Source: an uncultured archaeon (GTDB lineage Archaea > Asgardarchaeota > Jordiarchaeia > Jordiarchaeales > Jordiarchaeaceae). From it: a DNA stretch of 32,000 bases. The notes beneath the pieces were generated by a model. It saw only the letters and a program-made list of their open reading frames with translations. It was not told the origin of the DNA and did no database searches. Numbering within the stretch: position 1 is the first letter of the stretch; every line of letters begins with the position of its first letter. Made by a program: the position numbers and the translations under genes. This document shows positions 1-32,000 of the stretch, one piece after another. The stretch spans positions 1-32,000 of the forward strand of contig CAZECW010000188.1 in NCBI GenBank assembly GCA_964510585.1, in the 5' to 3' direction.

Positions 1-25
1 TGTCTGTAGAAGCAAGCAAAAACAC

Positions 26-33
26 TCACCTCC
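26..33 (-). promoter_or_regulatory. Shine-Dalgarno site of a divergent gene that starts near position 19 and leaves the window to the left
   Basis: Minus strand reads GGAGGTGA (33..26), then an in-frame TTG at 19..17 (TTG CTT GCT TCT ACA GAC) open to the edge. Too short to identify. Confidence 0.35.
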
Positions 34-219
34 CAATGGTTAACCTCTCCCATTTTGGTGACTTAGGGAATATGGTTGGAAGTATAAATAAGGCAAAAAT
101 TTTTAAATAGATATTTAGATTTATCTATGAATCTTTTAATCTTGGATTTTGCTTGAAAACTCATTTGTTTCTTGATTGCGTGCTACTAAAAATTAAGAAT
201 TGAAAAAGAAGGCGGCATA

Positions 220-1005
220 ATGGGAAAGACAAAGGTTTGGAACTACTTAATGGATATTATTAATGATGGTAGGGCGGTACACTTAACACTGATAGACCCC
301 GATCCACTGAGGCAATCAGCTGAGGTGGCAGGTATTATGGCTAAGTATGCTGCTGAGGCAGGTACAGACGCCTTCATGTTAGGTGGTTCCACTGCATTCG
401 GAATTTTGGACGAAACCATCCTCGAAATAAAAAGGCAAACCGATTTGCCAGTGATACTCTTTCCTGGAAACGTCGCGGGTATTTCAAAATATGCAGATGC
501 GGTATTCTTTATGAGCGTTTTGAACTCCAGAAATCCCTACTATATTATTCGGGCCCAACTCACAGGCGCCCAAGCCATTAAGATATTTGGCCTAGAACCA
601 ATAGGTATGGCTTATTTGATTTTAGAGCCAGGAGGCACCGCTGGCTATATGGGCGAGGCTCAACTTATCCCCCGCAACAAACCCCAGATAGCTGCTGCCT
701 ATGCTTTAGCAGCCCAGTACATCGGTTTCAAGTTGGTTTACCTAGAGGCTGGGTCGGGGGCAGAAGAGAAGGCGCCGCTAGAAATGATTTCAGCCGTTTC
801 TTCAACAATCGATATTCCTCTCATAGTGGGAGGAGGAGTAGAATCTCCAGAACAGGCAGTTGAGGTAATACGTGCAGGCGCCGACATGCTGGTGCAAGGA
901 ACATTCATAGAAAAAACTATTTTGCAGGATAAGGGCGAGAAACTAGCAAAAGTAATCTCAGCAATGAAGAAGGAGAAGAGACTTAAGTCAAAACAAGTGA
1001 AATGA
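220..1005 (+). CDS. Geranylgeranylglyceryl phosphate (GGGP) synthase, group II
   Basis: Motifs LIDPD, GGST, ILFPG, SVLNSRNPYYI, YLILEPGGTAGY, YLEAGSGA and VGGG are typical of this archaeal lipid-synthesis TIM barrel. Confidence 0.95.
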   Translation: MGKTKVWNYLMDIINDGRAVHLTLIDPDPLRQSAEVAGIMAKYAAEAGTDAFMLGGSTAFGILDETILEIKRQTDLPVILFPGNVAGISKYADAVFFMSVLNSRNPYYIIRAQLTGAQAIKIFGLEPIGMAYLILEPGGTAGYMGEAQLIPRNKPQIAAAYALAAQYIGFKLVYLEAGSGAEEKAPLEMISAVSSTIDIPLIVGGGVESPEQAVEVIRAGADMLVQGTFIEKTILQDKGEKLAKVISAMKKEKRLKSKQVK

Positions 1006-1175
1006 AAAATAAAATTTGTATTGAAATAATTCGTTGAATAGGCTCTTGTTCTCTTTGCTTTACAAAATAAGCGGTGCCTAGAACTTTCAAACACAGTGTC
1101 TATTTGGTGAGATTGTAAATCATTCTCATGCATCGAATAAAGAGGCGTATTTGCTGAATTATAGTTGTAGAAACG

Positions 1176-1215
1176 TTTTTATTTTTGGTTTTTTATTTGT
1201 TGTTCTGGTTTTTCT
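1176..1215 (+). terminator. Putative oligo-T terminator after GGGP synthase
   Basis: Several T5-T6 tracts between the GGGPS stop and the rib promoter. Confidence 0.35.
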
Positions 1216-1240
1216 TTGGAATTGTGGGTGAGAAGGAAGG

Positions 1241-1271
1241 GTTACTCATTTTTTAGTAGCAACTCTTATAT
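1241..1271 (+). promoter_or_regulatory. Candidate operator (TACT-N8-AGTA) and TATA box of the riboflavin operon
   Basis: GTTACT-CATTTTTT-AGTAGC at 1241-1260, TTATAT at 1266-1271, ribB start about 45 nt downstream. Confidence 0.55.
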
Positions 1272-1315
1272 GTGTGAGTGGATGTGTTTACATCGAAATC
1301 TAGGTGGCCTCAAAA

Positions 1316-2498
<1,183 letters not shown>

Positions 2499-2518
2499 AT
2501 GTGAGGAGTGTTTATTTT

Positions 2519-2935
2519 ATGGAAGAAAAAGTGAGACTGGGAATTGTGGTAGCAGAATTTAATTATGATATTACCTATCTGATGCTCCAAAGAGCTCTTG
2601 ATCATGCTGAGTTTCTGGGCGCCACAGTGGAGAAGGTGATTAAGGTTCCTGGATCTTTTGATATGCCTCTAGCCATCAAAAGGCTTCTCCAAATGGATAA
2701 TATTGATGCTGTGGTCACTATAGGCGCCATTCTTAAGGGGGACACTGACCATGATCAGGTGGTGGCTCAGCATGCGGCGCGGAAAATGATGGATCTCGCC
2801 TTAGAGTATAACAAGCCGGTGGCTCTAGGAGTATCGGGGCCGGGAATGACCAGAATGGAAGCAACGGAAAGAATTGAGGAATACGCAAAGAGAAGCGTTG
2901 AAGCTGCTGTAAAAATGGTTCGGCGTTTGAAATAG
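2519..2935 (+). CDS. ribH: 6,7-dimethyl-8-ribityllumazine synthase
   Basis: [43 protein letters not shown] 2519 follows GAGGAGTG. Confidence 0.95.
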
Positions 2936-2973
2936 GTAATGGTTTTGGTGGTGCCACGTAGAGGCGTACTATT

Positions 2974-3738
2974 ATGATTCAGCTAACTTTAATACAGCTT
3001 GACAATTATGGACGATTCACCGAGCTCCTAGGGGCGGATCGGGAGTCCGATTTACAGATTCTACAATCGGAGCTCTATGCGGATCTCCAAAGGATGTTTG
3101 CTCTGAGAAGAGGATTGGTTTTTTATAATCGTTTTGATAACATGCTTGCGGTGTCTAATGGCATATCGGTCCAGGAGCATGAGATGATTTTAAGGAGTGT
3201 GACTAGAAGGTATCCGGTTTCCATTAGTATGGGCATTGGTTCTGCTGAAACGCCTTATGAGGCTCAAGTTCTGGCAACAAAAGTTTTACAAGAGACGGGT
3301 AGCGCCCAGTCGGAGACCCGCAAAGCGATTCTGGCGCAAAAGTCTAATGATAACGGTGGTCAGGAGTATGTTCAGATCGCCCACATAGACATAAATGGCT
3401 TCACGTCGAAAGTCACGGATCGGGAATCCGCTTACCAGAGTACTTATCTTATATATTCTTCTACCTCTATTCTCATGAGAATGTTTGGGGATAAGGGAGC
3501 CCTCCTCTTTTTTAATGGGGGGGATAATTTTATTGCAGTTTGTAATGGTTTGAAGAAGTCTGACTTCAAAGAAATATTTGATAGGTTTGAGACAAGCATG
3601 AACCTGAGGCTTAAAGCAGGCATAGGCTTTGGCAAAAATGCTCTGGACGCTCTGTCAAGGGCGAATATAGGCCTCTCCTTGATTAGGAAGAAGAAGGTAA
3701 ATGATGTAATATTCCTTAACGAAGAAGAGATGCTCTAA
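2974..3738 (+). CDS. arfA: GTP cyclohydrolase III (IIa)
   Basis: IQLDNYGRFT..LG.DRESDLQ.LQ, RFDNMLAVSNG, HIDIN, GGDNF: the duplicated cyclase-like fold of archaeal GCH III. Confidence 0.92.
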   Translation: MIQLTLIQLDNYGRFTELLGADRESDLQILQSELYADLQRMFALRRGLVFYNRFDNMLAVSNGISVQEHEMILRSVTRRYPVSISMGIGSAETPYEAQVLATKVLQETGSAQSETRKAILAQKSNDNGGQEYVQIAHIDINGFTSKVTDRESAYQSTYLIYSSTSILMRMFGDKGALLFFNGGDNFIAVCNGLKKSDFKEIFDRFETSMNLRLKAGIGFGKNALDALSRANIGLSLIRKKKVNDVIFLNEEEML

Positions 3739-3741
3739 GCC

Positions 3742-4923
3742 ATGTCGTACGCCATCTACGCTGACTTCTGCCTAGTGGGGAAAGAACTTCAACTACTTGA
3801 AGACGTGTACATTACGATTTCAGATGAGGGCAAATTTGAGAGCGTCTCGAAGGAAGCCCCGAAGTTTAAAGTCTACTCGATTTTTGAGGACTGCCTCATA
3901 CTTCCCACATTTATAAATGCGCATACCCATGTGGGGGACTCCTTCGCTAAGGAGATGGGATACCAGTATTCCGTAGAGGAAGTGGTAGAGCCGCCACGGG
4001 GACTGAAGCACAGACTTTTGGCAGAGGCTTCCGAGGAAGAGTTGACTTCTGGAATTCGTAATGCTTGCTTGGAGATGTTATCTTCTGGCACATCCACATT
4101 TGCTGATTTTAGGGAGGGAGGACTGAAGGGAATAAATATGCTCAGCCAGGTAACAAGTAGTTTTCCAGTTAAAGCCATAAAGCTTGGAAGACCAAACCAA
4201 GGAACATTCCTAGAAGAACTGCTTCCCCATGTGGATGGTGTAGGATTAAGCTCCACAAACATTTATAGTGACATGGAGCTGAAACAGATTTCGGAAAAAT
4301 GTAAAAAGGAAAATAAACTAATTGCGGTGCACGCCTCAGAAACAGTTAAGGAGCGAGAAATTGCATTCGAGAAATGGGGTGTCTCAGACGTTAAGAGAGC
4401 CATAGATGTTTTAGGTGCAGACATCTTGGTGCACTTGACTCACATAGACGAGGAGGACATGAAACTGCTCAAGGGCAGAAGTGTTGTTTGTTGCCCGCGC
4501 GCCAACGCTTATTTTGGAGTAGGTTTTCCACCAATAGAAAATCTTGTGGAGGAGGGAGTAAGCGTTTGTCTTGGGACGGACAACGTTATGGCTAACTCCT
4601 TAGACCTTTTTAGAGAAATGGAGTTTTTAGGGAAAACACTCCGAGGAAAATATGGTAAAAATGCATTGCACTCCAAAAAAATAATAGAAATGGTTACAGT
4701 TAACCCCGCACAATTGTTTAATCTTGATTCGGGTTGGATAGCGTCTGGGCGAAGTGCAGACTTTATTGTTTTAAATCTGGATGCTCCCAACATTAGACCA
4801 GTAAATGACATTTACCACTCTGTGGTTCACAGAGCAAATTCTGAGAACATTGAATTCGTCTATATTAAGGGAAAAAAGGTTTTCGAGAGAGATTATTTGT
4901 TAAAAAGAGGGCTGGTCTTTTGA
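3742..4923 (+). CDS. Metal-dependent amidohydrolase, deaminase-type (SAH/MTA/guanine-deaminase-like)
   Basis: NAHTH, HASE, VHLTH, CPRAN, GTDN, ADFIVL. Superfamily is clear; substrate is not. Confidence 0.85.
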   Translation: MSYAIYADFCLVGKELQLLEDVYITISDEGKFESVSKEAPKFKVYSIFEDCLILPTFINAHTHVGDSFAKEMGYQYSVEEVVEPPRGLKHRLLAEASEEELTSGIRNACLEMLSSGTSTFADFREGGLKGINMLSQVTSSFPVKAIKLGRPNQGTFLEELLPHVDGVGLSSTNIYSDMELKQISEKCKKENKLIAVHASETVKEREIAFEKWGVSDVKRAIDVLGADILVHLTHIDEEDMKLLKGRSVVCCPRANAYFGVGFPPIENLVEEGVSVCLGTDNVMANSLDLFREMEFLGKTLRGKYGKNALHSKKIIEMVTVNPAQLFNLDSGWIASGRSADFIVLNLDAPNIRPVNDIYHSVVHRANSENIEFVYIKGKKVFERDYLLKRGLVF

Positions 4924-5585
4924 AAAAACCCTATGTTATTCTAAACTCCGCCATGAGTCTTGACGGAAAAATTGCAACTCGAGGAGGAGACTCCGCATTT
5001 TCAGACGAGGAAGACTGGAAGAGAGTACACAAGCTCAGATCCCAAGTGGACGCCATAATGGTGGGGATAAACACCATTCTCCTGGATGACTCCAAACTCA
5101 CTTCAAAAAAGGGAAGGAGCCCCATAAGAGTGGTTGTGGACAGTAAAGCAAGAACACCCCCCAACGCCAGAGTAATCACGGTAAGACCCGAGATAGAAAC
5201 CATAATCGCAATAACAAGCAGAGCCCCTCCAGAAAAAATTGCCAACCTGCAAAGAAAAGGAGCAAAAATAATAGTTTGTGGAGACGGGGAAAAGGTAGAT
5301 CTAGAAATACTCATGGAGAAGCTTTACGAGCGAGGCGTTAGGAATTTACTGCTTGAAGGAGGAGGAAACTTAAACTGGGGAATGCTAAGCAAGGGACTCG
5401 TAGATGAAATCAGAATCGCAATATCTCCAGTAATAGTGGGAGGCGAAAAAGCCACAACCCTAGTGGAAGGAGAAGGATACGCCAAAGTAAGCGAAGGTGT
5501 AAAGCTAGAACAGGTCAACTGTGAACAGGTGGGCAAATGCATAGTCCTCACGTACAAAGTTCTGAACACCAGGAGGGAGGAATAA
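4920..5585 (+). CDS. arfC: 2,5-diamino-6-ribosylamino-4(3H)-pyrimidinone 5'-phosphate reductase
   Basis: KPYVILNSAMSLDGKIA, DAIMVG.NT, P.RVVVDS, LLEGGG, VDEI. RibD C-terminal (DHFR-like) domain only, no deaminase domain. TTG start overlaps the upstream TGA. Confidence 0.93.
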   Translation: MKKPYVILNSAMSLDGKIATRGGDSAFSDEEDWKRVHKLRSQVDAIMVGINTILLDDSKLTSKKGRSPIRVVVDSKARTPPNARVITVRPEIETIIAITSRAPPEKIANLQRKGAKIIVCGDGEKVDLEILMEKLYERGVRNLLLEGGGNLNWGMLSKGLVDEIRIAISPVIVGGEKATTLVEGEGYAKVSEGVKLEQVNCEQVGKCIVLTYKVLNTRREE

Positions 5586-6248
5586 TTGAAGCACGTCATA
5601 TTGCCCATTGGAAGCACAGAACAACATGGACCCCACCTACCACTAGGCACCGACACCTATATCGCAAAAAGAATATCTGAGGCCCTAGCCACAGAGCTAA
5701 AAATTGACCTAGTGCCCACGCTGAGTTACGGGGTATCAGGAGAACACACAGGTTTCCCCGGAACAATTGGCATCCAACCCGAAACACTGTTGAAAACAGT
5801 GGAGGACATCAGTAAAAGTCTATTAAAATGCTACCAAAAGGTCATAATTGTCAACACCCATGGAGGAAACACTCCAACACTCCAAAAATTAAAAAACGAG
5901 AAAATAATCATAGTCGACCTATTTCACGCCCTAAAAGGGATGCTGGAAAACCTGAGAGAAACAGATATGGGAGGAATCTGCCACGCATGTGAAGCGGAAA
6001 CCTCCCTCATGCTATACCTCAAACCCGACCTAGTAAAAAAGGAAAAAATCACCGAGGACATAGTTAAATACGTTCCCCAACTTGACCCACAATCAGAATC
6101 ACCCCTCCCAAATGGCTGGAAAACCATAAACTACTCCCAATCAGGAGTAATTGGAGACCCCACAAAAGCCACACCAGAGAAGGGAAAGAAAATATTTGAC
6201 GCTCTAATCAGAAAAATGTCAGAAAAATTAGAAACTCTCCTAACTTGA
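5586..6248 (+). CDS. arfB: Creatininase-family formamide hydrolase (FAPy deformylase)
   Basis: LPIGSTEQHGPHLPLGTD, YGVSGEH.GFPGT, NTHGGN, HACEAETS, SGVIGDP, in riboflavin operon context. Confidence 0.85.
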   Translation: MKHVILPIGSTEQHGPHLPLGTDTYIAKRISEALATELKIDLVPTLSYGVSGEHTGFPGTIGIQPETLLKTVEDISKSLLKCYQKVIIVNTHGGNTPTLQKLKNEKIIIVDLFHALKGMLENLRETDMGGICHACEAETSLMLYLKPDLVKKEKITEDIVKYVPQLDPQSESPLPNGWKTINYSQSGVIGDPTKATPEKGKKIFDALIRKMSEKLETLLT

Positions 6249-6250
6249 GT

Positions 6251-6305
6251 AAAAAAGATAGTACAGAAAGCCAAGTAGAGCTTAAAAAACCAAAAGGGGA
6301 AAATA
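6251..6305 (-). terminator. Putative oligo-T terminator after the GTPase pair
   Basis: T4-T6 tracts on the minus strand in the convergent gap between arfB and the GTPase. Confidence 0.35.
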
Positions 6306-6322
6306 AGGCACTCCACCTCTAT

Positions 6323-6856
6323 TTATGTGCGATATTTTGGAGTACTAAGAATCTTTTCCGCCAGTTTGTAAAAAGCCATTATCACGTTTTTACCAGTCTT
6401 GGCCGAGGACTCCAAATAATCAACCCCAATACTCCTAGCATAATCAACAGCCTTCTCCCTAGGCACCCTGCGAAAAACAGCCAAATCGTACTTATTTCCC
6501 ACAAGAATCAAAGGAACCTCTTTATTCAAACTAGACCTGATCTGTCCAAGCCAATCTCCCAAACTCTCAAAGCTTTCCTCGCTGGTAATGTCGAAAACCA
6601 GCATAGCACCGTCAGAACCCCTATAAAGAATATTCTCCCCAAAACGGAACTTCTCCTGACCCCCAATTTCAAAAATACTCAAACTAACACGCTTACCCTC
6701 AATGTCCAGCTCCCTATTCGATATGCGAGTAAAGTCCGCTCCCTTGTAACCCTCAATAAAAACCCCATGAACAAACCTACGAGTGATACTCGTTTTACCA
6801 ACCCCAGTGTCACCAGCCAAAACCACTTTGAGCATTAACTCCTTACCAGACACCAC
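6323..6856 (-). CDS. Rab/Ras-like small GTPase with atypical G2 and G3 motifs
   Basis: G1 GDTGVGKT, G4 NKYD and G5 SAK intact; G3 reads FEIGGQ; no G2 Thr; Rab-like YRGSDGAMLVFDIT. Start GTG at 6856 or 6853. Confidence 0.9.
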   Translation of the reverse strand: MVSGKELMLKVVLAGDTGVGKTSITRRFVHGVFIEGYKGADFTRISNRELDIEGKRVSLSIFEIGGQEKFRFGENILYRGSDGAMLVFDITSEESFESLGDWLGQIRSSLNKEVPLILVGNKYDLAVFRRVPREKAVDYARSIGVDYLESSAKTGKNVIMAFYKLAEKILSTPKYRT

Positions 6857-7049
6857 TCAAAACAACCCCTTACCGAACCTTTTTACAACCCACAACAACA
6901 AACCCCAACGAAGCAAATCCTGCATAATAAAAGTCGAATCACCAAATAAAGATTAACCACAAACTAAAGAAAGCACCCTTCACGCTTAATAAGCAGAGAC
7001 GTTAAAAATATGAGGAGGGAGCAAAATGCAACAAAAACCCTGAATAGAA

Positions 7050-7577
7050 TTAGAGACCCTTACTTTGAATAATGCTCTTAGCCAGCGCCAAAAAGGCAGC
7101 CTCTACATTATCTCCTTCCTTGGCCGAGGTCTCAAAGAATGGCGCACCCAAACTCTTCGCGTAATCTTCTCCCTCGCTCCTCTTAACCTCCCTAAGATTC
7201 TTCAAATCACACTTGTTACCAACAACCACCACCGCTGCAACATCATTTGTATTATTCATCATTTCAGTTCTCCAATTTTCAAGATTTTCTAAAGTTGTCC
7301 TACGAGTAACATCATAGACCAAAAGTGCACCAACCGCACCCAAATAGAACCCTGACCTAACATGTTTAAAGTGGGGCTGCCCAGCCAAGTCCCAAATAAT
7401 AAGTTTAACAGAAGTACCCTCAACACTAAGGCTCTTGGCGAAAATATTTGTTCCTAGAGTCATTTTGTAATCTTTCTGAAATTTTCCAGTAATGAATTTT
7501 TCAATTAAGCTTGTTTTACCCACAGCTCCGTCGCCTGCCAGAATTACTTTGTACATTAGTTCTTTGGGTTTGGACAT
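7050..7577 (-). CDS. Rab-like small GTPase, canonical motifs
   Basis: GDGAVGKT, YKMTLG, WDLAGQ, LLVYDVT, NKCD, ETSAK. No C-terminal Cys prenylation motif. Confidence 0.95.
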   Translation of the reverse strand: MSKPKELMYKVILAGDGAVGKTSLIEKFITGKFQKDYKMTLGTNIFAKSLSVEGTSVKLIIWDLAGQPHFKHVRSGFYLGAVGALLVYDVTRRTTLENLENWRTEMMNNTNDVAAVVVVGNKCDLKNLREVKRSEGEDYAKSLGAPFFETSAKEGDNVEAAFLALAKSIIQSKGL

Positions 7578-8273
7578 TTTTCAACCATCCTTATCAATGC
7601 TTTAGAAGATTGTTTGCCCCTTTAAGGCTCTCAACTTACTCACTTTTTGCTTTCCATCTTAAATTTTTGTCCCTGAGAATATAATTCCATCACAATATAA
7701 TATTTATTTTTTGGGTAAAAATTACATTTTTCTCTAATATATTTTGTGAATAAGACAGTTAGACTAGAAGCAGATAAGTAGCGGGCTGGAAGTTTTGATT
7801 GCCCCACAGAAAAAGTCACCTCCACCTAGCCAACCCAAACCAGCCAACAACTTACACCTCCACTTAATAGGATCAAGGGACAGAATGCCACTAGAAATCA
7901 TATCTTTTGAGCTAATGTCTATGATCTAGGGCTTTTTAACGCCACTAAATTCCTTTAAGTATATATCCTGAAAAAGATTTTGAGCAAAAAAGTTGAGAAA
8001 ACCTCCCTTTTTTGGTGAGTAGGAGTTTCCCTTGTATCGTAACCCTTAGGAAGGGTGGATTCAAATTTATTTGTTCTTTTCGAACTGTCTCAGTAAACCA
8101 TGTGTTTTACGATGACTCTTCACACCCAGCAGGCGGAATATTTAGTGTAGCTGCGCAACTGCAATTTTATTGATGGGGGTGGTTGAGGTTTTCATTTCTT
8201 TTGAAGCAAATTTTATATGATTTTGTTAATCATCGTTCTTAATCCCAAGGAATAGTTGAGGTGAAGTGATTTT

Positions 8274-8627
8274 ATGGAAGAGTTGTTGGATGAAGTTCTG
8301 GAGCATATTGGTAAGGCCAAGTCTGCTGAAGATGGCGAGGGTTTAAAGCTTGAGGCTTGGATGGCTCGAGCTAGTTTGGAGCTTTTTCTCATTAAGTTGG
8401 TTCTGCTGCATGGTTTGGAGGAGAGGGAACCGCCTTCTGGGCCTAGTGTGAAGAGGAAGGAGCAGAATAGGGATTTGAAGCTTTTGGGTTTGGCTGAGGA
8501 AAAGGTTAGGGAGGCTCAGCGGGCTTTTGTTAGTGGGGATTATTTTTTGACTTATGAATGTGTTTGGTATGCTAAGAATGCTTTAACTAAGATTGTAACT
8601 TCGGATTCTAAGGTTTCGGGTGGGTAA
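8274..8627 (+). CDS. Hypothetical all-helical protein, 117 aa
   Basis: ATG after GAGGTGAAGTGA; amphipathic helices; no family recognised. Confidence 0.7.
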   Translation: MEELLDEVLEHIGKAKSAEDGEGLKLEAWMARASLELFLIKLVLLHGLEEREPPSGPSVKRKEQNRDLKLLGLAEEKVREAQRAFVSGDYFLTYECVWYAKNALTKIVTSDSKVSGG

Positions 8628-8709
8628 ACCGAGTTTTTGTGGCAGCTTCTGTGGAGTGGTGAAAGGTTTATTTTTGTTTCTTGCTTCTTTTGTTTTTGGA
8701 GTTGATTTT

Positions 8710-9279
8710 TTGAAGACTGGTGTTAGGGTTTTGGGTGTGGCAGAGAGTTTTGTTAAGGGTGCTAGTAAGCGTTCGGTTCTTGCGGGTGTGGTTATGAGGG
8801 GTGATCTTCAGATTGATGGCTTCGCCTTCTCGACAGTTACTGTGGGAGGATTGGACGCAACTGAGGGCGTGCTTAAGCTCTACCGAGTTCTTGATAGAAG
8901 TGATATTAGGTTTCTGTTTTTGAATGGTTGTATCATTAGTTGGTTTAACATTGTGGATTTGAATCGGGTATATGGCGAGTTGAGTATCCCTTTGGTATGT
9001 ATAACTTATGAGGAGTCTGCAGGGTTAGAGAAATACTTTAAGGAGTACTTTTCGGATTGGGAGGAGAGACTGAAGATTTATAGTAGACTGGGAGATAGGG
9101 AGCCCCTTAGGCTTAATACGGGTTATGAGATTTTTGTGCGTTACTTGGGACTGAGCAGGGAGGAGGCGGTAAGGGTTTTGAACAAGTTTACTCTTCAGGG
9201 CTCTGTTCCTGAACCCTTAAAAACAGCTCGCCTGCTGTCTAGGGCGATTATAAGAAGTGGGATTGCAAATTTAGATTAG
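8710..9279 (+). CDS. DUF99 (endonuclease V-like fold) family protein
   Basis: RVLGVAESF, LAGVVMR.D..IDG, VGGLDAT, GCIISWFNIVD, VPEPLKTARL. TTG 8710 after GGAGTTG is preferred over the ORF-track start at 8620. Confidence 0.8.
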   Translation: MKTGVRVLGVAESFVKGASKRSVLAGVVMRGDLQIDGFAFSTVTVGGLDATEGVLKLYRVLDRSDIRFLFLNGCIISWFNIVDLNRVYGELSIPLVCITYEESAGLEKYFKEYFSDWEERLKIYSRLGDREPLRLNTGYEIFVRYLGLSREEAVRVLNKFTLQGSVPEPLKTARLLSRAIIRSGIANLD

Positions 9280-9384
9280 AGCGTAATTGGGTTTATTGAT
9301 TCTGAGTTTTTGCGGGTTTTTCACTTTCCCTCTCTCTATTAGGACTCCACGTTTAATGCGTAATTTTTTGCTGGTTTCTGGTTA

Positions 9385-9846
9385 TTAGTTTTTCATGTTA
9401 CTCCAGAGAAGGTCTTCTATGGCTTTGAAGTTTATTAAGCGATCTAGATTGTTTCCCTCAAGTATTTTTTGGATTTCACTTTCTAGGTATTCTAGTTCTT
9501 TTTTGTTGTTTTTTCCATCCTTGAATAGAGTGTCGTATTTCTCTTGGAATTTTTTGTAGATTTTTTTGAATTTGGAAATGTCTGATGGTTCCTGTTGGGG
9601 GTCAATTACTGCTATCATTGTGAAGTTCGTGTCTTTGTGGAATATAAACCCGTTTTCGCCTATGACGAATGAGGAGAAGCCATTGTTACTCTTTTTTTCA
9701 GTAAAAACGTTAGAGAAGTCTGATAGTGCGGAGACGAAATTGGTGAGTTCCTTGATGTTTATGTCTCTCTTGGAGTTTTCTTTGATGTATAGTGGTTTTC
9801 CCTCGCTTGATAGTATGTATATGGCGTGAATCAAAAGGTTCACCAC
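9385..9846 (-). CDS. Longin-like domain protein
   Basis: IHAIYILSSEGKPLY hairpin, helix FVSALSDFS, strands FSSFVI / FIFHK / FTMIAVID, helices KKIYKKFQEKY: longin beta-beta-alpha-beta-beta-beta-alpha-alpha pattern. Pattern recognition only. Confidence 0.6.
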   Translation of the reverse strand: MVNLLIHAIYILSSEGKPLYIKENSKRDINIKELTNFVSALSDFSNVFTEKKSNNGFSSFVIGENGFIFHKDTNFTMIAVIDPQQEPSDISKFKKIYKKFQEKYDTLFKDGKNNKKELEYLESEIQKILEGNNLDRLINFKAIEDLLWSNMKN

Positions 9847-10165
9847 GTTTTTGTTATCTTAATATTTTCTGTAGTATAATTACAAAATTCTTAAATAAAA
9901 GGTTTTTGGAAGCCAAAATTGTTAATATCAAAAGGAAATACGCCTATAACTGAATTTTTGGCTATATTCCGGAGGCCTACACTATGTTTATCGAGCCTAT
10001 CCATCTATTGGTGTCTTCCGCAGCACTTTTCCGGATTAGATAAGATTTGTTATTCTTTCTTACTTTTTCTACTATTTGCACCCTCGCAGTTAGTTTAGTT
10101 ACCTTAATAGGAGAGGATACTGAATGTAAAAATCTTTGGAATATTGAAGGAGAGTTGTTCTTTTT

Positions 10166-10651
10166 TTATACTTTTTTGGATAGGACTACGTATTTCTCCG
10201 TGAATCCCATTCTTTGGTATAGTTTCTCTGCGGGTTTCACGCCCCTCCTTAGATTAATTAGTGCTTCTTTGCCTCCCTTTTCACGTATAAAATCAATGGC
10301 CTTTTGCAGGAGAAGCTCTCCTAAGGATATTTCTGACTTTGGGAATCTGGCGGGTCCGATAATTACGGTGTTTCTTTCCTCAGGGGTAATGTATACGTTT
10401 TTTATAAGGCCTGATTTACCTTTGACCTCCACGAAAACCATGCCTACTGGGATGTCTCCTCTCCTTGCTATAAACCCCGCACAATTCTCGGGTTCAAGGA
10501 TGTATTTTTCGAAGGTGCTTTGCCAGCGTTCTTCGTCAAATTTTGTTTCCATGAATTCACATAGGCAAAGCATTAGCTTTGTAGCGTCATCATAATCGTA
10601 CTCTGTTACCCGTTGTATTTCAATTGGAATTTCTTCAGTTGTTGACTTCAT
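10166..10651 (-). CDS. GNAT family N-acetyltransferase-like protein
   Basis: FIARRGDIPVGMV, IKNVYITPEER, LGELLLQKAI, AEKLYQRMGF. Confidence 0.8.
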   Translation of the reverse strand: MKSTTEEIPIEIQRVTEYDYDDATKLMLCLCEFMETKFDEERWQSTFEKYILEPENCAGFIARRGDIPVGMVFVEVKGKSGLIKNVYITPEERNTVIIGPARFPKSEISLGELLLQKAIDFIREKGGKEALINLRRGVKPAEKLYQRMGFTEKYVVLSKKV

Positions 10652-10972
10652 TCCTTTTTGCCTCCCTAAAAATTTTCAGTTAAAGACTTTTTGAGGGAGA
10701 AAAATGTTATTATTATATCTATTAATAATATATTATTTATTAAAAAACTTTGCTGTCCTAAAAAATTCGAATTATAATAATTCATCTTAAAAAGGGTATT
10801 AGAAAAAGCTCGTTAAAACACCTGGTAATAGTATTATTTCGTTCAAAATGTTCCTCGAAACGGCCCCCAGAAAACCAATAGAGTTGAAGTATTAGTCCAT
10901 TTTCGTGCTTTTTTTTGAATATTTTTAATCTTTTTTTTCCTAAAAGTGAAAATTTTTTTCTAAAAAAATCCG

Positions 10973-11002
10973 TTATTGGTACCAATAAGTAAAGTATATA
11001 TA
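10973..11002 (+). promoter_or_regulatory. hdr operon promoter: 16-bp perfect palindrome, BRE-like spacer, TATA box
   Basis: TTATTGGTACCAATAA at 10973-10988, GTAAAG, TATATATA at 10995-11002, GGAGG SD, then TTG at 11071. Confidence 0.6.
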
Positions 11003-11070
11003 GAAAATATAACTAATTTATTTTATCAAGTCCGTTCATTGTCTAGTTCTCAAAGGAGGAAAAAGGGCAA

Positions 11071-11568
11071 TTGAAGACGGAAATAACAAGTATCTCAAAG
11101 GAACTCCTACAGAAGTCGATAGACGCTGAGAAACTAAGGTACTGTTACGGGTGTGGTACTTGTACAGCCAGTTGCCCTGTGGCAAAGGTGATCCCTGAGA
11201 GCTTTAACCCGAGGGGGCTGCTTCAGAAAATTTTCTTTGACTTGAGCAAAACATTAGCTGAAGATGAACTTTGGCTGTGCGCTTGGTGCTACTCATGTTA
11301 TGAAAGATGCCCTCAGGGAATAAAAACTACAGAAATTTTTCTCTTAACCAGAAACCTAGCCGTTGAGAAGGGATACTTTCCCAAGCAGCCCACCAACTTA
11401 GTAAAGCAGATTTTGAAGTCTGGACGGACACTGGAGGTGACACCGGCTCGGGATAGGAAACGAGAGGCTCTCGGACTGCCGAAGATTGGGGAAACTGTTT
11501 CAGAGAAGGCGTTGAGAGAAATTAAAATTATAACTGAGAAAAGTCCAACCTGGAGGGTAAGGGGGTGA
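11071..11568 (+). CDS. hdrC: Heterodisulfide reductase subunit C-like (copy 1)
   Basis: CYGCGTCTASCP and LWLCAWCYSCYERCPQG. Confidence 0.9.
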   Translation: MKTEITSISKELLQKSIDAEKLRYCYGCGTCTASCPVAKVIPESFNPRGLLQKIFFDLSKTLAEDELWLCAWCYSCYERCPQGIKTTEIFLLTRNLAVEKGYFPKQPTNLVKQILKSGRTLEVTPARDRKREALGLPKIGETVSEKALREIKIITEKSPTWRVRG

Positions 11569-12455
11569 ATCTGGAATATTCGCTTTTTCCAGGATGTGTG
11601 TCTTCTGCCCGAGAATTTAGCTGCGAAATTTCTGCTCGGAAGGTTTTTGAAGTTTTAAATGTGGAACTCTACGATGTGGAGGATTTTACTTGTTGCATGC
11701 CTGCCTGTTTGGTACATTCCTTTGATTATGCTACTGGACTTGCACTAACTTCAAGAAATCTCTGTGTTGCCGACGAGTTTGATAGAGATATTTTGACACT
11801 TTGCGTTAGCTGTTATGGTAATCTTTGGAGAGCCAAAAAACTCATGTCTGAAAATGGAGACCTTAGACGTAGGGTGGATGAGCTCTTAGCTAGCATAGGT
11901 AGATCTTACCAAGGCAAAGTGGGCATTAAACATTCAATCACTGCCCTATACGAAGACATAGGTCCTAAAAACCTAAAAAACCAGGTTTCTAAACCCCTTA
12001 GGGGAATCAAAGCCGCTCCTTTTTATGGTTGCCATCTTATTCGGCCTAGAGAATACTTGTTCTTTGATGATGCAGAGTTCCCCGAAAAGCTTGATGAGCT
12101 TATCAATGTTACGGGGGCTACCAGCGTCCTGCATAGGGAGAGGACAGGATGTTGCATAGGTTGTGGGAGCTTTTTTGGTGAGGTGGCGGAGGAAGCCGCC
12201 CTAAGATTAAGTGTAGATATTCTAGAGAGCGCGCTGGAGGCTAAGGCGGATTGTGTGGTTGTGACGTGCCCTTACTGTTTTCTCCAGATTGAGATGGGTC
12301 AGCTTCTTTTTAAGAGGAGGACGGGAGAATCATACAATGTACCTGTGCTTAATTACACAGATTTGTTGGGGTTAGCGCTGGGGATTGAACCCCGAGAACT
12401 GGGAATGAATATCCATAAAATAGATCCATCTCCGCTTCTTGAAAAGATTAAGTAA
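11565..12455 (+). CDS. hdrB: Heterodisulfide reductase subunit B-like (copy 1)
   Basis: Two CCG domains: FPGC / TCC / CVSC and YGCH / GCC / CPYC. Confidence 0.9.
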   Translation: MNLEYSLFPGCVSSAREFSCEISARKVFEVLNVELYDVEDFTCCMPACLVHSFDYATGLALTSRNLCVADEFDRDILTLCVSCYGNLWRAKKLMSENGDLRRRVDELLASIGRSYQGKVGIKHSITALYEDIGPKNLKNQVSKPLRGIKAAPFYGCHLIRPREYLFFDDAEFPEKLDELINVTGATSVLHRERTGCCIGCGSFFGEVAEEAALRLSVDILESALEAKADCVVVTCPYCFLQIEMGQLLFKRRTGESYNVPVLNYTDLLGLALGIEPRELGMNIHKIDPSPLLEKIK

Positions 12456-12471
12456 ATTGGGAAGAGGGAGA

Positions 12472-13812
12472 GTGATTCGTCTGGAAAAAGTTAGCTCGGT
12501 TACTGTCATTGGTGGTGGAGTTGCTGGAATACAGGCAGCATTAGAACTGGCGAATTTAGGAATGCTTGTTTATTTGGTTGAGGAAAATCCCAGTATCGGG
12601 GGGCGGATTATTGAACTTAACTGTTCTTCCTGCCGCCTTGAAGTTCCTATGGATTGTTCCATCTGTCCTGTTATACCTAAAATAGTTGAGTGCTACCACC
12701 ATCCAAATATTAAGATTCTTACAAACGCCGAAATTATGGGTATTTCTGGTTCTGCTGGAAACTTCCAGATAAATGTTTTAAAAAAGCCACGTTTCATTAA
12801 TGAAGACAAATGCACTGCGTGCGGTGCCTGTACCGAAAAGTGCCCAGTTGAGATTTTTGATGCATTTAATATGGTTAAAGGAAGGAAGAAGGCTATCCAC
12901 TTTCCCCTCCCTCAAGCATTTCCTCAGGTTCCAGTTATTGATAGAGAGAATTGCTTGCATTTTAGGAGTGGAACCTGCGAAAAATGTTCAGAGGTCTGCC
13001 CTACTACGGCAATAAATTTCAATGATGAAGATATGATAATTGGAGTTAAAAGTGAAGCTATAATTCTTGCTACGGGGCTTTCTCTTTTTGATCCAAGCGG
13101 AATAAGGGAATATGGGTACAAGAGATACAAGAATGTCATCACCATTCTTGACCTTGAACAAATGACTAGTATACACGGCCCCACGGGAGGTAAAATTGTT
13201 AGGATTTCAGACAAAAAAGAGCCAAAAAGTATAGCCTTCATTCAATGCGTGGGGTCAAGAAGCAGAAGGACAAATAACAATTTCTGCTCTGGAGTATGTT
13301 GCATGTACACTGCTAAGGACGCTGCCCTAGTAAAAATTTTAAAACCGGAAACAGAAGTGTATGTTTTCTACATTGATCTCCGAGTCTTTGGGAAAGGTTA
13401 CCAAGAACTTTTCAACAAAGTTAGAAACAGTCTAGGTGTGAAATATATTAGGGGCCGTCCAGGGGGAATATGGGAAGACCCGAAAACAAGGGACCTTATT
13501 ATTAGTTTTGAAAACACGCTCACCCAGAGGGTGGAGAAGTTGAGGGTGGATATGGTGGTTTTATCTCCTGCCTTACTGCCTCATCCTAATAATAGGAAAC
13601 TGGCTGAATTTTTAGGCCTGGAACTAGATGAACATGGTTTCTTTAAAAGTCCAAATCCAGTGTCGCAACCTTTTGACACCACCATAAAAGGCGTTTTTAC
13701 CTGTGGTTACTGTAGGGGACCCAGAGGAATATCTGAATCTGCCACTCAAGCTAGTGCCGCCGCGGGAAGGGTTACTGAAACCATTACTTTAGCAAAAATG
13801 GGGAGAAATTAA
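12472..13812 (+). CDS. hdrA: HdrA-like flavoprotein, N-type half (FAD plus inserted 2x[4Fe-4S])
   Basis: VIGGGVAG, CTACGACTEKCP, CEKCSEVCP, QCVGSR, CSGVCCMYTAK. No N-terminal domain or C-terminal ferredoxin. Start uncertain (TTG 12439 or GTG 12472). Confidence 0.88.
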   Translation: MIRLEKVSSVTVIGGGVAGIQAALELANLGMLVYLVEENPSIGGRIIELNCSSCRLEVPMDCSICPVIPKIVECYHHPNIKILTNAEIMGISGSAGNFQINVLKKPRFINEDKCTACGACTEKCPVEIFDAFNMVKGRKKAIHFPLPQAFPQVPVIDRENCLHFRSGTCEKCSEVCPTTAINFNDEDMIIGVKSEAIILATGLSLFDPSGIREYGYKRYKNVITILDLEQMTSIHGPTGGKIVRISDKKEPKSIAFIQCVGSRSRRTNNNFCSGVCCMYTAKDAALVKILKPETEVYVFYIDLRVFGKGYQELFNKVRNSLGVKYIRGRPGGIWEDPKTRDLIISFENTLTQRVEKLRVDMVVLSPALLPHPNNRKLAEFLGLELDEHGFFKSPNPVSQPFDTTIKGVFTCGYCRGPRGISESATQASAAAGRVTETITLAKMGRN

Positions 13813-13814
13813 GC

Positions 13815-15509
13815 ATGAGTGAAGCTAACCTGAACCAAGAGCCGAGAATTGGAATATTCCTATGCGATTGCGGAACAAATATCAGTAGCATCATTGATGT
13901 TCCTCAAGTCATTGAAGCTTCAAAAGGGATATCTGGGGTTAAATTTGTGGAGAGAGATAGCTCACTCTGCTCCAGCGCTGGAACAAAAAAGATAAGGGAA
14001 ACTATAGAGAGGAGCGGCGTAGACCGAGTTGTCTTCGCAGGTTGCTCACCCAAAAACTATGGTTCACTTTTCGAATCTGTTTGTCAAAAAGCAGGGATAA
14101 ACAGGTATCTTGTTGCCTTTGCAAACATCAGGGAGCAGTGCGCCTGGGCACATCAGGACAGGCCAAAGGAAGCCACCATAAAGGCTATTAATACTGTGCA
14201 AATGGCCGCGGCGAGACTTCAAAAATCGGAGCCCCTGCAAGAATTGGAAATAGAGGTACACCCCTCCACACTGATTATTGGAGGTGGCATATCGGGGATG
14301 ACCGCAGCCCTCTGCTTAGCCAATCAGGGCTTCAGCGTACTATTAGTGGAGAGGGAGCCCGACATTGGTGGCATGTTAAACAAACTTTATAAATTGTATC
14401 TTACCAATCAGGAAGTTTCAGAAATTCTGAATCCAGTTATCCAGTCGGTGAGAAACCATAAAAACATCAGAATCCTCACATCGGCATCTGTAAGGGAGGT
14501 AGAAGGATACTTCGGTGACTTTGAAGTTACAATTTCTGTTAATGGGGGAACCGAAAAATTTAGGGCGGGAACCATAATTCTGGCAACTGGAGCAGGGACA
14601 TTTGAACCATTTGGAATGTACGGTTATGGGAAACATGAGGGAGTTGTTACCCAGCTTGAATTGGAGCAAATTCTAAAACAAGGGAAGCTGAAACATTTAG
14701 AAAAAGTGGTTATGATACAATGCGTGGGAGCCCGGGAAGAAAAGGGATTAACCTACTGTTCCCGAATATGCTGTATGGTTGCAATTAAAAACGCCACTCT
14801 GATAAAGAAATTGTATCCCGACTGTGAGGTTTACATCATTTACCGCGATCTGCAAACCTACGGTAAGGAGAACGAGGAGTACCAGTCAAAGGCAAGAGAG
14901 CTGGGAATAAGATTTATAGAATATACTCCGGAGCGCCGCCCAGAAGTATTCCCCAACGGAAATGGAAAAGTAGGGGTGAGAGTTTATCACGCTTTGTTGG
15001 GAGAAACCTTAACCATTAATAGTGATTTGGTTGTCCTATCCACTCCGCTCATCCCCAACGCGGATGGAAAAGAAATTGCAAAAATTCTCAAAGTCCCTTT
15101 GGGCCCCGATGGCTTCTTCAAAGAAGCTTATATGGAAATGCGATCAACAGCCTTCGGTGTTAATGGCATCTATGTCTGTGGAACTGCCCAGGGACCCAAA
15201 AGTATTGATGAGAGTATAACCCAAGCATACGCCGCAGCCGCTCTAGCAGCAATCCCCATGCAACAGAAAAAAGTGAAGATACCAGCCATGACCGCTGAGG
15301 TTAATGAAGAGTTATGCATTGGATGCCAACTCTGCCTGGATCTTTGCCCAGTCCACGCCATCACCTTTGCGGAAGGAAAATCCATGGTAATAGAAGCCAT
15401 ATGCCGAGGTTGCGGTACATGCGCCGCTGCTTGTCCCTCCAAAGCAATAGCCGTGAAGGGCTTCAAGGATGAACAGATACTTGCGGAGGTGGAGGCAGCC
15501 CTTAAATAA
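13815..15509 (+). CDS. hdrA: HdrA-like flavoprotein, C-type half (N-domain, FAD, C-terminal ferredoxin)
   Basis: FLCDCG, LCS, AGCSP, REQCAW, IIGGGISG, CSRICC, CIGCQLCLDLCP, CRGCGTCAAACP. No inserted ferredoxin. Confidence 0.88.
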   Translation: MSEANLNQEPRIGIFLCDCGTNISSIIDVPQVIEASKGISGVKFVERDSSLCSSAGTKKIRETIERSGVDRVVFAGCSPKNYGSLFESVCQKAGINRYLVAFANIREQCAWAHQDRPKEATIKAINTVQMAAARLQKSEPLQELEIEVHPSTLIIGGGISGMTAALCLANQGFSVLLVEREPDIGGMLNKLYKLYLTNQEVSEILNPVIQSVRNHKNIRILTSASVREVEGYFGDFEVTISVNGGTEKFRAGTIILATGAGTFEPFGMYGYGKHEGVVTQLELEQILKQGKLKHLEKVVMIQCVGAREEKGLTYCSRICCMVAIKNATLIKKLYPDCEVYIIYRDLQTYGKENEEYQSKARELGIRFIEYTPERRPEVFPNGNGKVGVRVYHALLGETLTINSDLVVLSTPLIPNADGKEIAKILKVPLGPDGFFKEAYMEMRSTAFGVNGIYVCGTAQGPKSIDESITQAYAAAALAAIPMQQKKVKIPAMTAEVNEELCIGCQLCLDLCPVHAITFAEGKSMVIEAICRGCGTCAAACPSKAIAVKGFKDEQILAEVEAALK

Positions 15510-15532
15510 GGATTAAGAAGAGGTTAGCAAAA

Positions 15533-15961
15533 ATGGAGGAAGGAGAGGAAACAAGGAAGTTTGAGCCCAAAATATTAGCTTTTACCTGCAATTGGAGCAG
15601 TTACTCCAGTGCTGACCAGGCGGGAATAAGCAGAACATTTTATCCGCCCAATGTTCAGATAATTAGAGTTATGTGTGCTGGTCGAGTGGATCCACTATTT
15701 GTGGTGAAGGCTTTCTTAAATGGGGCTGATGGGGTGATCATTGCTGGATGCCACCCTAACTATTGTCGATATAGTGGGGGAAATAGACAAGCAGAAATCA
15801 GAGTCAAATTTTTGAAAATGCTCATGGAAGAGATTGGTGTTGACCCGGCGCGGCTGCGGATAGAATGGATATCTGCTATGGAGGGTGGAAGATTCGCACA
15901 GGTAGTTCAGGAAATGGTTGGAGAACTTAAAAAGATGGGACCATTACTTTTAAGAAAATAA
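15533..15961 (+). CDS. mvhD: MvhD/FlpD-like [2Fe-2S] subunit (copy 1)
   Basis: FTCNWSSY, RVMCAGRVDP, GCHPNYC, RLRIEWISA. Confidence 0.9.
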   Translation: MEEGEETRKFEPKILAFTCNWSSYSSADQAGISRTFYPPNVQIIRVMCAGRVDPLFVVKAFLNGADGVIIAGCHPNYCRYSGGNRQAEIRVKFLKMLMEEIGVDPARLRIEWISAMEGGRFAQVVQEMVGELKKMGPLLLRK

Positions 15962-15976
15962 TGGGAGGTAGACTGC

Positions 15977-17278
15977 TTGGATGGGAAAGAGGGTGTTCTA
16001 ATAATAGGTGGAGGCATAGCGGGAATCCAGGCCGCACTAGATGTAGCCGATCAGGGAGTAAAAGCCTATGTAGTTGAAAGTACGCCCAGTGTGGGTGGAC
16101 ATATGGCTATGTTGGATAAGACTTTCCCCACACTTGACTGCTCAGCTTGTATCCTCACTCCAAAAATGGTGGATGTGGGCAGGCATCCCAATGTTGAGCT
16201 TCTAACTTATTCCGAGGTAAGAAAAGTTAAGAGGGAGGGTAGAGGTTTTGAAGTAGAGATTGTGAAGAAGCCGAGATACGTTGACATATCCAAGTGTACG
16301 GGGTGCGGGGTGTGTGCTAGATACTGCCCAGTAGAAGTTTCTGACGATTTCAATGCAGGAATGGATGTTCGGAAGGCGATTTATGTGCCTTTCCCCCAGG
16401 CAGTTCCACTAAAATACACTATAGATGAAGAGCATTGTATTAGGTGTGAGCTCTGTAAAAGGATATGTGAATCCATAGGGGCTGGAGCGGTAAACTTTGA
16501 TCAGGTGGCTGAGGAGGTTAACCTCAATGTGGGGGCGATTATTATTGCGACTGGCTATAAACCTTTTGACGTTAGACAAAAGAAGGCGTATGGCTACGGA
16601 AAATATCCGAACGTTTTAACGGCCTTGGAGCTTGAGAGATTACTCTCCGCCGCCGGACCAACTGCTGGACATATTTTGAGACGCTCAGATGGCTGTATAC
16701 CTAAGAGGGTTGCTTTTGTTCAGTGTGTAGGTTCAAGAGACTCACACCACGGCTATCCATACTGCTCCAGAGTCTGTTGCATGTATGCCATAAAGGACAG
16801 TATACTGCTAAAAGAGCATATACCTGATGTTGATGTTACCATCTTTTACATGGATATTAGAACCTATGGTAAAGGCTTTGAAGAACTATATCAGAGGGCG
16901 AAGGAGGAGTTCAAGGTTCGATTCAGGCGGGGAAGGGTGGCAAGAATTTACGAGATTCCTGAAACCCACAACCTGGTAGTGAGGGTTGAAGACACTGAGA
17001 CCGGAGAGATTTTACAGGAAGAATTTGAAATGGTGGTTCTTTCTGTGGGTTTAGCACCAGCAGACGGAATAGCAGAGCTGAGCAAAATTCTGGAAGTGCC
17101 TCTGGACGAGTATGGTTACATAGAGGGAGCAGATGCAAAGATTGATACTGTTTCAACAAAAGTTCCGGGTGTTTTTGTAGCGGGAACAGCTTTGAGTCCC
17201 AAGGATGTCCCAGATAGTGTATCTGAAGCCAGCGCGGCGGCTATGAAGGCGGTAACGTTCCTGAGAGGGAGGAAGTAG
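15977..17278 (+). CDS. hdrA: HdrA-like flavoprotein, N-type half
   Basis: [52 protein letters not shown] start after GGAGGT. Confidence 0.9.
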   Translation: MDGKEGVLIIGGGIAGIQAALDVADQGVKAYVVESTPSVGGHMAMLDKTFPTLDCSACILTPKMVDVGRHPNVELLTYSEVRKVKREGRGFEVEIVKKPRYVDISKCTGCGVCARYCPVEVSDDFNAGMDVRKAIYVPFPQAVPLKYTIDEEHCIRCELCKRICESIGAGAVNFDQVAEEVNLNVGAIIIATGYKPFDVRQKKAYGYGKYPNVLTALELERLLSAAGPTAGHILRRSDGCIPKRVAFVQCVGSRDSHHGYPYCSRVCCMYAIKDSILLKEHIPDVDVTIFYMDIRTYGKGFEELYQRAKEEFKVRFRRGRVARIYEIPETHNLVVRVEDTETGEILQEEFEMVVLSVGLAPADGIAELSKILEVPLDEYGYIEGADAKIDTVSTKVPGVFVAGTALSPKDVPDSVSEASAAAMKAVTFLRGRK

Positions 17279-17279
17279 T

Positions 17280-19229
17280 ATGGAGGAAGAATTACGTGTT
17301 GGGTGTTACATTTGCCATTGTGGACTTAACATTGCAGGAGTAATTGATGTGGAAAAGGTGGCGGAAGCCACGGGAAAACTTCCGAACGTAGTGATTGCGA
17401 GGCACTACGTTTACATGTGTTCGGAGCCCGGTCAGGAACTAATAAAAAAGGATATCAAAGACTACAATTTGAACAGGGTTGTAGTGGCTTCCTGCTCTCC
17501 CCAAATGCATGAATCCACATTCCGCTCCGTTGTGGAGGAGGCTGGTTTAAACCGGTATCTTTTCGAAATGGCTAATCTTCGAGAGCAATGTTCATGGGCC
17601 CATGCAAATAATCCCGTGAAGGCCACTGAGAAGGCGAAGGACATATTGAGAATGGCTGTTGCTAAGGTTCGCCTGCTTCAACCCTTAGAGAAGAGGGAGG
17701 TTCAGGTTAAACCCGCAACTCTGATTGTGGGTGGAGGAATAACTGGAATCCAAGCAGCTTTGGAATTGGCTAATAGGGGATTTTCCACTTATCTTGTTGA
17801 GAAGTTACCTTACCTTGGGGGAAGAGTGGCTCAGTTAAACAGGGTAATTTTAACCAATGAGAGAGCCTCAGAAATTTTAAAACCAATGTTAAACGCTTTA
17901 ACAGGGAATCCGAACATTGAAGTGTTCACCAACACCGAAATTGAGGAAATAGGTGGCTACATTGGCAACTTTGAAATAAAGCTGAAGATAGGACCCCGTT
18001 TCGTTAACCAGAAATGCAACTTGTGCGGGAAATGCCTGGAGGTGTGCCCCGTAGAGGTACCAGACGAATTTAACTTTGGATTAAACAACAGAAAGGCCAT
18101 ATATATTCCCCACAGTGACTCTGTGCCCAGAATTCCTACTATTGATGGGGCTAACTGTACACGCTGTGGGGAGTGCATCAAGGTCTGCGAGCAAAATGCT
18201 ATTTCTTTGGACAGCGAACCACAAAACAAAAACATTTCGGTGGGAACAATTATTCTCGCCACCGGCTATGATCCCTATTTGCCCCAAGGCGAGTATGGCT
18301 TTGGAGAGTATGAAGATGTAATAACTCAGTTCCAACTGGAAAGAATGCTCAGCAACAATGGTCCCACCAATGGGCGGTTAGTAAAACCTTCCAATGGAAA
18401 GGTGCCTAGAAACGTAGTTTTTATTCTGTGTGTGGGTTCCAGAAATCCCCATAGGCAATATTGCTCCAGAGTTTGCTGCTCTGTGGCATTAAAAAACGCT
18501 ATGCTCATCAAAAAAGAGTATCCTGAAACGCAGGTCTCCATTCTTTACCGAGATATCAGAAGCTTTGGTAAAGGACAGGAAGAACTTTATGGAGAGGCGC
18601 GACTAGCGGGCATAAACTTTTTCAGGTATTCACCAGATAACCCCCCAAAGGTTTCCAGACTAGATAACTCGCAGATTCAGGTGGAGGTCTATGAATCCAT
18701 ACTGGGAATGAACATTGAGATTCCCGCGGATCTCCTAATTCTTGCTGAGGCTATGACTCCCCGAAAGGACTCCGCGGAGTTAGGTTCAAAAGTGGGGGTC
18801 ACGCGTACACCAGATGGCTTTTTCCGTGAGGCGCACCCTAAGCTCAAGCCCCTCGACACAAATTCTGAAGGAATATACCTTGCTGGCGCCGCCCAGTTCC
18901 CCAAAGATATCACCGAGTGTATAGTTCAAACATGCGGGGCAGCTGCGAGGGCCTCAATTCCTATGTCTAAGGGTAAAGTGGACGTGGAGCCCATAGTAGC
19001 CTCGGTGAACGAAGATCTTTGTATCGAGTGCGGAACCTGCCAGAGTATATGTCCTTATGGAGCAATAAAGAAGGGTGAGAATGGAAAAGCGCAAGTCACA
19101 GAGATTTTATGTAAGGGTTGTGGTTCCTGCGCCGCAAGCTGCCCAGCAAGGGCCATTACAATATTTCATTTTACAGATGAGCAAATCCTAGCTCAATCAC
19201 TCGCCGCATTAGGGAGGGGAGAACCATGA
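17280..19229 (+). CDS. hdrA: HdrA-like flavoprotein, C-type half that retains the inserted ferredoxin
   Basis: ICHCG, MCS, SCSP, REQCSW, VGGGITG, CNLCGKCLEVCP, CTRCGEC, CSRVCC, CIECGTCQSICP, CKGCGSCAASCP. Lacks the TxDCxxC motif. Confidence 0.9.
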   Translation: MEEELRVGCYICHCGLNIAGVIDVEKVAEATGKLPNVVIARHYVYMCSEPGQELIKKDIKDYNLNRVVVASCSPQMHESTFRSVVEEAGLNRYLFEMANLREQCSWAHANNPVKATEKAKDILRMAVAKVRLLQPLEKREVQVKPATLIVGGGITGIQAALELANRGFSTYLVEKLPYLGGRVAQLNRVILTNERASEILKPMLNALTGNPNIEVFTNTEIEEIGGYIGNFEIKLKIGPRFVNQKCNLCGKCLEVCPVEVPDEFNFGLNNRKAIYIPHSDSVPRIPTIDGANCTRCGECIKVCEQNAISLDSEPQNKNISVGTIILATGYDPYLPQGEYGFGEYEDVITQFQLERMLSNNGPTNGRLVKPSNGKVPRNVVFILCVGSRNPHRQYCSRVCCSVALKNAMLIKKEYPETQVSILYRDIRSFGKGQEELYGEARLAGINFFRYSPDNPPKVSRLDNSQIQVEVYESILGMNIEIPADLLILAEAMTPRKDSAELGSKVGVTRTPDGFFREAHPKLKPLDTNSEGIYLAGAAQFPKDITECIVQTCGAAARASIPMSKGKVDVEPIVASVNEDLCIECGTCQSICPYGAIKKGENGKAQVTEILCKGCGSCAASCPARAITIFHFTDEQILAQSLAALGRGEP

Positions 19230-19996
19230 GTTATGAGCCAAGAATAGTTGGGTTTTTGTGCAATTGGTGTGCCTACTCAGCCGCAGACTTAGCTGGCATG
19301 AGTAGAATTAGTTACCCTCCAACCATACGTATTGTGAGGTTGATGTGTAGTGGCAGAATTGACCCAGTAATCATAGTGGACACTCTCGCTAATGGCGCCG
19401 ATGGAGTTTTAATTGCAGGATGCCTTCCGGGTGATTGCCACTACGTGGAGGGCAACCTCAACGCAGAAGTTAGAATAAAGATTTTGAAAAATTTGATAGC
19501 CAAAACTGGATTGGAGCCAGAAAGATTACGTCTGGAATGGATCCCAGCTTCGGGTGGAACTCTTTTTGCAGAGGTCGTCAAAGACTTCACAAACCAGTTA
19601 ACCTCCTTGGGCCCATCACCTCTAGCTGGAGAGAACCCGGACAAAAACATACTAGAACTATTGGCAGTGGTCAGGGACACTGTTGCCGATGTACGTTTAC
19701 GAGAACTGGTAGGCAAGAAGAGACAAATTACTGAGAAAGGAAACGTATACGGAGAAGTGATATCTAAGGAAGAGTTTGAGAAGAGACTAACTGATTACAT
19801 TGATGACGAATTTGACCGACATAAAATACTCCGTATGGTAAAAGAACGCTCCCTATCAGTTAGGGAGCTATCTGAAAGACTGAATCTGAGCCCCCAAAGG
19901 GTGTTGCGCCACATTGCAGCTATGCGTCGGAAAAACCTGGTGGCAGTTGAAAGAATTGAGGGAGTGTCCCCTCTATACACGGCTTTGGAGGTGTGA
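19226..19996 (+). CDS. mvhD: MvhD-like [2Fe-2S] domain fused to a helical plus winged-helix C-terminal domain
   Basis: aa 1-133: FLCNWC, MCSGR, GCLPGDCHY. aa ~198-252: ILRMV..RSLSVRELSERLNLSPQRVLRHIAAMRRKNLV, a wHTH pattern. Confidence 0.88.
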   Translation: MSYEPRIVGFLCNWCAYSAADLAGMSRISYPPTIRIVRLMCSGRIDPVIIVDTLANGADGVLIAGCLPGDCHYVEGNLNAEVRIKILKNLIAKTGLEPERLRLEWIPASGGTLFAEVVKDFTNQLTSLGPSPLAGENPDKNILELLAVVRDTVADVRLRELVGKKRQITEKGNVYGEVISKEEFEKRLTDYIDDEFDRHKILRMVKERSLSVRELSERLNLSPQRVLRHIAAMRRKNLVAVERIEGVSPLYTALEV

Positions 19997-22900
19997 ATAT
20001 GGAGGATAAGGTCGGAGCGGTACTAGTTGTGGGAGGCGGAATAGCAGGAATCCAAGCCGCACTTGATTTGGGAGACTCCGGCTTCAAAGTCTACTTGATG
20101 GATGAGACGCCCTCAATTGGAGGTGTAATGGCTCAGCTGGATAAGACCTTCCCCACAAATGATTGCGCTATGTGTATTCTCGCACCAAAGCTGGTTGGTT
20201 GCGGAAGACACCCCAACATTCAACTTTTAACTAACGCCTCCATAAAGGGAGTCGAAGGCAGCGCAGGCCACTTCAAAGTCACCATCACTAAGAGACCCAG
20301 ACGTGTTAATGAGAGTAAGTGCACTGGGTGCGGTGTGTGTGCCAGATGGTGCCCTGTTGAGGCTATCGACGAGTTCAATGAAGGACTGAGTAATCGGGGA
20401 GGAATATTCGTTAGGTACCCACAGGCAGTTCCCTTAATATACTCAATTGATAAAGAGAAATGTATAGGATGTGGGATATGTAGCGAGGTGTGCAGGGCGA
20501 AGGCAATCGAATATGAGCAGGAGGAGCAAGACCTAGTTTTGGATGTGGGCTCCATAATACTTGCACCTGGATTTGAGGAATTTGAGGCGGAAGCCCTCCA
20601 GGAATATGGTTATGGACGCTTCCCTAATGTGGTTTCAAGTATAGAGTTTGAACGCATCCTTAGTGCTTCTGGACCCTATGGCGGTTTAGTCATCCGCCCC
20701 TACGATGGGGATATTCCCAAAAATATTGCGTTTATTCAGTGTGTTGGCTCTCGTGACACCCGTCTGGGAAACAGTTACTGCTCCGCTGTGTGCTGTATGT
20801 TTGCAATTAAGGAAGCGGTGATTGCTAAGGAACATACTCAGACCCCCTTGGATTGCACCATATTTTTCATAGATATGCGTTCCTACGGAAAGGAGTTCGA
20901 CGGCTACTATAAGAGGGCTGAGGAAGAATATGGAGTGAGATTTGTTAGATCTAGGGTTGCTAGCATAGAGGAGATACCCAAGTCACACAATCTTCTTGTG
21001 AAGTATATTGAAGACGGTGAGCCCAAGGAGGAAGAATTTGACCTTGTGGTACTCTCAGTTGGAATGAAACCACCTAGAAATGCCCGGGAAATAGCGGAAA
21101 AACTGGGAATAGAACTTAACGAGTATGGGTTCTGCAAAACAGGCGAGTTTACCCCACTTGAAAGCTCGGTGCCAGGTATCTATGTTTGTGGAGCATTCTC
21201 TTCCCCCAAGGACATTCCGGACAGTGTAGCACAAGCAAGCGGCGCCGCCGCCAAAGCGGGAAGCATCATATCCCCGGCGAGGGGAAAACTAATCTCTAGA
21301 AAGCAGTATCCACCTGAGAAAAACGTGGAGGGGAAGGAGCCTCGAATTGGAGTGTTTGTTTGTCACTGTGGGATAAATATTGGTGGAGTAGTTGACGTGC
21401 CCAGAGTAGTGGAGTATGCTAAAACACTTCCAAATGTGGTATACGCGGAGCACAACCTTTACACTTGCTCTCAAGATACTGGTGCACGCATAGTGGAAGC
21501 CATAAAGGAACATGACCTTAACCGCGTTGTGGTGGCATCATGTACCCCAAGAACACATGAACCCCTCTTCAGAGACACAATTAGGGAAGGGGGGTTAAAC
21601 CCCTACCTCTTTGAAATGGCAAACATAAGGGATCAATGCTCCTGGGTACACATGCTTGAGCCTGAGAAGGCAACACAGAAAGCCATAGATCTAGTGAGGA
21701 GTGCTGTGGCAAAAGCCAGACTACTTAAACCCCTTCAAAAACCAATGATAAAGATTATACCCGCGGGTCTAGTGATTGGTGGGGGATTATCGGGAATGAC
21801 TGCGGCTTTGGAACTTGCAGAACAAGGATTCGAGGTACACTTGGTGGAGAAAGAGAAACAGCTTGGAGGAAATCTCCGTAGAATAAAATTCCTTCTCAAC
21901 AGCGACAAACCCAGCGAAAGACTCGAATCTTTAATAAGAAGAGTAGAAGAGAACGGGAAAATACATGTTTACACAGAAGCGGAAGTTGTGGGTGTTGAGG
22001 GATATGTTGGAAACTTTAAGACAACTATAATAGCCAACGGGGAGAGAAGGGAGATTCAGCATGGGGTAATAATTGTAGCTACGGGTGGGACTGAGTATAA
22101 ACCCATTGAGTATTTTTATGGAATGGATGACCGGGTACTAACCCAGTTAGAATTGGAGGAAAAGTTGGCAAACGGGGGGTTCAGCGCGGATACAGTGGTT
22201 ATGATACAGTGTATTGGCTCAAGAAATGGTGAACACCCGAGCTGCTCCAGAGTTTGTTGTTCCAGTGCAATTAAGAACGCTTTAAAAATTAAGGAGTTAA
22301 ATCCAAAAACAGAGGTCTATGTGCTTTATAGAGATATAAGAACTTATGGTTTCCGGGAGAAATATTATCAGGAAGCTCAGAGGAGGGGAGTAATATTCAT
22401 TCGCTACGATGAAGATCACAAACCTGAGGTGACAAATGAGGGAACACTCAGGGTACTGGTCAGGGATCCCATCATCAAGAAGAAAATCGAAATCGAGCCC
22501 GACCTCATTGTATTAAGTGCGGGGATACATCCAAACCGCGATAACAAAAATTTGGCTCAAATGCTAAAAGTTCCCCTGAGCAAGGAGGGATTTTTCCTGG
22601 AGGCGCATATGAAGCTTCGCCCAGTTGATTTTGCCACAGAGGGAATTTTTCTCTGTGGGCTGGCACAGTCACCAAAATTCATAGATGAATGTATATCTCA
22701 AGCTTGTGGCGCAGCTGCTCGAGCCGCCACCATTCTATCCAAAGAAGCACTGGAAATAGAGGGGGCAATAGCTAAGGTTGACGAAGATCTCTGCGCTGCA
22801 TGTAAAGTCTGTGTATCTATCTGTGAGAGTGGAGCTGCGCAAATCGTGGAAAAGAATGGGAGGCGTGTTTCAAACATAATAGAAGCCCTCTGTAAGGGGT

Positions 22901-23004
22901 GTGGGCTTTGTAGCGCCGCCTGTCCCTCGGGAGCGATAACCATAGAGCATTTTAATGATAAACAGATTCTGGCTCAGATTAGAGCTTTGCTGGGAGGTGG
23001 ATAA
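19993..23004 (+). CDS. hdrA: Double-module HdrA (fused N-type and C-type halves, two FAD sites)
   Basis: Two GxGxxG motifs ([14 protein letters not shown]), PTNDCAMC, internal FVCHCG domain, C-terminal [11 protein letters not shown] and [12 protein letters not shown]. Start GTG 19993 or ATG 19999. Confidence 0.92.
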
Positions 23005-23005
23005 T

Positions 23006-23434
23006 GTGGCGGAGTTCGAACCCAAAATAGTGGCTTTTTGCTGTAGCTGGTGTAGCTACGCCGGCGCCGATTTAGCGGGAGTGAGTAGGTTTCAGTATCC
23101 CACAAATGTTAAAATAATCAGGGTTATGTGCAGCGGCAGAATAGACCCTACATTTGTACTTGAAGCCTTCAAAAACGGTGCCGATGCAGTACTAGTGGCA
23201 GGATGCCACATACCATCTGATTGCCACTATTTAACAGGAAACTTGAGAGCCCAACGTAGAATTGCTCTGACCAGAAATCTTTTGAAGCAGCTCGGAATAG
23301 AGCCGGAACGGTTAAGGTTGGAGTGGATTTCTGCTTCGGAGGGGGACAAATTTGCGGCGGTTGTGAAGGAAATGACTCAAAGGATAAAGGAACTTGGCCC
23401 AAGCCCACTCAGTGGTGGAGGTGATGGAAAATGA
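23006..23434 (+). CDS. mvhD: MvhD/FlpD-like [2Fe-2S] subunit (copy 3)
   Basis: [37 protein letters not shown] 23006 follows GGAGGTGG. Confidence 0.93.
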
Positions 23435-23952
23435 CTGAAGAAGTCATCAAACTGTCAGAGGCTGATCGCCAATTCAAATATGAGCTCAGCCATATGCCGG
23501 AAATAGAGAACCTCATGCTCTGTATGCAGTGTGGGACGTGTACCGCGGATTGTCCTGTAGCTCGCTTCAGCGGGACATACAGGCCTCTTAAGATACTGAG
23601 AATGGTTCTTTTTGGGTTAAAATCGGATGTTCTTTCAGCTGGTGAACTTTGGCTTTGCGCTTCTTGTTACACTTGTACTGACCGCTGTCCGAGGGGTGTA
23701 AGGTTTTCCAGCTTATTGAGGGAGCTCAGAAATCTTGCTGTGAAGGAGGGATATATTCCAGATGGTTTTAGGGAATTGGCCTCTAACATTTTAGAAACGG
23801 GTTACGCTTACGAAATATCAGAGTCCAGAATGAAGAAGAGGGAGACTTTAGGGCTTCCTCCACTACCAAAGGCTAACCCCAAAAAGCTTGCTAGACTCGC
23901 AGAAATTGCTGGATTCCTAAAAAAGGCAAAAAAGGTGGATGGAGGGAAGTAA
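23431..23952 (+). CDS. hdrC: HdrC-like (copy 2)
   Basis: [12 protein letters not shown] and [17 protein letters not shown]. Confidence 0.9.
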
Positions 23953-24838
23953 AATTTCGGATTCAACTTACTTGCTGTATTTAGGCTGTCTAATTCCCTA
24001 TAGGGTTCCCAGCTATGAGGTTGCAGCGAGAAAGGTTCTTAGCAGGTTGGACGTCGAGTTAGTGGACATGCTCGAGTTTAACTGCTGCGGTCTCCCCATG
24101 GATCCCATTAGTCACGAGGTTATGATGGTTTTGGCTGCTTGGAACCTTTGTTTAGCGGAGAGGGAGGAACTTGACATATTGACTCTTTGTCCCGGCTGCA
24201 GTGGCACCCTCCACAAGGTGAACACCATCCTTAGAGAGGAGGAGAATGTTAGGGAAAAAATTAACAACTTCTTGAAAAGGGATGGAATGGAGTATAAGGG
24301 AAATATAGAAGTTAAACATCTGGTTCAGGTACTAGTGGAGAAGGTAGGCACTGAGAAACTTAAGGAAAAAATTGTAAAACCACATAAAGGTCTCAAAGTG
24401 GTGGAGCATTATGGCTGCCACATTCTGCGGCCAAAGGAGTACATGAAATTTGATGATTCTGAAAACCCCACAATTTTGAGACAATTGATTGAATCTACGG
24501 GAGCCACATGTCTGGATTACGTGAACAAAAGGGAGTGCTGCGGCTACCCAATCATGTCCATAGACGAAAAAATTCCTTTTCAACTAGCTGGAGACAAACT
24601 TAAGCACATGAAGGAAGTGGGGGCCGATGCCCTAATTACCATTTGTCCTTCCTGCTACCTGGCTTTTGACCTTAATCAGTCCCGAATAGAGAAACTTTTT
24701 GGTGAAAAATTTGAGCTCCCAGTGCTTCACTACCCTGAGCTTCTAGCGCTGGCTTTGGGAATTGAGCCAGACGAGCTGGCTTTAAATGATCACAGAGTTA
24801 GGGTTTCAAAAATATTGAAAAATGGTTCGGGAGGATAA
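23939..24838 (+). CDS. hdrB: HdrB-like (copy 2)
   Basis: YLGC / NCCG / CPGC and HYGCH / ECCG / CPSC. Confidence 0.9.
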   Translation: MEGSKISDSTYLLYLGCLIPYRVPSYEVAARKVLSRLDVELVDMLEFNCCGLPMDPISHEVMMVLAAWNLCLAEREELDILTLCPGCSGTLHKVNTILREEENVREKINNFLKRDGMEYKGNIEVKHLVQVLVEKVGTEKLKEKIVKPHKGLKVVEHYGCHILRPKEYMKFDDSENPTILRQLIESTGATCLDYVNKRECCGYPIMSIDEKIPFQLAGDKLKHMKEVGADALITICPSCYLAFDLNQSRIEKLFGEKFELPVLHYPELLALALGIEPDELALNDHRVRVSKILKNGSGG

Positions 24839-24845
24839 ACCCGCA

Positions 24846-25190
24846 ATGTCTGAAGATTTAAGAAAAAGACTGGAGGCGGCTGTTGGAGTTCTGGGAGATA
24901 TTCGTGTCAGATGGCTAATTGGGCGAAGCCAAGCCCTATTGGAATCAGGAACCATAACCAAAGAAGGGTTAGAGCAACTTATGAGGAAAATTATGAGAGA
25001 GGAGCTGGAAAGATGGCTTATTATGAATGAAATCGAAAGACAGGGACCACTATCAGTCAAAGACCTTTCCGGGGCAACCCGACTTCCAGAACAAACAGTG
25101 GTGAAGCACCTACTAGCTCTAAGAAGAAATGGGCGGATTACCTTCGCGGGTGAGAAAGAGAACATGCACCTATATGATTTGGTGAGATAA
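24846..25190 (+). CDS. Stand-alone helical plus winged-helix protein, paralog of the MvhD2 C-terminus
   Basis: D.R.R.L.G, EELERWLI, GPLSVKDLS..TRLPEQTVVKHLLALRRNGRI. ATG 24846 follows GGAGG. Confidence 0.8.
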   Translation: MSEDLRKRLEAAVGVLGDIRVRWLIGRSQALLESGTITKEGLEQLMRKIMREELERWLIMNEIERQGPLSVKDLSGATRLPEQTVVKHLLALRRNGRITFAGEKENMHLYDLVR

Positions 25191-25224
25191 AGCAGAGAAT
25201 AAAATTGAAGAGTGGTGATTCAAA

Positions 25225-25770
25225 ATGACTGAAGCAAATTCTTCTGATGAAAAGCAAACAGTCATCAAACTCCAAGATTTGGATACTAGTCTACAGGAGG
25301 AGATTAGCAAAATTCCGGGATGCGAAAAACTTATGCTCTGCTTCCAGTGTGGCACATGCAGTGCCGACTGTCCAGTTGGGAGACACCTCAATGAGTACAA
25401 GCCTAGGTTAATAGCTATGATGACCAAGCTTGGAATGAAGCAAGCGCTCTTTCAGGGAGATTTATTGTGGCTGTGCACCCAGTGTTACACGTGCCTTGAA
25501 CGTTGCCCCCAGAATGTGGAGCTGGCGGAGATAATTTCCGCTCTGCGAGGAATCGCGGCCAGGGAAGGTTACCTACATCCCTCTTTGAAGAAGGTTATTG
25601 AAGCCCTGGCCAATCATGGTTACATTTACGAGATAACTGAATTCATAGAGGAAGATAGGGAAATGAGGGAGCTCCCACCTGTTCCCAAAGTTAACATTGG
25701 CGAAGTTAGAAAAATTATGAGAATGACAGGAATAGACAAACTTGTAGGAATAGAACTGGAGGAGGACTAA
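25225..25770 (+). CDS. hdrC: HdrC-like (copy 3)
   Basis: CFQCGTCSADCP and LWLCTQCYTCLERCPQ. Confidence 0.9.
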   Translation: MTEANSSDEKQTVIKLQDLDTSLQEEISKIPGCEKLMLCFQCGTCSADCPVGRHLNEYKPRLIAMMTKLGMKQALFQGDLLWLCTQCYTCLERCPQNVELAEIISALRGIAAREGYLHPSLKKVIEALANHGYIYEITEFIEEDREMRELPPVPKVNIGEVRKIMRMTGIDKLVGIELEED

Positions 25771-25776
25771 AAATTT

Positions 25777-26643
25777 ATGAGGTACGCATTTTTTGTGGGG
25801 TGCACAACATTAGCCAGGCTTCCAAGCTACGAGGTTTCTACAAGAAAAGTAGCCGAGGCTTTGGGTGTGGAACTCTTGGATATGGAGGGAGCGGGATGTT
25901 GCGGAACCACTTATTTAAAATGTATAGAACCCAGAACGGCGCTTGCCTTGGCTGCTCGGAACATATCCATAGCGGAGGATATGGGGGTTAACATTGTCAC
26001 TTTGTGTAACGGTTGCACAGAGGTTCTCACAGATGCCAACAACACGCTAAAAGAAGAAGGGGAACTCAGAGAAGATGTGAACAGCATTCTTGCAGAGGTG
26101 GATCGGGAGTTTAGGGGGAAAGTGGAGGTTAAACATTTTGTGCGAATGTTTCTTGAGGATTTGGGAATCGATAAAATTCGCGCCCGTGTGTCAAACCCTC
26201 TGGAGGGTTTAAGAGTGGCGGTGCATTACGGATGCCACTTATTAAAGCCTTTCAAGATAATGAATTTTGATGACCCTGAAGACCCCACTTCCCTAGATGA
26301 ACTAGTCAACATTACGGGGGCAGTGAGTGTAGATTATCCGGGTAAGCTGGACTGTTGCTCCGCCCCACTGCTGACGATAAAACGAAGAAACGAGTTGGCC
26401 ACTGAAATAGCTAGGGAAAAACTATCAACAGTTAAGAAGTATGCCGATATAATGATTACCGTTTGCCCATTTTGCTACTTGATGTATGAGCAGAGTCAAA
26501 TGCCCCCAAACAATCCCATCGATATTCCCATAGTGCATTATTCTCAGCTCCTAGGTTTAGCGATGGGAATAGACTATCAAGATCTAGCCCTCAACGAAAA
26601 CCGCATAGACGCCTCGGTAATAAAAAATTTTCAAAATAGGTAA
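25777..26643 (+). CDS. hdrB: HdrB-like (copy 3)
   Basis: FVGC / GCCG / CNGC and HYGCH / DCCS / CPFC. Confidence 0.9.
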   Translation: MRYAFFVGCTTLARLPSYEVSTRKVAEALGVELLDMEGAGCCGTTYLKCIEPRTALALAARNISIAEDMGVNIVTLCNGCTEVLTDANNTLKEEGELREDVNSILAEVDREFRGKVEVKHFVRMFLEDLGIDKIRARVSNPLEGLRVAVHYGCHLLKPFKIMNFDDPEDPTSLDELVNITGAVSVDYPGKLDCCSAPLLTIKRRNELATEIAREKLSTVKKYADIMITVCPFCYLMYEQSQMPPNNPIDIPIVHYSQLLGLAMGIDYQDLALNENRIDASVIKNFQNR

Positions 26644-26818
26644 CGTTTTAAAAACTATACGGACACCGCCAACATCAAAACAACTTATTCAAAGGATGTA
26701 AGCTTATCATCGGTTAACCGTCTCTCCCCAAACCTGCTTTGTGACACTCTTCAGAAACAATATTTATTAGAAGTTTTGGAAAGGAATGGATGAAGTCGCA
26801 CAAGTATACGTATGGACT

Positions 26819-27343
26819 TTAAATTTTTTTGGTAGAGCTCTTCAAATTTTTTTCGCTTTTCAGGTTTGGCTTTTGCTCTCTTCTGAGGAAGTCTCCCAGG
26901 TCCAAAATGTTTTTTACCACTACGCCTTTTTCTGCTTCTTGAGGGTTTTGTTTTATCACGCCGAAGCCCAAACATTCACCATACTTGTTTAGGATTAATG
27001 TGTAATCGCCCTTTCTTGTTGAGCCCTCAACGCGTGTGATGCCTTCTTTGAATATGTCCCTTCCGCATATGAAAAGCCAAGCCGTCTTATCGTTTACGAA
27101 GATTTTGTTTTCGACTTTCTCGGCGATCATTGAAATTAGGGGAAAGCTTGGAAGGAAAAAGTCGTTTTTTAACTCTCCGAGCAGAACACCAGCATAATAA
27201 TATTTTCTGGGAATTCTAACAGCTAAATCTTTCAGAGTGTCGTTTAGCAGGAAGAATTTTTCACCCATCCAATCGATTAAAGATTCATTTAAGTCTATTT
27301 GTACGCCAAACTTTTCCAGGAAAAGTTTCAAGGGCTTCACCAA
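26819..27343 (-). CDS. nip7: NIP7-like ribosome biogenesis protein (PUA domain)
   Basis: YAGVLLGE, LPSFPL, AWLFICGRDIF, ILNKYGECLGFG, VKNILDLGDFLRRE. Confidence 0.85.
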   Translation of the reverse strand: MVKPLKLFLEKFGVQIDLNESLIDWMGEKFFLLNDTLKDLAVRIPRKYYYAGVLLGELKNDFFLPSFPLISMIAEKVENKIFVNDKTAWLFICGRDIFKEGITRVEGSTRKGDYTLILNKYGECLGFGVIKQNPQEAEKGVVVKNILDLGDFLRREQKPNLKSEKNLKSSTKKI

Positions 27344-27344
27344 T

Positions 27345-28232
27345 TTATCCCCCCGCTTTTCTTAGTTTGCATATGAAAAAGCCTTGGGTTTCTTCGCTTG
27401 GCCATATTCGTCTACAATTCTTTATCAGGCTGTCTAATTTTTCGCCAAAAATTTTTGTGGGAGATTCCTCGCCATAACACTTTATTGGTACTGTTTCGAG
27501 TTTGAGGTTTTCCACAGCCCAGTTTATGTTGAACTCATTTTCCTCCGGCTCCAGCGAGCATGTGGAATAAACTATTTCGCCGTCATCCTTGAGGATTTTT
27601 GCGGCTTCAGCTAAGATTTCCCTCTGCAACCTCACGTTCTTCCCAACGTCTGTAATTGTTCTCTTCTCAAACCATTGCTCGTCGGTGGCGAAGTTTCCGG
27701 AGCAAGGGACATCGAGAAGTATTCTGTCAAATTTTAAACCCAGTTTCGACGCCTGCGCCGCGTCCAAATGATATACAAGGGTGTTTTTTACTCTGCAGCG
27801 TTCCAGCTGGTTGGCAAGGGCGTTAAGCCTTCGCCTCTTAACATCCAAAGCCACTATAACCCCGGTGTTATCCATTAGATCGGCGAGCTGAATGGTTTTT
27901 CCACCGGGAGCTGCACAAGCATCCAGAACCACACTATATTTCAAGTCTGTGAAGAGTGTTGCGGGGATCTGCGCCGCTGCTTCCTGAATTGAGTAGTATC
28001 CCAAAAGATATTCAAATGTAGCCCCTATGCTGAACTCTGCCTCCGTAACCCAATAGCCATTTTCTAGGAATGGGATTTTCTCAAGCTTGAAACCCAAACC
28101 TTCAAGCCTATCAACAATGTTAACATCTTTAGCGTTCATGGTGTTTATCCTAATGGCTTGTTTTGGGGCGACTTCTCTAAACTGCCAACCCAACTCTCTG
28201 TAGCGACTGGTAAAAAACTCCTTCCCAGACAT
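27345..28232 (-). CDS. NOL1/NOP2/Sun (RsmB/RsmF) family RNA m5C methyltransferase
   Basis: YSIQEAA, VLDACAAPGGKT, DRILLDVPCSG, VYSTCSLEPEENE (both catalytic Cys), GFFICKL. Confidence 0.93.
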   Translation of the reverse strand: MSGKEFFTSRYRELGWQFREVAPKQAIRINTMNAKDVNIVDRLEGLGFKLEKIPFLENGYWVTEAEFSIGATFEYLLGYYSIQEAAAQIPATLFTDLKYSVVLDACAAPGGKTIQLADLMDNTGVIVALDVKRRRLNALANQLERCRVKNTLVYHLDAAQASKLGLKFDRILLDVPCSGNFATDEQWFEKRTITDVGKNVRLQREILAEAAKILKDDGEIVYSTCSLEPEENEFNINWAVENLKLETVPIKCYGEESPTKIFGEKLDSLIKNCRRIWPSEETQGFFICKLRKAGG

Positions 28233-28595
28233 TAAACCAACAAAGGCAGCAAGCTATTAAAAGCTTTGCGAATGTGAAGCTGAAGGAATGAAAATAATTT
28301 CGGAACCGGTTCAAGGCACGAAACTATTTAGTTATTGGGAAGGGAGAAAAATCTGTATTCCGTGTAGATATAGGTCTGTGGACTAACTTCGATGTGAAAA
28401 TATATTTTTCATAAAGGATTTTTTGGGTAGTCATCATAATTTTTGAGGCGTACCTTTTTTTGGGAAATGTTTATTTTTGTAAAAGGAAAGATTAGACACC
28501 AATTGGCTAGGGAAGTAATCAGAAACAATAAAAAAAGGGTAGAAATTATTTGTCCATGGATACCCGTCTGAAACATTTTGGACATGGTGGTGTGC

Positions 28596-29105
28596 ATGGC
28601 GGGAGCTGAAGCAGAAAAAACAGTTGTAGATGCGGAAAATCTGGACTCTTCATTTCTGAGAAAAGTAATTAAACATCCAGGCGGCGAACAGATTCTTGTC
28701 TGTTTCCAGTGTGGAGTCTGCAGCTCCAGCTGTCCTTTAAGACTGATAAATCCTGAGTATAATCCTAGAAAAATTGTGAAAAAAACCATTCTGGGTATGA
28801 AGGATCAAGTGCTTTCCAGCGATTTTGTCTGGTTCTGCGCGGATTGCAATGCATGTACCGAACGTTGCCCTCAGGGAGTTAATCCTTCTGAGGTTATGAA
28901 GGCTATTAAGAATGTGGCTGTGGAGGAGGGAATCGTTCCAGCGGCGATTAAGAAAATTGTGGAGAACTTAGAGAAGCATGGGAGGGTTTATCCCTTGGAA
29001 GAGTTTACTCAGGAGGAGAGGGAGATGCTGGATTTACCTGAACTTGAACCAGATGTTAAAATTTTCAAGATTGACAGAAAAAAACTGCTGGGTGAACATG
29101 CTTGA
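28596..29105 (+). CDS. hdrC: HdrC-like (copy 4)
   Basis: CFQCGVCSSSCP and VWFCADCNACTERCPQG. ATG 28596 after GGTGGTG is preferred over TTG 28578. Confidence 0.9.
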   Translation: MAGAEAEKTVVDAENLDSSFLRKVIKHPGGEQILVCFQCGVCSSSCPLRLINPEYNPRKIVKKTILGMKDQVLSSDFVWFCADCNACTERCPQGVNPSEVMKAIKNVAVEEGIVPAAIKKIVENLEKHGRVYPLEEFTQEEREMLDLPELEPDVKIFKIDRKKLLGEHA

Positions 29106-29986
29106 GTGAGAGAGAGTTTGCATTGTTTTTGGGATGCACCATACCTGTGAGATGCTTGGGTTACGAGGTGGCTACAAGGAGGGTGGCGGAGGAGCTGGGA
29201 ATTAAACTTGTTGATCTTAGTTTTTCCTGCTGCGGTTATCCCTTAAAAAATGTAGATGTGATTGCCGCTAAATCTATGGCTACAGCGAACCTGGCTCTCG
29301 CAGAATCTAAGAACCTCAATATTCTTACTATATGTAGTGCTTGCGCCGGAACTTTGACCGAGGCTAGTGTTAATAGAGAGAATCCGGTGGGTGAACAAGT
29401 TAAAAAGGAGTTGGGAAAGCAGGGGTTAACCTTTAAGGGGTTGGTTTGGGTCAAGCACTTTGTGAGATACCTGTATGAGGATTACGGTGTGGATAAGATA
29501 AGGGAACATGTGAAAAACCCTCTGAAAAACCTTAGGGTGGCTATACACTATGGCTGTCATTATCTGAGACCGTCTGAAATATATGATGAATTTGATGATC
29601 CTGAACACCCAAAGAGCGCGAAAGAGATAATTGAGGCTTTGGGTGCCACAGTGGTTAATTACAGGGGTCAGCTCGATTGTTGTGGTGGGGGCACTTTGAC
29701 TTTCGATCAGAAGTTGGGTGCTATATTGGCTAAGAAGAAACTGGACAATGTCAAGAAGGCCAACGTGGATGCCTTGGTTTTATTCTGTCCCTTCTGCTCC
29801 ATAATGTATGACGGCCACCAAAGGTTTATTGAGGAACAATTCGGTTGCGAGCCCTACAACATTCCGGTTCTCTTCTTGCCTCAGATTATGGGCTTAGCGT
29901 TTGGCATAGATCCAAAGGAGTTGGGATTTGAATACAACAAAGTAGATGTCCAACCCCTACTGGACAAAATAGGGGTGAAGTGGTGA
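29102..29986 (+). CDS. hdrB: HdrB-like (copy 4)
   Basis: FLGC / SCCG / CSAC and HYGCH / DCCGGG / CPFC. Confidence 0.9.
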   Translation: MSEREFALFLGCTIPVRCLGYEVATRRVAEELGIKLVDLSFSCCGYPLKNVDVIAAKSMATANLALAESKNLNILTICSACAGTLTEASVNRENPVGEQVKKELGKQGLTFKGLVWVKHFVRYLYEDYGVDKIREHVKNPLKNLRVAIHYGCHYLRPSEIYDEFDDPEHPKSAKEIIEALGATVVNYRGQLDCCGGGTLTFDQKLGAILAKKKLDNVKKANVDALVLFCPFCSIMYDGHQRFIEEQFGCEPYNIPVLFLPQIMGLAFGIDPKELGFEYNKVDVQPLLDKIGVKW

Positions 29987-29992
29987 TTTATT

Positions 29993-32000
29993 ATGATAGG
30001 CGTCTTCATTTGTGAGTGTGGTGGAAACATCGGAGACGTAGTTGACGTCAACGCTGTAAAGGAAGCCATCCAAAAGATTCCCGATGTTAAAACCGTGAGA
30101 ATCAATCGTTTCCTATGCTCCAAACTGGGCCTAAAAATGATAGTAGACTCTGTCAAAAAACAGAACCTAGACCGGGTGGTGGTTGCGTCGTGTTCCCCAC
30201 ATATGCATGAAGAAACCTTTAGAGAAACAGTGGTTGAAGCGGGACTAAACCCCTACATGTTTGTACACACAAATATTCGGGAGCAGGACTCCTGGGTCAC
30301 GAAGGATAAAAGGAAGGCTACAGAAAAGGCCATAGCCATAATATCAGGTGCGGTGGGCAGAGCAAGGAAATTGGAGCCCCTCCAAAAAACTAGAGTAGAA
30401 ATCTCCAAGGATGTTATGGTTATCGGCGGCGGAATAGCGGGAATAACAGCGGCACTACAGTTGGCGAACTCCGGATACCACGTTATAATGGTGGAAAAAA
30501 AACCCAGCATAGGAGGCAGGATGGCTCAGCTAAGCAAGGTTTTTCCCACCCTAGACTGTGCACCCTGCATCCTCAGTCCAAGAATGGCAGACGTGGACAA
30601 AAACCCAAACATAACACTACTAACCAGCTCAGAGGTGGAAAAGGTATCCGGTGGACCGGGAAACTATGAGGTGAAGGTTAGGATTAAGCCCCGAGGAGTG
30701 GACGTTGAGAAGTGTTTAAGGTGTGGCAAGTGTGAGAAGGTCTGCGAAGTGGAGGTTCCAGACGAGTATGAGGCGGGACTATACACCCGCAAAGCAATAT
30801 ACTTGCCATTCGCACAAGCTGTTCCCGCCGCTTACGCCATCGACTTTGAAAACTGTAGAAAATGCGGAACCTGCCAAAAAGAGTGCCCCGCCGAAGCCAT
30901 AAACATCAACCAGGAGGAGAGAGTGGAGACCTTCAATGTGGGGGCAATAATAGTTACTACTGGCTACGACCTCCTAGATAAGGGTGAGATAGAGAGATAC
31001 AAGGTTGACAAGGAATCCACCATAACTTCGCTCCAGCTAGAGAGACTTATAGAGAATGAATTGGCAGCAGGGGAAGTTCTTAAAAATTCCAAGGGTAAAC
31101 GCATAAAAGATGTGGCATTCATTTTGTGTGTAGGCTCCAGGAATCCACATAAGGGGGTTTCCTACTGCAGCAAGGTCTGCTGTCCCTACGCGGTTAAGGA
31201 AGCGATACTGCTGAAGAAGACTTTGCCCTATCTCCGCATATGGATTTACTACATTGACTTGAGGATGGCTGGCCGGGGATACGAGGAACTCTACAGGCAG
31301 GCGCGGGAAATGAACATAAACTTCATACACGGAAAGCCCGCAGAAGTGAGTGTAGATCCAGACTCTGGAAGGCTTCAGATTGTATCTGAAGATATTGACA
31401 CGGGCCAAATAATAAGGAACTCTTTGGATCTCATTGTTTTATGCCCAGCAATGATTCCTTCAAGCGACCTGGCAGAATTGGCGGGTAAACTCAACATATC
31501 CACGGGTGAGGACGGCTTTATCGCAGAAAAACACATTAAACTTAATCCAGTATCCACCCTGAGGGAAGGCATATATGCTGCGGGAACAGCCCTTGGCCCC
31601 AAGGATATCAGAGAATCCGTGGTAGACGCCAGATCCACTGCAGCCCAAGCAATAGAATTCTTGGGAGAAGGATACAAGGACATTTCACCAATAAAAGCTA
31701 GACTGGTAGGTGAATGCCGAGGTGTGGGGGAGTGTGTGAGAGTATGTCCTCATAATGCCATAACATTAAACGAAAAGACGGGTAAAGCGGAGATAAACAT
31801 ATTGGCCTGTAATGGTTGTGGAGCCTGCGTCCCCGCGTGTCCTAATAATGCTTTACAATTGGCTCATTACACAAAGGAGCAAATATTGGAGGAAGTAAAG
31901 GGACTTCTATCTGTGCCCACAGAGGATATTAGGATAATTGGATTCTTTGGGGACTCTACTGCTTACCCTGCGGCAGATGCTGCCGGCGTCTCGCGGCTAA
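29993..32000 (+). CDS. hdrA: HdrA with C-terminally fused MvhD-like domain; truncated by the window edge and absent from the ORF track
   Basis: Hand translation, open for 669 codons: MIGVFICECGGNI, FLCS, ASCSP, REQDSW, IGGGIAG, PTLDCAPC, CLRCGKC, CRKCGTCQKECP, CSKVCCPYAVK, CNGCGACVPACP, then IRIIGFFGDSTAYPAADAAGVSRL. Confidence 0.9.
   Translation, partial: MIGVFICECGGNIGDVVDVNAVKEAIQKIPDVKTVRINRFLCSKLGLKMIVDSVKKQNLDRVVVASCSPHMHEETFRETVVEAGLNPYMFVHTNIREQDSWVTKDKRKATEKAIAIISGAVGRARKLEPLQKTRVEISKDVMVIGGGIAGITAALQLANSGYHVIMVEKKPSIGGRMAQLSKVFPTLDCAPCILSPRMADVDKNPNITLLTSSEVEKVSGGPGNYEVKVRIKPRGVDVEKCLRCGKCEKVCEVEVPDEYEAGLYTRKAIYLPFAQAVPAAYAIDFENCRKCGTCQKECPAEAININQEERVETFNVGAIIVTTGYDLLDKGEIERYKVDKESTITSLQLERLIENELAAGEVLKNSKGKRIKDVAFILCVGSRNPHKGVSYCSKVCCPYAVKEAILLKKTLPYLRIWIYYIDLRMAGRGYEELYRQAREMNINFIHGKPAEVSVDPDSGRLQIVSEDIDTGQIIRNSLDLIVLCPAMIPSSDLAELAGKLNISTGEDGFIAEKHIKLNPVSTLREGIYAAGTALGPKDIRESVVDARSTAAQAIEFLGEGYKDISPIKARLVGECRGVGECVRVCPHNAITLNEKTGKAEINILACNGCGACVPACPNNALQLAHYTKEQILEEVKGLLSVPTEDIRIIGFFGDSTAYPAADAAGVSRL

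Follow-up and report, generated by a model that had tools for sequence, protein, structure and literature searches.

Which enzyme removes the 2-amino group from the pyrimidine intermediate of archaeal riboflavin synthesis? C2 deamination is among the steps on the archaeal route to riboflavin and the F420 precursor that still have no experimentally assigned enzyme. The question is raised here by an amidohydrolase gene (hereafter, AH) embedded among the riboflavin genes of an uncultured Asgard archaeon. The window that was analysed comprises 32,000 nucleotides (GenBank assembly GCA_964510585.1, contig CAZECW010000188.1, positions 1–32,000). An initial annotation, prepared from the sequence of the window, put AH forward as a candidate for the missing pyrimidine deaminase and suspected that comparative genomics might already have made such a proposal.

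The suspicion was well founded. According to Rodionova et al. 2017 (PMC5397151), MJ0699 and HVO_2483, named 'PyrD', are the candidates for the archaeal riboflavin pyrimidine deaminase, a proposal made from gene clustering and co-occurrence by Osterman et al. in 2010 and again by Rodionova et al. themselves. PyrD is listed there in 15 RbkR regulons, and the prediction is said to be one that 'remains to be tested'. HVO_2483, which is 34% identical to MJ0699 (Q58110), was still a candidate in 2021, with experimental confirmation required, and three steps of the haloarchaeal riboflavin pathway were without an assigned enzyme (Pfeiffer and Dyall-Smith 2021, PMC8305020). A search of the literature outside subscription papers returned no enzymatic or genetic test of MJ0699, HVO_2483, 'PyrD' or any other member of the family. 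The Swiss-Prot label of MJ0699 is 'Uncharacterized protein'.

A compact riboflavin operon

A compact riboflavin operon of seven genes, all on the plus strand, lies within the opening 6.3 kb of the window, in the order ribB-ribC-ribH-arfA-AH-arfC-creatininase. The first gene, ribB (1304–2032), matches PF00926 with an E-value of 6e-52 and TIGR00506 with 229.8 bits (cut-off 177). Its 3' end is overlapped by ribC (2001–2498), which encodes an archaeal-type riboflavin synthase (TIGR01506, 223 bits, cut-off 100.5). The third gene, ribH (2495–2935), encodes 6,7-dimethyl-8-ribityllumazine synthase (TIGR00114, 158 bits, cut-off 84.6). The profile match for ribH opens at residue 35 of the GTG-started reading frame, and the start is likely to be ATG 2495, in an ATGA overlap with the ribC stop codon, or ATG 2519, rather than the GTG at 2429 given in the open reading frame list. 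The arfA gene for GTP cyclohydrolase III (IIa) follows at 2974–3738, with an E-value of 6e-84 to PF05165 and a score of 294.6 bits to NF002587 that falls just below the cut-off of 306. Beyond AH (3742–4923) lies arfC (4920–5585), encoding a pyrimidine nucleotide reductase of 221 amino acids (TIGR01508, 238 bits, cut-off 186; PF01872, E 3e-55), and the operon closes with a creatininase-family hydrolase gene (5586–6248; PF02633, E 1.8e-63, 214 bits), a candidate ArfB-type formamide hydrolase. A GGGP synthase gene is located upstream of the operon (220–1005, plus strand).

The junctions around AH are as the initial annotation described them. The TAA stop codon of arfA ends at 3738 and is followed by GCC and then by the ATG of AH at 3742, while the TGA of AH (4921–4923) and the TTG start of arfC (4920–4922) share the sequence TTGA. 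With a 3-nt gap upstream of AH and the overlap downstream, arfA, AH and arfC are translationally coupled. Two further observations in that annotation were reproduced by profile searches: RibD_C is the sole domain of ArfC, which is therefore a reductase only, and a RibD-type deaminase is absent from the operon, in which no match to PF00383 (CDA-fold deaminase) was found.

Downstream of the operon are two tandem genes for Ras/Rab-like small GTPases on the minus strand (6323–6856 and 7050–7577; Pfam Ras, E 6e-42 and 2.5e-52), of a kind typical of Asgard archaea. An open reading frame of 197 codons on the plus strand (6245–6838), antisense to the first GTPase gene, is probably spurious. Near the GTPases, a 153-residue protein encoded on the minus strand (9385–9846) gives a weak longin-domain match (PF19036, Fuz_longin_1) of 24.3 bits, just below the threshold of 26.1. 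An endonuclease dU gene (PF01949) is found at 8620–9279 on the plus strand, and ferredoxin-like and CCG-domain genes (HdrC/HdrB-like) at 11071–12455, also on the plus strand, open a cluster of heterodisulfide-reductase type.

AH belongs to the MJ0699 family of amidohydrolases

The AH reading frame starts with ATG and encodes 393 amino acids. The protein matches the Pfam family Amidohydro_1 with an E-value of 1.2e-43 and the NCBIfam model NF005552/PRK07213 ('chlorohydrolase') with 318.7 bits, against a curated cut-off of 294; these scores are far beyond chance. AH is the only gene in its own genome to pass NF005552, and its best protein matches come from Candidatus Jordarchaeum, Freyarchaeota and other Asgard archaea. 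The Pfam search returned no PF00383 match in the protein, which is not a member of the CDA fold of RibD and Rib2.

An AlphaFold2 model of AH, built with 16 homologs (pLDDT 93.2, pTM 0.92), has the fold of a (beta/alpha)8 barrel with an N-terminal beta-sandwich extension. The HxH, HxxE, His and Asp motifs that had been noted in the sequence correspond to HTH (residues 61–63), HASE (197–200), H231 (within VHLTH) and D280 (within GTDN). In the model, H61/H63, H197/E200, H231 and D280 are located at the ends of predicted strands 57–62, 193–198, 228–231 and 274–277, and the layout of the metal site conforms to the cog0402 type, with HxH past strand 1, HxxE past strand 5, His past strand 6 and Asp past strand 8.

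The top structural match of AH among Swiss-Prot models is MJ0699 (Q58110), with 34% identity, TM-scores of 0.86/0.89 and an rmsd of 2.0, so that the hypothesis of the initial annotation is the one already published. MTH_994 is second, and thereafter only MTA/SAH and 5'-deoxyadenosine deaminases are found, with 20–26% identity. In the PDB, the top 50 matches are all of cog0402 type (E-values down to 1e-31, TMq 0.70–0.87). The closest solved structures are deaminases and dechlorinases of this subgroup with 15–24% identity, and the matches include the MTA/adenosine deaminases 4gbd, 4dyk, 3lnp and TM0936, the isocytosine deaminase Vcz (8is4), AtzA/TrzN, HutF and guanine deaminases.

These matches bear on a rival explanation, in which AH is a general salvage or repair deaminase of nucleosides or nucleobases (SAH, MTA, 5'-deoxyadenosine, adenosine, guanine or 8-oxoguanine) whose location in a riboflavin operon is incidental. 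We consider it decidedly unlikely, although the best PDB matches, by sequence as well as by fold, are MTA/SAH/adenosine deaminases, and it counts against a role in riboflavin synthesis that the nearest characterized homologs by sequence act on the 6-amino group of adenine nucleosides and not on a 2-amino-4-oxopyrimidine. The TM0936-type enzymes (1p1m, 4gbd, 4dyk, 3lnp, 4f0r), the closest of all solved structures (Foldseek E 1e-28 to 1e-31, TMq 0.79–0.87), share with AH the (beta/alpha)8 barrel and the HxH/HxxE/H/D metal site. However, their identity to AH is 19–24%, AH is shorter by about 40–60 residues, and they differ at the positions where the AH family has GDSxxK, DFRE, R150 and CPRAN, the last being replaced, for example, by CPESN. 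AH moreover falls far below the cut-offs of all the corresponding equivalog models, with 59 bits against 779 for MtaD (NF012037), 105 against 522 for DadD (NF005557) and 65 against 375 for guanine deaminase (TIGR02967). Guanine, isocytosine and 8-oxoguanine deaminases (2uz9, 6ohb, 8is4/7ww2) belong to the same superfamily subgroup and carry out the chemistry on a 2-amino-4-oxopyrimidine ring that would be expected of AH, but they are 16–18% identical to it and their substrates have no ribityl phosphate.

Given these sub-threshold scores and MJ0699 as the top match, AH is assigned to the MJ0699 family, which forms a branch of its own among the deaminase-type amidohydrolases. AH resembles MJ0699, MTH_994 and HVO_2483 in length class (about 380–390 residues) and in the clustering with riboflavin genes, and no functional difference from the family is evident. 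It differs from the members described by Rodionova et al. 2017 (PMC5397151) in its origin from an Asgard archaeon (Jordarchaeia/Freyarchaeia-like), a lineage not named in the available text of that paper, and in its location within a complete seven-gene operon. AH thus adds an Asgard protein to a family that is already known and whose function has been predicted.

Signature residues of the family

Across 80 species, the residues H61, H63, D66, K89, D122, R124, E125, R150, H197, E200, H231, C251, P252, D280, N281, E292 and R364 are invariant, and R253 and N255 are kept in at least 95%. Besides the catalytic residues, these positions make up a family signature of D66, K89, DFRE (122–125), R150 and CPRAN (251–255). 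By the secondary structure of the model, DFRE, R150 and CPRAN are at the C-terminal ends of barrel strands 117–124, 144–149 and 247–250, and overall D66, K89, R124/E125, R150 and R253/N255 are placed at the C-terminal ends of strands beta1, beta2, beta3 and beta7. It is at the C-terminal ends of the barrel strands that the active sites of amidohydrolases are found. The presence of several invariant basic residues in the predicted pocket would fit a phosphorylated substrate.

Other residues take the place of DFRE, R150 and CPRAN in MTA deaminases and in a paralog from the same genome, which argues against AH being a salvage deaminase. This paralog, a DadD/MtaD-like protein of 475 amino acids encoded on the minus strand (contig C22:9662-10762; locus L084:1348-2775), is the only other cog0402-like amidohydrolase of the genome and is 25% identical to AH. 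It was considered as the enzyme that might cover MTA/SAH deamination, but its catalytic HxxE is replaced by HxxQ and it scores below all equivalog cut-offs. Because of the HxxQ, the paralog may not fill the salvage role, a point in favour of the rival explanation, and it provides no argument that nucleoside deamination is covered elsewhere in the genome.

AH is linked to arfC in several archaeal lineages

Conservation of the gene neighbourhood was assessed at 80 AH loci, taking one genome per species, from Asgard archaea (Jord/Frey, Hel, Hod, Thor, Hermod, Wukong and Prometheo lineages), Bathyarchaeia, Nitrososphaeria and Methanobacteriaceae. An arfC gene lies downstream of AH at 56 of the 80 loci, within about 60 nt at 53 of them, and arfA is directly upstream at 25. 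The whole ribB-(ribC)-ribH-arfA-AH-arfC block is present at approximately 20 of the 80 loci. Loci with riboflavin linkage span the Asgard lineages, Bathyarchaeia and Nitrososphaeria. The 18 Methanobacteriaceae loci of the scan show no linkage to riboflavin genes, which counts against the proposed role.

Co-occurrence was examined in 121 Asgard genomes, each at least 80% complete, with clear AH orthologs called at 200 bits or more (or when split at contig ends) and ArfC at 140 bits or more. AH was found in 49 genomes, every one of which also has ArfC, and the two genes are adjacent in 46. Conversely, two of 51 ArfC-positive genomes are without AH. Four of the 121 genomes have weaker versions of both proteins, and the remaining 66 have neither, AH being present in none of the genomes that lack ArfC. 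In one Asgard genus (g17), both genes are present in one genome and neither is found in three others. In a genome of the same genus as the window, the match to the arfC ortholog adjoining AH (G054:C109:44408-45040) runs across two stop codons, a TGA and a TAG; the gene could be a pseudogene, or the stops could reflect an assembly error.

A comparable pattern is seen in 131 genomes of Thermoproteota, where AH was called at E-values below 1e-35. All 30 genomes with AH contain a RibD_C reductase, and the genes are linked in 23. A clear AH ortholog is nevertheless missing from 21 of the 51 RibD_C-positive genomes, and the AH family is therefore not universal. Since the genomes are related and do not represent independent samples, the counts from both groups overstate the support that they give. 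Adjacency and co-occurrence that hold across phyla nonetheless speak against an accidental placement of a salvage deaminase beside arfC. The Asgard and Thermoproteota co-occurrence counts, the signature across 80 species and the finding that the family is not universal are new in this analysis.

Deaminases and divergent relatives in other genomes

No PF00383 protein was found in the genome that carries the window (96% complete), nor in three other AH-carrying genomes. Among the 21 Thermoproteota genomes with a reductase and without clear AH, the PF00383 proteins of six are ordinary cytidine deaminases (TIGR01354), while those of two AH-carrying Thermoproteota genomes are dCMP-deaminase-like. 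None of the PF00383 proteins examined from these eight genomes is RibD-like, and they speak neither for nor against a displacement of AH by a CDA-type deaminase.

Five of the reductase-positive Thermoproteota without a clear ortholog were inspected further, and four of them encode divergent AH-like proteins of 350–386 amino acids (loci L103, L104, L105 and L106 in genomes G173, G165, G149 and G235, respectively). D66, K89, E125, P-R-x-N, D-N, E292 and R364 are kept in these proteins; D122, R124 and R150 are not. No riboflavin genes were found beside them in the five genomes. They may fill the same step as a sister subfamily; alternatively, these Thermoproteota may have another solution for it.

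Other hydrolytic steps and the creatininase-family gene

The initial annotation had taken AH to be the operon's only gene without an assignment. This needs correction, as the last gene likewise lacks a firm one: the creatininase-family protein scores 32.7 bits against the ArfB model NF033501 (cut-off 180) and by this threshold is not an MJ0116-type ortholog, and its best NCBIfam match is to MftE, with 161 bits against a cut-off of 172. Consequently, the ArfB role is also a prediction, and the protein could represent an ArfB-type formamide hydrolase that has diverged. Two further creatininase-family genes are present in the genome (contigs C161 and C32). Members of the family occur in 93 of the 121 Asgard genomes, many of which are without arfC, and the family is too widespread in Asgard for its distribution to be informative as a proxy for ArfB.

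This uncertainty leaves room for AH to act at another hydrolytic step of the pathway, either the ArfB-type deformylation or the dephosphorylation of the ribityl-pyrimidinedione phosphate. In support of such a role, the creatininase-family gene of the operon is no clear ArfB ortholog and is missing from most related clusters, being found at the matching position in six of the 80 loci; the haloarchaeal phosphatase, too, has no assigned gene (PMC8305020). Yet M. jannaschii possesses a characterized ArfB (PMC5397151) in addition to MJ0699, and HxxE together with the ligands for a single metal marks the cog0402 group of deaminases and dechlorinases. Activity at one of these other steps is accordingly judged to be very improbable. 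We know of no phosphatase in the cog0402 subgroup.

A related idea is that the MJ0699-family enzyme is bifunctional, removing the 5-formyl group as well as deaminating C2, where arfA, arfC and AH are present without a recognizable ArfB. Five Asgard genomes with ArfC and AH, one of them 100% complete, have no creatininase-family gene; if these used RibA in place of ArfA, no deformylase would be needed. A bifunctional enzyme, which we regard as exceedingly improbable, would supply both missing activities of the archaeal pathway with a single protein.

Predicted reaction of AH

The reading that we favour is that AH is the metal-dependent deaminase of the ArfC product in archaeal riboflavin synthesis, which, as judged from sequence and genome comparison, is probable. 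The proposal of the initial annotation thus stands at the computational level: AH has a deaminase-type active site, keeps its place beside arfC and arfA in four archaeal lineages and co-occurs almost perfectly with arfC, and its genome encodes no RibD of CDA type. Family membership, fold, motifs, synteny and co-occurrence are observed; the substrate, its place in the reaction sequence and the functions given to single residues are inferred.

AH would work as a mononuclear-metal deaminase of the cog0402 amidohydrolases, catalysing C2 deamination in the synthesis of riboflavin and, where present, of F420. The predicted substrate is the ArfC product, 2,5-diamino-6-ribitylamino-4(3H)-pyrimidinone 5'-phosphate, and the products would be 5-amino-6-ribitylamino-2,4(1H,3H)-pyrimidinedione 5'-phosphate and ammonia. 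In the proposed mechanism, a Zn or Fe ion and its water molecule would be held by H61, H63, H197 and D280, and E200 of the HxxE motif would serve as proton shuttle with the assistance of H231, a scheme shared with guanine, isocytosine and MTA deaminases. Binding of the substrate, at both its pyrimidine and its ribityl phosphate, may fall to D66, K89, R124/E125, R150 and R253/N255.

AH might instead deaminate the ribosyl intermediate before its reduction, in the bacterial order (EC 3.5.4.26), and not the ribityl product of ArfC. The sequence of AH does not distinguish between the two substrates, and its gene sits between arfA and arfC. According to PMC5397151, however, reduction precedes deamination in M. 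jannaschii, the reverse of the order in bacteria, and deamination of the ribosyl form is considered unlikely.

With the ribityl compound as its substrate, AH would resemble fungal Rib2, which acts on the ribityl form (PMC8256712), and its predicted reaction, the hydrolytic removal of the C2 amino group from a diaminopyrimidinone intermediate, is that of Rib2 and of the N-terminal domain of RibD. The fold and active site of AH are nevertheless unrelated to the CDA fold of those enzymes with its HxE and PCxxC motifs. AH would therefore be an analog and not a homolog, a non-homologous replacement of the RibD/Rib2 deaminase.

Implications for archaeal riboflavin synthesis

As the proposal was first published in 2010, the window provides supporting data and a clean example of the operon rather than a discovery. 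Were the MJ0699 family confirmed as the deaminase, a non-homologous substitute for the RibD/Rib2 enzyme would be established and the widespread labels 'chlorohydrolase' and 'amidohydrolase family protein' would be corrected. Such confirmation would also improve the calling of vitamin B2 auxotrophy in archaeal metagenome-assembled genomes, including those of the Asgard lineages that figure in the debate on the origin of eukaryotes.

What the first reader, a model, noticed from the sequence alone, without database searches (positions are those of the whole stretch)
6323..7577. Tandem Rab-like GTPases: one canonical, one with both switch residues replaced
Seen: the two proteins align without gaps over the first ~68 aa with identical numbering (KELM.KV.LAGD..VGKTS). 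The 7050-7577 copy has T40 (YKMTLG) and D63 (WDLAGQ). The 6323-6856 copy has A40 (YKGADF) and E63 (FEIGGQ) but keeps G1, G4 (NKYD) and G5 (SAK). Established: the G2 Thr and G3 Asp organise Mg2+ and the gamma-phosphate switch; eukaryotic RGK proteins and pseudo-GTPases deviate at these sites. Inference: a duplicate that still binds nucleotide but switches poorly, perhaps a scaffold or partner of the active copy.
Basis: partly seen in the sequence, partly recalled or inferred. Interest (0 to 1): 0.62.

Follow-up and report, generated by a model that had tools for sequence, protein, structure and literature searches.

The report
Switch-eroded Rab-like GTPase beside canonical paralog
An Asgard archaeon carries two neighbouring Rab-like GTPase genes, and one belongs to a family-wide, selectively maintained lineage that keeps its nucleotide-binding residues but has a glutamate at the magnesium-linked aspartate and has repeatedly lost its switch and catalytic residues, so it probably binds nucleotide without working as a normal switch.

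Summary
6323-6856(-) and 7050-7577(-) encode two Ras/Rab-fold proteins that are 41% identical with no gaps. One is canonical (T40, D63). The other has A40 and E63 but intact G1, G4 and G5.

The two deviations behave differently. E63, together with F62 and R44, is invariant in all 17 members of an ortholog clade. That clade occurs in 6/6 species genomes of one Jordarchaeia/Freyarchaeia family and was not found in the other 394 Asgard genomes searched. Asp is 105/105 in other homologs. Position 40 is not conserved (A/S/T/G). Gln67 was lost at least three times and Gly66 once. Every nucleotide-contacting residue is 17/17.

The gene is under purifying selection (dN/dS about 0.09-0.14, against 0.04-0.07 for the neighbour).

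It is not a recent tandem duplicate. Its likely sister is a canonical gene in the sister family, and the neighbour has its own ortholog there.

Best reading: a lineage-specific Rab-like protein that still binds nucleotide, has an eroded switch, and carries a remodelled, frozen switch II surface.

Partnership with the neighbour is untested. The pair is always adjacent, but so is the unrelated riboflavin operon.

First readers of this scan flagged the same pair in two other genomes.

The parts
6323..6856 (-). Divergent Rab-like GTPase (P0001, 177 aa, GTG start), member of the 'FEIGG' clade
   Evidence: ORF and translation; PF00071 6e-42; AF2 model pLDDT 89, pTM 0.87; Foldseek best matches Rab14/Rab1/Rab8/Rab11, TM about 0.89; 16 ortholog clusters at 57-99% identity
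7050..7577 (-). Canonical Rab-like GTPase (P0002, 175 aa) immediately upstream on the same strand
   Evidence: PF00071 2.5e-52; T40, D63, G66 and Q67 invariant in its orthologs; dN/dS 0.04-0.07
6857..7049 (-). 193-bp spacer between the two genes, with oligo-T runs after the P0002 stop, A/T-rich boxes, and a conserved G-rich SD-like element just before the P0001 start
   Evidence: Sequence; alignment of orthologous spacers of 107-243 bp. Whether the genes are co-transcribed is undecided.
6791..6814 (-). G1/P-loop GDTGVGKT (residues 15-22), intact
   Evidence: K21 and T22 are 17/17 in the clade
6737..6739 (-). Codon 40 (GCG, Ala) at the switch I Thr position
   Evidence: Within the clade: A 8, S 5, T 2, G 2. 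Other homologs: T 102/105. At least 6 state changes on the clade tree.
6725..6727 (-). Codon 44 (Arg), clade-specific and invariant, where other homologs mostly have Asp. By hairpin register it lies across the strand from E63.
   Evidence: R 17/17 against 0/105 in others (D 70/105); strands 44-52 and 55-63 in the model. The pairing itself is inferred.
6623..6670 (-). G3 and switch II, residues 63-78 (EIGGQEKFRFGENILY): E63 (GAA) replaces the Walker B Asp, and the sequence is remodelled and nearly frozen
   Evidence: E 17/17 against D 105/105. G73, E74, N75 and L77 are clade-specific invariants. E codons are GAG x8 and GAA x1, never GAT/GAC.
6485..6496 (-). G4 NKYD (residues 121-124), intact
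   Evidence: N, K and D are 17/17
6398..6406 (-). G5 SAK (residues 151-153), intact
   Evidence: 17/17

Best explanation
P0001 belongs to a lineage-specific clade of Rab-like small GTPases confined to one family of Jordarchaeia/Freyarchaeia. It most likely still binds guanine nucleotide but no longer works as a canonical Mg2+/gamma-phosphate-driven switch or hydrolase.

Inferred order of events: on the stem of the family a canonical ancestor, still represented by the WDIGG gene of the sister family, acquired D63E, W62F and Q/D44R and a rewritten switch II (FRFGEN.L). Afterwards the residues that sense the gamma-phosphate (T40, G66) and position the catalytic water (Q67) were no longer needed and were lost repeatedly in different sublineages.

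The new interswitch/switch II surface became fixed, which suggests that the protein acts as a constitutive, non-cycling binding module.

Shown: the conservation pattern, the phylogeny, purifying selection and the fold. Inferred: retained nucleotide binding, loss of switching and hydrolysis, and an R44-E63 cross-strand salt bridge that would pull the Walker B carboxylate away from the Mg2+ water.
For: E63, F62 and R44 are 17/17 in the clade and 0-2% in 105 other homologs. K21, T22, F33, N121, K122, D124 and S151-A152-K153 are 17/17. T40 is 2/17, G66 15/17 and Q67 13/17, against 97-100% in other homologs.

On a tree rooted with the canonical sister, D63E and Q44R map once to the stem. Position 40 needs at least 6 changes, Q67 at least 3 independent losses (to P, P and E) and G66S one.

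dN/dS is 0.09-0.14 for unsaturated pairs. The E63 codon changed synonymously (GAG to GAA) but never to the Asp codons one step away, while D63 in the other clades alternates between GAT and GAC.

11 of 15 clade-specific invariant sites lie in residues 43-77. The fold is a confident Rab fold. The clade is present in 6/6 genomes of family f1, and nothing comparable was found in 394 other Asgard genomes.
Against: No biochemistry was done. Glu in Walker B is compatible with GTP hydrolysis in the G3E family (PMC2770081). Q67 is still present in 13/17 members, including the window protein, and Ser or Thr at position 40 in 7/17 could still bind Mg2+. One member (P0010) keeps T40, G66 and Q67. The basal branching inside the clade is unresolved, so the counts of independent losses are minima on one tree. 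The R44-E63 contact could not be measured because model coordinates are not exposed.
Confidence: 0.55

Rival explanations
1. It is still a working GTPase switch that uses Glu instead of Asp to organise Mg2+, directly or through water, as G3E-family GTPases do. The variation at positions 40, 66 and 67 would reflect a changed but functional catalytic arrangement.
For: The G3E family is defined by a Walker B Glu plus an intact NKxD, and its members hydrolyse GTP. G1, G4 and G5 are intact. Q67 is kept in 13/17 and S/T40 in 7/17. Selection is strongly purifying.
Against: Ala or Gly at position 40 in 10/17, Pro or Glu at 67 in 4/17 and Ser at 66 in 2/17 would be unusual for a maintained catalytic site, because these positions are 97-100% conserved in 105 homologs. 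G3E proteins belong to another GTPase class (SIMIBI) with a different architecture, and P0001 matches only Ras-type families.
Confidence: 0.25
2. It is an obligate partner or regulator of the canonical neighbour: an active/pseudo GTPase pair, for example a heterodimer or a GEF-like atypical GTPase as Arl13B is for Arl3. This can hold together with the best explanation.
For: The canonical-then-divergent gene order is kept in all 8 fetched loci and in 6/6 f1 species genomes, even where the upstream flank differs. In the sister family, where the counterpart is canonical, the two lineages are unlinked.
Against: Adjacency to the functionally unrelated, convergent riboflavin operon is just as conserved, so local synteny is generally high. 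The spacer is 107-243 bp, with terminator-like T runs. Linkage and divergence coincide in only one evolutionary event. Neither protein has a dimerisation domain such as the roadblock domain of Rag GTPases.
Confidence: 0.15
3. It is a decaying or neutrally drifting duplicate.
For: It evolves about twice as fast as its neighbour (57-69% against 75-81% identity at the deepest pairs).
Against: dN/dS is about 0.1, the ORF is intact in every genome, there are 62 invariant columns across the clade, and new clade-specific residues are fixed.
Confidence: 0.02

Closest known systems
Asgard Rab-like GTPases (for example Thorarchaeota Rab, PDB 7EZB; Tran et al. 2024, PMC10933270) and eukaryotic Rab21/Rab1/Rab8
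   Same: Same fold and length, about 35% identity, G1/G4/G5 intact, and no C-terminal prenylation cysteines, as in other Asgard Rabs.
   Different: Thor-Rab and eukaryotic Rabs have the canonical switch I Thr and DxxGQ, and Thor-Rab hydrolyses GTP. P0001 has A40 and ExxGQ, two residues of the Rab hydrophobic triad are replaced (W62F, Y77L), and the RabF motifs in the switch regions are lost.
Nucleotide-binding pseudoGTPases and atypical small GTPases (Rnd1/3, RhoH, RGK proteins, N-terminal domain of p190RhoGAP)
   Same: The nucleotide-binding motifs are kept while catalytic and switch residues deviate. These proteins act as constitutive binders or regulators (PMC10211241; the details for RGK and RhoH are from my own knowledge).
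   Different: Those proteins deviate at the Gly12/Gln61 equivalents or have a DxWE G3 (RGK). None is known to me with a conserved ExxG. They are eukaryotic, whereas this clade is archaeal and lineage-specific. Its inactivity has not been measured.
G3E family of SIMIBI GTPases (HypB, UreG, MeaB, CobW/COG0523)
   Same: Glu in Walker B together with an intact NKxD (PMC2770081).
   Different: A different GTPase class and architecture with no detectable homology beyond the P-loop fold. P0001 matches Ras, Roc, Arf and TIGR00231 only. The Glu is convergent.
Degenerate domains of eukaryotic multi-Rab-domain proteins (for example a Paramecium bursaria hypothetical protein, P0145)
   Same: Sporadic WExxG at G3 in one domain of a protein that also carries other Rab-like domains, which gives another pairing of canonical-looking and deviant domains.
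   Different: Those domains are fused in one polypeptide, are eukaryotic, keep Asp at position 44, and are isolated cases, not a conserved clade.

Membership tests
Ras-superfamily small GTPase (Pfam PF00071) | Profile match above the curated cut-off, and the G-domain fold | tested here: met
   143 bits against a cut-off of 21.6; AF2 pLDDT 89; Foldseek TM about 0.89 to Rabs
Ras-superfamily small GTPase (Pfam PF00071) | G1 GxxxxGK[ST], G4 NKxD, G5 SAK | tested here: met
   GDTGVGKT, NKYD and SAK; 17/17 in the clade
Ras-superfamily small GTPase (Pfam PF00071) | G2 switch I Thr and G3 DxxG | tested here: not met
   A40 and E63. In other homologs T is 102/105 and D 105/105.
Rab family in the strict sense (RabF1-F5 motifs, C-terminal prenylation Cys; criteria recalled from Pereira-Leal and Seabra 2000) | RabF motifs IGVDF, KLQIW, RFrsiT, YYRGA, LVYDIT | tested here: not met
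   By eye on the sequence: DFTRI (0/5), SLSIF (2/5), FRFGEN (about 2/6), LYRGS (3/5), LVFDIT (5/6). The switch-region motifs are lost.
Rab family in the strict sense (RabF1-F5 motifs, C-terminal prenylation Cys; criteria recalled from Pereira-Leal and Seabra 2000) | C-terminal CC/CxC prenylation motif | tested here: not met
   The protein ends in ...STPKYRT. This is usual for Asgard Rab-like proteins.
PseudoGTPase, nucleotide-binding and catalytically inactive type | Conserved catalytic or switch motifs missing by sequence | tested here: met
   A40 and E63 in the window protein. Across the clade, T40, G66 and Q67 are not maintained.
PseudoGTPase, nucleotide-binding and catalytically inactive type | Binds nucleotide but does not hydrolyse it | not testable with these tools
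   Needs purified protein. Binding is inferred only from invariant G1/G4/G5 and F33.
G3E GTPases (SIMIBI class) | Walker B Glu plus an intact NKxD | tested here: met
   E63 and NKYD; definition from PMC2770081
G3E GTPases (SIMIBI class) | Homology to HypB/UreG/MeaB/CobW families | tested here: not met
   No such family appears among the Pfam or NCBIfam hits, only Ras, Roc, Arf and small_GTP. The tree places it among Rab-like paralogs.
Rag/Gtr-type heterodimeric GTPases | C-terminal roadblock dimerisation domain | tested here: not met
   Both proteins are 175-177 aa G domains only

The most novel reading that the evidence does not exclude
The invariant R44-E63 pair forms a cross-strand salt bridge that replaces the Mg2+-water link of the Walker B Asp. 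This would create a Mg2+-independent, permanently nucleotide-loaded Rab-like module whose frozen switch II surface binds or regulates the canonical neighbour. If so, it would be an archaeal, independently evolved active/pseudo small-GTPase pair.
Probability: 0.12. Interest if true: 0.7.

Novelty: new variant of a known kind. Interest (0 to 1): 0.45.

Why it matters
Asgard archaea are studied because their expanded small-GTPase sets resemble the eukaryotic trafficking toolkit. Published work (Tran et al. 2024, and the Asgard Arf papers found) treats them as canonical switches. This clade would show that an Asgard lineage also evolved a maintained, non-canonical, probably non-switching Rab-like protein, a type so far described mainly in eukaryotes. 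The order of events is readable here: the Walker B change came first, then repeated erosion of the gamma-phosphate sensors. It also offers a natural test of what a D-to-E change in DxxG does in a Ras-type fold. The scope is limited: one archaeal family, no link to eukaryotic ancestry, and no biochemistry yet.

Tried and rejected
(1) Complex prediction of P0001 with P0002, using alignments A4 and A3, gave 'no answer'. This is no evidence either way.

(2) Recent tandem duplication. On the first data set the AU test did not reject grouping the E63 clade with the P0002 clade (p 0.146). After adding the f2 P0002 ortholog, the f1-only grouping was rejected (p 0.0045). A deeper sister relationship of the two lineages remains possible.

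(3) Gene conversion as an explanation of the shared N-terminal 'KELM'. The DNA of the 5' ends is no more similar than elsewhere, so this was rejected.

(4) Search for more distant E63 members. The exhaustive profile search returned a single 50%-identity representative of the clade (P0005). Higher-ranked hits were multi-domain proteins whose scores add up over several domains.

(5) Rfam scan of 6000-10000 found no hits.

(6) The 700-bp ORF-free gap upstream is not a remnant of the 260-aa TPR-like gene found there in L006 and L008.

(7) Literature searches found no description of an ExxG Rab-like or pseudoGTPase.

(8) An extraction of the G004 3' exon was one base out of frame and dropped from the tree. 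Only the G005 exon was used.

Full report
OBSERVATION. The window comes from an Asgard archaeon. The best protein matches are named Candidatus Jordarchaeaceae and Freyarchaeota. The genome is 3.78 Mb and has 24 Ras-family matches. On the minus strand, 7050-7577 encodes a 175-aa protein (P0002) and, 193 bp downstream, 6323-6856 encodes a 177-aa protein (P0001). The two are 41% identical over 168 residues without a gap (E 1e-44), and both match Pfam Ras. P0002 has YKMTLG/WDLAGQ. P0001 has YKGADF/FEIGGQ with GDTGVGKT, NKYD and SAK intact. A gap-free profile alignment to Rab21 confirms that positions 40 and 63 are the switch I Thr and the G3 Asp. Of the 11 strongly scoring Rab/Ras-like paralogs in this genome, only P0001 deviates at these sites. 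The other deviants belong to distant MglA-like groups.

IS IT PRIVATE OR CONSERVED? A search of 5.8 billion protein clusters gave 16 clusters at 57-99% identity (213-377 bits), and then a drop to 130 bits or less. In this ortholog group E63 is invariant, and so are F62, R44 and most of switch II (EKFRFGEN). Position 40 is A in 8, S in 5, T in 2 and G in 2. G66 is Ser in two clusters. Q67 is Glu in two and Pro in two. In 105 other homologs from the same search, D63 is 105/105, G66 105/105, T40 102/105 and Q67 102/105. The nucleotide-contacting residues K21, T22, F33, N121, K122, D124 and S151-A152-K153 are 17/17 in the clade.

DISTRIBUTION AND ORIGIN. Among species-representative genomes, the clade is present in 6/6 genomes of the window's family (f1). 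No comparable match was found in the other 394 Asgard genomes searched at this threshold, apart from one canonical relative. In the sister family f2 the closest relatives read ATVGTQI...IWDIGGQEKF, so they are canonical at positions 40, 63, 66 and 67. In a maximum-likelihood tree the E63 clade is monophyletic (100/99) on a long stem (0.77) and is sister to this f2 WDIGG clade (94/82). The P0002 clade is separate (100/99). An AU test did not reject joining the E63 and P0002 clades on that data set (p 0.146). However, f2 also has its own ortholog of P0002 (56-62% identity). With its uninterrupted 3' exon added, it groups with the f1 P0002 copies (100/98), and the alternative that holds the E63 clade with the f1 P0002 copies is rejected (p-AU 0.0045). 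The two neighbours are therefore old paralogs that separated before f1 and f2 diverged. They are not a recent tandem duplicate.

SELECTION. Over the same genome pairs, the E63 copy is 57-69% identical at the deepest comparisons and the canonical copy 75-81%. For unsaturated close pairs, dN/dS (NG86) is 0.09-0.14 for the E63 copy and 0.04-0.07 for the canonical copy. Both are under purifying selection, and the divergent copy evolves about twice as fast. The E63 codon is GAG in eight genomes and GAA in the window, and is never one of the Asp codons a single transversion away. D63 in the other clades alternates between GAT and GAC. This is modest support for selection on Glu itself.

ORDER OF EVENTS. 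On a tree of the whole clade, rooted with the f2 sister and built without the trait columns, D63E and Q44R each map once to the stem. Position 40 needs at least six state changes, Q67 is lost at least three times (Pro twice, Glu once) and G66S arises once. The basal branches inside the clade are unresolved, so these counts are minima. The pattern is what one expects if the stem changes made the gamma-phosphate sensors and the catalytic Gln dispensable.

WHERE THE NEW CONSTRAINTS LIE. Fifteen positions are invariant in the clade but rare (10% or less) elsewhere: R26, T43, R44, S60, F62, E63, I64, G73, E74, N75, L77, L110, Y123, S150 and K156. Eleven of them lie between residues 43 and 77, which spans the end of switch I, the interswitch hairpin and switch II. 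Two of the three residues of the Rab hydrophobic triad are replaced (W62F, Y77L). In the AF2 model (pLDDT 89, pTM 0.87) strands 44-52 and 55-63 form a hairpin with a two-residue turn. By register this puts R44 opposite E63. Other homologs have Asp at position 44 in 70/105 cases. The model matches Rab14, Rab1, Rab8 and Rab11 with TM about 0.89 and about 35% identity.

MECHANISM. The best-supported reading (confidence about 0.55) is a Rab-like protein that still binds guanine nucleotide but has lost the canonical loaded-spring switch and canonical hydrolysis. It would act through a remodelled and fixed switch II/interswitch surface. The main rival (about 0.25) is that Glu simply takes over the role of Asp, as in the G3E family. 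That family is defined by a Walker B Glu plus NKxD and hydrolyses GTP (PMC2770081). The repeated loss of T40, G66 and Q67 argues against this rival, but Q67 is retained in most members, including the window protein. A decaying gene is excluded.

PARTNERSHIP WITH THE NEIGHBOUR. The canonical-then-divergent order is kept in all eight fetched loci and in all f1 genomes. This includes Freyarchaeum deiterrae, where the upstream flank is different and carries HEAT-repeat genes. In f2 the two lineages are unlinked. However, the convergent riboflavin operon is just as constantly adjacent, the spacer is 107-243 bp, and linkage and divergence coincide in a single evolutionary event. The one complex-prediction job gave no verdict and is not used as evidence. 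Partnership remains an open hypothesis (about 0.15, and compatible with the best explanation).

COMPARISON WITH WHAT IS KNOWN. The structural paper on Asgard small GTPases describes canonical Rab, Rag and MglA types and an active Thor-Rab, with no G3 Glu variant. Searches for ExxG in pseudoGTPases found nothing. Glu at G3 does occur sporadically in single domains of eukaryotic multi-Rab-domain proteins, for example in Paramecium bursaria, so the substitution is rare but not unique. What is new here is a conserved archaeal clade built around it. I class it as a new variant of a known kind, namely atypical or pseudo small GTPases. First readers of this scan flagged the same pair in two other genomes, and their sequence statements match P0006 and L001 as seen here.

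SIDE OBSERVATION. The f2 orthologs of P0002 in two genera are interrupted by short structured inserts at a conserved site between YKKTI and GIDIF (30 and 32 nt). One of them has a further 44-nt insert inside the P-loop codons. The switch I inserts share the 3' end GGGTTAAA and have hairpins with different but complementary sequences. The rest of each gene is intact. This looks like spliced mini-introns in a protein-coding gene and not like decay. It lies outside the window and needs RNA-seq to confirm.

Noticed in passing
L042:3133-3176 and L042:3250-3279 (G004, family f2); L043 about 3311-3342, minus strand (G005): The f2 orthologs of the canonical copy are interrupted by 30-44 nt structured inserts at conserved sites: within the P-loop codons, and between YKKTI and GIDIF. 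The switch I inserts share the 3' end GGGTTAAA and have compensatory hairpins, and the genes are otherwise intact. They are probably spliced BHB-like mini-introns in a protein-coding gene. The window's own P0002 is uninterrupted.
   Followed up: partly
window 9385-9846 (-): A 153-aa protein with a weak Fuz_longin_1 hit (3.8e-5, below the cut-off). Its AF2 model (pLDDT 69) matches longin-fold proteins (zeta-COP, sigma-adaptins, TRAPP longin subunits, VAMP7 longin; TM 0.5-0.57). It is conserved two genes upstream of the GTPase pair in most f1 loci. Longin proteins are typical small-GTPase regulators.
   Followed up: partly
window 7578-8273: A roughly 700-bp stretch upstream of P0002 has no ORF over 61 aa and no Rfam match, and is not a remnant of the 260-aa TPR-like gene that occupies this position in L006 and L008. 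Its function is unknown.
   Followed up: partly
L001:1-5009 (Freyarchaeum deiterrae): Three HEAT-repeat proteins (701, 687 and 343 aa, with faint adaptin-like hits) lie directly upstream of the GTPase pair on the same strand, in place of the Endo-dU and longin genes found in the window.
   Followed up: no
L001:5349-5876 and L008:5378-5893: Some orthologs of the canonical copy end in ...KCKGV, with a Cys fourth from the end (CaaX-like). The window's copy ends in ...QSKGL, without the Cys.
   Followed up: no
G000 contigs C60:21258-21857, C54:8152-8739, C4:211-786, C173:1426-2127, C196:24042-25232, C20:66431-66952: Other small GTPases in the same genome lack the G3 Asp in a different way (VYTVAGQ and IHTTTGQ as in MglA; IFGTPGQ). 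These are distant MglA-like or Arf/Rag-like groups, unrelated to the E63 clade.
   Followed up: no
G000:C25:4783-6570 and orthologs (L022-L027, L032, L037, L038): Proteins of about 600 aa with an N-terminal Rab-like domain (WDLGGQPSF), conserved in both families of the class. The C-terminal 400 aa were not examined.
   Followed up: no
window 8274-8627 (+): A 117-aa protein with no Pfam or NCBIfam match, conserved next to the Endo-dU gene in f1 loci.
   Followed up: no

Follow-up and report, generated by a model that had tools for sequence, protein, structure and literature searches.

A helical and winged-helix module, fused to an MvhD adaptor and free-standing in one archaeal hdr operon, as a probable protein-docking arm

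Two products of an hdr operon in the window (the whole stretch of 32,000 nucleotides that was analysed, from an uncultured archaeon of the Jordiarchaeaceae) carry the same helical and winged-helix module, here called MOD, in one case as an extension of the adaptor protein MvhD and in the other as a free-standing protein. MOD is probably a protein-docking arm of long, BamF-type MvhD adaptors that links redox modules, the free gene being a stand-alone version of this arm. The interpretation is drawn from the homology of MOD to the extensions of BamF-like proteins, from the contact of the BamF winged helix with BamI described in a preprint and from the fusions and gene neighbourhoods of the family, as well as from conservation of polar residues away from the recognition helix in a family that is mostly acidic. 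Positions of the features concerned are given in Table 1.

Table 1. Features of the hdr operon in the window that bear on MOD.
Feature	Position	Strand	Basis
Short MvhD copy 1, downstream of the first split HdrA pair	15533..15961	+	FlpD E 9.2e-49
Split HdrA pair, 433 + 649 aa, directly upstream of MvhD-MOD	15977..19229	+	Pfam
MvhD [2Fe-2S] adaptor domain, fusion residues 1-135	19226..19630	+	Pfam FlpD; alignment to 5odc_D
MOD, fused copy, residues ~136-256	19631..19996	+	Module profile; HTH_24/HTH_5; alignment to BamF-like extension
Fused HdrA dimer, BamE-like, 1003 aa; start overlaps the end of the MvhD-MOD gene	19993..23004	+	Pfam: two FAD/Fer4 units
Short MvhD copy 3, true start probably near 22997	22955..23434	+	FlpD E 1.8e-56
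hdrC-hdrB pair, between mvhD copy 3 and free MOD	23431..24838	+	Fer4_8 and CCG domains
MOD paralog, free-standing, 114 aa	24846..25190	+	Profile; AF2 winged helix; GGAGG; mostly free-standing clade
hdrC'-hdrB' pair, directly 3' of free MOD, proposed partner unit	25225..26643	+	Fer4_8 and CCG domains

The product of the gene at 19226-19996 is a 256-residue protein that consists of a complete MvhD followed by a C-terminal extension of approximately 115-120 residues. The Pfam FlpD/MvhD profile (PF02662) was matched at all of its 123 positions (1-123) by residues 7-129 of this protein (E 1.7e-50; 170.6 bits against a cut-off of 22.3), and the N-terminal 135 residues aligned without gaps to canonical MvhD of MvhAGD-HdrABC (5odc chain D and 7bkb chain F) with E values from 1e-43 to 1e-45 (9.8e-45 for 5odc_D in a sequence search of the PDB). 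In the sequence alignment with 5odc_D, the aligned cysteines are kept as C12, C15, C41, C66 and C71 of the fusion, and Leu is present at the first Cys of the CC pair of the solved chain. The fusion gene also resembles that of canonical MvhD in adjoining hdrA genes. Canonical MvhD, on the other hand, is a protein of 130-141 residues that lacks an extension, whereas the fusion has about 120 residues more, and the window has no hydrogenase gene, in contrast with the MvhAGD-HdrABC system.

As judged from sequence comparison, the extension of the fusion is homologous along its whole length to the free 114-residue protein. Thus, BLASTP alignment of the fusion with the open reading frame at 24822-25190 revealed 31% identity over 84 residues (153-235 against 24-102; E 6e-10), both forms could be aligned end to end in an alignment of 23 sequences, with a D.R.LR.L.G motif, E..R and a C-terminal Tyr as invariant positions common to both, and a single MOD profile matched the fused copy with E 2.9e-50 and the free copy with E 4.2e-43. 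Pfam HTH_24 and HTH_5 were both above their gathering scores at fusion residues of approximately 198-243 (HTH_5: 30.3 bits; cut-off 22); the free copy scored 19.0 bits with HTH_5 and, slightly short of the cut-off of 21.9, 20.7 bits with HTH_24. A start of the free gene at the ATG at 24846 is indicated by GGAGG 11-16 nucleotides upstream and by the stop of the preceding hdrB at 24836-24838. These results bear out the preliminary description, which had proposed an intact MvhD with extra C-terminal residues, homology between the extension and the free protein, the start at 24846 and the presence of only one hdrC-hdrB pair between mvhD copy 3 and the free gene. Recent duplication of the adjoining fused module as the origin of the free copy was ruled out by an identity of only about 26-31% between the two and by their placement in different, well-supported parts of a tree, in which the free copy falls into a separate clade that is old and mostly free-standing (support 99/94).

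The winged helix that had been suspected by eye in the C-terminal part of both proteins was evident from Pfam matches of the fusion and from structure prediction. The AlphaFold (AF2) model of the free copy, obtained with an alignment of 105 sequences (pLDDT 97.2, pTM 0.88), consists of a two-helix hairpin, a long helix and, at the end, a winged helix (helix-strand-helix-helix-hairpin) in which the wing is terminal. Modelling of the fusion from its single sequence gave a pLDDT of 42.8, and MOD was therefore refolded with the 105-sequence alignment. Comparison of the model with solved structures by Foldseek confirmed the winged helix; the nearest structures were those of DNA or Z-DNA binders (Zalpha, ArsR/SmtB, MarR and Fur), the best match being a Zalpha domain, and CadC, CzrA, HlyU, SqrR and BigR were also matched. 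Full-length ArsR and MarR proteins fit poorly, with rmsd values of 6-10 A (6-7 A over 78-88 columns for ArsR-family chains), and only a core of about 60 residues superposed. The best-conserved polar residues of the free copy (R20, R22, G26, K27, E53, R56 and Y110) are located in the hairpin, the long helix and the wing, while conservation in the recognition helix is limited to buried hydrophobic positions. The median pI of the family is 6.1, most members being acidic, in contrast with values of 9.0 and 9.6 for the window copies, a feature that was counted against a docking role. The fold itself is of the canonical DNA-binding type and was likewise counted against such a role, as was the 16-bp palindrome described below.

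The closest comparison for the fusion was provided by class II benzoyl-CoA reductase (BCRII) of Geobacter metallireducens, a tungsten-containing, ATP-independent enzyme (BamBCDEFGHI) in which BamE is a fused HdrA dimer and BamF is an MvhD-homologous adaptor more than 100 residues longer than usual, the winged helix of which contacts BamI in the cryo-EM study described in a 2026 preprint (10.64898/2026.04.10.717634). The comparison was made with BamF-like proteins of genomes that carry bam clusters rather than with BamF of G. metallireducens itself. Pfam analysis of the cluster identified an AOR, an Fe-S protein, a CCG protein, a 1044-residue HdrA dimer, a protein with FlpD and HTH domains, and NuoE-, NuoF- and NuoG-N-like proteins. 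Profile alignment showed that MOD and the extension of BamF-like proteins from these genuine bam clusters are homologous (hhalign probability 97.1%, E 7.4e-11, 111 columns). Moreover, the full-length fusion and a BamF-like protein were 40% identical over 241 residues (BLASTP, E 1e-60), and the 1003-residue HdrA of the window was 50% identical to a BamE-like protein over its full length (1007 residues). Both the fusion and the BamF-like proteins thus have an MvhD domain with an extension of more than 100 residues that ends in a winged helix, and both are paired with a BamE-like fused HdrA dimer of approximately 1000 residues. The systems differ in that the window lacks the BamB/C aromatic reductase and the NuoEFG-like BamGHI input module, in that there is no selenocysteine, in that the adaptor gene of the window lies 5' of the fused HdrA gene and 3' of a split HdrA pair, and in that the BamF-like sequence has not retained the N-terminal D.R.LR.L.G motif of the archaeal MOD family (hhalign). 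Since neither a BamGHI-like module nor any NuoE-, NuoF- or NuoG-like product was found by Pfam among the open reading frames at 7050-31999 of the window, the docking partner of MOD in this operon must differ from BamI. A sequence search of the PDB returned only short MvhD proteins and weak ArsR-type matches, with no BamF chain among them.

The MOD family is widely distributed across many phyla of both archaea and bacteria, and the module is frequent in Asgard archaea, Bathyarchaeia, Archaeoglobi and Thermodesulfobacteriota. The module is immediately C-terminal to the MvhD domain in nine of the multi-domain proteins examined, a tenth having no Pfam match at all. It is also embedded within oxidoreductase fusions of 744-1737 residues and sometimes lies between MvhD and a ferredoxin/GltD-like module (proteins of 744 and 1737 residues). 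The co-occurrence of MOD with hdrA and mvhD was surveyed for 71 MvhD-MOD genes from 74 genomes, a sample that was collected with a query from the fused subfamily and is biased to the subfamily with the NVYGE motif. In this sample, an HdrA gene follows MvhD-MOD in 68 of the 71 cases, with a product of at least 900 residues in 57 of these, and another precedes it in 59; a short MvhD comes next after HdrA in 51 loci. The usual order is HdrA, MvhD-MOD, a fused HdrA dimer of approximately 1000 residues and a short MvhD, and most short MvhD proteins lack MOD. The surroundings of MOD are also conserved in the free clade, where they are of the Hdr or hydrogenase type. The order MOD-hdrC-hdrB was seen in the window, in four Jordarchaeia/Freyarchaeota genomes, in metagenome contig L002 and in L152/L153. 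This group also includes L158, in which the order is mvhD-MOD-hdrC. Separate but adjoining mvhD and MOD genes occur in L049, L053 and L158, and MOD adjoins the large subunit of a [NiFe] hydrogenase in L155. A 109-residue open reading frame beside hdrCB on the 1.1-Mb metagenome contig L001, considered as a further free copy, proved to be unrelated to MOD. The earlier suggestion that the module accompanies Hdr systems, whether fused or free, is well founded, both in MvhD fusions and in genes of hdr and hydrogenase clusters across genomes, whereas the extended MvhD is not the oddity it had been taken for, the extension being typical of a large MvhD-MOD family. A literature search for MvhD with a winged helix, helix-turn-helix or C-terminal extension returned, besides the BCRII preprint, nothing but an unrelated 2011 genome paper, and MOD is not mentioned in the Freyarchaeia genome paper. 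MOD is a known but barely studied kind of module to which the window copies add a member.

The structural or docking subunit, one of the options left by the preliminary description, is favoured by the homology to BamF-like proteins, by the oxidoreductase fusions and by the hdr contexts. In such an arrangement, the N-terminal [2Fe-2S] domain of the fusion would act as the usual MvhD electron relay and plug into an HdrA unit, while the C-terminal module of about 115 residues would serve as a protein-protein arm that ties a second redox module to the adaptor. The likeliest second module is the product of the following gene, the BamE-like fused HdrA dimer, or else a ferredoxin-like entry domain, and the outcome would be several Hdr-type bifurcating units wired into one assembly. 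The free copy, presumably the split counterpart of MOD-ferredoxin-FrhB and MOD-ferredoxin-GltD fusions found elsewhere, would most likely bring the hdrC'-hdrB' unit to short MvhD copy 3. Complex prediction for short MvhD copy 3, HdrC' and free MOD, folded without alignments, gave a score of only 0.03, which speaks neither for nor against this pairing.

The competing proposal, that redox state is coupled to transcription, found no support. This proposal assigns DNA binding to the winged helix and sensing of the redox state of the Hdr complex to the [2Fe-2S] cluster of MvhD, and the free copy is taken to heterodimerise with the fused copy or to antagonise it. It agrees with a classic winged-helix fold whose nearest solved relatives bind DNA or Z-DNA, with HTH_5 and HTH_24 scores of the fusion above cut-off, with the basic pI of both window copies, with a perfect 16-bp palindrome (10973-10988) just upstream of the TATA-like box of the operon and with the automatic database name of the free copy, 'ArsR family regulator'. 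The palindrome, however, occurs only once in the window, survives only in degraded form in the related locus L002 and was equalled by matches in 17 of 100 shuffles, and the NCBIfam ArsR/SmtB model NF033788 scored only 33.1 and 22.1 bits with the two copies, both below its cut-off of 55. ArsR/SmtB regulators share the winged-helix core with MOD but have flanking dimerisation helices, alpha1 and alpha5, whereas in MOD the core is preceded by a two-helix hairpin and a long helix and the wing is the last element. Whole chains superpose poorly, and the genomic and fusion contexts of MOD are enzymatic rather than regulatory. Together with the homology of MOD to an extension that lies at a protein interface, its presence within large enzyme fusions, conservation off the recognition helix and the acidity of most of the family, these findings indicate that MOD is probably not a gene regulator, and redox-dependent transcription of the kind proposed is very unlikely. 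A precedent for a winged helix of this type in a redox-enzyme operon is DsrD, a small Zalpha-like protein of dissimilatory sulfite reductase operons. For a long time DsrD was taken for a DNA-binding protein, until it was reported to act on the enzyme itself. The likeness to MOD, by description, lies in the Zalpha-like fold; DsrD is not known to have an N-terminal helical part or a link to MvhD or HdrA.

Two further explanations were considered. MOD could be an intramolecular stabiliser that packs only on MvhD or its own HdrA, the free copy doing so in trans for a short MvhD. The position of MOD immediately after MvhD in fused proteins and the split gene pairs accord with a stabiliser, which is nevertheless improbable given that the winged helix of BCRII touches another subunit, BamI, that MOD is also N-terminal to ferredoxin-FrhB and ferredoxin-GltD-like modules and that the majority of short MvhD proteins manage without it. 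Alternatively, the free copy could be an assembly regulator that competes with fused MOD for its docking site and so modulates coupling of the modules, an idea to which we assign very little weight. Both copies share conserved surface motifs and are encoded in one operon, but the separate clade of the free copy, its low identity to the fused copy and its own conserved context upstream of hdrC-hdrB are better explained by a partner of its own than by competition. An extended form of the docking-arm interpretation is highly improbable as a whole: MOD would be a general 'plug' that couples BamE-like HdrA dimers via MvhD to interchangeable partners (another HdrA unit, HdrCB, FrhB, a GltD-like module or [NiFe] hydrogenase) and builds a chain of several bifurcating units in this Asgard archaeon, and the basic free copy, when off the complex, would in addition have a moonlighting role in autoregulation, with DNA binding at the 16-bp palindrome.

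As a docking arm, MOD probably governs the wiring between HdrA-type electron-bifurcating units and their partners. The database names 'ArsR family regulator' and 'hydrogenase iron-sulfur subunit' hide the conserved module. If the docking role is true, recognition of MOD would make it easier to predict which subunits make up the many Hdr-like supercomplexes that await characterisation, among them the highly expressed ones found in Asgard archaea. Searched with the MOD profile, the genome from which the window derives yielded three strong matches, all three in hdr loci. The third copy is part of a protein with the order MOD, two [4Fe-4S] units and FrhB, encoded directly after a selenocysteine-containing mvhD. 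The presence in one genome of three states of MOD (as an MvhD fusion, as a free gene ahead of hdrCB and as a ferredoxin-FrhB fusion) constitutes evidence of the Rosetta-stone type for a module that bridges MvhD and ferredoxin-like entry domains.

Analysis of the 256-aa fusion protein indicated a complete MvhD followed by approximately 120 residues. The MvhD part matched Pfam FlpD (E 1.7e-50) and the solved MvhD 5odc_D (E 9.8e-45) with retention of the aligned cysteines, in agreement with the preliminary description of this gene as an intact MvhD with an extension. Both HTH_24 and HTH_5 exceeded Pfam cut-offs in the tail, which was 31% identical (E 6e-10) to the free-standing 114-aa protein; in the family alignment these sequences matched end to end and had invariant positions in common, so that the homology proposed from alignment by eye was borne out. 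The start assigned to the free copy was backed by a GGAGG 11–16 nt upstream. The shared domain, referred to here as the module, thus occurs in fused and free form within one long hdr operon, which was identified from window ORFs and Pfam. An MvhD gene follows each HdrA-dimer equivalent of this operon, which contains three hdrCB pairs.

Locations of features in the window and in compared loci
Feature	Location	Strand	Content
hdr operon	11071-26643	+	
Operon genes, 1		+	hdrC, hdrB
Operon genes, 2		+	split HdrA pair (457 + 564 aa), mvhD1
Operon genes, 3	19226-19996 (256-aa gene)	+	second split HdrA pair (433 + 649 aa), MvhD-module fusion (256 aa)
Operon genes, 4		+	double HdrA (1003 aa), mvhD3
Operon genes, 5		+	hdrC, hdrB
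Operon genes, 6	24846-25190	+	free module (114 aa)
Operon genes, 7		+	hdrC', hdrB' (last genes)
HdrA-dimer equivalents	11071-23434		three (two split, one fused)
Further hdr set	28578-31999		hdrC-hdrB-hdrA
Palindrome	10973-10988		16 bp, perfect
Palindrome counterpart	L002, about 1746-1761		partly kept only
Ras-family small GTPase	7050-7577	-	Pfam Ras, E 2.4e-52
ORF adjoining GTPase	6323-6856	-	
Second hdr locus, same genome	contig C76, about 13500-17330 (= L012:7509-11333)		
Third module copy	contig C76, about 15896-17332		module-2x[4Fe-4S]-FrhB (478 aa)
Thermodesulfobacteriota cluster (example)	L120:4789-16780		

A model of the free copy, built with a 105-sequence alignment (pLDDT 97.2, pTM 0.88), contained a hairpin of helices 3–16 and 19–34, a long helix (39–66) and a C-terminal half that comprised a short strand, helices 71–78 and 82–94 and a beta-hairpin wing (98–112). 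Foldseek matches in the PDB were confined to the last approximately 60 residues, the best being the PKZ Zalpha domain (TM by target 0.90, rmsd 1.6 Å) followed by ArsR/SmtB, MarR, Fur and TFE-alpha; superposition on complete chains of ArsR or MarR proteins was poor (rmsd 6–10 Å). Whole-module matches (TM 0.8–0.92) were noted among AlphaFold DB clusters, and comprised free proteins of 109–132 aa, part of an unnamed protein of 753 aa, the C-terminal end of a 'hydrogenase iron-sulfur subunit' of 824 aa and the N-terminal end of 4Fe-4S proteins. The module thus combines a winged helix with N-terminal helices that are specific to the family, and the earlier impression of a winged helix in the last 55 or so residues agrees with both the model and Foldseek.

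The module profile, compared with 1.84 billion representatives, matched 465 clusters at E ≤ 1e-3, of which 209 remained at E ≤ 1e-10. Fusion to MvhD is not rare, being found in more than 120 protein clusters (256–263 aa, 58–99% identity, sources named Freyarchaeota, Jordarchaeum and Bathyarchaeia), and the suggestion that such an extension is out of the ordinary was not sustained. Judged by its nearest relatives in sequence, the window belongs to Jordarchaeia/Freyarchaeota, i.e., Asgard archaea. The module directly followed the MvhD domain in nine of ten multi-domain matches scanned with Pfam, which matched no family in the tenth (P0250). Architectures noted were MvhD-module, ferredoxin-MvhD-module, HdrA-MvhD-module (810 aa), MvhD-module-GltD-like (744 aa) and HdrA-MvhD-module-ferredoxin-GltD-like (1737 aa). 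A one-genome-per-species scan, the query pattern of which biases the sample toward the fused subfamily, gave 74 loci from archaea (Jordarchaeia, Bathyarchaeia, Hadarchaeota, Thermoplasmata, Methanobacteriota, Promethearchaeota, Hodarchaeota, Hermodarchaeota, Odinarchaeota and Archaeoglobi) and bacteria (Chloroflexi, WOR-3, Bacillota, Syntrophobacterales and Thermodesulfobacteriota). MvhD was in the same ORF in 71 of 86 module genes; an HdrA gene came next after 68 of these 71 fusions (at least 900 aa in 57 of the 68) and before 59, and a short MvhD followed that HdrA for 51 of the 71. This survey upheld the proposal that the module travels with Hdr genes. Among 301 sampled Thermodesulfobacteriota genomes, 104 contained a match at E ≤ 1e-8. 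Two Bathyarchaeia loci (L023 and L026) each carried two tandem repeats of MvhD-module and an approximately 1010-aa fused HdrA dimer in one operon; long adaptors can therefore be chained.

A long MvhD of this type is known from one cryo-EM preprint of 2026 on class II benzoyl-CoA reductase (10.64898/2026.04.10.717634). There, the MvhD-like adaptor BamF exceeds other MvhDs in length by more than 100 aa and has its winged helix at the interface to BamI; the fused HdrA dimer is BamE. Some loci among the Thermodesulfobacteriota matches had the complete bam gene order. At one of these (L141), each component was verified with Pfam: AOR (683 aa), Fe-S protein (182 aa), CCG protein (404 aa), HdrA dimer (1044 aa), BamF-like FlpD + HTH protein (254 aa), NuoE-like (150 aa), NuoF-like (638 aa) and 2Fe-2S/4Fe-4S NuoG-N-like (247 aa). 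In hhalign, the BamF-like protein matched 111 columns of the module profile (97.1%, E 7.4e-11). Aligned with the entire window fusion, this protein was 40% identical over a length of 241 residues (E 1e-60), and the BamE-like protein was 50% identical to the 1003-aa window HdrA across 1007 residues. These identities indicate that the window HdrA/MvhD-module pair is a close relative of BamE/BamF, although it sits in a different operon, without BamB/C and without BamGHI. No paper on such long MvhDs outside Bam was found in the literature searched, which contains no description of the archaeal members or of the free clade; the window adds three architectural states of the module in one genome and a recurring module-hdrC-hdrB unit.

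A word-based search with the free copy gave only 13 close clusters, all at least 62% identical, the few named ones being Freyarchaeota or Jordarchaeum. In a profile-based tree, the free copy grouped with strong support (99/94) in a clade of 17 sequences, of which 15 are free-standing, and was distant from the fused copy encoded in its own operon; origin as a recent local duplicate is thereby ruled out. Within this clade, the order module-hdrC-hdrB was noted in the window, four Jordarchaeia/Freyarchaeota genomes (L013–L016), a metagenome contig (L002) and L152/L153. Other members of the clade lay in the order fused HdrA, short mvhD, module, hdrC (L158) or adjoined a [NiFe] hydrogenase large subunit (L155). 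Split gene pairs of mvhD and module were also noted in Chloroflexi (L049, L053). Strong matches in the window's genome numbered three, all within hdr loci, the third being found by profile search on contig C76. Directly before it lies an mvhD in which TGA occurs twice in frame, and the hdrA of this locus has an in-frame TGA at the CxxC position (C-A-I-TGA). These codons probably specify selenocysteine; Sec-HdrA is already on record for Freyarchaeia (PMC11291895).

The preliminary description left a choice between coupling of redox state to transcription and a docking or structural role. That module proteins are DNA-binding regulators is very unlikely. The two window copies are basic and have a fold of the type that binds DNA, but the family median pI is 6.1 and conservation in the recognition helix is limited to buried hydrophobic positions. 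Similarly, the perfect palindrome lies just upstream of a TATA-like box TATATATA, approximately 85 nt before the first hdrC, but it occurs once in the window, was equalled in 17 of 100 shuffles and is without any link to the module. It is also degraded in the related locus L002, where one position is altered on both arms with symmetry retained while other positions break symmetry.

The docking role is the part that stood: the module is most likely an arm by which a second redox module is kept docked at the MvhD adaptor. This reading follows from the BamF precedent, from fusions in which the module separates MvhD from a ferredoxin-like entry domain, from BamE-like HdrA dimers as near-constant neighbours and from the conserved polar residues (R20, R22, G26, K27, E53, R56 and Y110), which are located in the hairpin, long helix and wing. 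In the fusion, the MvhD domain would relay electrons to or from the HdrA unit, the role established for MvhD, and the arm would keep the second module attached. Recurrence of the module-hdrC-hdrB order suggests that the free copy serves to attach an HdrCB unit to a short MvhD, a partner assigned from gene order, in what would be a split analogue of module-ferredoxin-FrhB.

A recurring cluster in Thermodesulfobacteriota (L117–L127) comprised an HdrD-like CCG protein, a Sec-split HdrA dimer, MvhD-module, a GltD-like flavoprotein of 555–570 aa and an approximately 290-aa protein, directly followed by NuoH, NuoI and NuoL-like complex I membrane-arm genes, which suggests an Hdr-type module replacing NuoEFG. 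A small GTPase of the Ras family, to be expected in an Asgard archaeon, is also encoded in the window, with an adjoining ORF on the same strand.
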